This document shows, piece by piece, positions 1 through 61,040 of a DNA stretch of 61,040 nucleotides. The stretch is from a bacterium. GTDB taxonomy: Bacteria; Margulisbacteria; Marinamargulisbacteria; JABIPA01. Location: the NCBI GenBank assembly GCA_018699495.1, contig JABIQV010000134.1, forward strand, positions 1 to 61,040. The letters are read 5' to 3'. The translations under genes and the position numbers were made by a program. Within the stretch, counting starts at the first letter, position 1; the number at the start of each line of letters is the position of its first letter. Under the pieces are notes generated by a model. That model saw only the letters and a list, made by a program, of their open reading frames with translations, was not told the origin of the DNA and did no database searches.

Positions 1-105
1 CTATGGGATTACTCCCCCCTCCTGTTAGGAGGCATCCTACCCTATGGAGCCCGGACTTTCCTCTAGCTATTACTAACTAGCGATTGCTTTGTGGACTTTC
101 ATAGT
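1..105 (-). ncRNA. rnpB: RNase P RNA (bacterial type A), 5' portion only; the gene continues past the left edge of the window
   Basis: The minus strand of 46..63 reads GAGGAAAGUCCGGGCUCC (universal P4 core). It continues AUAGGGUAGGAUGCCUCCUAACAGGAGGGGGGAGUAAUCCCAUAG, colinear with E. coli M1 RNA GAGGAAAGUCCGGGCUCCAUAGGGCAGGGUGCCAGGUAACGCCUGGGGGGGAAACCCACG. A P3-like hairpin CUAGUUA-GUAA-UAGCUAG lies at 63..80. The 5' end (~100-108) is only estimated. Confidence 0.85.
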
Positions 106-1059
106 CAAGTTTATTGTGGATGAACATGTTGAACAAGTGTTTAATTTTTAATCTTGGACCTATCAGGAAATAAAAGACCTGACCTTTGCTGTTTCCCATA
201 CGTTTAAAATAAAAAATAAATGGACAAAGTTGTGTTCAAATAAAGTTGAAATCTGCTCATATGACAAACAAAAAATATAAATATATCGATGCGTTTTTAA
301 TAAACTATGGTTATTAGACGCCGTTTTCAATGTTCATCGCCGGAATCAGTTGACCTCTAACACCCGATCCCAGTACAAAATAAACGATTAATTCATAACA
401 CCAATTTATATTGAGAGAGATTGATCAACCAAACCCATGTCTACATTTGTGACGTTATCCCACCTTAATAAAAAATATTAAAGCCTCTGCTATTCAATAA
501 AATCCTCCGACAATGCACGGTATTATCAAAATAAAATAAATTTTGATAGTTCGTTTACCCGGTCTACAGATCAATTGTCATGAATTATTTTAGTTAAAGA
601 AGGACTACCCTGCAGAGTTTCTGAACGTTTTTTAATTTTTAGACTCCATATATTTTCTAGCGTCTAAAAATTTGGAACTAGTCTCCAAGTCTTCCCAGCA
701 TTAATGTCTATCAGGAGTAAGGAAATCTCCACCTATTCCCTTGGTATGTGTACTATCTCTCGGTGCTCTGTATCACAACTTCTTCTGCCCTTAGCCAATA
801 ACCAACCAAAATTTCTGACGATAAAGATTTTTTCATTTTAACCGAGCATAAAATCGTTCGATGACTACTAATAATTGTGTTATGTAAACCACATTTGTTT
901 AGTTTTTTGGAACTATCATTTCTATCAGCCCCCGACCACTAACCTTAATTAATTTTCAGCCGAATACGATTATCCGACTGAAATAAAACCAATTAAAAGA
1001 CCACTAGAAACTGTCAACAACAACCAGAATCTGTTTAAATTCAGACCCTTCCGAACCTA

Positions 1060-3540
1060 CTAGTCAGATACAGGGGGCTCTTCCTCATCGTTTGCAACAA
1101 CTTTTGCCATAGACATTACAGTATCTTTATCATCAAGCTTAATAACCCTAACGCCTTGAGATTCTCGTCTCTGAACAGAAATTTTAGCTACCGCTTGACG
1201 ACATAGCGTTCCCTTTTGGCTGACAAACATAACTTCGTCTTCTAAGTTAACAACAGCTGAGTCAACAACAGAATCTAATTTTATTGTCTTCCTAAATCGA
1301 AGAGACATAACTCCAATTCCGCCTCTGTTTTGACGCTTAAATTCATCAACTTTAAGATTTTTTCCATATCCTTTTTTTGTAATCAACGAAAGGAGCTGCT
1401 TTGCGTCTTTTTCAACAGTACTCATGTTAACAAGTGTATCATTTTCTTTAATCTTAATACCTCTTACACCTCGTGCTGTTCGGCCCATACTTCGAATTTG
1501 ATCTTCGTCAAACCGAATAACCATTCCAGCAGAAGTTACAAGTAATATATCCCGTTCCCCATCTGTACGTCGTACCCATTTCAAATGGTCTCCATCATCT
1601 AAGGTCAACGCCGCGATAGATCTATTTTTAAAGTGAATAAACGCTCTAATGTCTACTTTTTTAATAACACCTTTTAATGTTGTCATAACCAAATATTCAT
1701 CGGTATCAAATGTAGAAATTGGTATCACAGTTGTAAGAATTTCCTTGTCATCAAATTCAAGAAAATGGGCCAATGAGACACCTTTACTCTGACGAGTTGC
1801 TTCTGGAAGCGTGAACGTTTTCAGTTTAAAAACACGTCCCCTGCTTGTAAAACAAAGTAGATAATCATGATTTCTTGTAACAATTAATTGATCAATAATA
1901 TCCTCAGATCGAGTCGTCATACTATTGATTCCACGACCTCCTCTTAACTGCATCTTGAACATTGATATTTGAACTCGTTTAACAAATCCTTTTTTAGAAA
2001 TTAAAACGGCTACTTGTTCATCAGGAATTAAATCCTCTAATTCCATGCTTTTTACAGGTTCGCCGATTTCAGTTCGTCTTTCATCTCCAAAGCGCTCTTT
2101 AATATCAGCATGTTCAGATTTAATAATTGACAATACTCTTGAATCGTTAGCCAAAATATCTTCCAAATCCGCAATTTTTTTAACTAACTCAGCAAATTCG
2201 TTCTCGATCTTCCCTTGCTCTAACCCTGTTAATCGTTGTAACTTCATGTCCAAAATTGCCTGAGACTGCTTCTCAGATAATGAAAAAGAAGTCATTAATC
2301 CTTGCTTTGCCACACTTGGACTATCCGACTCTTTTATTAACTTAATAACGGCATCTATATTGTGAAGTGCAATTCGCAATCCTTCTAAGATATGTTGTCG
2401 TGCATTTGCATTATTTAAATCATATTGAGTCCGGCGAACAACAACTTCTTTTCTATGCTCAAGGTAATGAGTAAGAATCTTTTTTAACGTCAATACTCTA
2501 GGCACTCCCTTTACAAGAGCAACCATATTAACGCCAAATGTATTTTGTAACTGAGTATGTTTATACAATTGATTTAAAACAACTTCAGGAATTGCATCTC
2601 GCTTAAGCTCAATGTAGATTCTCATTCCTTTTCTATCCGATTCATCTCTTAAGTCCGTGATATCCGTAATTTTCTTTTCTTGAACAAGCTCTGCAATCTT
2701 AATTATTAAGTTAGATTTATTCACCTGATAAGGTAATTCATGAACAATAATTGCTTGTTTGCCTTTTTTCTTAGAGTCTTCAAAACTTGTTTTAGCACGA
2801 ATAAGAATGCTTCCACGGCCTGTTCGATAGGCCTTATCAATTCCTTCTCGTCCACAAATTAAACCCGCAGTCGGGAAATCAGGCCCTTTTATATGAGTCA
2901 TCAATTCGTCGACTTCAATTTCTGGGTTATCAATATAAGCTGTCAACCCATCCATAATTTCATTCAAATTATGCGGAGGAATATTTGTTGCCATACCAAC
3001 TGCGATTCCAGAAGATCCATTTAGTAGTAAATTTGGTAATCGAGTTGGAAGAACCGTTGGCTCCTGTAAAGACGAGTCAAAGTTATCAACAAAATCTACG
3101 GTATCTTTTTCTATATCATCCAAGATACGCATACTAATTCGAGTCATTTTCGCTTCGGTATATCTCATCGCAGCTGCGTTATCTCCATCAACAGACCCAA
3201 AGTTCCCTTGTCCGTCTACTAAACAGTATCTAAGCGAGAAATCCTGCGCCATTCTTACCAAAGAATCATATACAGCTGTATCACCATGAGGGTGATACCT
3301 ACCTAAAACATCTCCAACAATACGTGCACATTTTTTATATGGCTTTCCAGACGTAAACCCAGCATTATACATAGAATAAAGTATTCGACGATGCACAGGC
3401 TTTAAACCATCTCTAACATCAGGTAGCGCTCTACCAACAATTACAGACATCGCATATTCAATGTAAGACGACTTCATTTCATCGTCGATAGTTATCGTAT
3501 TTATGGATTTATCTTCAAAAAGTTCTTTTTGTTCTGTCAT
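1060..3540 (-). CDS. gyrA: DNA gyrase subunit A
   Basis: 826 aa. Active-site Tyr motif [12 protein letters not shown] block [17 protein letters not shown], and C-terminal beta-pinwheel repeats. Starts 9 nt after the gyrB stop. Confidence 0.97.
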
Positions 3541-3549
3541 AGTATTCTC

Positions 3550-5508
3550 CTAAATATCAATCCAACGAACAGTTTTAGCATATTTCTCTATAAACTCTCG
3601 TCTTGGCTCGACTTTATTTCCCATTAATAATGTAAATATCTCGTCTGCAGCTTCGCCATCCTCCATGGTAATTCGAAGCATCGTTCGCCGCTCTGGATCC
3701 AATGTCGTATTCCACAATTGGTCTGGATTCATTTCCCCAAGACCTTTGTACCGTTGAATACTTGTTTTTTCTTTCCCAATTTCTGCCAGTGTTTCCTCTA
3801 AGGCAGCTTCATTATATAAGTACTTTTTGAAACTACCATTTTTAACTAAAAAGAGCGGTGGTTGAGCAATATAAAGAGCGCCTGCTTGAATCATTTCACG
3901 AGCGTATCTAAAAAAGAATGTTAATAACAATGTTCGTATATGAGCACCATCGACATCAGCATCCGTCATGATGACAACTTTGTGATACCTCAGCTTCTTC
4001 AAAATTTCCATAGGGTCTCTATTTTCATCATCATCATCTAAATCTCTTCCAGATAAACCCTTGATAACTTCTGGGCCTATCGCCGTGATTAGATTTCTGA
4101 TTTCTTCATTTGCTAAAATCTTATCGATTCTAGCTTTCTCTACATTTAAAACTTTACCTCTTAACGGAAGAATTGCTTGAAAGTTTCTATCTCGTCCTTG
4201 TTTTGCAGACCCCCCAGCAGAATCACCCTCAACTAAATAAATCTCACAATTAGCAGGGTCAGAGTCCGAACAATCTGCTAACTTACCCGGCAACGTTGTG
4301 CTTTCTAAACTCGTTTTTCGTCTGGCCAAATCTTGAGCGTTTCTTGTTGCCTCTCTTACCCGTTGAGCAATTAAGGCTTTATTAATAATAAGTTTAGCAA
4401 CACCAGGATTCGTTTCTACAAAATCAGTCAATCCTTCATCCGTTAATGAATCTACAATCCCTTTCATTTCTGAGTTGCCCAATTTTGTCTTAGTTTGTCC
4501 TTCAAATTGAGGATTTGGCAATTTAACACTTACCACTGCTGACAACCCTTCTCTTAAATCTGCTCCAGAAAAATTAGATGCTTTGTCTTTTAATAAGTCG
4601 TATTTTCGAGCGAAGTTATTAATGACACGTGTCAAAGCGGTTCGAAAACCAGCCAGATGCGTACCGCCTTCTTTCGTACGAATATTATTAGCAAAACTAA
4701 TAACATGTTCATCATAATGGTCCGAAACATATTGAAGAGATACTTCAATCTGATAACTATCTCTTTCTTTCTTCAAATAAATAGGAGGTCTAAAAAGAGT
4801 CGCTTTGCCCTCGTTAATTGATTCTACATAAGATCTGATACCACCTTCAAACTGGTAGGTTTTCTGTACATCAACTTCGTATCTCGTATCTTCAAAGTGA
4901 ATAATAATACCTGGATTTAAAAAAGCCAGTTCTTTCAATCGGTGATCAATAACTTCAGACGTAAATTCTAGCGAGTCAAAAATCTTCACATCTGGCATAA
5001 ATCGTATAACTGTCCCAGACGGCACATCAGAAACGTCTTGATACTCTCCAATTAACTTCTTAGGATCTCCTCTAAAATACTTTTGTTTGTATCTTTTGTC
5101 TCCACGAACAACATCCATTTCTAGCCATTCGGACAAGGCGTTAACAACAGAAATACCTACGCCGTGTAATCCCCCTGAAATTTTATATCCTTCACCTTCA
5201 AATTTACCCCCTGCATGAAGAGTCGTCATAACGACATCTGCTGCTGGAATTCCTTTTTCTTTATGAATATCTATTGGAATGCCTCTACCATTATCTATAA
5301 CGGTAACAATGTTACCCTCTTCAATAGTCACTGTAACTTCAGTACAATGGCCGGCCATCGCCTCATCGATACTATTATCAACAACTTCGAATACTAAATG
5401 ATTTAATCCAGATTTACTTGTATTTCCAATATACATCCCTGGCCGTTTTCGAACAGCCTCAAGTCCTTCTAATACTTTAATCTGCGCGGCATCATATTTT
5501 TGCGTCAT
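3550..5508 (-). CDS. gyrB: DNA gyrase subunit B
   Basis: 652 aa. GHKL ATPase motifs (EVVDNSIDEA, GGLHGVGISVVNALS), Toprim EGDSAGGSAKQGRDR and PLRGKVLNVEKA. SD AGGAGAAAAAT precedes the ATG. Confidence 0.97.
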   Translation of the reverse strand: MTQKYDAAQIKVLEGLEAVRKRPGMYIGNTSKSGLNHLVFEVVDNSIDEAMAGHCTEVTVTIEEGNIVTVIDNGRGIPIDIHKEKGIPAADVVMTTLHAGGKFEGEGYKISGGLHGVGISVVNALSEWLEMDVVRGDKRYKQKYFRGDPKKLIGEYQDVSDVPSGTVIRFMPDVKIFDSLEFTSEVIDHRLKELAFLNPGIIIHFEDTRYEVDVQKTYQFEGGIRSYVESINEGKATLFRPPIYLKKERDSYQIEVSLQYVSDHYDEHVISFANNIRTKEGGTHLAGFRTALTRVINNFARKYDLLKDKASNFSGADLREGLSAVVSVKLPNPQFEGQTKTKLGNSEMKGIVDSLTDEGLTDFVETNPGVAKLIINKALIAQRVREATRNAQDLARRKTSLESTTLPGKLADCSDSDPANCEIYLVEGDSAGGSAKQGRDRNFQAILPLRGKVLNVEKARIDKILANEEIRNLITAIGPEVIKGLSGRDLDDDDENRDPMEILKKLRYHKVVIMTDADVDGAHIRTLLLTFFFRYAREMIQAGALYIAQPPLFLVKNGSFKKYLYNEAALEETLAEIGKEKTSIQRYKGLGEMNPDQLWNTTLDPERRTMLRITMEDGEAADEIFTLLMGNKVEPRREFIEKYAKTVRWIDI

Positions 5509-5592
5509 ATTTTTCTCCTAATAAATTAACAATTTAAACTTTCTTTTTTACCGAGCACAAATGGTCGAAATGAAGATTCCTAATTAAGCAAT

Positions 5593-5612
5593 ATTATACC
5601 AAAAATTATACC
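5593..5612 (-). promoter_or_regulatory. Candidate gyrBA promoter: two tandem extended -10-like boxes
   Basis: The minus strand reads cGGTATAATttttGGTATAATattg (GGTATAAT twice, 12 nt apart), about 85-100 nt upstream of the gyrB ATG. No clear -35 element. Confidence 0.35.
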
Positions 5613-5827
5613 GTTCCCCCACCTACAAAACGAATAAGTTCCAATTTATCATTATGTACTAATATTGAATTATCAAATTGGGATTGATTTATTAATTCAC
5701 CATTTAGCTCAGCAACAATATTTTTGCGGTTTAAATTCAGGGTTTCAATCAATTTCGCAAGCGAAAAAACATCGTTTGTAAGCGTCGTTTTTTTACCATT
5801 TAATAGAATATCGATTGGCTCCCCCAT
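5606..5827 (-). CDS. thiS: ThiS-family sulfur-carrier protein with a 2-residue extension after the Gly-Gly
   Basis: 73 aa. ILLNGKKTTL...NGELINQSQF...DKLELIRFVGGG is colinear with B. subtilis ThiS (LQLNGKDV...IEIVHFVGGG). It ends GGGTV-stop. Confidence 0.75.
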   Translation of the reverse strand: MGEPIDILLNGKKTTLTNDVFSLAKLIETLNLNRKNIVAELNGELINQSQFDNSILVHNDKLELIRFVGGGTV

Positions 5828-5838
5828 GGCTTTATTGT

Positions 5839-6534
5839 CTATCTCAATACCCTCATGCGGGAAAATGGAAAAAAAGTAAAAAAGGCTTTACCTACGATTT
5901 CACTTCGTTTTATATGAGACCGATTCACCAGAGGATCCTCTGCCCATCGTCTACAATCATTGGAATTACCTCTATTATCTCCTACCATAAAAAACCCATC
6001 CTCTGGCAGCGTATAAGGTCCAAATTCACTATAATCCCTCCTAATATCTACCCCAGGAAACCCAATTATTTCTCCATCAACATATAATCGACCAGACTTC
6101 ACTTCTACAGTTTCTCCTGGCAATGCCACACATCGTTTCACCCACTCCGTTTTTTCGCCTTTTCTAGGAGATTTAAATACAACAATTTCTCCACGAGTAG
6201 GCTCCCTGAAGTCGTAAATAATCTTATTCACTAACAACCAATCACTTGGCATCTTTTCGAACGGGGCTGTCACTATTTTATCGATCGTATTTATATAGGG
6301 CACCATCTGTCTAGATAGAGGAGGGTTTAAAGTAGGGATCATTGATCCGGTCGGTATTTTAGATGTTTGAACAAAAAAGGTTTTTATAAATAAAGCCATA
6401 AACAAAGCGGTCAACAATGTCTCACCCAAATCTAACCCGCTAAAAAGCAACCTTCTTTTTGACTCGGTACTATTTTTTAGAGTCTGTTTATAGTCGTCCC
6501 ATTTTTTATAAAATTGTTTTAATTTATTTATCAA
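5839..6534 (-). CDS. lepB: Signal peptidase I
   Basis: 231 aa. N-terminal TM helix, Ser box PTGSMIPTL, Lys box WVKRCVALPGE, and GDNRGNSNDCR. Confidence 0.9.
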   Translation of the reverse strand: MINKLKQFYKKWDDYKQTLKNSTESKRRLLFSGLDLGETLLTALFMALFIKTFFVQTSKIPTGSMIPTLNPPLSRQMVPYINTIDKIVTAPFEKMPSDWLLVNKIIYDFREPTRGEIVVFKSPRKGEKTEWVKRCVALPGETVEVKSGRLYVDGEIIGFPGVDIRRDYSEFGPYTLPEDGFFMVGDNRGNSNDCRRWAEDPLVNRSHIKRSEIVGKAFFTFFPFSRMRVLR

Positions 6535-6623
6535 TTATTATTTGCCTTCATTTTTTCTCGAATTTTAGTTTACCCTATTTTTTAACCTGTGTCATAACTC
6601 GTCTATGTAAATATTGCTTCTCC

Positions 6624-7181
6624 TTAAAATCTACTGACGTCTTTCCAACCGACCTTCCAAAAAGGCCACAAAATAAAAGAAACAATTCCATCAATTTCCC
6701 TAAAATAAATATAATTCCTTCCTATAGTTCTATCATATTGAAAATGACGGGAGTCATACGATTTATTTAAATTATCACCAACTACAAAATAAGATGCGGA
6801 TGGAATCGTTTCATAAAGGACATCTTCAATATCGACTCTTCCTCTTTGAAACGAAAGATCGTACATTCTTTTTCCGACTTTAATGTAAGAGTCGGAACGT
6901 TCAATTTTTGTTCCAGGAATGCCTACAATTCTCTTGGTGAACCGTTTATTATCAGAAAACTCACAACGAAACACAATGACATCGCCTATGCTCAGTCTAT
7001 CCTTTGAAAATTTCTTTTTTAGAATGACAATATATTTTGATAAAAATGACGGCGCCATGGATTGGCCAACTACCACCGACACTTTATACGTTTGATTTAA
7101 AAAAGGCACTAATTTGAACGCACAAATAGCGCATATGATCACTATTATAAGTTGAATTTTCGATCGAACTCTTTTTAACAA
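6624..7181 (-). CDS. lepB: Signal peptidase I, second shorter paralog
   Basis: 185 aa. TM helix, GQSMAPSF, FTKRIVGIPG and GDNLNKSYDSRHF. Confidence 0.85.
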   Translation of the reverse strand: MLKRVRSKIQLIIVIICAICAFKLVPFLNQTYKVSVVVGQSMAPSFLSKYIVILKKKFSKDRLSIGDVIVFRCEFSDNKRFTKRIVGIPGTKIERSDSYIKVGKRMYDLSFQRGRVDIEDVLYETIPSASYFVVGDNLNKSYDSRHFQYDRTIGRNYIYFREIDGIVSFILWPFWKVGWKDVSRF

Positions 7182-7220
7182 ACCTTTACCTCTTATTCTT
7201 TACCTAGGTACTATAAGCAA

Positions 7221-8900
7221 ATGCGTTCAAAAGTTTTCGCTTTTTTTGACTATATTTCCGGATTAACGTGTCTACTCATCACATTTTTAGTCGTACTTGA
7301 TATCGCCTTCAATTTTGGCCAAAAAAGTCACATCTTTATTACTATTATAGATGGTATCTTCTTCTATTTCATTTTTGAAACATTAATTCGCTTCATTATT
7401 CATCGATCGTTCAAAAAATTCATTTCACGGCCAACAGATCTCATCGTATTTTTACCACTGATTACAGACTATATTCCCACTATTCAATTTTTTCCAAAGT
7501 CATTTATCGCACAACTTGCACTACTTATTATATTTTTAGGAAGATTTTCACATATCTCCCTCGTCTTTTCAAAAATAAGATTATCCCCAATGCAAATGGT
7601 GTTGCTGGGATTTATTTATCCTATATTAATTGGGGGACTTATTTTAAGCATGCCTATTTCTTCTAATTCAGTCGGTCATGTTTCTTTTATTGATGCACTT
7701 TTTACGGCGACTTCCGCCATGTGCGTGACGGGCCTGACAACCCTTGATATTTCACAAACGTATACTTTATTTGGTCAAACGATAATACTTGGACTTATCC
7801 AGTTTGGGGGACTAGGCATCATGGCCTTTTCACTAATCTTCGCTCTTGCTGTTCACAAAAAGTTCTCTCAAAAAGAATCTCATAATTTCCAATCTATATT
7901 TAATTCAAGTAATTTTGACGAATCCGTTCAGATTTTTAAATTATTATTTAAATTTACTTTAATTTTTGAAGCATTAGGTGCAATCCTTCTTTACTTTGCG
8001 TGGCCCGTTTCTTTCGACAGCCATGGCTCGCGTATTTATTATTCGATTTTTCATTCCATATCAGCATTTTGTAACGCGGGATTTTCTCTATTTACAGACA
8101 GTTTCACCTCATTTTCTACGAACGTTCCAATTATCCTTACTCTTGCGATATTAATTATTTTTGGAGGTCTAGGATTCCCTGTTTTATACGACATTCTTCA
8201 CCCTCGATTTAACACGTTCAAATTCAAACATCTTAGACTTCAAACAAAATTAGCGTTGGTTGTATCCGGAAGCCTCATAATTTTTGGAACGCTATTTATA
8301 TTGATTTCAGAATACAATTCCGCATTAATCGCCTACAATATTTTTGATAAGACTCTGGTCTCTTTTTTCTTGAGCGTATCAAGTCGAACAGCTGGTTTTA
8401 ACTCGATCGCGACGGCTTCTTTGCAACAGTCCACATTGCTTATTTTAATTGTATTAATGTTCGTCGGGGCCTCACCTGGATCTACTGGAGGCGGATTAAA
8501 GTCAACTACTTTTGGAATTCTTATTGTGACATTTTGGAATCAAATGACCGGAAATCCAAAAAATCATTTATTTGGCAGAAAAATATCTACCAAAAACAGT
8601 CTCCGATCAGTCACAATTTTAGTTTTATCATGTTCTGTTATCATTTTCTTTTCATTTCTATTATTAGAATCAGAGAATATAACCTTTGTTCAGGGACTAT
8701 TTGAAACTGTGTCCGCGTTTGCTACGGTTGGTCTTTCACTCGATGTTACGCAAAACCTATCTTTTGGAGGCAAATTAACGGTAATATTACTTATGTTTAT
8801 TGGAAGAGTAGGTCCTCTGACATTTGCATTTGCTCTTACTAATAAAAAAACGCAAATTGAGCGTTTTGATTATCCAGAAGAAAACATACTTACTGCATAA
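7221..8900 (+). CDS. trkH: TrkH/KtrB-family K+ transporter membrane subunit with a ~115-aa N-terminal 4-TM extension
   Basis: 559 aa. Repeated M-P-M pore motifs (CVTGLTTLD, NAGFSL, GASPGSTGGGLKSTTF, ATVGLSL). The core of ~440 aa matches usual KtrB/TrkH size; residues 1-~120 are extra. Confidence 0.88.
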   Translation: MRSKVFAFFDYISGLTCLLITFLVVLDIAFNFGQKSHIFITIIDGIFFYFIFETLIRFIIHRSFKKFISRPTDLIVFLPLITDYIPTIQFFPKSFIAQLALLIIFLGRFSHISLVFSKIRLSPMQMVLLGFIYPILIGGLILSMPISSNSVGHVSFIDALFTATSAMCVTGLTTLDISQTYTLFGQTIILGLIQFGGLGIMAFSLIFALAVHKKFSQKESHNFQSIFNSSNFDESVQIFKLLFKFTLIFEALGAILLYFAWPVSFDSHGSRIYYSIFHSISAFCNAGFSLFTDSFTSFSTNVPIILTLAILIIFGGLGFPVLYDILHPRFNTFKFKHLRLQTKLALVVSGSLIIFGTLFILISEYNSALIAYNIFDKTLVSFFLSVSSRTAGFNSIATASLQQSTLLILIVLMFVGASPGSTGGGLKSTTFGILIVTFWNQMTGNPKNHLFGRKISTKNSLRSVTILVLSCSVIIFFSFLLLESENITFVQGLFETVSAFATVGLSLDVTQNLSFGGKLTVILLMFIGRVGPLTFAFALTNKKTQIERFDYPEENILTA

Positions 8901-8911
8901 AAGGAAATGAT

Positions 8912-9607
8912 ATGGAAAATATAGCGGTGATCGGACTTGGTCAATTTGGAACTCAAATCGCAATTAGCTTAACTCAAAAAGGATTTGAAGTTACAGCTAT
9001 CGATAAAAGTAAAGATGTGATCATGAACATCAAGGACATGGTTTCAGACTCAGTCATTGTGGACTCAACAGACGAAAAAGATATGCGTGCCATTAATATC
9101 GACTCCGTTGATAAAGTTATTGTGGCCATGGGATCCAATGTTCAAGCAAGTCTTCTTACAACAGCTCTTTTACAACGAATGGAAATTAAAAAAATATATG
9201 TGAGAGCCATTAATCCTTTACAAGAATCCATTCTAAAATCAATGAGTATCGATTACATAATTAACATTGAAAAAGAAATGGGAATCCAATTTTCAAATTC
9301 AATCTCTACCAAAAATATTAATAAATATATTGAAATTTCAGATAGACATTCCATTGTTGATACAGTTGTCCCCGAATTTTTAATAGGAAAATCGTTAAAA
9401 AACCTTCATTTGAGATCTCAATATGGGATAAATGTTGTCGGAATTAAAACTAGGGTCCCTGAAGTTGATGACACAGGAGAAATTCGTTACTCTGTTAAAA
9501 TGATGGACATTCCTGATCCTACCTACCCATTAAGAAAAAACGACTTACTTGTCATGTTTGGTACAGACGAAAAATTAAACGCTTTTCTAGCTAAAGATGC
9601 CCTATGA
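8912..9607 (+). CDS. trkA: TrkA/KtrA RCK-domain K+ uptake regulatory subunit
   Basis: 231 aa. Rossmann motif IAVIGLGQFG (RCK_N) followed by an RCK_C-like half. Starts 11 nt after trkH. Confidence 0.88.
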   Translation: MENIAVIGLGQFGTQIAISLTQKGFEVTAIDKSKDVIMNIKDMVSDSVIVDSTDEKDMRAINIDSVDKVIVAMGSNVQASLLTTALLQRMEIKKIYVRAINPLQESILKSMSIDYIINIEKEMGIQFSNSISTKNINKYIEISDRHSIVDTVVPEFLIGKSLKNLHLRSQYGINVVGIKTRVPEVDDTGEIRYSVKMMDIPDPTYPLRKNDLLVMFGTDEKLNAFLAKDAL

Positions 9608-10347
9608 TTAAAAAAATGCTTCACCTTAGTTTTTTGACAAAACTCATTATCTTATTTTTTATCTGCATGATTGGGATAGGCACTTCTTCTTACATATTTC
9701 TTAATCAACTTATAAGCGATTTTAATTTCAACCCCGCGTTGATCGTTAAATTAGAAAAAACATTCTTAGGCATATTAGCTGGAAGTGGGGTTTCGTGTTC
9801 GATAATTTTATTGATTATATACGTAGACAATAAATGGTTTACCAAATCGATTAATAATATGATAGCTGACTCTCTTAAGGAACGAAACCTACTAACCCCT
9901 TGTGCGGATCTTTCAAAAGGTAAAACACCGCAAGATATACTTACAAACACATCCCAACTGCTTCAGCTCTATTTAACATTTAGTCAAATTAAAACCGGAA
10001 ATCTTTCATTATGGATTCATACAAATAAAGCCATTCTTAACCAAGTATCTGATGGGATCATTATCATTAACAATGATAAAGTTGTCACCCATATCAACCA
10101 CATTAGCGAACAAATCTTGGGTTTGCTTCCTTCTGAAATATTAGGCCAACTCATTTCTAGAAAAATAAGTAATCCAGAATTTCTAAAAATAGTGTCCAAT
10201 ACGATAACTGAGGATGTCAAAACGATCGATAACCCCATCGAATTAAAAGATAGAAAACGTGTCAAACTTAGTGTAATTCCTGTCAAAAACAATCAAGAGT
10301 TACTTCAACGTACTCTTATTATTCTAAAAGAATCCGAAAAATCGTGA
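9604..10347 (+). CDS. Membrane-anchored PAS-domain protein without an output domain
   Basis: 247 aa. Two N-terminal TM helices, then a PAS-like block ILNQVSDGIIIINNDKVVTHINHISEQILGLLPSEILGQLIS. The start overlaps the trkA stop (ATGA). Confidence 0.6.
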   Translation: MIKKMLHLSFLTKLIILFFICMIGIGTSSYIFLNQLISDFNFNPALIVKLEKTFLGILAGSGVSCSIILLIIYVDNKWFTKSINNMIADSLKERNLLTPCADLSKGKTPQDILTNTSQLLQLYLTFSQIKTGNLSLWIHTNKAILNQVSDGIIIINNDKVVTHINHISEQILGLLPSEILGQLISRKISNPEFLKIVSNTITEDVKTIDNPIELKDRKRVKLSVIPVKNNQELLQRTLIILKESEKS

Positions 10348-10425
10348 TATAATTGACCAAATTTTTTTAAATAATAATTTATTGGTAATGTAAGAAATAA
10401 GTCTTAAAATAGAAGGGAATCTTGA

Positions 10426-11448
10426 ATGATAATTATAATGAAAAATAAAGTAAAAAAAGCTTCAGTGCAGGCCGTTGTGCTCGAAGTCGAAGCCTTAGGT
10501 TATGCGGCTCACGTTATTAACGGTATCGAAAACACAGTAATTGGTGCGGTAGGAACTAAAGATAAGAATAGTCTCCGATCATTAGTATCTATGGACGGAG
10601 TTGCCTCTGTTATGCCAATTCAACAGCCATATAAACTGGCCTCTTTATCGACAAAAAAAGAATCCAGTATCATTAAAATTGGTAATACTGAAATAGGTGG
10701 AAATTCATTTGTTTTAATGGGTGGTCCTTGCTCAGTAGAAACTCGAGAACAGACGTATTCTTGTGCAGATTCCGTTAAAAAAGTTGGCGGCCAATTTCTT
10801 AGAGGTGGCGCTTATAAACCTCGCACATCTCCTTACAGCTTCCAAGGCCTTGAAGAAGAAGGTCTTAAGATTTTACTAGAAGCAAAAAAGAAAACCGGTC
10901 TTCACATTGTAACTGAGTTGCTCAACCCTCAAAATACCGAGTTAGTTAATAGTTACGCAGATGTTATCCAAATTGGTGCTCGAAATATGCAAAATTTTGC
11001 TTTATTAAAAGAAGTGGGAAAATTAAAAAAGCCAATACTTTTAAAAAGGGGTCTTTCATCTACTTTAGAAGAATTAATGATGTCTGCAGAGTATATTATG
11101 TCTGAAGGTAACTATAACGTGATTCTTTGTGAACGAGGAATCCGGACATTTGAAAAAGCGTATCGAAACGTGTTAGATTTAAATGCTGTTCCCGCTTTAA
11201 AAAGAATGACTCATTTACCAGTTGTTGTTGATCCAAGTCATGGGACTGGCCGGAAAGATTTAATTGAAACGATGAGTAAAGCAGCCATAGCGGCTGGCGC
11301 TGATGGGATTATGATTGAAATCCATCCAAATCCAGAAAAAGCATTTTCTGATGGTCCTCAAAGTCTTAAATTTCATGAATTTGAACACCTAGTAAATGAA
11401 ATTAGACCATATGTTGAATTATCTAAAAAAACGTGGAGTGTAGTTTAG
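10426..11448 (+). CDS. aroF: 3-deoxy-7-phosphoheptulonate (DAHP) synthase, class I-beta with an N-terminal regulatory domain
   Basis: 340 aa. GGPCSVE, RGGAYKPRTSPYSFQGL and DPSHGTGR. A ~70-aa N-terminal ferredoxin-like/ACT-like extension as in Thermotoga-type enzymes. Confidence 0.88.
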   Translation: MIIIMKNKVKKASVQAVVLEVEALGYAAHVINGIENTVIGAVGTKDKNSLRSLVSMDGVASVMPIQQPYKLASLSTKKESSIIKIGNTEIGGNSFVLMGGPCSVETREQTYSCADSVKKVGGQFLRGGAYKPRTSPYSFQGLEEEGLKILLEAKKKTGLHIVTELLNPQNTELVNSYADVIQIGARNMQNFALLKEVGKLKKPILLKRGLSSTLEELMMSAEYIMSEGNYNVILCERGIRTFEKAYRNVLDLNAVPALKRMTHLPVVVDPSHGTGRKDLIETMSKAAIAAGADGIMIEIHPNPEKAFSDGPQSLKFHEFEHLVNEIRPYVELSKKTWSVV

Positions 11449-11684
11449 GGTCAATTACAAAAATTTCCGTCTCAAATATAGTGCCGCGTCTACATGTCTT
11501 TAATATGGAGTGTCCGGCACAAATATTTTACCGGGACTTTTCATACAGTAACGATCTAACTACATATAGCCATACCAAATATTTAAATGCGGGCAATTTG
11601 TCATTTTGATATTCTCTGTGTTCTAAAATGTCTGAGATTTTTATTTATTTCCCGGAAGGAATCCCATACATCTCCATGACTCAG

Positions 11685-12137
11685 CTACTTAACGCTCGAC
11701 GGGCTCTCCACTAAAAAAGTTGCGGGCCCATCATTTACTAAATCAATTTCCATATTAGCCCCAAACTTTCCTGTATAAATTGAGATATTTTGGCTTTTTA
11801 ATGCTTTCACAAATTCTACATATAACGAATTTGCATGTTCCGGTAGAGCCGCTTGTTCAAAGCTTGGCCGACGACCTTTCTCCACATTCCCGTACAAGGT
11901 AAATTGAGATACTACTAGAATTTGGCCTTGAATATCCAAAACTGACCGATTCATTTTGCCATGTTTATCCTCAAAAATTCTCAAATTTGGAATTTTTTTT
12001 GCCAAATAACTAATATCTTTGGATGTATCTACTCTAGAAACCCCCAAAAATAAACATAGTCCTTGTTGAATCGAAGCGTAAACTCTATCATTTATTATGA
12101 TGCTTGCTCGTGTGACGCGTTGTAAAAGACATTTCAT
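11685..12137 (-). CDS. dtd: D-aminoacyl-tRNA deacylase
   Basis: 150 aa. MKCLLQRV start, SQFTLYG and GRRPSF motifs. Confidence 0.9.
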   Translation of the reverse strand: MKCLLQRVTRASIIINDRVYASIQQGLCLFLGVSRVDTSKDISYLAKKIPNLRIFEDKHGKMNRSVLDIQGQILVVSQFTLYGNVEKGRRPSFEQAALPEHANSLYVEFVKALKSQNISIYTGKFGANMEIDLVNDGPATFLVESPSSVK

Positions 12138-12155
12138 AAAGGACTATACTATACA

Positions 12156-12680
12156 ATGAATCAAACAAGATACAAATTATTTCCGGGAACCCTTATTATT
12201 GGAATCCTATTAATCGGTGTTACTGTTGTCTTTAAAACGCCTATACTGACTACATTAGGGTTTGCCGATAATTCTGCAAACAAGTATCAACTATTAACTA
12301 AAAAAGATCTTAGAAAAATCATAAAAAAAGGTCCAGGATACGCCTATGTAACCGTCGAAGAAGCATTCGCCTCATTTAACGAAAAAAATACCTTATTTAT
12401 GGATGCCCGTTCAAAAAAGGACTATGACAAATTACATATTCCTGGCTCATTTTCCGCGTACCCCTATTCTGATAATTTAAATACACGCATCGCTTTTTTA
12501 AACCCAAGTGACCCGATTATTGCCTACTGCTTTTCTAAGTCATGCCCTCTATCTGAAAGTTTAGCCATTCATCTAGTGGATAAAGGATTCACAAACATCA
12601 AGATTCTTAAAGGTGGAATTAAAGAATGGGTGCTGCTGCAATACCCTATCGAAGGTTTTACTGAAGCTTACAAAAAATAA
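12156..12680 (+). CDS. Membrane-anchored rhodanese-domain protein
   Basis: 174 aa. N-terminal TM helix. Rhodanese-like fold signature (LFMDARSKKDYDKLHIPGS ... IIAYCFSKSCPLSE ... GFTNIKILKGGIKEW). Confidence 0.7.
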   Translation: MNQTRYKLFPGTLIIGILLIGVTVVFKTPILTTLGFADNSANKYQLLTKKDLRKIIKKGPGYAYVTVEEAFASFNEKNTLFMDARSKKDYDKLHIPGSFSAYPYSDNLNTRIAFLNPSDPIIAYCFSKSCPLSESLAIHLVDKGFTNIKILKGGIKEWVLLQYPIEGFTEAYKK

Positions 12681-12761
12681 ACCGAAGGATGTCCGGGTTG
12701 AATTTTATTACCTTTCGTCTAACATTATTTTGGGACACACTTTATAATTATGATATACTTC

Positions 12762-12780
12762 GTACCCTTTAGCAGGGTAC
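12762..12780. terminator. Short hairpin between the convergent rhodanese and hisI-like genes
   Basis: GTACCCT-ttagc-AGGGTAC (7-bp stem, 5-nt loop). No convincing U-tract on either strand. Confidence 0.3.
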
Positions 12781-12787
12781 TTCATTA

Positions 12788-13216
12788 TCAATTTGAAACG
12801 AAAGCTAACTCTTGATTGGCACCTATTCTTCTATAATAACAGGATTTTCTGTAATCTAGTGATGCCTCTCCATCTCTAATAACCTTTGTATGACACGATC
12901 CTGAACCCTTTAATTCGACCATAATTAGTAACGAATTTTGTTCACAATTTACGTAGATATTGCGTATCAATAATTCACTTCCAGAGCGTTGCCCCTTTTC
13001 CCACAACTCATTTCGTGATGTACTCCAAAACACTACCTTGTTCGTTTGCACACTTTTGTCGAATGCTAGCTGATTCATATACCCCACTATCAGCACATCT
13101 TTGGAATCTATATCTTGTATAACTACCGGTAATACGTCGGATTCAATACCCGCTACTTTTTTAAGTTTCTTGAAATCCAAATCTAACGTTTTTGATTCTT
13201 CGTTATTTTTACTCAT
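12788..13216 (-). CDS. hisI: HisI-like (phosphoribosyl-AMP cyclohydrolase family) protein with a non-canonical active-site block
   Basis: 142 aa. VGYMNQLAFDKS...FWSTSRNELWEKGQRSG...CHT...KSCYYR is colinear with the E. coli HisI domain (LGYMNPEALDKT...FFSRTKQRLWTKGETSG...DCDNDTLL...CHKGTSSCF). However, DCDND is NCEQN here and GETSG is GQRSG. Confidence 0.7.
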   Translation of the reverse strand: MSKNNEESKTLDLDFKKLKKVAGIESDVLPVVIQDIDSKDVLIVGYMNQLAFDKSVQTNKVVFWSTSRNELWEKGQRSGSELLIRNIYVNCEQNSLLIMVELKGSGSCHTKVIRDGEASLDYRKSCYYRRIGANQELAFVSN

Positions 13217-13242
13217 ACACCCTCAATTACAGGAAACCCAGC

Positions 13243-14172
13243 TTAAACCATGGGAAGCGGAAATTGAACCCCTGCTTCTACATCTTCACCCTCTGAAATA
13301 CCTACAGATGGGTACCTCTCTTTAACCCGATCTACCAGTTGATCTACTATATAACGGGGTACGGAGGCACCAGAACTTATTCCTAATATAGACTTCCCAA
13401 CCAGCCAATCAAAATTAAATTGTTTTTTTGAATCTATGATGTAAGCATCTGTTCCACACTTTTCCGCTGTCTCCCTCAGTCGATTACTGTTAGAACTATT
13501 TGGAGACCCACAAATTACCACAACATCGCATTCTTTTGCCAATTCCAAAACGGCGTCTTGTCTATTCTGGGTAGCGTAGCATATATCGTTTTTAGGTCTT
13601 TTGTTCAAGTTAGGAAACTTCTTTATCAATTTGTCCACTATTTCAGATGTATCTGAAATAGACAATGTCGTTTGTGTTATGAACGCCACTGATTCGTCTA
13701 CGTTGATTGTTAATTTATCTACATCGTTCACATCTTCAACAATGTGCAGATACTCCTTATCAACATATCCAGACGTCCCTACCAACTCCTGATGCCCCTT
13801 ATGTCCAATTAAAATAGTTGGCATTTTTCTATCCGAGTATCTATTGGCCTGCCGATGAATTTTTTTCACTAACGGGCAGGTTGCGTCGACAACATGAATA
13901 TTTTTATCTTTAGCCTCTTTATATATTTCAGGTGAAACGCCATGTGCACTAAAAACAACCACACTTTTATCTGGGACTTCTCCTATGTTCTCAATGAAAA
14001 TAACCCCTTTTTTTTCAAAGTCCTCGATCACCCATGTATTATGTACAATCTGATGTCTCACATAAATAGGTCTGCCGTACTTTTCAAGCGCCATATTTAC
14101 GACATCTACCGCGTTAGAAACACCAGCGCAAAATCCTTGAGTATGAGCTAATATAATTTTTTTCATAGACAT
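13243..14172 (-). CDS. ispH: 4-hydroxy-3-methylbut-2-enyl diphosphate reductase
   Basis: 309 aa. Cluster cysteines in GFCAGV, ATCPLV and ICYATQNRQ; SSNSNRL motif. Confidence 0.93.
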   Translation of the reverse strand: MSMKKIILAHTQGFCAGVSNAVDVVNMALEKYGRPIYVRHQIVHNTWVIEDFEKKGVIFIENIGEVPDKSVVVFSAHGVSPEIYKEAKDKNIHVVDATCPLVKKIHRQANRYSDRKMPTILIGHKGHQELVGTSGYVDKEYLHIVEDVNDVDKLTINVDESVAFITQTTLSISDTSEIVDKLIKKFPNLNKRPKNDICYATQNRQDAVLELAKECDVVVICGSPNSSNSNRLRETAEKCGTDAYIIDSKKQFNFDWLVGKSILGISSGASVPRYIVDQLVDRVKERYPSVGISEGEDVEAGVQFPLPMV

Positions 14173-14175
14173 AAG

Positions 14176-14583
14176 TTACACCAATAAAAGAGAAAAATAA
14201 ATGGCCGTTCCAAATGAAGAGATGATAATCCAATAATTACAAATCTTAACTAACTTAATTCGATTCTTTTCAACATCAAATACAAGACCCAAAACATTAA
14301 GAATAAAATACGGACTCGCAAGTATCACTAACCCATTATTAACTACCAATAAAAATGCAAATATCTGTCTTAAAAGGTAGCCTATTTTTAACCCGACAAT
14401 AAAGTCGAATTGATAAAAAAAATACACTAATATACCTATGTGAAATATTGAAAAAAAGGACGCCATCCCCATATTTTTTCTAACTTCGAAATCCTGATTT
14501 TTATTTAACGCATCCTTAGACAAATATAAAAAAAGCAGTATAGCACTACTAAATAATAATCCCGACAATTTGTAAATATTCAC
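14176..14583 (-). CDS. Small polytopic membrane protein, unknown function
   Basis: 135 aa with about 4 hydrophobic helices. The stop lies 4 nt before the ispH start, and the ORF sits between ctaB and ispH. Confidence 0.55.
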   Translation of the reverse strand: MNIYKLSGLLFSSAILLFLYLSKDALNKNQDFEVRKNMGMASFFSIFHIGILVYFFYQFDFIVGLKIGYLLRQIFAFLLVVNNGLVILASPYFILNVLGLVFDVEKNRIKLVKICNYWIIISSFGTAIYFSLLLV

Positions 14584-14621
14584 GTTATATCCTTATCCCA
14601 TCCTCAATCTTAATCGAAAAA

Positions 14622-15548
14622 TCAAATCATCCATTGAATATCGATTATCATTACCAGAAGTAAAAGAGGCAAATAGATAATTGATACCCTCATAATCTTT
14701 CTTGCTCTCGAAACTGTACGATCATTTCTAAATTTTAACCCATTTACTAAGAAAAAGCACCCAAGACCTATGCTTCCAAAAAGATAGACAGAACCTAACA
14801 TCCCTGTAAAATAGGGGTACACTGAGACGCCAATCAACAAAATAATAGTAATTAAGATTTGACGATAGGTTCTGCTCCCATCCGTATCAAAGCACGAAAT
14901 CATTTTTAAATTAGCCTTTTCGTAATCGTCTTTAAACATCCAAGCAATCGCGTAAAAATGGGGCAGTTGCCATACAAATAAAATTATAAAAAATGCCCAG
15001 GAATCTAGATTAAGCGTGCCTGATGAAGCCGTCCATCCACCTAATGGTGCCATAGCTCCGGGAATGGCACCTATCAACGTATTTAAGGACGTGTGTTTTT
15101 TGGACACTGTATAAATAACGTAAAATATATAAGTTAATATGGCTAAGACGGCTGTCAGAAGATTGACCTTAAAAATAAGTATGCTGCTTCCAAAAATGAG
15201 AAATAAAAAACTTATTCCAACAACAGTTTTAATAGAATAAAAACCAGTCGGCAAGGGGCGATTTTTGGTTCTGTTCATTAATTTATCTATATCTTTTTCC
15301 ATTGCATGGTTAATAGCTCCGGCCCCCGAAGCAACTAAGCCGGTTCCAATCAATCCATAAATGAATGTATTTAAATCAAATTGACCAATATTTCCGAGCC
15401 AAAACCCCATTGCGAAAGTCACAGACTGCATAAGAGTAATTCTCAATTTGATCAAATCTAAAAAGTTTCTAAAATGCCCGGCTGAATTGAATTTACCCAT
15501 GTTACCTAGACCTCGATCGAAGAACTTTAAAAGGTCGTTTTTTTGCAT
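14622..15548 (-). CDS. ctaB: Protoheme IX farnesyltransferase (heme O synthase)
   Basis: 308 aa. UbiA-family motif NHAMEKDIDKLMNRTKNRPLPTG. An alternative start ATG at 15500 (MGKFNS...) would remove the 47-nt overlap with the upstream ORF. Confidence 0.92.
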   Translation of the reverse strand: MQKNDLLKFFDRGLGNMGKFNSAGHFRNFLDLIKLRITLMQSVTFAMGFWLGNIGQFDLNTFIYGLIGTGLVASGAGAINHAMEKDIDKLMNRTKNRPLPTGFYSIKTVVGISFLFLIFGSSILIFKVNLLTAVLAILTYIFYVIYTVSKKHTSLNTLIGAIPGAMAPLGGWTASSGTLNLDSWAFFIILFVWQLPHFYAIAWMFKDDYEKANLKMISCFDTDGSRTYRQILITIILLIGVSVYPYFTGMLGSVYLFGSIGLGCFFLVNGLKFRNDRTVSRARKIMRVSIIYLPLLLLVMIIDIQWMI

Positions 15549-18500
15549 TTACTTTGGTCTTCATTTTATTTGACGTTTTCTCAGAAGCCAAAGTTGGGAT
15601 TATGTTATTTTGTTTTTTTAATTGTCGTGTCACTTCTTTAACATTTGTGGCCATATTTTGTTTGCTAATTTTCTCGGAATCTAATTTTCCATTTGCCGAA
15701 TTCAAGCGCTGAATCAACTCTGTGTTCACTAAATTAAGTTCTGAAACTTTCTTCTCCGCTCGTTTCAGCTCTTTCTCTAGTTCATTAGTTAAGCTCCCTC
15801 CCCCGAATGCACTAGACACCTGAGTTTCTAATTCCAAAACTGATGAATTACTTTTTGCAAGCTTCCTGTTTAAGTCAGAATTTTCTGCGTCTGCATCTAA
15901 AAATGCAGATTTCAACTTTTGATTGGACTTCGACAAAGCCTCAAATTCTTTTTTCAACTGACTGAATTCATGGTTGCCGAATTCCACATTCCCTGATTCC
16001 TGCTTTACTTTTTTTGAGCCTTCATGAATCGATTCTTTTTCAAGTTTAAGTTTTAACATGCTAATTTCATCATTCAATTTATTGCATAAAATAATATGCT
16101 TATTTTCCTTTACTTTTATCAAGCGTGCGACGTCATCTTGAATCCGATGTTCATTATCTTTCAATAAAAGCGCCTGTAAATCAGTTTTCTCTTTGGTTAC
16201 AACGGCTCTTTCTTCTTCTACTTTTAATTCTTTCTTCCTGAGCGTGTCGTTTTTCTTCTCAAACTTTGTCTCCAAAAACAAAGCCCTATTTTTTAACGTT
16301 GTTTCTAATTCTTTTGTTTTTAAATTAAAATCTTCACTTTTTTCCTTGCTCTTTAAATCGAAGTCCGATTGCAATTCCTTTTCATGATCTTGGAAGGCGA
16401 TTTCCAAAGAACGTCCTTTTGCATTATAACTATCAGATAACTCTTGTCTCTTTTCTCCGTACTGTGTCTCTAATGTCTCATTTTTATGATCATACTGCTT
16501 TTCCAGACGATTATTCTTTTTGTTATATATATCCGTTAAGTCAGCCTCTCTGTGTGAAAAAGTTGCATCAAGTTGATTGTCTTTTTCCTGATAAATGCTA
16601 CTAAGGTTATTCTCTTTCTCCAAATATTCAGACTCAAGCCTCGAAACTATCTGTTTGTATTTCTGTTCCAAATCAATTTCTCTTAAAGACACACTCTCTT
16701 CTAATTGCACCTGTAAATCGTTATATTTTTTTTCCATCACCGATTGTTTTTCCAATAATACATTTTCAGAATCCTGGACTTTCTCAATATGTCTTTTATC
16801 CAATTCCAAATTCTTTTCATCAAACTGTGCCCCCAGCTGACAAAATAAGAAGGCCAACTCACTTTCCCGTTTCAGAACTTTTTCCTCTAAAGCTTCCGCC
16901 AAGTCTTTAAATTCCTTCTCTAAACTAGCCTGCTGTACATTAATCTTTCTTTCCAGACTAAATCGCCGTTTAGTTGTCTCCGCTTCAGTTTTAGATTGAA
17001 ACTCATCAAAATTATCCATTTTGCATCGATATTCAGTTTCCAAACCTATCGTCTTATCTTCAAAAGATTTTTGATTATTAGCTATTTGTTTACTTAATTC
17101 AGAAACCTTAGTTTTATGAATAGTAGCCATTTTTTTGCGCTGAGACTCGATTCCTAACTGCTCATTGGCTAACTTTTTGTCAAAAAGCAGCTCGACTTCA
17201 CTTTTTCTACAATTAAATGCGTTTTCAATACTCTCAATTTTTTTGTCATAATCAGATCGTATAGAATTTATCTCTTTTTCAAAAAACCCGATTTTTCTAA
17301 CAAATGTTTCCTGAATATTGAGTTTATGTTCATTAAGAACTTTGTCCTTTTGATTGTATTTAGCCGTCAAGTCTTTACTTTTGTCGGAAAGGTCCGTCAA
17401 ATTAGACTGATAGGTAATCTGATATTCCTTCTCTATCTTCTCAAGTTTCAAACGATGTTCTGTTGTGATGTCGCAAATACGTTGTTCCTTGAATTCGTTT
17501 ATACGAACTTTGCTTAACTCCATTTCTTTTCTTTCATAAACACTGCATTTCTCATCAATGCTTAACTTAAATGCTTTTAACTGATCTAGGAGTGATTTTT
17601 TTTCATCTTTAAATTTTTGTTCTTCTAAAACCCTCGTGTTTTCATTCTCTAGAAGTTCGCTTTCTCGCTTTTTAACAAACTCATATTCCTCTTGAGAGAG
17701 CTTAATTTTCCTCGTTTCAAGCCGATCAAAAAGATTTTTTTCTTTTTCCTGAAATTGACGATGAAGAATATCCTCTTTGTCCCTTAACTTTTTTTCAAAC
17801 AAAGTGAATAACCGTTCACTTTCGCTCCTACGCGCCTTAAGGTCAGTATCGAGCGCCAATAACTTGCTCGATTGCAGTCGTCTCCTATTCTCAATTTCGA
17901 CATCTAAGGCTTCTTTGTTTAACTCATATTCTGCATTCACCCTAACTATATCTTCTTGATTTTTTTGTTTAAACTCCAAAAATTCTTCAGAAATTTGACT
18001 CTTTTTATCCTCAAATTCAGACGAAAGAATTTCCAACTCAGTCTCAACCCCTCTTTTTTGAATAGAAAGAGTATCTCTCACTTCCGACACATGGTCTTTA
18101 AATGCCTGTGCCTTTCTCTTGAGGTCCTGTTGAACCGCTTCTCTTTTTTTCTCTATTTCATTTTCGGTAGAAACACGATTGTCTTCAATTCGTCTCAAAC
18201 TCGAGATCTGATCAGCTTCAATATTTCTTCGAATATCGCCCAAATCAAATTCAAGTTTATCTTTTTCTTCTTTAATAACATCAACTTCTGACTCCAACTG
18301 AAGCTTGAGGTCATCGTAATCTTTTACTAAAATGGATTTTTTTGCTGAAAATTCACTTTCTATTTCATTTTTTTTCTTTCGATAAATATCCCCGTACTGG
18401 TCAATTTTAGACAGGTCTACCTTAATCTTATGAAGAGTTTGAAGATTGAATATTTCTTTTTTTACGCCAATTTGTAACTGTGAGTATCGTTGAGACTGAG

Positions 18501-18678
18501 TCTGAATCTTTTCCTCCAAAGTAGGCCCATTATTACCCGGTTCGTCTGCAAAGGATTCATAAGATTTTGATAACCAAGTCGAACTGGCCTCCGTTTTGTG
18601 CCGGTCAAAATTGGTTGTAATTCTGTTGTTTTTCTCACGAGAACTTGAATCTGACATTTCGGCCATTCTGTCCTCCAA
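15502..18678 (-). CDS. Giant Lys/Glu-rich alpha-helical repeat (coiled-coil) protein, unknown function
   Basis: 1058 aa with no TM helix and no nucleotide-binding motif seen. The more likely start is ATG 18666, behind GGAGGA at 18671..18676. Long run of 11-residue repeats (see findings). Confidence 0.85.
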   Translation of the reverse strand: MEDRMAEMSDSSSREKNNRITTNFDRHKTEASSTWLSKSYESFADEPGNNGPTLEEKIQTQSQRYSQLQIGVKKEIFNLQTLHKIKVDLSKIDQYGDIYRKKKNEIESEFSAKKSILVKDYDDLKLQLESEVDVIKEEKDKLEFDLGDIRRNIEADQISSLRRIEDNRVSTENEIEKKREAVQQDLKRKAQAFKDHVSEVRDTLSIQKRGVETELEILSSEFEDKKSQISEEFLEFKQKNQEDIVRVNAEYELNKEALDVEIENRRRLQSSKLLALDTDLKARRSESERLFTLFEKKLRDKEDILHRQFQEKEKNLFDRLETRKIKLSQEEYEFVKKRESELLENENTRVLEEQKFKDEKKSLLDQLKAFKLSIDEKCSVYERKEMELSKVRINEFKEQRICDITTEHRLKLEKIEKEYQITYQSNLTDLSDKSKDLTAKYNQKDKVLNEHKLNIQETFVRKIGFFEKEINSIRSDYDKKIESIENAFNCRKSEVELLFDKKLANEQLGIESQRKKMATIHKTKVSELSKQIANNQKSFEDKTIGLETEYRCKMDNFDEFQSKTEAETTKRRFSLERKINVQQASLEKEFKDLAEALEEKVLKRESELAFLFCQLGAQFDEKNLELDKRHIEKVQDSENVLLEKQSVMEKKYNDLQVQLEESVSLREIDLEQKYKQIVSRLESEYLEKENNLSSIYQEKDNQLDATFSHREADLTDIYNKKNNRLEKQYDHKNETLETQYGEKRQELSDSYNAKGRSLEIAFQDHEKELQSDFDLKSKEKSEDFNLKTKELETTLKNRALFLETKFEKKNDTLRKKELKVEEERAVVTKEKTDLQALLLKDNEHRIQDDVARLIKVKENKHIILCNKLNDEISMLKLKLEKESIHEGSKKVKQESGNVEFGNHEFSQLKKEFEALSKSNQKLKSAFLDADAENSDLNRKLAKSNSSVLELETQVSSAFGGGSLTNELEKELKRAEKKVSELNLVNTELIQRLNSANGKLDSEKISKQNMATNVKEVTRQLKKQNNIIPTLASEKTSNKMKTKVNAKKRPFKVLRSRSR

Positions 18679-18680
18679 AT

Positions 18681-19055
18681 TTAATGATTTTTACTGCGTG
18701 ACTCGCTATGACCATCGCCAATTATCTTAACTGGACTGTTAATACCAAACCTCATAGCTTCAACTTTATCCGTCTGAGCCCGTGTTTCTATATCTCCCAA
18801 AGTAAAAAGAAAAAATATAGACATAAATATTACACTAGTAATAAGAATAACTGCATTAAACCCTTTATCCCACTTTAGCCCCATAAAAAAAAGAGCCACA
18901 ACCGATGCCTTAATCATTGCAACAAAAAGTGCTACGGCTACGTTCAAATCTCCAAAATCGAATTCAGCAATCTTAACTGTCACAAAGGTCAAAAAAATCA
19001 ATGTTAGCAGTGTTTTTACATACGTTTTAATTGGAACTACATGATGTTCTGACAT
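18681..19055 (-). CDS. ctaF: Cytochrome c oxidase subunit IV (bacterial caa3/aa3 type)
   Basis: 124 aa with 3 TM helices. The block ALFVAMIKASVVALFFMGL is typical of the prokaryotic COX4 family. Lies directly after ctaE. Confidence 0.8.
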   Translation of the reverse strand: MSEHHVVPIKTYVKTLLTLIFLTFVTVKIAEFDFGDLNVAVALFVAMIKASVVALFFMGLKWDKGFNAVILITSVIFMSIFFLFTLGDIETRAQTDKVEAMRFGINSPVKIIGDGHSESRSKNH

Positions 19056-19058
19056 AAT

Positions 19059-19712
19059 TTATCCTACCAAGTATAATAATGGAAATAAAAATATCCATAC
19101 CAAATCAACCAAATGCCAATACAATCCGACCATTTCTACTGGCGTGTAATATTCAGAATAAAACTCTCCCCGTTGCGTTTTTATCAATAGCCATATAATT
19201 AGCCCCATTCCAATAAGGACATGAATACCGTGAAGCCCCGTCAAACAAAAATATAATCCAAAAAATATGTGTAAAACTTCCGACGTTCCTTCTCCAAAAA
19301 ACCACCTTGCAGGTAAAAGACCGTGATGAAATTTCTCTGCGTACTCCATATACTTCACAACCATAAACATTCCAGCACATACCAAAGTTATTAATAGAAA
19401 AACGAAGGTGTGCTTCTTATTGCTAACTTGAGCACTTCTTATCGCCATCGCCATTGTAAAACTACTAATCAATAAAACAATTGTATTCAAAAACCCCATA
19501 TTTACTGACAAATGATGATGCGCTTCAATAAACATAGCTGGATATAAAAATCTAAATACTCCGTAGGCGACAAAAAGCGCGCTAAAAAACAATAGCTCTT
19601 GCCCTAAAAATAACCACATTCCAAGCTTAGCTGTTTGAAATTCCTGATCCGCGCTCTCAAAATGATGCGCTACTTCATGCTTAACAAACCCATCTTTGGT
19701 AAGTTGCTTCAC
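19059..19712 (-). CDS. ctaE: Cytochrome c oxidase subunit III
   Basis: 217 aa. GTG start behind AAAGGAAG. HHFES...[13 protein letters not shown], and C-terminal [17 protein letters not shown]. Confidence 0.9.
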
Positions 19713-19798
19713 GAATTGCTTCCTTTGTATTCATACGGTCCACAGGTAACCGTCGGAGTTATTTCAAAGTTCTCTAATATTGGAGGAGATGTTGTTTG

Positions 19799-21307
19799 TC
19801 ATTCAAGAGTTAACGCTCCCCACGGGTTACTTGGAGCTTTCTCGCCTTTTCTTATAGACTGTATTAAATAATAAGCCATCAAAATAACCCCTACTGCCAA
19901 AACCCAACTACCGACTGTCGATATTACGTGATAAACCTGAAATTCAGGATCATAAACATGATATCTCCTCGGCATTCCCTTTGCCCCCATTAAAAACTGA
20001 GGAAAGAATACTACATTAAACCCAATAACAATTAAAAAACAGGCAATCTTTGCCAAAAATTCGTCGTACATTTTCCCAAACATTTTTGGCCACCAATAAT
20101 GAATAGCTCCCAAGAACCCCATTAACACGCCCCCCATCATCGTATAATGAAAATGTGCGACTACAAAATAAGTGTCATGAAGATTCACATCCAAAGAAAG
20201 ACTGCCCAATATGATCCCAGTAAAGCCCCCAATACAAAACAGTAATACAAATGCTACGAAATACAAAAAAGGCGTCTTCGGATCAATTGACCCCTGATAC
20301 ATAGTGGCTATCCAATTAAAAATCTTGATTGCGGAAGGAATCGCTACCAAAAATGTCAAAAGTGAAAAAATCATTGCTGCAAAGTCAGATTGTCCACTTA
20401 CGAACAAATGATGTCCCCAAACCAAAAAACTAATTACCGCAATTCCGATACTAGAATAAGCGATATATTTATATCCAAATATATTTCTCCGACAAAACGT
20501 TGTAACCAACTCACTCATGACCCCCATTGCCGGCAAAATCATAATATATACCGCAGGATGACTATAAAACCAAAAAAAATGTTCAAACAATACAGGGTCC
20601 CCGCCTAACGCAGGATCAAAAATACCAATATTCATTACACGCTCTGCAATTAACAACAGCAATGTAATTGCAAGCACAGGGGTTGCTAATACTTGAAGAA
20701 TTGATGTTGCGTATAAAGACCAAATAAATAACGGCATTCTAAACCAAGTCATTCCAGGAGGCCTCATTGTATGAATTGTGGCAATAAAATTAACGCCTGT
20801 CAAAATAGAAGAAAACCCCATTATAAACGCGCCAAACACCGCTGCAATCACACTTGTATTTGTGTATATCGAATAAGGGGCATAAAACGTCCACCCTGTA
20901 TCAACAGCGCCTAAAAAAACCGAAAGAACCAAGAATAGCGCACCAAATAAAAACAAGTGAAAACTAGCTAAATTTAATCGTGGGAACGCGACATCTTTTG
21001 CTCCTAGCATTAAGGGTAAAAGAAAATTACCAAAAGCCGCTGGTATCGAGGGAATTATAAATAAAAAAACCATAATTACGCCATGCAACGTGAATGCCTG
21101 GTTGTAAACCTTATCCGCCATAAATAACTTATCCGGAGTTATCAATTCAAGTCGTAAAGCTAAAGCGAACAACCCTCCCAACCCAAACCCTATCAGTACC
21201 GACACCAAATACATGATCCCAATACGCTTATGATCTAAGGTGATTATCCAAGACATAAATCCTTTTTTAACTTCATAAAAACTTCTTTTATCTACTACAT
21301 GTGTCAT
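19799..21307 (-). CDS. ctaD: Cytochrome c oxidase subunit I
   Basis: 502 aa. Heme/CuB ligand blocks [25 protein letters not shown] and [11 protein letters not shown]. Confidence 0.95.
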
Positions 21308-21321
21308 ATTTTTGTCTCCGT

Positions 21322-22287
21322 TTACTTTAACGTTTTTATATACTCGATTAAACCTTCAATCTCGCGGTCAGAAACAGACCCCAAAAATGAGCTCATTGGA
21401 ATTTCCTTGTATCCAGACACAATTTTCGCACCAGGATCATTGATAGATTCTTTAATGTAATCTTCATCAGCCACAAGACTTGTTCCATCTTCAAACGTCC
21501 GATTCGAACCAAACAACCCTTTCCAAGTTGGTCCAATTTTTTTTGCTCCATCTACCGAATGGCAAACCGAACATTTAAGATCAAAAACCTTTTTCCCAAC
21601 TACTTCTAATGGAATTGAATCACTGGATAAATTTTCATCCACCCAAATATCGTAATCTTCTTCGCTTAGAACATGAACGGTCGCTAACATTTTTGAATGG
21701 GCATCCCCACAATATTCTGCGCAAAACAATTTGTAACTTCCTGTTTTTTCAGCCTCAAACCACAACCGGGTATACCGATTCGGAACAACATCACGTTTTA
21801 TTCTAAAATTAGGAACAAACAAACTATGGATAACATCTTTCGACGTCATTACTAATTTAACTGGAGTATTAACTGGAACAGCGAATTCCCCCGTTGTTTT
21901 TAGCCCATTATTGGCTGTTTCAAACTCCCAAAACCATTTTTGGCCTGTTACCCTTATTTCCATCGCATCTACAGGCGGTATAGACATTGTTAAAAAATCT
22001 TTATATCCCCAATAAAAAACAAACAAACATAAAATAGTTGGAATTACTGTCCAACTTATTTCAAGAAGGTTATTATGAGTCAGTTGTCCACTTGCTTCGG
22101 GCCGCGTTTCGGATCGTTTATATTTAATCATAAACCAAAACATAACAAACCCAATAGCGAAAAATAAAATTATTGAGATTACCAGTATGAAGTAAAACAA
22201 ACTGTCTACCTGCGCTGCAAATGTTGATATAGGCTCAGAAAACCATATACCACCCTTATCTACTAAACTTTCCGTTTTTTGATTCAT
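21322..22287 (-). CDS. ctaC: Cytochrome c oxidase subunit II with a fused C-terminal cytochrome c domain (caa3 type)
   Basis: 321 aa. CuA site [13 protein letters not shown]-terminal heme c motif CSVCHS. Confidence 0.93.
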
Positions 22288-23141
22288 TCTTTTCTTCTCT
22301 TCACTAATTTAATAATTCCAAATAACAACAAGACCAGAAAAAAGGCCGCTCCAACTCTCATTACCTTCATAGCTTGAATCGAATATCCTCTTTTCTGAGG
22401 GTCGTAAGTATAACAGAAAAGAAGCACCCTTTCTACACTCGATCTAACAACATCATCCTTTGCTTCAATAATAGCCATTTTGAAATCAAATTCACTAAAT
22501 TGAGCCCCATATAAATACCGTGTGACCATACCGGATGGGGATAAAATAATAAGCCCTGCTGAATGTGCATAGTCGTTAGTTTCTTTTATAAATTTGTAAT
22601 TAAACCCAATTTCAGTAGCGAACTGTTTAATTGAACGGGGAGCACCGAGACTTTCGTTAAGTGTAGAAACGCGTTCAGTTTTGTCCTTACTAAAATAAAG
22701 CCAGGCATCTTTATTATGTCTTTTGTCTAACAACCCACTATATTTCTTAGAGTAAGCCGCTGTTGTCGCAGGGGTGTCGAACTGACTAATACTAATACTA
22801 ACTATCTGGTAATCTTGTCCAAGCTCTAGACTACATCCATTTACCACCTCTAATATACCGTCAGATACTAACCCACAAAGCAACGGGCACGTAAAATATC
22901 CAAACTGTATTACGGTTGGCAATGAAGAATCCAGGGCTTCGCCTAAATCATATGAAGCCCCATCTTCATTCCAAAGAGAAATGTGTAAATTAGGGGTACT
23001 TCCAAGTTTTTCAAAAATACCTATTTCTTTTATAGTCGATTCATTTGAATCCTGCGCCCAGGATTGCGAACAGGTTAGCCCTATTACAATAATTAAAAAA
23101 AATTTAGTTATTGTATTTTTTAACAACGGATTCCATAGCAA
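22284..23141 (-). CDS. sco: SCO1/SenC-family copper chaperone
   Basis: 285 aa. Signal/lipoprotein-like N terminus (IGLTCS), thioredoxin-fold CxxxC (FTCPLLC) and a downstream His (YAHSAGLIIL). The stop overlaps the ctaC start. Confidence 0.8.
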   Translation of the reverse strand: MLWNPLLKNTITKFFLIIVIGLTCSQSWAQDSNESTIKEIGIFEKLGSTPNLHISLWNEDGASYDLGEALDSSLPTVIQFGYFTCPLLCGLVSDGILEVVNGCSLELGQDYQIVSISISQFDTPATTAAYSKKYSGLLDKRHNKDAWLYFSKDKTERVSTLNESLGAPRSIKQFATEIGFNYKFIKETNDYAHSAGLIILSPSGMVTRYLYGAQFSEFDFKMAIIEAKDDVVRSSVERVLLFCYTYDPQKRGYSIQAMKVMRVGAAFFLVLLLFGIIKLVKRRKE

Positions 23142-23427
23142 GTTGAATAGGTATACTAACTACTCCAGCATCTTGATTCAGCCACATTATTGATTGATTC
23201 AATTTTTCTGATTCAACAACTCTTAATTTTGTTAACTGCTTCGACGGCTTAATACTCAATTCCTTGTCTATAATTTCGTCAGACAACGTTGAGCCATAAA
23301 ACACCAAACTGACATAAAATACCCCAAATAAAAACACAATGAATACGATCATTAATGCACCAACGGTAAAGGAATGGGCCTCGCTTTCCTTATAAAACAA
23401 TACGTTTTCTTTATTTTCTTGAGTCAT
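23104..23427 (-). CDS. Small single-TM protein between the act and sco/cta genes
   Basis: 107 aa with one TM helix (FTVGALMIVFIVFLFGVFYVSLVFY). Tightly packed in the operon. It may be an accessory subunit, but no family was recognised. Confidence 0.5.
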   Translation of the reverse strand: MTQENKENVLFYKESEAHSFTVGALMIVFIVFLFGVFYVSLVFYGSTLSDEIIDKELSIKPSKQLTKLRVVESEKLNQSIMWLNQDAGVVSIPIQLAMESVVKKYNN

Positions 23428-23442
23428 AAATAGTTACCTTTC

Positions 23443-24624
23443 TTAGTGGTTTATAAAGTCCTGAGACTCTTTCAAACGTGGGTCCTTAATAGGGTACAAA
23501 GCATACTTACCCATTCTAAAAAATAAAACTGATGCATATATTCCGAATAGTCCAAAAAAGCAAAGAAAATCTAAAGTAGACACGTGAATCCCATGATGAC
23601 TGAAATTTGGCATTACCACCCAGTACAGTTCCAAAAAGTGCATGACGATTAATAACAGAACTACTCCGGCATGAACCTTTAAATTGCGTTTAGCGTGTCT
23701 AGAGGCAAATAAAAAAAATGGAACTACGAAATGAAAGACAATTACAAATATCGCAAATGTGTTCCAGTTGCCCGTAATATGGTGAATGTACCATTCAGTT
23801 TCCTCTGGAATATTTGCGTACCAAATTAAAAAATACTGAGAGAACGCAATATAGGCCCAAAATATCACAAACCCAAAAATCAATTTTCCTAAATCATGAT
23901 AATGCTCAACAGTAATGGTTTCTTTTAAATATCCAAACTGTCTTAACATTAAAGCAACCAGGCTAATCGTACATACAGCGGCCAAAATTCCACCAGCGAA
24001 TATATAAACGCCGATCATTGTAGAAAACCAATGAGGAGTTAAGGACATTATCCAATCAATTGCAGAAAATGTTTGTGTTAAGGCATATACCAAAATCGCC
24101 ACTGCTGACACTTTTTGCATAGACAAAGTTAGTCCTTTATCACCTGACTTGTCTTGATCAGTTGAATTTTTAAAGAAAAATCGGGACAACCAAATCCAAG
24201 AACCAAAATATAAGACAGCTCGTACTATAAAAAAAGGAACATTTAAAAAAGGTGCTTTTTTAGACAAAAGTGCATCATGTAAAACTTCCACCGTATCTGA
24301 CCAATGATAGAGATCGTGTAATCCCAATAATATTGGAATGAACAAAACCGCCATAAGAGGGAGGTTTGCCATCAAATGTTCGGGAATACGTCTTAACCCG
24401 ACGCTCCATCCTGCTCTTGTTAGATGTTGAATAATTACAAAAAACAACGCCCCAAGAGAAATTGTAAGAAAAAATAAATACGACACAAGGTAAGAATAAA
24501 AAAACTGTGTCGAGTCTTCTCTTCCTAAAATTATTGCACCGCAAATACCAACAATACCAACAACCAAGGCTATCTTTGGAAACCTTTTTTCTAAAAACCC
24601 ATTTAATTTATTTACTTCAGCCAT
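23443..24624 (-). CDS. actF: Alternative complex III subunit ActF (NrfD-like membrane subunit)
   Basis: 393 aa, polytopic. Sits after actE in the canonical actABCDEF order. Confidence 0.8.
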   Translation of the reverse strand: MAEVNKLNGFLEKRFPKIALVVGIVGICGAIILGREDSTQFFYSYLVSYLFFLTISLGALFFVIIQHLTRAGWSVGLRRIPEHLMANLPLMAVLFIPILLGLHDLYHWSDTVEVLHDALLSKKAPFLNVPFFIVRAVLYFGSWIWLSRFFFKNSTDQDKSGDKGLTLSMQKVSAVAILVYALTQTFSAIDWIMSLTPHWFSTMIGVYIFAGGILAAVCTISLVALMLRQFGYLKETITVEHYHDLGKLIFGFVIFWAYIAFSQYFLIWYANIPEETEWYIHHITGNWNTFAIFVIVFHFVVPFFLFASRHAKRNLKVHAGVVLLLIVMHFLELYWVVMPNFSHHGIHVSTLDFLCFFGLFGIYASVLFFRMGKYALYPIKDPRLKESQDFINH

Positions 24625-24634
24625 TTTTTACCCT

Positions 24635-25255
24635 TTATTTTAACAAATACTTTAAATTCTCTGGCACGTCATTAATCGATGCATTATTCATCGTTTGCAA
24701 AGCCCTCACATAAGCGACTATCGCCCACCTGTCTTCTGCATCAATTTGTTTTGAATAGGCAGGCATTGTTCTAATTCCATCTGTAATTACAGAAAACAGC
24801 CTCCCATCTTCAAATTCTCGAATCCGCTCATCACTTAAATTTGGAGGTTTCACAAAGCCCCTCTGAACAACCATTCCGTTTCCTGCACCAGTTCTATCAT
24901 GGCACACAGCACAATAAATAGCGTAGCGTTCTTGGCCTCTTTCTAACATTTTCAGATCTACATTTAAAGGTATCGATTCTAAGAAATCACCATTTTCTCT
25001 TTGCCCGGTGTAAACAGGGCCTTCTCCTAACATCTCTGGTCTACTCTTATTTTCTGAATAAACAGCCCCTCTGCCCCAAGCAACTGTACCATGAGGAATT
25101 TCTTCCGTAAATTTTTGAGTATTGAACTTTGACTGCCAATCCATATTAGGGTTTAAATGAAAAGGATTCTTTTCAGTTCGCCACCCTCTACATCCTTGTT
25201 GAAAAACAACCGACACTAAAAATAAAATACAAAAAATACATTTTATGCTTTTCAT
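24635..25255 (-). CDS. actE: Alternative complex III subunit ActE (monoheme cytochrome c lipoprotein)
   Basis: 206 aa. Signal peptide with a lipobox-like Cys (FQQGC). Single CAVCH heme motif. Confidence 0.85.
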   Translation of the reverse strand: MKSIKCIFCILFLVSVVFQQGCRGWRTEKNPFHLNPNMDWQSKFNTQKFTEEIPHGTVAWGRGAVYSENKSRPEMLGEGPVYTGQRENGDFLESIPLNVDLKMLERGQERYAIYCAVCHDRTGAGNGMVVQRGFVKPPNLSDERIREFEDGRLFSVITDGIRTMPAYSKQIDAEDRWAIVAYVRALQTMNNASINDVPENLKYLLK

Positions 25256-25257
25256 AG

Positions 25258-25782
25258 TTATTCCTTGACCCCTGATACATTCGTTGCACCGATTGACTTT
25301 AAAAAGTCTACGATGGACGCTTCGTCACTGTCCAATTCTGACGCGATACTAACAAAAAATCCATGTGAGGCCGCTTTTTTTGAAAAATCTCTATGTTTAA
25401 ATAACCGATTGTACAACTGAGGTAGTTTATTTAATCCAAACATTCCAAATACAGCCGCAAATGCCGCAAACAATACAGTAACTTCAAAGGTTACTGGGAC
25501 AAATGCCTGATAACTAAAAAGAGGCTTGCCACTTATAACCAACGGATAGGCTTCTGTTGCGACCCATGCCTGAAGTCCAAACCCCGCAACACATCCTGTC
25601 AACCCACCACATAAAACAATCCATCCGAGAACACTTCCTTTAAGATCCATAGCATCATCCATTCCATGAATTGGAAAAGGAGAATGAGCATCAAATGTTT
25701 TATACCCAGCTTTATTTGTCTTTTTGGCCGCTCTCAACAGCTCTGTAGGATCTTTAAATTCCCCAATAACACTAATTGCCAT
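25258..25782 (-). CDS. actD: Alternative complex III subunit ActD
   Basis: 174 aa with two central TM helices. Lies between actC and actE. Confidence 0.75.
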   Translation of the reverse strand: MAISVIGEFKDPTELLRAAKKTNKAGYKTFDAHSPFPIHGMDDAMDLKGSVLGWIVLCGGLTGCVAGFGLQAWVATEAYPLVISGKPLFSYQAFVPVTFEVTVLFAAFAAVFGMFGLNKLPQLYNRLFKHRDFSKKAASHGFFVSIASELDSDEASIVDFLKSIGATNVSGVKE

Positions 25783-25783
25783 T

Positions 25784-27166
25784 TTAATGTCCTTCCTTTA
25801 CGTCATGCGCATGCGCTTCAGGCATGACGCCTTTTACTTCTGAAATTGCTATCATAGGAAGAAATTTTAGAAACAATAGAAATAAAGTAAAAAACAAACC
25901 AAAACTTCCTAAAAAGGTACAAAGATCTACCCACGTTGGTGAATAATATCCCCAACTTGATGGTAAAAAATCACGACTTAAAGATGTCACGGTTATAACA
26001 AATCGTTCAAACCACATTCCAATATTTACAGTAATAGATATTACGAACATTGCCGGTATACTCGTTCGAATTTTTTTAAACCAAAATAATTGTGGAAATA
26101 AAACATTACAGGAAATCATTATCCAATACGCCCAAGCGTAGGGACCAAACGCCCTATTCACAAAAGCAAACGATTCATATTCATTCCCAGAGTACCAAGC
26201 AGTAAAAAATTCCATACCATAGGCGTAGCCAACCATTGTTCCCGTTGCAAGAATAATTTTATTCATACATTCTAAATGATGCATTGTCATAATATCTTTC
26301 ATGCCAAATAATTGTCTTGCTAAAATCATCAATGTTACTACCATAGCAAATCCAGAAAAAATAGCCCCCGCTACGAAATATGGTGGGAAAATCGTTGTGT
26401 GCCATCCAGGAACCTGCGATACAGCAAAGTCAAAACTTACGATCGAATGTACCGACAAAACTAAAGGAGCTGCCAACGCTGCTAACAACAAATACGCTCT
26501 TTCATAGTTTTGCCACGCTCTATTTCCTCCAGTCCATCCCATTGCAAAAATACCGTAGACTACCTTTTTAATTTTTGTTTTAGCTCTATCTCTCAAGACT
26601 GCAAGATCTGGAATCAACCCAACGTACCAAAATAACAAAGACACGGTAAAATAAGTACTAACTGCAAAAACGTCCCACAACAGTGGGCTTCTAAAGTTAG
26701 GCCAGACAGACATTTGATTCGGAATTGGAAACATAAAATAAGCAACCCACACCCGTCCAACGTGAATCCCAGGGAAAACTAGCGCACAAATAACAGCAAA
26801 GATTGTCATTGCCTCTGCAAACCTATTTACAGAAGTTCTCCATTTTTGCCTAAACAAAAATAGTATCGCAGAAATCAACGTACCTGCATGTCCAATACCA
26901 ACCCAAAAAACGAAATTTACAATTGCAAATCCCCAGGACACTGGGTTATTTAGTCCCCAAACCCCTACGCCTTCCCATATCAAGAATCCAATCATAGATA
27001 ACAGTAACATTAACAATGAAAAAGAAAAGGCAAGCGCAATATGCCACCACTTTGGTGCTTTTGTCTCAATTGGCTTAACAACTAAATCACTAATACCTTC
27101 GAAATCATGCCCCCCGAGAATAAGAGTGGTGCGTTTTGAAGGATCCTCTGCGATGACTCTATTCAT
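25784..27166 (-). CDS. actC: Alternative complex III subunit ActC (NrfD/PsrC-like quinol-interacting membrane subunit)
   Basis: 460 aa with about 10 TM helices. The start overlaps the actB stop. Confidence 0.88.
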
Positions 27167-30100
27167 GATGGACCGCCTTTTCTAACGTTGGATTTGGATT
27201 TCTAATATTCGCTAAATAAGACGTTCTTGGAGCTAAGTAAAGTTCGTCTAACATATTATAATTGCGGTTTTTTAATTTTTCTCTAGAAACATTGCTGTCT
27301 TTATTTTGAATGTCTCCAAAAACAATTGCATTTGATGGACAAACTTGCGAACACGCCGTCTTTATTTCACCATCGATAATTTTTCTATCTTCATTTTTTG
27401 CTCTGTATTTTCCAGAACTAATCCTCTGTACACAATATGTACATTTTTCCATTACACCTCTCATACGAACCGTGACATTTGGATTAAACTGTTTCTGTAA
27501 ACTTTTATCCGGTTCTCGAAGTAAATCAAAAATGTGTTGACGTTCCTTTTTAACAGATTGTGGATTTGTCTGATGAAAATCGAAATAATTAAATCGTCGT
27601 ACTTTTACTGGGCAATTATTAGAACAATACCGGGTTCCAATACACCTGTTATACGCCATATCATTCAATCCATCTTCACTATGTGTCGTCGCTGCAACTG
27701 GGCATACTTGTTCGCAAGGGGCATTCTCACACTGCAAACATATGACAGGTTGTTGCACCATTTCCGGATTTTCCTCATCTTCTCCAACAAAGTATCTATC
27801 TGAACGAATCCAATGCATTTCTCTCCCTTTAGCAACCTGTTCCTTACCGACAATTGGAATATTATTTTCTGCTTGGCACGCTGTTATACAGGCATTACAA
27901 CCCGTACACTTACTTAAATCAATTGAAATACCCCATTGATAGCCTGTATCGTATTTCTTCTCTTTCCAAATTGCTTTTAAAGGTGGGGTTTTTACCATTT
28001 CTTTTGCGAATTTAGGATCTTCCGTGTAATGAGAAAGGGTGCCTTCTCTATAAACTTCACGTTCATGTAAATCATGAGTTTCCTGGGTACTAGCTACTTC
28101 ATATTCCTTATCGAGTAACTCAACTTTAACTCCATTTACTACATACCCACTATTTGGCAATAATGATTGAACGTCAAACCCGGTATTTTGACCGATTCTT
28201 CCCACATTTGTTCGCCCATATCCCATAAATAGAGAAATAGACTCATCTGCTTGTCCAGGCATTACAATTACGGACGTCTCAATGTTTTCATTTATGCTTA
28301 TCATACTAGAACTTATTCCAGTTTCTTTTTTATAGTCTATCCCTAGTGCCTTAGCCGTTTTTGGACTCACCCATGCTGCGTTATCCCAAGTCAATTTAGA
28401 TATCGGATCAGGAAGCTCTTGCATCCACCCATTGTTAGAAAATCGACCATCATAAACTGAATAATCTGGGTAGATGACAATTTCTACCCCCTCCGTCCGG
28501 TTTATCAATAAGGCCTTCTGTTTTAATTCTGATAATTTAAGTACAGGATTCAACGATGGAACAGGCCGATTTATGCTATTTGCAACAACTCCATTATGAA
28601 GAACCGTGTTCCAATCATCTTTTCCGATTGACGATTTTACCAATTTATAGTCTTCAGCAATAGAACCATCTGATGCCCCCGACAAAATTTGAATAATCCC
28701 AGACGCTGATAAGCCATCTTTAACTATTGGCATTATTACCGGCTGAGTAATCACTCTATCCCCATTTAAAGCCTCTTCATCTCCCCAAGATTCTAAATAA
28801 TGAAGCATAGGAATATTTAATTTACATAACTTACTTGTTTCGTTTGCAGATTCTGTAACATGGACAGAATGAGAAATGTCATTAACCGCCTTAGCTATAT
28901 TTTCATCTTTTAACAAAGACGCGGAGTAAAATGGATTACCCCCAATAATAACCAAGTTTGTTATTTCTTTTGCCAAAATTTTATTTTTCAATATCTCGAC
29001 ACTCTCGGTAGACGACGGGACTAAGCCATCAAACAAATTCTCCTGAACGATGGTTATCGTTTTACCCGTATTGCCCAATGCATAATTTAAAAGAAAAACA
29101 AGACTATGAACGAGAGGAGATTGTGTCCTGCCGGCCAAAATTAAATTTTTACCTCGGGTAGAAATTAAGTCATCAACGATAGCCGAAATTACATCTTTCT
29201 GAATCCCGCTATTTCTTACCATTTTATAAAGCTCAGATAAATGGGCTCCCGTTAAAAAATTTCCAAAAAGAGACGCCTTTTTGTTGTATAACCCAACAAT
29301 TAAGCTAGCTGCGACGAAAATGACATCCGAAGATTTGACCCTGACTCGATGATCAGCTTTACCTCCTGTTATCGAAAACCTAGGCTCGAAAACATATAAC
29401 CTGTTCATTTTTGAAACATCTGGATCTCTACGAGAGGAAAACCCTTTTGCAGCCTTAACAGACCCTGCTTCTAGTCCTAAAAAATCAGAATCTAACGAAA
29501 CAATGATATCTGCCTTTGACAAGTCTGGGATAGTTGTTACGCTCTTGCCTAAAATATCATTTAGACCCTGTTTTTCGTTATCCTCATTCACTGCTTCGTA
29601 CTGTAATACAACAGCGTCCGGTGCTGAAACTTTTAATTTTTTAAGTGCCTTTATATAAGAAGGAGAGTTCGAGGCTTCAGAAACAATTACCGTACCCTGT
29701 CCATTTGTTTCTTTTATAGAGAGACTAATTTCCGCTAATTTGTCGCGGCTTTTAGTTGTTTCCTCTCCATCTTCCTTGGCTAATCCAAGCCTATCCGGAT
29801 CATACAAATTAAGAATAGATGCTTGAGTATAATGGTTTGTACTTCCGAGGTTGTATAAAAAATCGGGATTCCCCTCGATTTTTGTCGGTCTACCTTCATA
29901 GGTTTCAACCAATATACCGGTTACGTCCCCTGCAATTCTAGCTCCACTTGCATAATAAGTTGCGATTCCTGGAATCATATTTTCTGGACGTTTTACATAC
30001 GGCGTTATTTTTTGATCTGGACGTCGGAAATTACATCCCGTAACGCCTGCAAACGCCGCACTAGCTCCTACAAGCTTTATAAACGTCCGCTTGCTTTCGT

Positions 30101-30245
30101 CGGAAGGAGCGTCCATCCCACCTTTAAATTCGTCACCAAAATCGCCTACAACTTGCTGATCCGCTGATTTCTTTTTTAAAAGATGCGAAAACCCAGACCA
30201 ATATGATTTATCTTTATATGATGTTATCTGTGACATGTACTGCAA
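27159..30245 (-). CDS. actB: Alternative complex III subunit ActB (molybdopterin-oxidoreductase-like domain fused to an FeS domain)
   Basis: 1028 aa. Tat-like [17 protein letters not shown]-terminal ferredoxin motifs [25 protein letters not shown] and [12 protein letters not shown]. Confidence 0.92.
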
Positions 30246-30916
30246 TCCTCTCTTGGATTAATATGATATTTCTTAATCAATTCATTACCCAACTCTTCAG
30301 GATTTTCCACTTTCCATCCTAAATCCGTTACGTATTTTTTTGGTCTAATATTTTTTGCTGGATTTCTATGGCAATCCAAGCACCATCCCATGCTCAGGGG
30401 CTCAACTTGATAGACTCTCTCCATTAAATCGACACGTCCATGACAACTCACGCATGAAACCCCTGAATTGACATGCTGACTGTGATCAAAATACGAATAT
30501 CCGGGAAGCCTATGTATTTGTTCCCATTCTATTTTATGGCCTTCACTAAAACTTTCGCGAATTTTTAATATTTCTTTGCTGTCCGTTTTAACAACGCTAT
30601 GACAATTCATACATGTCTCTGTTGAAGGGATTGTTGCAGCAGGGCCTTTCTCGACATTAACGTGACAATATCTACAATCAATACCTAACTGCCCAGCATG
30701 TAGCTCATGACTATATTCGATCGGCTGTTCAGGCGCAAAACCTATATTAAAATTTCTAGGAGAAAACCAGTACCAAAAAATAAAAACAACGGTGCATAAC
30801 CCAATGACTGTTGAGAGGGCCAGTATTAAAGGAACCCCATTTGTCCACTTGGGAAATAAAAAAAGCTCTTCTTCGCTACTTATATCTTTCTTATCCATTA
30901 ATCCATCCCAATTCAT
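30224..30916 (-). CDS. actA: Alternative complex III subunit ActA (pentaheme cytochrome c)
   Basis: 230 aa. N-terminal TM helix and five CxxCH motifs (CRYCH, CMNCH, CVSCH, CLDCH, CSTCH). Confidence 0.92.
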   Translation of the reverse strand: MNWDGLMDKKDISSEEELFLFPKWTNGVPLILALSTVIGLCTVVFIFWYWFSPRNFNIGFAPEQPIEYSHELHAGQLGIDCRYCHVNVEKGPAATIPSTETCMNCHSVVKTDSKEILKIRESFSEGHKIEWEQIHRLPGYSYFDHSQHVNSGVSCVSCHGRVDLMERVYQVEPLSMGWCLDCHRNPAKNIRPKKYVTDLGWKVENPEELGNELIKKYHINPREDCSTCHR

Positions 30917-30985
30917 TTATTAAAATTAAAACAACACTTTTTATAATTACAATTTCGCGGCTAGTATAGCAGTTAAATGTCAGTG

Positions 30986-31020
30986 AATAAACCCTTTTTA
31001 AATACGCAAAAGGGTTTATT
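30986..31020 (+). terminator. Perfect 13-bp hairpin followed by a T-rich tract, in the actA/hppA divergent intergenic region
   Basis: AATAAACCCTTTT-taaatacgc-AAAAGGGTTTATT, then TTTAATTT. There is no upstream plus-strand gene for it to terminate. Confidence 0.4.
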
Positions 31021-31288
31021 TTAATTTCAAAAACCCCTCCCAAAACCCATTAAAATTTTCACTTTACATCTACGCGCTTATTATTCATAATAGCCAAATA
31101 TTTTTTCGAGTATAAATAAGGAGAAATCCTAGTTTAATTAATTCCAAAATTGGATAAATATAAAATAATTTTAAGAATAAATAAAAATAGAACTCTAAAT
31201 TCGTTTCTTTAATACACTAAGTATTAGCTAAAAATTATGAAACACTTGTGAGTTTTTTTTTGTGTTTTAATAAAAGGAGAAAAATAAA

Positions 31289-33598
31289 ATGACACAATCA
31301 ATTCCGATAATATGGTATCTTGCTCCAGCTTCTTCAATTTTATCACTAATCGTTGCTTACTTTTTAAGTAAAAAGCTTTTATCTGCGGATGAAGGCACGG
31401 ATAAAATGAAAGAAATCGCTGGCTACGTAAAAGATGGTGCTATGGCATACTTAAAACGGCAATATAGAGTTGTTGCGATTGTTGTTGGTATCATTTTTAT
31501 ACTTCTTGGTGTTTTAGCATTTATTGGTGTTCAACGACCCTATGTGCCAATTCTCTTTTTAAGTGGAAGTTTATGGTCAGCTGTTTGTGGTTATTTGGGA
31601 ATGAAAACGGCTACGAATGCATCTGCTCGCACCGCTCATGCGTGTAGAGATTCCTTAAATAAAGGATTAACCATCGCCTTTCGTGGTGGTGCAGTTATGG
31701 GGCTAATTGTTGTTGGATTTGCACTTCTTGATTTATCCATTTGGTTCTTTGTCCTAAATTTTGCTTACGATAGTAATTTTCTAAATTGGGGATCGAATTT
31801 AGCCTTGAAATTAGGTCAATCAAATTGGACTCCAGAGATACTATCAATGCAATCCTATAATACGGTAAAATTTTCAGAATTGACGGCAGGTTTATTAAGT
31901 TATGCGATGGGTGCATCTGTTGTTGCTCTATTTGCAAGAGTCGGTGGTGGCATTTTTACTAAGGCAGCAGATGTTGGTGCGGATTTAGTAGGTAAGGTTG
32001 AAGCTGGAATTCCAGAGGATGACCCTAGAAACCCTGCGACTATTGCTGACAATGTCGGTGATAATGTAGGCGATGTTGCTGGAATGGGCGCCGACTTATA
32101 TGAATCTTATTGTGGTTCCATTCTCGCCGCTACAGCATTGGGGGCTTCTTTAGTACTTTCTCAAAATCTTGATACAATCAACCCAATTATTATGCCAATG
32201 GTAGTGGCTGCTGGCGGGATTCTTTTTTCTCTAGTTGGTATCTTTTTTGTAAAAACAAAAGATGGAGCTAGTCAGCAATCCTTGTTGCACTCTCTTCTTA
32301 TAGGAACAGGAATATCTTCCGTTCTTACTCTTGGATTTGTTGCTTTATTGGCTTACCTAGGTTTCATGAGTTGGGGGGTGTTTGGCGCGGTTATTACTGG
32401 TTTAATTTCAGGTTTAGTTATTGGTCAAGCCACCGAGTATTATACGGCGTGTAATTTTAGTCCCGTAAAAAAAATAGTAGCAGCTAGTTTACAAGGATCT
32501 GCTACAACTATCCTTCAAGGATTTTCAACCGGAATGCTTTCATCTGGAATCCCAGTACTAGTCATTGTTGTTGCTATAATGGTGTCCTTTGGTTTAACAG
32601 GTGGATTTCACGATCTAAACCAAGGGATTTATGGAATTGCTTTTGCTGCGATTGGCATGCTATCCACATTAGGTATACAACTAGCAACTGATGCATTTGG
32701 TCCAATTGCCGATAATGCTGGCGGAAATGCTGAAATGGCCGGATTACCTAGTGATGTAAGAGAAAGAACAGATGCGTTAGATGCTCTTGGAAATACGACA
32801 GCGGCTACAGGAAAAGGGTTTGCAATTGGATCTGCAGCACTTACTGCATTAGCTCTTATTGCTGCATACTTAGATAGTATCAAGCATTGGTTAACAAAGT
32901 TAGCTGGAGACTCTACTCATTACATTGGAAACATTGGATTTACATCAAACAAGACGAATGCCAGCGAGGTCTTTAATATTAATTTCATTGAATCATTAAG
33001 TATAAAAAGTCTTGTTCAAATATTTGAAATAAATGCCGTTAATCCTAAATTTTTGGCAGGTTTATTTATCGGCGGAATGGTTGCGTTTGTATTTTGCGCA
33101 TTAACAATTATTGCTGTAGGTGATGCTGCAGGAGAAATGGTTAAAGAGGTTAGACGTCAATTTAGAGAAATTAAAGGTATATTAGAAGGAACAGCTAAAC
33201 CGGATTATGAGAGATGCATAACAATCTCCACCACAGGTGCGTTGCGAGCTATGTTATTACCATCTCTTCTCGCTATTATTACTCCGATTGTTGTCGGTCT
33301 TGTTTTTCACATTCCCGGAATTATTGGACTGTTAATGGGCGCTCTGTCGACTGGATTTGTATTAGCAATTACGTTAAACAACTCAGGTGGCGCTTGGGAC
33401 AATGCAAAAAAATATGTTGAAACTGGGCATAATGGTGGAAAAGGTACTGATAGTCATAAAGCAACAGTTGTTGGAGATACAGTAGGAGACCCTTTCAAAG
33501 ACACGGCTGGTCCTTCTCTAAATATTCTAATCAAACTTATGACTATCGTTTCTATTGTGTTTGCTGGAGTCATTCTTAAATTTGGATTTTATTTCTAA
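31289..33598 (+). CDS. hppA: Membrane-integral pyrophosphatase, K+-dependent type with a Na+-PPase-like gate signature
   Basis: 769 aa. [82 protein letters not shown] and [30 protein letters not shown]. Confidence 0.95.
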
Positions 33599-33618
33599 GC
33601 GATGAAGTTAGACCATAA

Positions 33619-36009
33619 ATGATTACTACTCTTTTAATCGGAATTTTGGCCCCACTCGTCTTGGGGCCAGCCTTACTTTTAATATCACCTAAGTTAAAAA
33701 GCAACCTTGGGTGGTTGGCTCTTTTCATTCCGTTAATTTCTATCCTAGCAATAGTAAAAGTCGGGTTATCCGTCTATTCTAATCACGTAATAAATGCAAT
33801 GACACTGTCAATGGACTGGGTGCCAAGCCTTGGGATCAACTTTTCGTTTTTAGTGGACGGTGTCTCATTATTCTTCGGTTTAGTTGTAAGTATTATGGGA
33901 CTATTGGTCGTTCTGTATTCAAAATATTATCTTCATGAAACGGTTCAGGATAACGGCCGGTTTTATTGCTACTTAATGCTTTTTATGTCGGCAATGTTAG
34001 GGACCGTTTTTGCAAACAACTTAATTGTCTTATTAGTATTTTGGGAATTTACTGGAATCACCTCTTTCCTACTAATAGGTTTTTCTCACGAAAAAAAAGA
34101 CTCACGAAGAGGTGCCTTGATGGCATTTATAACGACTGGATTTACTGGACTTCTTCTACTAGCGGGTCTTATTTTATTAACTATCCTTTTTGAAACCTCA
34201 GATTTCTCGAAGATTGTGTCTTTAATTGGCAATAATTCATTAGCCACCATTTTTTCAGCTTCTCAACTACCTTATTTAAAAGCTGCTATGGCATTAATTC
34301 TGATTGGTGCTTTTGGTAAATCTGCTCAATTTCCATTTCAGTACTGGCTACCAAATGCAATGGCCGCACCAACACCGGTCAGTGCGTACTTGCATTCTGC
34401 TGCAATGGTTAAGTTAGGTATATTTCTTACCGTTCGAATGTACCCCGTTTTCAAAACTCTTTCAGGATGGAACGAAACATTACTTTGGGTTGGATTTATA
34501 ACAATGACAATAGGAGGAATATTTTCATTCCTATCAAATGATCTTAAAGGTATTCTTGCCTACACCACGGTTAGTCAACTTGGATTTTTAATCGGGTTCT
34601 ATGGATTAGGAACACTTGGTCTTGAACATGATTTTTTTCAAATTCTAAACCATGTGTTCTATAAGGGGTCTCTTTTTATGGTCGCAGGAATAATTATCCA
34701 CAGTATTGGAACAAAAGATATCCGCAAAATAGGCGGCCTAGCGTCGGTTATGCCATTAACGGCAATTACCGCAACTATAGCTGGATTAAGCATGGCTGGA
34801 ATCCCTGGAACAATGGGGTTTGTCAGTAAAGAAATAATGGTTAGCAAAGTGCTTGAATTGGTAACTGTAAATGGCGGTGGAATTTATTGGCTTTTTCCTG
34901 CTTGTTTATTTATTTCTGCAATGTGCCTGATAGCAACAAGTTTACGATTTATATACCATTGCTTTTATAGAAAAATTCAAGATTCAACTCTTTCGATTCA
35001 CAAGCCAAAACTTATGTTTCAATTACCTCCATTTATGCTGTCATTAGGCGCCCTGTTTCTTGGATTATTCCCAGAAACAGGTGGCCATTTATTAAATCAA
35101 TTAAACTCAGGAATTCATCACGTAAGCCCATCACACCTGGCAATATTTCATGGAATTAATGAACCTTTACTTTTTGGTTTAAGCATAATTACGACAGGTT
35201 TTATATTATTCGCCGTTGCTCAAGCCGTAAATTGGAGATTTACTGGCATTCCTAAATCTTTATTATTTGAAACTCATTTTCTTTCACTGATCAGTGGTAT
35301 TAAACTATTAGGAAAAGAAATTGGTGAAAAATTACATGTCGACAAACAGCAAAACTATCTAACTATCATAATTTCATTTTTTGTTATTGCGTTCTGGTAT
35401 CTAGGTTTTAATACTATATTGTCTACCGTCCTTCCAATTTTCAATCTCGACTATTTAGAACAAGACACCCTTCACTTTATCCACCTCATAGCGGGTAGCC
35501 TGTTAGCTATTTCTTCTATTTGTATTATTGCCGCTAGGCGAACTATCAGCAAATTCATCTCCCTTTCAGTTACTGGGTTTTTAGTTGGTTTTTATTTTAT
35601 GTTGTATAAAGCACCTGACTTAGCACTTACTCAAATGCTAATAGAAGCAGCTGCTCTTGCTCTTGTTCTCATTTTGTTTTCAAAAATGCCTAAGACACTT
35701 AATAAGCCAATAGAGTCTGTAGACTACTTATCATCGGGATTTAAATTAATTATTTCTATCGGATTTGGGGCTATGATGACATCTTTAATATTAGTATCTA
35801 CCCTGCCTTCATCCTTCAAGCACATGGGAAAATACTTCATCGATAACACACTTTCTTTAGCAAAAGGGTCGAATGCGGTAAATACAATTCTTGTTGATTT
35901 CAGAGGCTTTGACACAATGGGAGAAATTACAGTTCTTGTTGTAGCTACCTTAGGTATTTTAGGCATGCTTGCCACCAAAAATAAAAAAATAGGTGCCTCT
36001 GATGATTAA
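33619..36009 (+). CDS. mrpA: Mrp-type Na+/H+ antiporter subunit A (NuoL-like, with a fused MrpB-like C-terminal domain)
   Basis: 796 aa. QFPFQYWLPNAMAAPTPVSAYLHSAAMVKLG. First gene of a seven-gene mrp order. Confidence 0.9.
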   Translation: MITTLLIGILAPLVLGPALLLISPKLKSNLGWLALFIPLISILAIVKVGLSVYSNHVINAMTLSMDWVPSLGINFSFLVDGVSLFFGLVVSIMGLLVVLYSKYYLHETVQDNGRFYCYLMLFMSAMLGTVFANNLIVLLVFWEFTGITSFLLIGFSHEKKDSRRGALMAFITTGFTGLLLLAGLILLTILFETSDFSKIVSLIGNNSLATIFSASQLPYLKAAMALILIGAFGKSAQFPFQYWLPNAMAAPTPVSAYLHSAAMVKLGIFLTVRMYPVFKTLSGWNETLLWVGFITMTIGGIFSFLSNDLKGILAYTTVSQLGFLIGFYGLGTLGLEHDFFQILNHVFYKGSLFMVAGIIIHSIGTKDIRKIGGLASVMPLTAITATIAGLSMAGIPGTMGFVSKEIMVSKVLELVTVNGGGIYWLFPACLFISAMCLIATSLRFIYHCFYRKIQDSTLSIHKPKLMFQLPPFMLSLGALFLGLFPETGGHLLNQLNSGIHHVSPSHLAIFHGINEPLLFGLSIITTGFILFAVAQAVNWRFTGIPKSLLFETHFLSLISGIKLLGKEIGEKLHVDKQQNYLTIIISFFVIAFWYLGFNTILSTVLPIFNLDYLEQDTLHFIHLIAGSLLAISSICIIAARRTISKFISLSVTGFLVGFYFMLYKAPDLALTQMLIEAAALALVLILFSKMPKTLNKPIESVDYLSSGFKLIISIGFGAMMTSLILVSTLPSSFKHMGKYFIDNTLSLAKGSNAVNTILVDFRGFDTMGEITVLVVATLGILGMLATKNKKIGASDD

Positions 36010-36445
36010 TACAAAATCACATATATTAGAAAGTGTCTCTAGACTAATATTTTTATTTATTATAATTTTTTCAATTTACCTATTCTTAAAAGGGCACAAT
36101 GAACCAGGAGGAGGATTTATCGCTGGAATAGCCGCTTCGATTCCTCTTATTTTGTTGGCAATGTCACTTGGTGTGCCCACGGTTCAACGTGTATTAAAAA
36201 TAGATTCTCTAAGTTTAGCCGCCACCGGCCTTATTTTAGCGTACGGCACATCGTTTATACCGACGTTACTCGGGTACCCATTCTTGTTCCAAAAAATGAT
36301 TCATACCCATATTCCTATTCTTGGTGAATTACATATTGGAACGCCTGTTTTGTTTGACCTTGGCGTATTTATGGTTGTTGTTGGGGTTTCTACAAAAATT
36401 ATTTTTAGTTTTTTAGAGACTGTAAATTCAAAGGAAAAGGGTTAA
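35993..36445 (+). CDS. mrpB: Mrp antiporter subunit B
   Basis: 150 aa with 4 TM helices. A likelier start is ATG 36002, which overlaps the mrpA stop (ATGATTAA). Confidence 0.8.
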   Translation: MPLMINTKSHILESVSRLIFLFIIIFSIYLFLKGHNEPGGGFIAGIAASIPLILLAMSLGVPTVQRVLKIDSLSLAATGLILAYGTSFIPTLLGYPFLFQKMIHTHIPILGELHIGTPVLFDLGVFMVVVGVSTKIIFSFLETVNSKEKG

Positions 36446-36450
36446 CTCAG

Positions 36451-36798
36451 ATGTTATTATTTTCTTCAATTATCATTGGGATAATGTTTACTGTAGCTAT
36501 ATACCTTATATTAGAAAATAGGTTATTACCTGTTCTTTTTGGATTTGGTCTTTTAACACACGCTGCCAATCTTGCAATACTGACTATGTCGAAGAACCCT
36601 ATAGGAAAGGTAGCTCCAATTATAAAATCCGGAGTCACAAACTATGTAGACCCTCTGCCACAAGCCCTTATTTTAACAGCAATTGTTATAGGGTTTGGTG
36701 TTACGGCTTTTTTAGTTGTTCTTATTTATCGACTTTATACCGCTTCTGGGACCACAAGAATTGTAACCCTGTTTAATGAGGAAATTAGTACAAAATGA
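36451..36798 (+). CDS. mrpC: Mrp antiporter subunit C (NuoK-like)
   Basis: 115 aa with 3 TM helices. Assigned by position and size. Confidence 0.8.
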   Translation: MLLFSSIIIGIMFTVAIYLILENRLLPVLFGFGLLTHAANLAILTMSKNPIGKVAPIIKSGVTNYVDPLPQALILTAIVIGFGVTAFLVVLIYRLYTASGTTRIVTLFNEEISTK

Positions 36799-38504
36799 TC
36801 CATATGCTTCAATCACTAATAGATAATATAGTAGTTTTGCCATTTTTTATTGCTCTCGTAACCGGATTGGTAGGAATCATATGGAGACGTCCTTGTACGA
36901 GCCGTCGACTATTTTTTTCAATATCTGCGGCAATACAAATGGTCTTGGCTTGGTACCTAATTTTTCTTACTCACAAAGTAAAAATACTTTTTCTTCCTCT
37001 TGGCGCATGGAAGGCTCCGTTTGGTATTTCAATTGCAATCGATGTGTTTGGGAGTCTTTTAATAGGCGTAACAACGATGTTATCCCTATTCGCCATTCTT
37101 TATCTATTTGCAACCACTAAAAAAGACAAAGAGAATTTTCTATTACTTCCATTAATTCAGTTCATGATTGCAGGCATAGTATTGTCATTTTCAACAGGAG
37201 ATTTTTTTAATCTCTTTGTATCGTTTGAAATTTTTTTAATCGCCTCTTACGGACTGCTTACTTTAAAATCTGACGAAAAAAGCATTAAAAATACCTTCCC
37301 ATATTTAGGCGTAAATGTAATTGGGGGAACCTTATTCGTTTTAGGAGCTTCGTTTATTTACGGCATGTTTGGAACCCTTAATTTTGCTGACATATCAGCT
37401 CAAACAAGTAATCTATCACAAGACCCCAAGCTAATTTTAATTGCGTCTTACTTAGTCCTAGTATTTGGAATAAAGGCTGGGTTTTTCCCGTTATTTTATT
37501 GGTTACCACGTTCTTATTCCTGTCTACCTCCTCCTCTTGCTGCTCTTTTTGCTGGGTTACTAACTAAGGTTGGAATATACGCAATTATTCGAACACTAAC
37601 TACTATATTCCCCCTAGGGTTGGTATCCATATACAGTGCTATTGGATATCTATCTATTTTTACCATGGTAATTGCTATTATAATTTCTCTCTCCCGAACC
37701 AATATCCGAGAAATTCTCTGCTATAACTTAATTAGTCACATTGGTTTTTTGATGGCTTCAATTGCTATTTTTAGCCCGATTAGTTTAACCGGTGGAATTT
37801 TTTATATGATGCACCATATGGTTGTCATTGCTTCCCTATTTTTAATAAGTGGATTGATTGTTCAACTAACGAAAACGGATGTTTTGCAAAACGCTGGAAA
37901 CGTATGGAAAACTCACGGATTTGTTGGCCTTTTATTTTTAATTCAAGCACTTTCTCTTGCAGGATTGCCTCCATTTAGTGGATTTTGGGGTAAGTTTTTA
38001 ATCCTGAGGGAAGCCATTCGATTTGACCAACTATCTCTTGCAATTGCAATTGTGCTTGCAAGTATTTTGACCCTCTTAAGTATGATAAGAATCTGGTTTC
38101 ATGTATTTCTCAAGAAAAATGAATCTTTAAAAATTGGGCCCTCCCCCAAGGGATTTAAGAGATCGACTACTGTCGTCTCAATACTAGTTTTATTTTCGCT
38201 AGCAATGGGCGTTTTTAGTAACCCATTTATTAACGCTTCAAATAAAGCCATGACCGGTTTATTAAATAAAACTAGCTATGAGAATAAAGTCCTTGTTTAT
38301 GAACAAACTCTTAAAATGATACCCGTAGATAAAAATGGTCATTCTAAACAATCGTCAGAAAAAAAACAGGTCTCTCCAATCCACAGTCATCCCGGCCAAC
38401 AAAAAACAAAAAACGGCCACCACAAAAACGAAAACTACCAATTAAAGTCTATCCCAAATACTGTTTCAAAAAAGGAGGTACTCGATGGCACTTCTGTACA
38501 TTAA
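36795..38504 (+). CDS. mrpD: Mrp antiporter subunit D (NuoM/N-like) with a hydrophilic His-rich C-terminal tail
   Basis: 569 aa. FPLFYWLPRSYSCLPPPLAALFAGLLTKVGIYAIIR. The last ~75 aa are hydrophilic (SPIHSHPGQQKTKNGHHKNENYQ). Confidence 0.88.
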   Translation: MIHMLQSLIDNIVVLPFFIALVTGLVGIIWRRPCTSRRLFFSISAAIQMVLAWYLIFLTHKVKILFLPLGAWKAPFGISIAIDVFGSLLIGVTTMLSLFAILYLFATTKKDKENFLLLPLIQFMIAGIVLSFSTGDFFNLFVSFEIFLIASYGLLTLKSDEKSIKNTFPYLGVNVIGGTLFVLGASFIYGMFGTLNFADISAQTSNLSQDPKLILIASYLVLVFGIKAGFFPLFYWLPRSYSCLPPPLAALFAGLLTKVGIYAIIRTLTTIFPLGLVSIYSAIGYLSIFTMVIAIIISLSRTNIREILCYNLISHIGFLMASIAIFSPISLTGGIFYMMHHMVVIASLFLISGLIVQLTKTDVLQNAGNVWKTHGFVGLLFLIQALSLAGLPPFSGFWGKFLILREAIRFDQLSLAIAIVLASILTLLSMIRIWFHVFLKKNESLKIGPSPKGFKRSTTVVSILVLFSLAMGVFSNPFINASNKAMTGLLNKTSYENKVLVYEQTLKMIPVDKNGHSKQSSEKKQVSPIHSHPGQQKTKNGHHKNENYQLKSIPNTVSKKEVLDGTSVH

Positions 38505-38961
38505 CTTAATTATTGCTTTCATATGGATGGCCCTATCTTCCACCCCACACCCAGAAAGTCTTGCAATTGGTTATGTTGTTGGCTTTTTAATACTAGCAAT
38601 TTTCGATCAACTTTATAAAGAAGACGCATATGTTAGAAGAACTCTGGGATTTTTAAAGTTTATCTTAATGTTTTTCAAAGCACTTGTTCTATCATCAATC
38701 CAAATTGCAAAGTGCATTATACTATTGCCAAACAACTCTATACATCCAAACTTTATCACGTTTGATGTTACAGGCATGACACCGTTTGAAATAATATTAC
38801 TCACTCACTGTATTACACTTACTCCAGGGACAACATCTGTCCTTGTAGAAGACGACTTTAAGACTATATATGTTCACGCGTTGGCAGCGGATAACCCTAA
38901 GGCAGTCAGAGACTCTATTGAAAACGACTTAAAAAAATATATTTTAGGATTTACACGATGA
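38485..38961 (+). CDS. mrpE: Mrp antiporter subunit E
   Basis: 158 aa. Size, position and the overlap with mrpD fit MrpE/MnhE. Confidence 0.75.
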   Translation: MALLYINLIIAFIWMALSSTPHPESLAIGYVVGFLILAIFDQLYKEDAYVRRTLGFLKFILMFFKALVLSSIQIAKCIILLPNNSIHPNFITFDVTGMTPFEIILLTHCITLTPGTTSVLVEDDFKTIYVHALAADNPKAVRDSIENDLKKYILGFTR

Positions 38962-39239
38962 TAGACATTTATTCACTTCTAATACTTATTCCGCTGGTCG
39001 GCCTCCTTTTTTGCCTCATCCGAATGATAAAAGGGCCTTCTGTTTTTGACAGAGTCCTCTCTTTAGATGGAATTGCTGTTTGTATCGTATCCATTATGAT
39101 TTTACTCTCCATGAAATGGAAAACTCAACTCTATCTAGATTTAATATTGGTCTTTTGTGTTCTTGGTTTTTTCAGTACCGTTGCTTTTTGTTACTATTTA
39201 GAAAAAGTTTATGTAAGCGAAAAGGAGCCAAATGACTAA
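38958..39239 (+). CDS. mrpF: Mrp antiporter subunit F
   Basis: 93 aa with 3 TM helices. Overlapping start (ATGA). Confidence 0.75.
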   Translation: MIDIYSLLILIPLVGLLFCLIRMIKGPSVFDRVLSLDGIAVCIVSIMILLSMKWKTQLYLDLILVFCVLGFFSTVAFCYYLEKVYVSEKEPND

Positions 39240-39546
39240 CACGGAACTATTTTTAACATTACTCGGGTTATCTTTTATCTTTCTGGGTTCTCTTGGGATG
39301 CTTCGTTTTCCTGATGTCTACTGCCGAGCACATGCTCTTACAAAAGCAATGACGTTTGGGATTATAAGCCTATTATTAGCGTATGCTACTTTAATAGGAT
39401 GGGATGAAGTAGGCGTAAAGATTATTGTCATTGTTTTTTTTCAATTTACAACGATTCCATTATCTGGCCATCTTTTAGGAAAAATTGCGTTTAAAAAAAA
39501 TATTTATCGATGGAAAGAAAAACCCGTAGATGACCATAGAAAGTAG
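39232..39546 (+). CDS. mrpG: Mrp antiporter subunit G
   Basis: 104 aa with 3 TM helices. LGSLGMLRFPDVYCRAHA is typical of MnhG/PhaG. Confidence 0.8.
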   Translation: MTNTELFLTLLGLSFIFLGSLGMLRFPDVYCRAHALTKAMTFGIISLLLAYATLIGWDEVGVKIIVIVFFQFTTIPLSGHLLGKIAFKKNIYRWKEKPVDDHRK

Positions 39547-41340
<1,794 letters not shown>

Positions 41341-41348
41341 AAAATCCG

Positions 41349-41399
41349 TTTTCAGACGTGCAATAATCCATAAAAATATATGGTACGCACGTCTGAAAA
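41349..41399 (+). terminator. Hairpin immediately after thiC
   Basis: TTTTCAGACGTGC (41349..41361) pairs perfectly with GCACGTCTGAAAA (41387..41399). There is an inner CCATA/TATGG pairing in the loop. No clean U-tract follows. Confidence 0.5.
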
Positions 41400-41602
41400 T
41401 AGACGCCTTACCTTGAACAGGCAGCAAAATTATCTTGTACCCATAGAAACCAATCGAACACAGAAGTTCTAATATTTACTTTAAGCCCTGAGTGAATCCC
41501 TCTTTTTCTTCCTTATTCTATCTAAAAAAATATTCTATTTTATAAATACTCATTTTGCCCCCTAGATATTTACTTTTTTAATGGCATATACTTAAAAAAG
41601 GT

Positions 41603-43159
41603 ATGTATATTAAAAAAATTACTTCAGTGCCAATTCTTCGCCAACATATTGAATATTTTAACCCGGTTTCAACTAAAAAAAGACCCTATCCAAACGACAA
41701 TATACCTTCAGAAAATCCCCAAAGGTATCCTAAACCTATTCGAATATTGTTACCTTCACAGGAGCCTTTGATGTTGAGGCTTAGCCAGGGATTGTATTTA
41801 TCGTCTAACGTATGTGACTGTTTTCCCATTTTTTTCTCTATGTTACCTCTTCCAGATACGGATAGTCCAAATAAAACAAGCAAAAACATCGAAATAAAAT
41901 ACTGGGATGAGAATGAATTCTTTTATGAGGAAACCTTATCTGGAACTCCGGTACAACGTTGGATCCAATTTATTAGCAAATTTACTCCTGTCAGATATAA
42001 CACCAGAAAGACACCGGACGACACGTACCGATCAGAACAGGGAATCCCTGACGACCATATAAAGAATGGTTACCTTCAGTGTTACCTCGACATACCGTGT
42101 AATGATAATCCGGAAGAAACTCCAGAAAATTTGGAAGTTCATATTACATTCGAACATCATTCCAATAATACAGAAACGTTTTTAAACTCCGCACCAAGCT
42201 GGGCAGAAACACCATCGAACAGAAAAAAAATGCACCCAATCATTACTATTTCTGAATGGAATGAACAAAACACATCTCCCAACATAAATACATTACCAAA
42301 AGATGATCCTGAATTTCTTATTAAGTTTCGGCTCGATTCAGATTTAAGTTGTTGTGAACTTGTTAGCCTAAACAAGGGTCGCCGCCTATCCGGAAATACG
42401 TTAATGACTATTGCTTCCAAACTTACAGGGTTACTGGGGATTAATCGAACTACCTTACATGACGCATCTAAAATAGTCTTTCACTCAACTCATGGCACCG
42501 ATTCAAAAAACAAACCTACTCCCCACAAAATAGAGGTGTCATTAAGACAAATTTTGTCCTTGAAAAATGGAGCATCCTGGTATGAACGATATGGATTCAC
42601 TATTATCCCCTGCAGAAATTTTCAGGGTCCTAAATACAAAGATATTTACCAAGATCCTTATTACTATTCCATGTCGTTAGAAAGGATTAGAAAAACACCT
42701 TTATCTTGGGTAAAAACAATCTACCTGCCATGGTTGGTTGAAACAAAGAGGCTACCCCAAGGGAAAAGAAGTCAATTGAATGAACTTCTTTCTCAAACAC
42801 AATTAAATGAAAAGGCAATGGTTGAGGATCTTATACGTCTTACCCACACGAAACTGAAACGAGATTCCCTTAATCAAAGACCATGGTTAGAGATGTCTCT
42901 CGTCTTTAAAGGTTTACTTACCCACAACGAACTACGCACATCCACAGTCCATCTTGATATATTAAATTTCAATCTCGCTTTAGATATTTTCCACAGCCAC
43001 GTATTGTTTATGAAAGAAGATTCCTCAAACGCTCGCATGCTAAGTGAAAGTGAATCAAGCCCGTCTAATTTTGATAGTACACTAAAAAAACTCAGAATCC
43101 ATTCCCAGACACTTTATAAAAACTGGAAATCCCTGAGACCACACCTAAATTCAATCTAA
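41603..43159 (+). CDS. Lineage-specific 518-aa protein, unknown function (weak GNAT-like motif)
   Basis: Long intact ORF, Pro/Asn-rich N-terminal half. The central block NKGRRLSGNTLMTIASKLTGLLGI...SWYERYGF loosely resembles the GNAT acetyl-CoA-binding motif plus the YEK-GF tail. Confidence 0.6.
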   Translation: MYIKKITSVPILRQHIEYFNPVSTKKRPYPNDNIPSENPQRYPKPIRILLPSQEPLMLRLSQGLYLSSNVCDCFPIFFSMLPLPDTDSPNKTSKNIEIKYWDENEFFYEETLSGTPVQRWIQFISKFTPVRYNTRKTPDDTYRSEQGIPDDHIKNGYLQCYLDIPCNDNPEETPENLEVHITFEHHSNNTETFLNSAPSWAETPSNRKKMHPIITISEWNEQNTSPNINTLPKDDPEFLIKFRLDSDLSCCELVSLNKGRRLSGNTLMTIASKLTGLLGINRTTLHDASKIVFHSTHGTDSKNKPTPHKIEVSLRQILSLKNGASWYERYGFTIIPCRNFQGPKYKDIYQDPYYYSMSLERIRKTPLSWVKTIYLPWLVETKRLPQGKRSQLNELLSQTQLNEKAMVEDLIRLTHTKLKRDSLNQRPWLEMSLVFKGLLTHNELRTSTVHLDILNFNLALDIFHSHVLFMKEDSSNARMLSESESSPSNFDSTLKKLRIHSQTLYKNWKSLRPHLNSI

Positions 43160-43255
43160 AATTATGAGCCCTACAGAAACGTGAACCCCATCAAGGAATA
43201 AATGGAATGTATCGAGGACTTTCAATAAATTTTCATCATTTTTAAATTCAAGCCG

Positions 43256-45100
43256 TTACGATATTTTTTTCGTGCCTTGAAAACAGGGCTTATTCGATTC
43301 AATGAAGTATTCTAAGTCTTGGGTGATTTCAGAAAGTTCTTGGTACGCATATTTTCTATAGTTTGTTGTTTCCTGTACCATTTTTGGCAATAATACTTTG
43401 TAAAACTCGATCCCTTCAAATAAATTGTCTTTAAATTCAACAAAATATGATAATTTTTTCTTATCGGGGGCTATCGTCTTGACAACATCTGATTTCAAAA
43501 ATTTTACGTACATTTTTAGTTCGGCAATAAACATGTTTGATCGTGTAATATTTTGGTTTAACAAACTCAATCGTCCATAAATATGCCCGATCATTTCTTT
43601 CAAACTCGATATTTTTGAAAAATTTGCTAAATTTGGGCCAGGGCATATCGCGCTTTTAAGTGGTCTTTTATTATTAATATTTGACTCAATTAATGCACTT
43701 GCTGCTAAATCTTCACATAAACAAACCTTATCAATTACCTGTTTCGTATGAATTTGTTTTTGATCTGCATTGAGATCCATTTCTTCCAATTGAGCCAACT
43801 TCTTTCGTTGATACAATTTAGAGGCCGTACAAATCGGAACTTTGGTAAATTCAGTGTTAGATACTAGAAATCCCTTAGGACAAGGACTTCCTGGATTTCC
43901 ATTAGCGGCTCGTTCCATTTTTTGACTTTCACTGGCCGTTCCTCTAACCGTGTTAAAGGGCACTCCTAAAGGTGAAATCCCACTCAAATACAAATCTTTT
44001 CCCTCTGCATTCACTAAAAGTTGTCTTGTTTCGTCATCACAATGGGTGGCTTCAGGAACAAGAAGGAAAGGCGTCGCCCATCCCGTTTCATCCACTTGAA
44101 ATTCAGACCTTAAGAACTGGTCCTCATTAACAGTCCCTATTCCACCTTGAACGGTTACCTTGGTGAATGGTACCCCAGGAAAAGTCTGCAATTCCTTTGA
44201 TTGAAGAGCTCCATTACAAATTTTAAATAGACTTTCAAAAAGCTCGTCTTTTTTGTGTTTAAAAACATCAAGAATCGGACCTAAAAGCTTTCCTTCAGAA
44301 GGAAAAGCATGTCCCCCACAATTTAATCCAGATTCAATTCTATATTCAGAAACCCATGCGCCTTTTTTAGCCAAAAATTTTCCTTGAATTAATGATGATC
44401 TGTAATCAGAAACTTTTATGACAATTTTTTTCTTCAAGTCCCCTTCTGCATTAGGAAAAAAATCTTTGCATTTAGTAATATATGCGTAAAGCCGGCGATT
44501 AAATCCAGCCGAAAAAATAATCGACGATCGAAGTGTACTTTCGGCATATCCTTTCAATGCTGACAGAGCATCTGAAAATTCGTCTGGAAGTAAGTCACCT
44601 TTTCTCGAATAATTTTGCTTATCCAATTTTGTCATAATGTTAACATCGATTGTGCCAGGAACAACTTTCTGTCTCAACGCATTTTGCAAATTTTCTTTAT
44701 CATTGAGATCCGTGAGTCCTAACATTTTCTCATAGTCTTTTCTTAAGGGAGAGTTGTTGTCTAATAATTCAAAATATTTAGTAAGATCAGTAGATGGTGA
44801 AAACGATTCCCCTTTAATTGTTTCTATTTGGCGTTTCAATATAACGTCTACGAGATTTAAGTACCCTTTTATTCGGCACGAACGGTAATCTAATTGAGTT
44901 TTTTTAATTGGTTCGAAGGGTAACCCTGATTCTTTAGCATAAAACTCACGCATGTTTTCACACAGTTCGTCATCTCCAATGGATATAACCGAAGAAATAC
45001 CAAACTTTCCTACTTTGAGAGGCGTATCTATTGTAAAAGCCGTTCCCATTACAGGTATATAAAATGAATGTGGTTGACGATTATCTAATATTGTTTCCAT
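43256..45100 (-). CDS. Conserved-looking 614-aa protein; possibly an FMN-dependent TIM-barrel-like oxidoreductase with a Cys-containing C-terminal half
   Basis: FYIPVMGTAFTIDTPLKVGKFGISSVISIG, ESGLNCGGHAF and VTVQGGIGT resemble nitronate-monooxygenase/IMPDH-type barrel motifs. This is motif-level evidence only. Confidence 0.6.
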   Translation of the reverse strand: METILDNRQPHSFYIPVMGTAFTIDTPLKVGKFGISSVISIGDDELCENMREFYAKESGLPFEPIKKTQLDYRSCRIKGYLNLVDVILKRQIETIKGESFSPSTDLTKYFELLDNNSPLRKDYEKMLGLTDLNDKENLQNALRQKVVPGTIDVNIMTKLDKQNYSRKGDLLPDEFSDALSALKGYAESTLRSSIIFSAGFNRRLYAYITKCKDFFPNAEGDLKKKIVIKVSDYRSSLIQGKFLAKKGAWVSEYRIESGLNCGGHAFPSEGKLLGPILDVFKHKKDELFESLFKICNGALQSKELQTFPGVPFTKVTVQGGIGTVNEDQFLRSEFQVDETGWATPFLLVPEATHCDDETRQLLVNAEGKDLYLSGISPLGVPFNTVRGTASESQKMERAANGNPGSPCPKGFLVSNTEFTKVPICTASKLYQRKKLAQLEEMDLNADQKQIHTKQVIDKVCLCEDLAASALIESNINNKRPLKSAICPGPNLANFSKISSLKEMIGHIYGRLSLLNQNITRSNMFIAELKMYVKFLKSDVVKTIAPDKKKLSYFVEFKDNLFEGIEFYKVLLPKMVQETTNYRKYAYQELSEITQDLEYFIESNKPCFQGTKKIS

Positions 45101-45355
45101 TAATTACACCTTAACTTGCACTATTGCTAAAATAATCTAACAAAAATGTTAAATTCTAAAGTAAAGAATATCATAAATACCCAATACATATCACTCTTTT
45201 TTGATTACTCATTTTATGAAATATGTCAGCAATAAACTCCAACGTATTCCTCGAACAAACCAAACCTATCTAATCGATCAGGTAAACCCAAATAGTTTAG
45301 CCAAAATTGCCTTCTTTCACAATTTTGACGGTACTAGTTGGGCTTACCTTAGTTG

Positions 45356-45976
45356 CTATTTCGCGTTGCTGAAATTTTTCGAAACTTGTTCCCAATTTAC
45401 GATGTTCCAAAAAGCTGAAACATAATCAGGGCGTCTGTTTTGATAATTCAAATAATAAGCATGCTCCCATACATCTAGTCCCAAGATAGGCGTACATGAA
45501 CAATCACATAAACCTTGCATAAGAGGGTTGTCTTGATTTGGAGTTGAACAAACGACCAATTTTCCATTTTTCATACCTAACCACGCCCAGCCACTTCCAA
45601 ATCGTGTTTTTGCTGCAGTTCCAAAGGCTTCTTTAAACGCGTCTAAACTTCCAAACGATTCGTTTATTGCAGATGCTAGCTCCCCAGAAGGGACACCTCC
45701 TCCGTTCGGAGAAATGACTGACCAAAACAATGAATGATTGGCATGCCCACCACCATTATTTCTTACCGCTCCTCTTATTGAATCAGGAAGGTCCTTTAAC
45801 CGGCCTAATAAGTCAAGAATATCAAGATTTTCAAATTCAGTTCCTTTAACGGCATTATTCAAATTGGTTACATATGCTTGATGATGCTTTCCGTGATGAA
45901 TCTCCATTGTACGAACATCAATATGAGGTTCCAAACTAGTTTTATCGTACGATAATTCAGGTAATACAAATGACAT
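45356..45976 (-). CDS. sodA: Superoxide dismutase, Mn-type signature
   Basis: 206 aa. [24 protein letters not shown] and [18 protein letters not shown]. Confidence 0.93.
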
Positions 45977-46014
45977 AATAGTCTCCTTTTTTTGTTTTAA
46001 ACGTAATTACTTTT

Positions 46015-46620
46015 CTATTCGCCGAAATAAGTGGTCAAACCATCCGTATTTGGTTTCATTGCCTTTTTACCCTTTGTCCAATTTGCCGGACAAACTTCGC
46101 CATGTTCTTCTGTAAACTGTAAAGCGTCTACCATACGTAACGTTTCTTCAACACTTCGTCCCAATGGGAGATCGTTTACAACTTGATGGCGAACAATTCC
46201 GTCTTTGTCTATTAAAAATAGTCCCCTATACGCTGCCCCAAGACCTTCTACTAGTACGTCAAAATCTTTCGAAATTTGTTTGTTGAAATCTGAAACGATT
46301 GGATACGTAACTCCTTGGATTCCACCTTTATCTTTAGGCGTATTTAACCAAGCAGCATGGGAAAACCACGAATCAACAGACACTGCTACTACTTGAGTAT
46401 TCCTTGTTTCAAATTCTCCCAATTTTTCCTGGAACGCATGTAACTCCGTCGGACATACAAATGTAAAGTCTAATGGGTAGAAAAATAATACCGTATATTT
46501 TCCTCTCAAATCACTTAATTTATATGAATCAACAACTTCTCCTCCATCAATCACTGCTTTTGCAGTAAAATCCGGAGCTTTCTTTCCTACTAAAACACCC
46601 ATATTTACACTTCCTTTCAT
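46015..46620 (-). CDS. ahpC: Typical 2-Cys peroxiredoxin (AhpC/Prx1 family)
   Basis: Peroxidatic Cys in DFTFVCPTE and resolving Cys in EVCPANW. The likelier start is ATG 46602 (MGVLVGKKAPDF), behind AAAGGAAG. Confidence 0.92.
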   Translation of the reverse strand: MKGSVNMGVLVGKKAPDFTAKAVIDGGEVVDSYKLSDLRGKYTVLFFYPLDFTFVCPTELHAFQEKLGEFETRNTQVVAVSVDSWFSHAAWLNTPKDKGGIQGVTYPIVSDFNKQISKDFDVLVEGLGAAYRGLFLIDKDGIVRHQVVNDLPLGRSVEETLRMVDALQFTEEHGEVCPANWTKGKKAMKPNTDGLTTYFGE

Positions 46621-46908
46621 TTATCAATAATGTATTTATAATAAGGACTGTCACTATGGAACACCTCTTATTGAATAAACATCTGTTGAAGCACTAGTAT
46701 ATCTAACAGAATCAAGTTCTGAAAGAGATACTCGTTTATAATCATGAATTACTTGGGTTTCGATGCTTCTTAAAGTGGGCACGACGTTAATACACCAACG
46801 ACCTGAACTTTTCTCCGGCATGCCCCGAAATAGTCAGTTCTACTAAGGTTATATTTTAAATAGAAGCCCAGACTAATCTCTAAGGTATTTCTCAAATAAG
46901 GAACAGAC

Positions 46909-47919
46909 ATGGACAAAAATTTAATAATCAAAGATTTAGAAAACTTATGTAAAAAACATAATTTAACCCACAGTGACGAGCTATTTGACTCGATTACAAC
47001 CTTACTTCGATCGTCAACCGAACATCCAGATTCAGCTGACCATAAATTAATATCAACCAGTCTTTCCGAACTCAGGAAAGCATTTAATTTGTTTTATCGA
47101 TATAAAGATATAAGAAAAATAGCTCTTTTTGGGTCTGCTCGAACCAAGTCCGACAATCCCGAATATCGATTGGCAGAACAGTTTTCTGGGCTTGCAACGT
47201 CATCTGGATTTATGGTAATTACGGGAGCCGGCCCTGGAATTATGGAAGCTGGAAATAAAGGAGCCCGCGTCAATATGAGTTTTGGCGTCAACATTTTTTT
47301 GCCTTTTGAACAAAGTGCAAACGACTATATTAAAAACGACTCTAAACTCGTCTCCTTTAAATACTTTTTTAATCGAAAACTTATCTTTATCAAAGAATCA
47401 GATGCCACCGTGTTATTCCCAGGAGGATTTGGAACTCATGACGAAGGATTTGAGGTATTGACCCTTATTCAGACAGGCCGATGCGCGCCTCGTCCCGTGG
47501 TGCTTATCTGTGAAGAAGGCAACGACTATTGGGACGTCTGGGAAGACTTTGTCCAACGTTCATTGAAGGAGCAAGGCTACATATCAAAATACGATTTAGG
47601 CTTATATAAAAAATTTCATAATAATTCGGATGCAATGGCGTATATCAATAATTTTTATTCCGTCTATCATTCCATTCGTTACTTTAAGGACCATTCTATT
47701 ATTCGATTAAATAAAAAACTGTCTCCCCAGCAACTAAACGACGTTAACAAAGCCTTTGGATACCTTGCGGAGACTGGGAAAATAGAACAAAAACATTCAC
47801 GTTTTCTTCCAGAAGATAACAGTCAGTACCCGCAAAAATATAGGCTCATCTTTCATTTTAATAAAATTCATTATGGAAGACTCATCAAAATGATCCATTT
47901 CCTAAATACATTTTCTTAA
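46909..47919 (+). CDS. LOG-family (TIGR00730 / PpnN-like) nucleotide nucleosidase-type protein
   Basis: 336 aa. ALFGSART...VITGAGPGIMEAGNKGA and the LOG motif PGGFGTHDEGFE. Has N- and C-terminal extensions. Confidence 0.8.
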   Translation: MDKNLIIKDLENLCKKHNLTHSDELFDSITTLLRSSTEHPDSADHKLISTSLSELRKAFNLFYRYKDIRKIALFGSARTKSDNPEYRLAEQFSGLATSSGFMVITGAGPGIMEAGNKGARVNMSFGVNIFLPFEQSANDYIKNDSKLVSFKYFFNRKLIFIKESDATVLFPGGFGTHDEGFEVLTLIQTGRCAPRPVVLICEEGNDYWDVWEDFVQRSLKEQGYISKYDLGLYKKFHNNSDAMAYINNFYSVYHSIRYFKDHSIIRLNKKLSPQQLNDVNKAFGYLAETGKIEQKHSRFLPEDNSQYPQKYRLIFHFNKIHYGRLIKMIHFLNTFS

Positions 47920-48112
47920 CTATCTATTAAATCCTTTGGAACTTTTGATAAGAGTCAATTGTAATTTATACAACGGAAATAAAGTACCAAAACGCTTGTA
48001 ATGACAATTCTTGGCTTTTCCGACAGTTCTGATGTTCAGAATTTTTCTTATCAATGGTATATTCATATCGTTCGAGTAACTAAAAATATCAAAAATCAAG
48101 GGAGACTTAGAC

Positions 48113-48724
48113 ATGTGGGATTTATTTATAAAAGGTGGCCCAGTCATGTTTTTATTACTTGGGTGTTCATTTATTGGATTGTACGTAACAATTTTAAAAG
48201 TAATGTTTCTAAGCCAAAATAAACTTCCTAATAAAAGTATTAAAACCATTAAACAATTTCTTTTAAGTGAAGGAAAAGCAAAAACAATACAGCGACTTCA
48301 TCAAAAACAAAACTTGTCGTCAACGATCATTGGATCCTCTATTAAATATAGCGACCTCCCTTTAGAAGAAATTGAAGCATCATTAAAATCATTGACTCAA
48401 AAGACCGTTGTTAAAATTGATAATGGGCTAAATATTATTTCTAGTATAATTACCGTTACTCCTATTCTTGGTATTTTAGGAACCGTTTTAGGACTAATGG
48501 ACATTTTTAATGTTATTTCTGGAGGTGGAATCGGACAACCTGAATTGCTTTCTAGCGGAATCGCTGAGGCTCTTATTACGACAGTTTCTGGTCTTTCAGT
48601 TGCAATTCCTTTTATCTTTATTTATCAATGGTTAACGAGAGAAAATGACTTATTTTTAATTGATATCAATTTAGCATCAAGCGAAATCGTTCGATTTTGT
48701 AAATCAGAAGGAGTTCAGCCATAA
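48113..48724 (+). CDS. exbB: MotA/TolQ/ExbB-family proton channel
   Basis: 203 aa with 3 TM helices. GILGTVLGLMDIF and IAEALITTVSGLSVAIPFIFIY. Confidence 0.9.
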   Translation: MWDLFIKGGPVMFLLLGCSFIGLYVTILKVMFLSQNKLPNKSIKTIKQFLLSEGKAKTIQRLHQKQNLSSTIIGSSIKYSDLPLEEIEASLKSLTQKTVVKIDNGLNIISSIITVTPILGILGTVLGLMDIFNVISGGGIGQPELLSSGIAEALITTVSGLSVAIPFIFIYQWLTRENDLFLIDINLASSEIVRFCKSEGVQP

Positions 48725-49137
48725 AAAAGCTCCACCTTTTCCCGAAACGAACAAAGAAGACGCATAGAATTGATATAACATCTCTTATCGATGTTATATT
48801 TATTCTTCTAATATTTTTTGCCGTATCTACGACGTTAGTTCTTAATAGACAAGGCATCGAAATGACATTACCTAGTGCAAAATCGGCCGTTAAACATGAT
48901 AAAAAAAACTTAGTCCTATCTATCGATAAAGACCAAAACATATTTCTAGATAATGCCGCTATTGAAAAAAAAGAGTTGAAACAGTTAATCCAAACTTATA
49001 AATCTGAAAAAAATGATTTAAGTGTAACTTTAGAAGCAGATAAATTAGTTCCCTATGATCTCATTATTTCTGTTCTTGATGAAGTTAGAATGGGAGGTTG
49101 TTATTCAGTAGTATTGAATGTTAAGCAGTCCTCATGA
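48721..49137 (+). CDS. exbD: ExbD/TolR-family protein; the N-terminal TM segment lies upstream of the ATG used in the ORF track, and the apparent start codon is ATA
   Basis: In-frame translation from 48721 gives IKKLHLFPKRTKKTHRIDITSLIDVIFILLIFFAVSTTLVLNRQGIEMTLPSA..., the canonical ExbD TM helix. There is no ATG/GTG/TTG/CTG between the in-frame stop at 48700 and ATG 48862. AAGGAG (48708..48713) lies 7 nt before ATA 48721. Confidence 0.75.
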   Translation: MKKLHLFPKRTKKTHRIDITSLIDVIFILLIFFAVSTTLVLNRQGIEMTLPSAKSAVKHDKKNLVLSIDKDQNIFLDNAAIEKKELKQLIQTYKSEKNDLSVTLEADKLVPYDLIISVLDEVRMGGCYSVVLNVKQSS

Positions 49138-49754
49138 ACCTAGAACAACGTCGTCGTTTAGTCGCATTTTCACTTTCCTTACTTATTCATATTTTCCTAC
49201 TCTCTCTCTCTCTTCCTGGACCACGCCTTAACGTAACAAAGCAAACTCCAAGAATCCCTATTATTATGACTTTAGACCAACCAAAACAAGCATCGAATGG
49301 AAAAGTTAAGTCAAATAAACAAATTGAAAAAAAGCAAAAAAAGACTAAAAAAGTTAAAATAAAGCGTCCAACAAAAAAGCTATCCACTAAGAAAAAAATT
49401 GCAAAAACGACAATCAAAAAAAAAGACCCTGAAAAAATTGTTGAAAAAATTGAACCGATTTCTCAGCCACAGCGACAACCAGGGGATAGAGACAGTCCTT
49501 CTGTTTCACAATCAACCTCTCCAGTTTATCCGAAACGCGCGCTCAATAATGATTGGACCGGTCGAATTATAATCGACGTTCTTATCGACGAACAAGGTAT
49601 TCCAATTTCTCATACTATTATAAAATCAACAGGACATGATAGTTTAGATTCGAGTTTTATTCAGACTGTCCTATCAAACTATTCATTTCACTCAAAACGT
49701 GAGTTTGGGAAAAACGTAAAAGGAAATTTAAGGCTATCTTATGACTTTGACTAA
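49134..49754 (+). CDS. tonB: TonB-family energy transducer
   Basis: 206 aa. N-terminal TM helix, Lys/Pro-rich spacer, C-terminal TonB_C-like block YPKRALNNDWTGRIIIDVLIDEQGIPISHTIIKSTGHDSLD. The start overlaps the exbD stop (ATGA). Confidence 0.88.
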   Translation: MNLEQRRRLVAFSLSLLIHIFLLSLSLPGPRLNVTKQTPRIPIIMTLDQPKQASNGKVKSNKQIEKKQKKTKKVKIKRPTKKLSTKKKIAKTTIKKKDPEKIVEKIEPISQPQRQPGDRDSPSVSQSTSPVYPKRALNNDWTGRIIIDVLIDEQGIPISHTIIKSTGHDSLDSSFIQTVLSNYSFHSKREFGKNVKGNLRLSYDFD

Positions 49755-51990
49755 ATTTAATTTATATCACGTCTGTCGTTCGATCATACAACCAGTTTCG
49801 AGATGGCTCCACTTAATCAATTCGGCTCAAAAAGCAAGGCTTCTACTCATACTTTTTCTTTTTAATTTTTCAGCATTAAAAGCTGAACTTGTTATTATTG
49901 ATACCACCCCATCTTCAACGTCGTTAACCGCTCCAAGCTCAGTCCTTCCACCCGTAATAGAAAAAAAAGACATAATGGAAGAACCCTCGACAGATGCTTC
50001 TTTAGACATTCCTAATCACCAGCATCTTTCATTGGCTGAAATTAGCTCTATAAATTCTCAAATGACCCCATCTCCATCAATAGAAACAGGAGCCTCCTTC
50101 TCAACCAAAAACAGACAATTAGCTTCTAAAAAATTGCTGAAAAAGGCTGTTGTTTTAGAAAACGAATTTATACGGATTGTCGTTAACAAAGGTCCTATTG
50201 ATGAGGGCCGATTTGCTATCGAAACAACACTCGGCGATCCCGAAAATAACGATGACGATTACCAATCTTTAATATTTGGAAAACCTATTCCTTGGACATC
50301 CTATTCAACTGTTTTTATCGATGATGCCCCGTATGTTTTCGGAGGAAAAAATAAAAAAATTCAAAAACGATCAGGATCCCATTTTAATTATGGAAAAGTA
50401 ATATCTCAACAAAAAATCGAAAATGCTATTGAAACCGTCTCATCATTTGATTCTAATATTGAAGCGAAACAACGACTATCCTTTTTTCGAAACCCTTCTA
50501 CAAAAATAAAGGACACCACTTTAATTCATTATACAATCACAAATAATGACTCTGTCACACACAATGTTGGGTTTCGTATCCTCTTAGATACAAAATTGGG
50601 CCAAAACGATGCGGCTCCTTTTAGAATGGGCCCCCATGCCATAGATTCAGAAATTCAATTTCAGTCGTCCGACCTTCAAGACTTTTGGCAAACGTTCGAT
50701 GACCTCGTCAGCCCCAATATTATCGCGCAGGGCACCTTGAATTTGCCTGAAGAAGGTATCTTCACGCCTGACCAAATCACACTTGCGAATTGGGGAACGT
50801 TAGTGGATCACCCATGGGAGATTCCATACGAAAAAGGGCGATCATTTGTACGAGAAGGGGAATTTGAACACGATACATCCTTAACGTTATTATGGAAGCC
50901 TAAACCCCTTGGACCGGGTGCATCCTTCGATTATAAAACGCTTTACGGACTAGGCGGTCTCTCCCTCCAACCCGGGGAACTTTCGCTGGGACTTACAGCT
51001 CCTGCCGAATTAATTTCTACATCTAAAAAAGAAATTTTGGTTATAGGTTATATTCTCAATTCCGGGGGATTTGACTCAAAGAACACAACGATATCATTGG
51101 TCGCCGATACCTCGTTTAAAATTGTAGAAGGCGAACAAACCATAAATATAGGGAAACTAGAAGTTGGAGATACTTATCAATCATCTTGGAAAATAGCATT
51201 AACTGGAAGAAATGGTTCTGGGACAAAAAAAATAACAATGGTGGTTACCTCGACAACCTTAGAAGGAAATCAGACCAGTCGTCAAATTGAGCTACTTCCT
51301 CCTCCTCAACTCACATCGTCTATTATGGTTGAGCCCAAAGGTAACACCTATTTTTCAGTCAATTACATCTTAAAAAATCCTACTCGATTTATATTATCAT
51401 CAATAAAAAATTCGATAACTACCTCCAAAAAACTAGTTCTTCCATGGTTCGAGTTAAACCATAAAACAATAAACAATCTTCAACCTGGAGAAACAAAAAA
51501 ATTAAATTGGATAATCAAAACCAATCAGGCTCTATCAACTGAAAAAGTAAGCATTCGTTCTGTCTCAGATATGACGCTACCAATAGTAAAACAACGTTAT
51601 ATCAAACCTACAAACGATCCCGTTATTAACTGGAAAATGTCAGTTACAGATCCGATTATTCAAAATAAATCACTCATCAGCGTTTCGTTAACTCCGCTAA
51701 ATTCAACGTCTGCGACAGCTACCTATTCCATTGACTATGACCCTACTAAATTACAGTTTTTGAGACTATCTCTTCCAGTTAATGAAACTATGGATGACAT
51801 TCTCCGTAACGTTTCACATACGACTCATTCTGTTTCTATAAAAAATCAACTAATTAACAAATCTTCGACTTCTTGGATAACTGGTCATTTCAGAGCAATC
51901 GATACCGGAAACGTGCCGCTAACTTTCAAAAAAAATGATTCTGTCGAATCCGAAATTTTAATAAAAATAATACCTCTAAAAGGAAGCTAA
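49741..51990 (+). CDS. Large secreted/envelope protein, beta-rich, unknown function
   Basis: 749 aa. Signal-peptide-like LLLILFLFNFSALKA, Ser/Thr/Pro linker, repeated CARDB/NEW3-like segments (LEVGDTYQSSWKI, LQPGETKKLNWII) and a cohesin-like C terminus (YSIDYDPTKLQFLRLS). Overlaps tonB by 14 nt. Confidence 0.7.
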   Translation: MTLTKFNLYHVCRSIIQPVSRWLHLINSAQKARLLLILFLFNFSALKAELVIIDTTPSSTSLTAPSSVLPPVIEKKDIMEEPSTDASLDIPNHQHLSLAEISSINSQMTPSPSIETGASFSTKNRQLASKKLLKKAVVLENEFIRIVVNKGPIDEGRFAIETTLGDPENNDDDYQSLIFGKPIPWTSYSTVFIDDAPYVFGGKNKKIQKRSGSHFNYGKVISQQKIENAIETVSSFDSNIEAKQRLSFFRNPSTKIKDTTLIHYTITNNDSVTHNVGFRILLDTKLGQNDAAPFRMGPHAIDSEIQFQSSDLQDFWQTFDDLVSPNIIAQGTLNLPEEGIFTPDQITLANWGTLVDHPWEIPYEKGRSFVREGEFEHDTSLTLLWKPKPLGPGASFDYKTLYGLGGLSLQPGELSLGLTAPAELISTSKKEILVIGYILNSGGFDSKNTTISLVADTSFKIVEGEQTINIGKLEVGDTYQSSWKIALTGRNGSGTKKITMVVTSTTLEGNQTSRQIELLPPPQLTSSIMVEPKGNTYFSVNYILKNPTRFILSSIKNSITTSKKLVLPWFELNHKTINNLQPGETKKLNWIIKTNQALSTEKVSIRSVSDMTLPIVKQRYIKPTNDPVINWKMSVTDPIIQNKSLISVSLTPLNSTSATATYSIDYDPTKLQFLRLSLPVNETMDDILRNVSHTTHSVSIKNQLINKSSTSWITGHFRAIDTGNVPLTFKKNDSVESEILIKIIPLKGS

Positions 51991-51992
51991 AA

Positions 51993-52511
51993 ATGATAAA
52001 AAAAATATGTTCGATTTTTCTAATATTCACGTTGCTAGGTCAGTCACTAATTTTTGCGCAAACTATTTCTGATATTTCACCAAAAAACGACACCTACCAG
52101 TCTATAAAATTTGTCGTTAAAAATCATTATTTGTCGGTAAATGACTCTAACAAGTTTAGAGGTAATGCCTTTCTTAAACGATCAGAGGCTGCGACAATGA
52201 TCTACAAACTTGATCAAGCGATTCACTCAAATAAGTTATCCTTAACTAAAATTCAGATTGATGAACTCACTAACCTATCAAGAACATTTAAACCCTTTAT
52301 TTTGGAAACTGAGAAACAAAAAAAATCGACAGAAACTAAATTGGCCGAATTTGAACATAATCAAAAAGTAATTATTAACGATCTCACAATTATTAACGAA
52401 TCCTTAAAAAATCAACTCATTTCCATGAAAAAGGAACATTACGATCATGTTTTATACCTTTCCGTTGGTATTATCGGAGCTGGAATTCTTGGAATCCTAT
52501 CTGGGAACTAA
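51993..52511 (+). CDS. Small envelope protein: signal peptide + SLH-like domain + coiled coil + C-terminal TM anchor
   Basis: 172 aa. ISDISPKNDTYQSIKFVVKNHYLSVNDSNKFRGNAFLKRSEAATMIYKL fits the SLH pattern (F/I-x-D...F-x-x-x-x-x-x-R-x-E-A-A). Heptad-like middle region. C-terminal VLYLSVGIIGAGILGIL. Confidence 0.6.
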   Translation: MIKKICSIFLIFTLLGQSLIFAQTISDISPKNDTYQSIKFVVKNHYLSVNDSNKFRGNAFLKRSEAATMIYKLDQAIHSNKLSLTKIQIDELTNLSRTFKPFILETEKQKKSTETKLAEFEHNQKVIINDLTIINESLKNQLISMKKEHYDHVLYLSVGIIGAGILGILSGN

Positions 52512-52640
52512 AATAGCCTTTTTATTTCATCGTAATTGATGTATAGTTCCAAAAACTTTTTTTGGATGGGCTACTTATTTTTATGTTTTTTAAATAAACG
52601 ATATAATAGTAAAATTAAGGCATTCGCATTCAACTCGAGA

Positions 52641-52668
52641 AATACAATAGATTAACATTAATTGTATT
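52641..52668. promoter_or_regulatory. 8-bp inverted repeat between a TATAAT box and the aclB SD
   Basis: AATACAAT-N12-ATTGTATT. TATAAT at 52602..52607; aclB ATG at 52727. Confidence 0.3.
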
Positions 52669-52726
52669 ATTCAAGTCAAAAAAAGACACCTACAAATAAA
52701 AACGATAGATAAAAAGGAGATCATCC

Positions 52727-54034
52727 ATGGCTCAACGAGAAATACGTGAAATAACTGGCAAATCCATATTAAAAGGTAATTGGGAAACCTTTTTTGGTGA
52801 TAAATGGTCGTACGACTTTAACTCAGTACTCATTACAAAAAAAGACGACATCCAAGCTGTTCAAAAAACGCATCCATGGCTTCAGAAAAAAGGATTAGTT
52901 GTAAAACCTGATATGTTATTTGGTAAACGAGGAAAAAATGGACTTGTTTATATAAAAAACACAACCATTGGAGATGTAACGGCAACTGAAGCTAAACAAT
53001 GGATTGATTCAAAATCAGAAATTGAAATTGAATTATTGTCTGGTGCAAAAGGAGAACTTACTCATTTCCTTATCGAACCTTTTATTCCGCATGAACAAAA
53101 AAATGAATATTACTTAGCTGCAAAAACCGAAAAAGATATTGATATATTATACATTTCTGGTCTTGGCGGAGTCGACGTGGAAGAAAACTGGGACAAAACA
53201 GCCGAAATCAACATTCCTTTATTGGCTACAAAAGAAGAAATAGTCGCTCTCATTTCCAAAAATATTCCTTCTGAAATTGAAGACAAACAAACGGTTTCTG
53301 ATTTTGCAGCACGATTTTATTCTTTCTTTAAAACACTTCATTTTTCATATTTGGAACTTAACCCCGTAGTATTTTCGGGAACTGCCGTTCACGTTCTAGA
53401 TATGGTTGCTAGGATTGATGATACAGCTGGTTTTCTACAAGCAAAAAATTGGGGCGACGTCGATTATCCAACTGCATTTGGCATGACTGCATTAACTCAA
53501 GAAGAAAAAGATATTAAAACAATGGACGAAAACTCTGGTGCCAGCTTGAAGCTTACTCTTCTTAATCAAGAAGGACGCGTATGGACCTTGGTCGCTGGGG
53601 GTGGCGCATCCGTTGTATACGCAGACACAATTGCTGACTTATGCGGTATTAACGAAATGGCTAACTATGGCGAATACTCAGGGAACCCGTCAACCGAAGA
53701 AACATTCGAATATACAAAACGTGTTTTAGACCTCATGACTAGAAAAAAAGACCGAAAAAATAGAGCCAAAATTTTATTGATTGGTGGCGCCATTGCTAAT
53801 TTTACTGATGTCGCAAAAACATTTAATGGAATTATCCAAGCTCTCGATGCGTATCAAGAACGATGTCGAGATATTGGTATCAAAATTTATGTAAGACGTG
53901 GCGGTCCAAACTATAAAATTGGCCTTGAAAACCTTAAAAAAGCGGCGATCTCATTTGGGCTACCTATAGAAGTGTACGGCCCAGAAACACACATAACTGA
54001 AATCGTGAAGTTATCGTTAACAGAACAAAACTAG
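52727..54034 (+). CDS. aclB: ATP-citrate lyase beta (small, ATP-grasp/citrate-binding) subunit
   Basis: 435 aa. Colinear with the N-terminal third of animal ACLY (LVVKPDMLFGKRGK, FLIEPFIPH, GASLKLTLLNQEGRVWTLVAGGGASVVYADT, NYGEYSG, YVRRGGPNY). SD AAAGGAG. Confidence 0.93.
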   Translation: MAQREIREITGKSILKGNWETFFGDKWSYDFNSVLITKKDDIQAVQKTHPWLQKKGLVVKPDMLFGKRGKNGLVYIKNTTIGDVTATEAKQWIDSKSEIEIELLSGAKGELTHFLIEPFIPHEQKNEYYLAAKTEKDIDILYISGLGGVDVEENWDKTAEINIPLLATKEEIVALISKNIPSEIEDKQTVSDFAARFYSFFKTLHFSYLELNPVVFSGTAVHVLDMVARIDDTAGFLQAKNWGDVDYPTAFGMTALTQEEKDIKTMDENSGASLKLTLLNQEGRVWTLVAGGGASVVYADTIADLCGINEMANYGEYSGNPSTEETFEYTKRVLDLMTRKKDRKNRAKILLIGGAIANFTDVAKTFNGIIQALDAYQERCRDIGIKIYVRRGGPNYKIGLENLKKAAISFGLPIEVYGPETHITEIVKLSLTEQN

Positions 54035-54046
54035 AAGGAGTTTATT

Positions 54047-55906
54047 ATGTCTGCATTATTTACAAATAAAACACAAGCCATATTCTGGAATAACAACGTT
54101 AAAGCAATTCAACGCATGTTGGATTACGATTACATTTGTGGCAGAGAGAAGCCCTCTGTTTCCGCAATTGTTCATGCAACATCAGAAAACAGCTTTCAGA
54201 AGTTTTTCTTTGGAGTTCGCGAAGTTCTAGTTCCAATTTACAAATCGACAAAAGATGCTGTTGACGCACAACCCGAAGCAGATACATTTTTAAACTTTGC
54301 TTCATTTCGAACCGCATATGATGTGACTATGGAAGCTTTAGAGTTCCCTTCATTAAAAACATTAATGATTACAGCTGAAGGAATTCCTGAACGTCTTGCT
54401 CAAGAAATTAATATTCAAGCAAAAAAACTTGGCCGAACTATTATTGGTCCTGCAACTGTTGGAGCCATTACGCCAGGATGTTTTAAAGTCGCAAACATTG
54501 GCGGTTCAATTGATAACATTGTTAAAACCAAACTTCATAAAATTGGGTCCGTTGGTCTTGTCACACGATCGGGTGGCCTTTTTAACGAACTAGCAAACAT
54601 CATTTCTATTAAAGCAAACGGACTTGCTGAAGGTGTCGCTATAGGTGGAGATAGATTCCCAGGATCTAGCTATTTAGACCATATGCTGCGAATGGAGAAA
54701 AACCCTGATGTTAAATTCATGGTTTTACTTGGAGAAGTTGGTGGATCTGATGAATATGATATTATCGAAGCCAAAAAATCAGGTCAACTTACAAAACCAA
54801 TAATTGGATGGTGCATTGGAACCGTCGGTCAATATTTCCAAGGCCCTGTTCAATTTGGACACGCTGGAGCAAATGCTAACCAAGATAAAGAAAAAGCTAG
54901 CATTAAAAATGAAGAAATGAAAAAAGCTGGGATTCGCGTTCCAAAAAACTTTAATAATTTACCGGAACTAATTGAAGCGATTTATCATCGACTTCTTGCT
55001 GAAGGGACAATTGATAAAGAAACGTCAAAAAATGTACCTAATCTCCCTGAGGATTACACAGCGGCCATTAACGCTGGAAAAATTAGAAAAGAAACTAATT
55101 TTATATGTACGATTTCAGATGACCGAGGGGCCGAAGCAAACTATGCAGGTGTTCCAATTAGCCAATTAGCGATGCCTGATACCGGTTACAATATTGGTGA
55201 CGTTATATCCTTACTTTGGTTTAAAAAACGATTCCCGAAATGGACATCAGACTTCATTGAATCGGTTATTAAAACAGTAGCTGACCATGGACCTGCCGTC
55301 AGTGGAGCTCATAACGCACGTGTTTCAGCTAGAGCAGGAAAAGATTTAATATCTTCGTTATGTTCTGGAATATTAACTATAGGGCCCAAATTTGGAGGCG
55401 CTATTGATGGAGCTGCTAAATATTTTAAGTATGCACTTGATAATAATTTAGACCCACGAGAATTTGTTGCTGATATGAAAAAGAAAAATATTCCTATTCC
55501 AGGAATTGGGCATCGAATTAAATCGGTAAGAAATCCGGATAAACGTGTAGAAGAACTGAAACGATATGCTAAAGAATATTTTCCTTCTTGCGAACTTTTA
55601 AAATATGCAGAAAAAGTTGAGCAAGTAACTACTGCGAAAAAAGATACGCTTATTCTAAACGTAGACGGAACCATTGGTGTTCTTATGGTCGATATGTGGA
55701 GAAACAATGGGTACTCGGAAACAGAAATTGATGAACTTATTCGTTCTGGAACATTAAATGCCTTTTTTGTAATCGGACGGACGATAGGGTTTATTGGACA
55801 TATTCTTGATGAAAAACGACTCAATATGCCACTTTACCGCCATCAATTTGATGATATTTTGTATGACGTAAAAGAAGCTGAAGAACTGGCTCCCGTTACG
55901 AACTAA
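54047..55906 (+). CDS. aclA: ATP-citrate lyase alpha (large, CoA-ligase + citryl-CoA lyase) subunit
   Basis: 619 aa. KAIQRMLDYDYICGREKPSVSAIV, catalytic His block QFGHAGA, and a citrate-synthase-like C terminus GIGHRIKSVRNPDKRV. Confidence 0.93.
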   Translation: MSALFTNKTQAIFWNNNVKAIQRMLDYDYICGREKPSVSAIVHATSENSFQKFFFGVREVLVPIYKSTKDAVDAQPEADTFLNFASFRTAYDVTMEALEFPSLKTLMITAEGIPERLAQEINIQAKKLGRTIIGPATVGAITPGCFKVANIGGSIDNIVKTKLHKIGSVGLVTRSGGLFNELANIISIKANGLAEGVAIGGDRFPGSSYLDHMLRMEKNPDVKFMVLLGEVGGSDEYDIIEAKKSGQLTKPIIGWCIGTVGQYFQGPVQFGHAGANANQDKEKASIKNEEMKKAGIRVPKNFNNLPELIEAIYHRLLAEGTIDKETSKNVPNLPEDYTAAINAGKIRKETNFICTISDDRGAEANYAGVPISQLAMPDTGYNIGDVISLLWFKKRFPKWTSDFIESVIKTVADHGPAVSGAHNARVSARAGKDLISSLCSGILTIGPKFGGAIDGAAKYFKYALDNNLDPREFVADMKKKNIPIPGIGHRIKSVRNPDKRVEELKRYAKEYFPSCELLKYAEKVEQVTTAKKDTLILNVDGTIGVLMVDMWRNNGYSETEIDELIRSGTLNAFFVIGRTIGFIGHILDEKRLNMPLYRHQFDDILYDVKEAEELAPVTN

Positions 55907-55998
55907 ATTTGTAAAATCAATCTAGATTTGGGTAAAAAACAAGACTTGGTTTAGCTATAGGTGTCTTAAGAAAGGGCCAATATCATTGGGGGATAAGT

Positions 55999-56029
55999 CT
56001 TTCAAACTGACATCTGCTCAGTTTGAAAG
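55999..56029 (+). terminator. Perfect 12-bp hairpin ~90 nt downstream of aclA
   Basis: CTTTCAAACTGA-catctgc-TCAGTTTGAAAG. No U-tract, so it may be a terminator or an RNA stability element. Confidence 0.35.
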
Positions 56030-56233
56030 CAAACGAATAGTCACTTTTGTAGCCGCTATTCACACCTATGTTATGCTTGGGGAAATAAAGTTCTTTGGTT
56101 TGTTTCTCAACCGTTCAATATTTGAAAATAGCATTCCTCTTTTAGGATTGTTTTGCTGGCAAATACTACCATGTTTATTAAGTGTAAAAATGGGGTACTA
56201 ACTGTTATTATAAACTAAAAAATAAGGAGTCCC

Positions 56234-58540
56234 TTGCTTATGAGCGTTATCATCTTTTTTATCCCCCTTTTAATTGGATTATTTTTCTTGTTTCGTTCTT
56301 ATATGATTAATCGTACATTCAATACAAACCCCAGTGACTCGAACATAAATACCATTTACGACTCTCTCCACAAATCAAGCCGTGTTTTTTTAATTCAGCA
56401 GGGGAAAATCATAATTATCACACTCATATCCATCATTTCACTCTTAAGTATATATACCCTTTTAATCTATTTTATAAGACCCGATGACGATCTATTACAT
56501 TCTTTCATTTTATTTACACTCACATTCGTATTAGGTGCTTTTTTATCCTGGATTGCAGGGTTCAAAGCTATCCAACAATCCACAGGGTCACTAGGTCGTT
56601 TGATTGGCTCTCTCTCTCAAGATTACCTAAACCCTACAAAACTAAAGCAATTGGGGCTTAGTATCTCAATGACCGTTTTTGGTCAGGCTCTCATTCATTT
56701 AACACTCTTATATTTAATAATGGATGTTATCTACTCCCCTCACTTTTTAGGCCTATTTGCCCAACTCGATTGGCCATTATTAAATGAGCTAATCGCATCG
56801 GACCTAAAAGGGCCTACCTACCTCCATTTAAGTTTCATTGGACTGGGGTACTGTTTAGGAACCTCCTCACAAGCTCTTTTTACGACGGTTGGGGGTAGCA
56901 TATTTGCTAAAACCAATGACATATCGGCCGATCTTCTAGGTCAACTTGATTTTAACGTAGATAAACATAATTTATCCAACCCATCTATTATCGCAAGTTA
57001 TGTCGGCAACCATATCAAAAATGTATTTAGCTATGCGGTTAATATGTATGAATCCTATATTTTTACTATCATTATATTAACCTTATTCATTGCAGGAAAT
57101 CTTCATTATAATGAAGAGATTGGTTCTTCTTATTATTTATTTTCCCCCTTATTGATATCCGCACTTGGTGTATTGATTTCCATGATCGTAGCCCAGCTAA
57201 CGAAATCTAATAAGCTCCATACTCAAAGGCACTATATGGTAAATATAATCTGTTCAAGCCTTTTAATTGGGTTAGTTAGTAGTTGTTTAGTGCCATTAGG
57301 GGTCTTTTCGACAAATATACTGATTAGTATTTGGGTAGGTCTGGGATTAGGCCTGATTATTGCAGCGAATTCTACTTGGCAGCAGTCCGGTCCATTGGGC
57401 CCTACCAAAACTGTATTAGAGCAGACCCAAATCAGTGTCCTTAACGGCATAACATCAGGAATGTCCAGGGGAATCCTAGCCACTATTATTCCTATTATTG
57501 CAACACTCTCATGTATCGCTTTTTGCTTTATTCATTCGGGAGGTGTGCATGCCTTCTGGCCCGCCTTATCGAGTGTAGGATGGGTATCTCTCGGTTGTGT
57601 TTCAGTAACCATGTCAAAATTTATTATCGGATCGACAACGGCAGCTACTGATATTGCCTACGGTATCGCTCAAATAACCGACGCCCCAAGCACATTTCAA
57701 AACGACACGTTCTCAGCCAACAAAATCGGAAATATCGGCCAAGTAAATATCAACATAGATTCCTTAGTTAACACATTTTTAATAGCCACATTGCTCATTG
57801 TTGTGTATATGGACTTTATTTGGTGGCGACTATTCAAAAATTGTCAATCTGCCATTTATTTTGTAGGTGATATTGGCTTTACCGTAATAGAGTCACTTGT
57901 AAACGAAGCCAATAACATCCATATGATAGTGGACATCCCATATCGGAAACTACTCAACTTATTTAATGCTGATATGTTAAATCCTGAACTCATCATCGGG
58001 CTATTAATTGGTTCTTTTCTACCCTTTGTTTTTATGGCAATTATCTTAATGGCAATTGAATGTGGCCTTAAAAAGGTCAGCCAAAGCATGCACGAACAGC
58101 TCACTCAAAACACGAGTATTCTGAATGGTTCTGGGGTACCTGACTACTATCAAGTGATCTTGATTTCACTTAAAAATGCTATGAAGTGGCTAATTTTTCC
58201 AGGAATCATCACTATCCTCCTCCCTATCTTCTCTTCAATTCTGTTCGGTATTTCAGGGAGTATCGGCCTCATTATGGGATCTTTAGTCAGTAGCTTTATA
58301 TTAGGTGCTTATTTAATCCATTCGGGAAATTTATGGCAACAAACAAACCGATTACTCGAACACCAAAGGCAAGGCCAGGAATTAAGCGCTACTTACATTT
58401 CCGCGATAGTGGGTAATGCCTTAGGAAACATTCTCAAGGATAGTGTCGGATTCTCACTTAGTATTCTAATCAAAATGACGTTATTAATATTAATTTTTAC
58501 CTCCTATTTAGCGATCATATTCGAAAGCCTAATGCAATGA
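56234..58540 (+). CDS. Divergent membrane-pyrophosphatase paralog lacking most PPi/Mg-binding aspartates (putative pseudo-enzyme)
   Basis: 768 aa. Full-length by-eye colinearity with hppA at 31289, but DNVGDNVGD is [19 protein letters not shown] is GNALGNILKD and GGAWDNAKK is GNLWQQTNR. The likelier start is ATG 56240, 10 nt after AAGGAG (56224..56229). Confidence 0.8.
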   Translation: MLMSVIIFFIPLLIGLFFLFRSYMINRTFNTNPSDSNINTIYDSLHKSSRVFLIQQGKIIIITLISIISLLSIYTLLIYFIRPDDDLLHSFILFTLTFVLGAFLSWIAGFKAIQQSTGSLGRLIGSLSQDYLNPTKLKQLGLSISMTVFGQALIHLTLLYLIMDVIYSPHFLGLFAQLDWPLLNELIASDLKGPTYLHLSFIGLGYCLGTSSQALFTTVGGSIFAKTNDISADLLGQLDFNVDKHNLSNPSIIASYVGNHIKNVFSYAVNMYESYIFTIIILTLFIAGNLHYNEEIGSSYYLFSPLLISALGVLISMIVAQLTKSNKLHTQRHYMVNIICSSLLIGLVSSCLVPLGVFSTNILISIWVGLGLGLIIAANSTWQQSGPLGPTKTVLEQTQISVLNGITSGMSRGILATIIPIIATLSCIAFCFIHSGGVHAFWPALSSVGWVSLGCVSVTMSKFIIGSTTAATDIAYGIAQITDAPSTFQNDTFSANKIGNIGQVNINIDSLVNTFLIATLLIVVYMDFIWWRLFKNCQSAIYFVGDIGFTVIESLVNEANNIHMIVDIPYRKLLNLFNADMLNPELIIGLLIGSFLPFVFMAIILMAIECGLKKVSQSMHEQLTQNTSILNGSGVPDYYQVILISLKNAMKWLIFPGIITILLPIFSSILFGISGSIGLIMGSLVSSFILGAYLIHSGNLWQQTNRLLEHQRQGQELSATYISAIVGNALGNILKDSVGFSLSILIKMTLLILIFTSYLAIIFESLMQ

Positions 58541-58992
58541 TTACCCATGCCACACCCCCCCCTTTTGGATTAAAACCCATGATATTGTCGGATGTTTTTA
58601 TTACCCGGTGTCAATCCGTTCAACCCCCTTTTTTTACTGAGTCCGGGAGCGACGACGTTAACTTGATCCCGTTTATAACTGAGATTAAATCTTTATTGGA
58701 CAACAAATATTCCAAAATCCAACTCACCTACAACCCGTCAACAGAAAGGCAAACCCATATCCTGTGCAAAGTGAATCTAGCCACCATTATAATCGAAGAA
58801 AAAAAATCGATTAAATACAGAACCTTTATTTATGATCTAAAAACACGACTATTAACCATTAACAACCGACCGTCAACTCGAGAAATGCAAGTAAAGTTTT
58901 TAGCCAAAGCACAATGGTTTATCAGCCAAATAGATAATCCAAAAATGACGGTTGCTGGCATCGTAGAAGGAGACTCTAATGATAGAATCTAG
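58537..58992 (+). CDS. 151-aa protein of unknown function, translationally coupled on both sides
   Basis: The ATG overlaps the TGA of the PPase paralog (ATGA). The stop lies 14 nt inside the next ORF. No recognisable motif. Confidence 0.6.
   Translation: MITHATPPPFGLKPMILSDVFITRCQSVQPPFFTESGSDDVNLIPFITEIKSLLDNKYSKIQLTYNPSTERQTHILCKVNLATIIIEEKKSIKYRTFIYDLKTRLLTINNRPSTREMQVKFLAKAQWFISQIDNPKMTVAGIVEGDSNDRI

Positions 58993-61040: not shown

Follow-up and report, generated by a model that had tools for sequence, protein, structure and literature searches.

To our knowledge, all membrane pyrophosphatases (M-PPases) have been regarded as catalytically active primary ion pumps. The window analysed here, 61,040 nucleotides of the Marinamargulisbacteria contig JABIQV010000134.1, carries a canonical hppA and a second M-PPase-like gene, whose product, according to a sequence-only reading, has lost the acidic residues that bind Mg2-PPi. 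The locus raises the question of what such a protein does, if it is no longer a pyrophosphatase, and why it has been kept.

Fold and catalytic residues of the hppA paralog

The paralog (P0001) is encoded on the + strand at 56240..58540. A Shine-Dalgarno sequence, AAGGAG, can be read at 56224..56229 (+ strand), 10 nt 5′ of the ATG at 56240. The open reading frame extends to an alternative in-frame TTG at 56234, which would give 768 aa; because an ortholog from a Marinamargulisbacteria single-cell genome (P0061) begins at the same Met, the real product has 766 aa.

The protein matched the Pfam H_PPase profile (PF03030) with 271.2 bits (E = 2.8e-80; gathering cut-off 29.7) over nearly its full length, residues 19-752 corresponding to profile positions 5-641 of 645. 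BLASTP aligned it with the hppA product of the same genome at 26% identity over 751 columns (E = 2e-72). An AF2 model (pLDDT 87.6, pTM 0.90) gave Foldseek TM-scores of 0.80-0.84 to 6AFX, 4A01 and 5LZQ. The matches at E <= 1e-18 were 36 M-PPase chains (TM-score 0.70-0.86), and no structure other than an M-PPase was found below E = 1e-3. The best structural matches were to V. radiata H+-PPase (4A01, 6AFS-6AFZ; E = 1e-25, rmsd 3.5-3.8 Å), from which the paralog differs in its catalytic residues and in having Glu at 6.53, not 6.57; identity to this enzyme is 20-21%. These results show that the paralog is a full-length M-PPase homologue, as had been proposed from the end-to-end resemblance to hppA, and has a predicted 16-helix fold.

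The canonical hppA (31289..33598, + strand, 769 aa) served as comparator. It scores 860 bits against Pfam H_PPase and 945 against NCBIfam NF001954 (cut-off 894), also exceeds the cut-offs of NF001960 and TIGR01104, has the canonical residue at all 33 positions tabulated below, and stands ahead of an Mrp antiporter operon, as the syntenic annotation of L002 indicates. It belongs with the K+-dependent Na+-translocating M-PPases such as T. maritima TmPPase (PDB 4AV3/5LZQ; NF001954/NF001960), and is likely to represent the type parental to the paralog. The paralog shares with this type the full-length Pfam match and the predicted 16-helix fold, with the genome's hppA the register of Glu 6.53 (MYESY against LYESY), and with the canonical hppA of the lineage a long periplasmic 12-13 loop (Y-x-G-x-x-G-F-T). 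It differs in lying in another operon, without Mrp genes, in the replacement of D6.43, D6.35, D6.39, D6.50, K12.50, D691, K694, D16.31 and D16.35, and in having Gln at the K+ determinant A12.46. It also falls below all 12 NCBIfam M-PPase equivalog cut-offs (sodium-translocating pyrophosphatase and V_PPase models, 546-1321 bits), its best score being 271.8 bits against 546 for NF001960.

We tabulated 33 hydrolytic-centre and ion-gate positions, with V. radiata 4A01 as the numbering reference. Two MAFFT alignments, BLASTP and phmmer agreed on the catalytic positions compared with 4A01. The paralog retains 11 of the 33: K250, D253, D257, N273, E6.53, S6.54, D507, N534, K730, D731 and K742. The replacements are R242T, K261Q, E268K, D269H, D270N, R272S, D279S, D283N, D287N, D294N, D500G, N508I, K541N, D691Q, N692Q, K694N, K695R, D723N, D727N and N738S.

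The functions of many of these residues are described: D6.43 and D16.39 form the general-base pair that activates the water nucleophile, and roles are assigned to K12.50, to K5.58/K16.38 and to the Na+ site (PMC5150537). In the paralog the general-base pair is incomplete, D6.43 (V. radiata D287) being replaced by N261 (codon at 57020..57022, + strand) while D16.39 is kept as D734. The Mg2+/PPi acidic cluster is reduced to D253, D257 and D507, with E268/D269/D270/D279/D283/D500/D691/D723/D727 changed to K/H/N/S/N/G/Q/N/N; the helix-15 Asp of the GGAWDNAKK motif (D691) is Q700 (58337..58339, + strand). Two PPi-contacting lysines, K5.58 and K16.38, are kept, and two are replaced (K12.50 by N505, K694 by N703). 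Three of the six gate and coupling-funnel residues remain, E271 (6.53) and S272 (6.54) at 57050..57055 and K745 (K16.50), which lies with K733-D734 (K16.38, D16.39) in the helix-16 segment at 58436..58474 (both + strand). The other three are lost, with T in place of R5.50, N in place of D6.50 and S at 16.46.

Most residues that bind Mg2-PPi or activate the nucleophile are therefore replaced, as the sequence-only reading had stated, and no Asp reappeared at D6.43 or D691 in any alignment. Five of its six motif pairs stand in the correct register. The helix-11 pair, with DIAYGIAQITDA on the paralog side, was off by 7 residues: four alignments place D471 of the paralog opposite V. radiata D507, so that an Asp is retained at this position.

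It is highly probable, on these residues, that the paralog no longer hydrolyses PPi, and we infer that it is not a PPi-driven pump. A still-active enzyme or pump with a remodelled site, using Asn/Gln/His ligands or a different metal to cleave PPi or another phosphoanhydride, would draw on the K5.58, D5.61, D5.65, D507, K16.38 and D16.39 that are still present and on a funnel architecture that is intact in the prediction. However, the general base D6.43 and D691 are among the 10 of 15 acidic centre residues that have been replaced, and conservation between the two orthologs is lowest, at 24%, in the TM11-12 centre segment. D5.61 (K), D5.65 (E) and D507 (K) are lost as well in ortholog P0061, so the catalytic residues left in the paralog are not conserved. 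We regard continued activity as very improbable.

Selection and an apparent shift of constraint

The alignment of the paralog with ortholog P0061 (45% identity) spans 766 columns and contains just two gaps, each of 1 residue. A near-identical metagenomic copy (L001) differs by 6 synonymous and 4 non-synonymous substitutions, giving a dN/dS of ~0.2 from 10 differences only. Further relatives were found solely through an exhaustive phmmer search. A word-index protein search with the paralog returned only the query and canonical pumps, and canonical pumps swamped the results when an 8-member family profile was used in the same search. A metagenome scan likewise gave canonical pumps only (L006-L008). 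Scanning genome contigs with an alignment of the two orthologs produced no match, either because neither of their genomes represents its species or because the patterns were too narrow. Scans of viral contigs gave no match at all, and there is thus no sign of a phage-borne element.

In a neighbour-joining tree, ten degenerate M-PPase-like proteins formed one clade (bootstrap 196/200), which has at least ten members. Long-branch attraction possibly inflated the clade. The named members belong to Candidatus Marinamargulisbacteria, the others to unclassified metagenomic contigs. Open reading frames were intact and full length in ten lineages, with mutual identities of 17-46%. D6.43 is kept in one of the ten proteins, and D691 and D500 in none. 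E6.53 is kept in eight and D16.39 in nine (the tenth has Glu); K16.50 is kept in seven and is Arg in two more. S6.54 survives in three, D6.50 in two and the canonical 16.46 residue in one. One cassette-linked member (P0062) retains 27 of 34 positions, and some members of the clade, like this one, might keep partial activity.

The replacement of so many catalytic residues, together with the lack of the gene at the window locus in a sister species, could point to a recent pseudogene heading for loss, its reading frame open by chance. This reading was rejected, its probability being negligible: it is effectively refuted by the ten intact lineages, the near-gapless ortholog alignment, the dN/dS, the confident predicted fold, new family-specific conserved residues and conserved operon partners. 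Orthologs were found, are intact and carry the same class of substitutions, in keeping with the earlier description of the gene as maintained rather than decaying. These comparisons show that the gene is under purifying selection.

The pattern of conservation differs from that of a pump. Hydrolytic-centre segments that are 98, 80 and 72% identical between two canonical pumps are 48, 24 and 44% identical between the paralog and P0061, whereas TM15 reaches 81% in the orthologs against 33% in the pumps, and the periplasmic 12-13 loop 51% against 12%. Among the helices, TM13 and TM15 show the strongest conservation in the ortholog pair, and the membrane parts of the inner-ring helices 5, 6, 12, 15 and 16 are its best conserved regions. 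TM15, like TM13, contributes to the M-PPase dimer interface. Compared with hppA, the paralog is most similar in TM15 (48%) and TM16 (44%), against 24% overall. Selective constraint appears to have left the hydrolytic centre and to rest now on the membrane parts of TM13/TM15, on TM16 and on the periplasmic 12-13 loop. We also considered a cytoplasmic docking face and rejected it, as cytoplasmic regions (41% identity between the orthologs) are no more conserved than TM regions (47%), and three family-specific conserved hydrophobic residues on the cytoplasmic side, W650, L633 and L245, were its sole support.

The sequence-only reading had suggested that an ion-conducting or sensing role may survive. 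PPi hydrolysis would then be lost and the transmembrane ion path kept, in a passive or gated Na+/H+ conductor or a sensor of ions or membrane potential, possibly signalling to the downstream proteins. Retention of E6.53, S6.54, K16.50, K16.38 and D16.39 in the paralog, the clade-wide persistence of E6.53, D16.39 and K/R16.50 and the conservation of the inner-ring helices are consistent with this. However, the Na+ site requires D6.50, E6.53, S6.54 and D/N16.46 (PMC5150537), and the paralog has N at 6.50, S at 16.46 and T at R5.50. S6.54, D6.50 and 16.46, moreover, are not conserved across the clade. In canonical pumps, opening of the gate depends on TM12 being moved by the substrate (PMC5150537), whose site the paralog has lost. 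A buried structural salt bridge could explain the E6.53-K16.50 pair just as well. The suggestion rests on E6.53, S6.54 and K16.50 and is not supported in that form, the rest of the gate and coupling funnel being lost in this protein; an ion-related function seems unlikely.

A conserved three-gene cassette

The gene does not stand alone. It is followed by a gene for a 151-aa protein (58537..58992, + strand), whose ATG overlaps the stop codon of the paralog (ATGA), and then by a large hydrophilic open reading frame (58979..61040, + strand), which shares 14 nt with the small gene and runs off the end of the contig after at least 687 codons. The same order, a degenerate M-PPase, a family-specific protein of 100-150 aa and a large, fast-evolving hydrophilic protein that is non-homologous between loci, was found in 8 of the 9 members checked (the window and L001, L005, L089, L090, L092/L097, L095, L096 and the P0144 contig), with intergenic distances of -14 to +82 nt. 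In L097 the cassette consists of exactly three genes flanked by housekeeping genes. No small gene follows that of clade member P0078, so that the pump-like protein can exist without it.

Nucleotide synteny with the sister MAG L009 stops at the aclA stop codon, the blastn match to the window ending at 55891. The left cassette boundary was placed at 55907..56239, and contains an 11-bp perfect hairpin at 55999-56029. A holB-like gene follows aclA in L009 and L035; at this position the sister species has no cassette. A promoter and terminator scan of 55800-59200 gave fewer sites than shuffled sequence. The earlier note had not caught what is most informative about the gene: the conserved small gene and the variable large one that follow it, and the lack of a cassette in the sister species.

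The 151-aa protein is 43% identical to the product of the gene 3′ of the ortholog in L005. By transitive BLASTP and HMM searches the small proteins constitute one family, and among 4957 open reading frames the HMM matched only those 3′ of degenerate M-PPases. The 151-aa protein had no Pfam, NCBIfam or PADLOC match, and the same searches with the small and large downstream proteins gave nothing significant, weak matches to DUF5398, HEC-01A and RP198 being taken as chance. Its AF2 model has a pLDDT of 66.6, with a core (residues 40-145) at 70-87 and a predicted alpha-beta5-alpha-beta arrangement. Foldseek found no structural counterpart in the PDB, the best hit having an E of 0.17 and a TM-score of about 0.2.

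The large protein contains a two-lobed hydrophobic stretch at ~aa 92-128 in hydropathy plots. It is 89% identical in amino acids to its counterpart in L001, with in-frame indels and a dN/dS of 0.72; the third genes of the other cassettes are not similar to it. On visual inspection, the third genes seemed to share a polar leader and, at ~aa 40-65, a basic amphipathic helix. A common N-terminal targeting motif was rejected, as leave-one-out HMMs of the N-terminal 90 aa in no case picked out the omitted protein from 4957 open reading frames. A SopB/IpgD-like phosphatase in the third gene of L005 was also discarded: its sole mark was a CX5R string (CMSGKDRTG), without Pfam or PDB sequence support.

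The arrangement resembles the chaperone-effector pairs of type III secretion systems (T3SS) in that a small alpha/beta protein of 100-150 aa is encoded directly 5′ of a large, fast-evolving hydrophilic protein without a signal peptide, and the two-lobed hydrophobic stretches of some third genes recall chlamydial Inc proteins. One member of the Marinamargulisbacteria is an intracellular symbiont (PMC6784892). The 151-aa model, however, matches no chaperone structure in the PDB, no common N-terminal signal is detectable in the third genes, and no T3SS genes were found in the DNA examined, including the 61-kb window. We know of no T3SS locus with an M-PPase homologue. Assignment of the 151-aa protein as a T3SS class I chaperone is not supported, since the chaperone fold is absent among the Foldseek PDB matches.

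From the conserved gene order we conclude that the paralog is probably linked in function to its two downstream genes. A further explanation is that the paralog is a regulatory subunit that heterodimerises with canonical HppA and modulates or silences it. M-PPases are dimers, the same genome carries a canonical hppA, and TM15 and TM16 are the most hppA-like segments. TM13, with TM15 the most conserved helix of the paralog, contributes to the dimer interface of solved M-PPases (PMC5150537). Heterodimerisation nevertheless leaves the strictly conserved small and large genes unexplained. The two M-PPase genes lie 23 kb apart, no co-localisation was seen at any locus, and the sister species has hppA without the paralog at the window locus. 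We consider this explanation quite improbable.

Proposed role and significance

The reading that we favour, at a probability of about 60%, is that the paralog is a non-catalytic membrane pseudoenzyme and the membrane partner of a three-gene module. A Na+-PPase-type hppA would have been duplicated and catalysis lost early; D6.43, D500 and D691 are gone almost clade-wide. The M-PPase scaffold, probably still dimeric, would then have been kept for a new role as a membrane-embedded platform, anchor or receptor, serving the small protein encoded beside it and, by way of that protein, the variable large one. That this role is one of scaffold or anchor rather than ion-related is a tentative suggestion that we hold at less than even odds.

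Inactive rhomboid proteases, the iRhoms, scaffold or regulate client proteins, and their partner binding has been demonstrated. By analogy, the paralog may likewise be a multi-pass membrane enzyme fold kept under selection after catalytic loss and acting on partner proteins; the two are unrelated in fold and lineage, and partnering of the paralog is inferred from gene order.

A more speculative and rather doubtful extension is that the cassette encodes a new membrane machine of Marinamargulisbacteria: an M-PPase scaffold without hydrolytic centre, perhaps sensing the Na+/H+ gradient through its E6.53-K16.50 core, and a small adaptor would insert, anchor or export a large diversifying cargo, possibly directed at hosts or competitors. 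If true, the cassette would be a protein-targeting or effector-presentation module of a new type, derived from an ion pump.

In the literature searched, a 2024 review among it, a conserved non-catalytic branch of the M-PPases is nowhere described. The clade would be the first M-PPase pseudoenzyme lineage, and its conserved partners suggest a new function. It offers a natural experiment on which elements of the scaffold count beyond catalysis, namely TM13 and TM15, the salt bridge of the gate and the 12-13 loop. Several members are annotated in public databases as 'K(+)-stimulated pyrophosphate-energized sodium pump', an error that would distort metabolic reconstructions of Marinamargulisbacteria. 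In this barely known lineage, sibling to Cyanobacteria and with an intracellular animal symbiont among its members, the variable third genes may form a reservoir of secreted or surface proteins.

The hydrolytic centre of the paralog

The gene for P0001, the degenerate membrane pyrophosphatase (M-PPase) paralog, is an uninterrupted + strand ORF running from 56234 (TTG) or 56240 (ATG) to 58540. A Shine-Dalgarno sequence, AAGGAG (56224-56229, + strand), lies 10 nt before the ATG at 56240, and the closest ortholog, P0061, starts at the equivalent Met. As these two agree, the predicted product starts at 56240 and is 766 aa long. The sequence-only reading had given the ORF and its good Shine-Dalgarno sequence correctly, and its description of a full-length M-PPase paralog holds, except that the length is not 768 aa. 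P0001 matches essentially the whole Pfam H_PPase profile (E = 2.8e-80, 271 bits; the canonical hppA at 31289..33598 scores 860 bits) and aligns end to end with hppA at 26% identity (E = 2e-72), a likeness that on these scores is far above chance.

Residues were compared at 33 positions spread over the hydrolytic centre, the coupling funnel and the ion gate; their V. radiata numbering comes from a phmmer alignment to 4A01/6AFY and the motifs of the genome's own hppA. The position assignments were identical in two independent MAFFT alignments, one of 153 and one of 60 sequences, and BLASTP and phmmer agreed with them at the positions compared. P0001 retains 11 of the 33: K250 (5.58), D253, D257, N273, E6.53, S6.54, D507, N534, K730 (16.38), D731 (16.39) and K742 (16.50). 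The substitutions are R242T, K261Q, E268K, D269H, D270N, R272S, D279S, D283N, D287N (6.43), D294N (6.50), D500G, N508I, A537Q, K541N (12.50), D691Q, N692Q, K694N, K695R, D723N, D727N and N738S; Asp occupies the E263 position. D6.43 and D16.39 jointly activate the water nucleophile, D6.43 being held by K12.50 in the resting state, and K5.58 and K16.38 contact phosphate; D6.50, E6.53, S6.54 and D16.46 form the Na+ site, with K16.50 paired to E6.53 (Li et al. 2016, PMC5150537). Given these roles, P0001 lacks the general base, along with most of the ligands for metal and half of the lysines that bind phosphate. The claim that the Mg/PPi-binding residues are mostly substituted is thus upheld; five of its six motif pairs are in register, but that of helix 11 is seven residues out, and D471 of P0001 actually lies opposite D507. 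None of the twelve NCBIfam equivalog models for M-PPases accepts P0001, whose best score is 272 bits versus a cut-off of 546; hppA passes three of them. With the centre dismantled and most catalytic residues gone, P0001 would, judged from its sequence, be incapable of PPi hydrolysis, as had been predicted. The ion-conducting role proposed with it is possible though weakly supported, E6.53, K16.50 and, in P0001, S6.54 being the sole survivors of the gate and funnel.

An AlphaFold2 model of P0001, built from a 60-sequence alignment, contained the expected helices (pLDDT 87.6, pTM 0.90). Foldseek searches of the PDB with this model returned only M-PPase chains below E = 1e-3, and TM-scores to the V. 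radiata and T. maritima structures were 0.80-0.84. The predicted structure keeps the M-PPase fold around a hydrolytic centre that has been dismantled.

A degenerate family under altered constraint

When 1.84 billion cluster representatives were searched exhaustively with phmmer, a 764-aa hypothetical protein from a Candidatus Marinamargulisbacteria single-cell genome came up, P0061 (45% identity, E = 1e-208). Its alignment to P0001 has two single-residue gaps only, and it is the more degenerate of the two (9/34 positions; D253 = K, D257 = E, D507 = K). Further proteins of ~680-770 aa came from the same search, their centres degenerate in part or altogether: P0062, P0063, P0071, P0160, P0144, P0078, P0074 and P0183. 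The ten degenerate proteins were placed in a neighbour-joining tree together with 36 canonical pumps; 196 of 200 bootstraps grouped them as a single clade, with the caveat of long-branch attraction. D691 and D500 are retained in none of the ten, D287 (6.43) and N738 (16.46) in one each and D294 (6.50) in two; N273 and P274 are kept in all, D731 in nine, E6.53 in eight and K742 in seven, two more having Arg. These alignments show loss of catalytic residues as a family-wide pattern. Residues peculiar to the family, absent from canonical pumps, are conserved as well (W650, Q648, L633, L245). Retention is graded, from 27/34 canonical positions in P0062 through 17 in P0071 and P0160 to 8-11 in P0144, P0061, P0001 and P0063, a pattern consistent with catalysis being lost early and the centre eroding progressively afterwards.

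Several members are called functional sodium pumps in public annotations; JGI/NCBI label P0063, P0144, P0183 and P0342 'K(+)-stimulated pyrophosphate-energized sodium pump'. As the catalytic residues are missing, these labels on degenerate members are probably misannotations. Outside the clade, proteins such as P0065, P0135, P0143 and P0170 have 16-21 of 34 positions and lack several catalytic residues, which may mean that members of the M-PPase superfamily became partly degenerate on more than one occasion.

The 90% cluster of P0001 holds one Logan metagenome copy (L001) and one ENA fragment. Between the window and L001 the paralog shows 6 synonymous and 4 non-synonymous differences, a dN/dS of about 0.2 from low counts; the upstream aclA shows 10 and 1 (dN/dS 0.03). 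This ratio and the near-gapless 45% ortholog P0061 indicate that the gene is not decaying but, as first proposed, maintained, and that it is under purifying selection.

Segment identities were compared between hppA and the canonical pump P0067 (55% overall) and between P0001 and P0061 (45% overall). [quoted passage not shown] The membrane part of TM15 (33% against 81%), TM13 (48% against 62%) and the periplasmic 12-13 loop (12% against 51%) show the reverse. A changed function with lost catalysis would look like this. P0001 is probably still dimeric via TM13 and TM15.

Genomic setting

The sister MAG SI072_bin107 (GCA_018698675.1) has about 80-85% nucleotide identity with the window and is syntenic over 44-56 kb and 21-41 kb. 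Its likeness to the window ends with the stop codon of aclA, directly behind which comes a holB-like gene; the Marinamargulisbacteria single-cell genome AAA071-K20 has this order too. Hence one species carries the three-gene cassette headed by the paralog, and its relatives lack it at this site. Neither an integrase nor a transposase was seen close to a cassette, and a search of viral contigs found no cassette. In the non-syntenic spacer before the cassette, 93 nt past the aclA stop, lies a perfect 11-bp inverted repeat (55999-56029, CTTTCAAACTG-N9-CAGTTTGAAAG) with no T-run after it.

Besides the sister MAG, the species-representative homologues closest to the ATP-citrate lyase genes aclB/aclA (52727-55906) are from Campylobacterota (about 70%), then Chlamydiae MAGs (about 69%), with the Marinamargulisbacteria SAG a little lower (67%); the genes may have been acquired horizontally. 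At 31289-39500, a full set of Mrp (MnhA-G) cation/proton antiporter genes lies as an operon directly behind hppA, a canonical Na+-PPase-type gene; this order, conserved in the sister MAG, suggests a coupled Na+ cycle. Four large ORFs lack a Pfam match: 15502-18678 (-, 1058 aa), 41603-43159 (+, 518 aa), 43256-45100 (-, 614 aa) and 49741-51990 (+, 749 aa); synteny with the sister MAG degrades at 41.3-43 kb. The window encodes alternative complex III and an A-type oxidase, as described for Marinamargulisbacteria (PMC6349859), a lineage that includes Ca. Ruthmannia eludens, an intracellular symbiont of Trichoplax (PMC6784892). The gene adjoining P0063 is in a record named Candidatus Marinamargulisbacteria. 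Together with the source of P0061 and the aclA-holB synteny with AAA071-K20, these points make Marinamargulisbacteria the probable lineage of the window.

Conserved gene partners of the paralog

The stop codon of the paralog overlaps the ATG of a 151-aa ORF (58537..58992), which overlaps by 14 nt a large ORF running from 58979 past the contig end (at least 687 codons). We surveyed the contigs of nine family members, and eight share this arrangement of genes behind the paralog. The small and third products are 151 and at least 687 aa in the window and L001, 136 and 777 aa for P0061 (L005), 138 and at least 808 aa for P0062 (L089), 102 and 519 aa for P0071 (L092, L097), 143 and at least 588 aa for P0160 (L095), 145 and at least 225 aa for P0144, and 142 and at least 863 aa for P0074 (L096); for P0063 (L090) the small gene is cut by the contig edge (at least 129 aa) and no third gene is seen. 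Flanking genes differ at every locus, and L097 is a complete unit of exactly three genes between ilvBN and hemE. The exception is P0078 (L093 8001-10310, L094 2192-4501), a clade member with 15/34 canonical positions: an inositol-monophosphatase-family gene precedes it and miaA follows it, neither partner gene is present, and it may represent a different functional state.

The small proteins of the window and L005 are 43% identical and the others are linked by transitive BLASTP (E = 1e-4 to 1e-14), which points to one family. Among the 4957 ORFs of all DNA retrieved, their HMM matched only cassette positions and none beside canonical hppA genes. No relatives by fold were recognised for the small protein; its dN/dS between the window and L001 is 0.47, from low counts (3 synonymous, 5 non-synonymous). 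The third genes show no detectable mutual similarity between cassettes, recognisable domains or common N-terminal signal; those of the window and L097 have two-lobed hydrophobic stretches, the others none. Between the window (58979-61040) and L001 (4162-6003), strains otherwise 97-99% identical, the third gene has 20.5 synonymous and 49.5 non-synonymous differences (dN/dS 0.72) and, within the first 130 codons, several indels that keep the frame, which suggests diversifying or relaxed selection on the N-terminal part. The L005 third gene (2781-5114) ends in CMSGKDRTG, a CX5R signature seen by eye that resembles SopB/IpgD-type phosphoinositide phosphatases; Pfam and PDB gave no support for such an assignment.

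We infer that P0001 would be the part of a three-protein module that sits in the membrane. Were it a regulator acting through heterodimers, the conserved operon would be left unexplained. No account of catalytically dead M-PPase paralogs was found in the literature searched, and the words inactive, paralog, non-catalytic and degenerate are absent from a 2024 review of microbial PPases. P0001 and its relatives would represent a new line of pseudoenzymes among the M-PPases, one that comes with a conserved gene module of its own.
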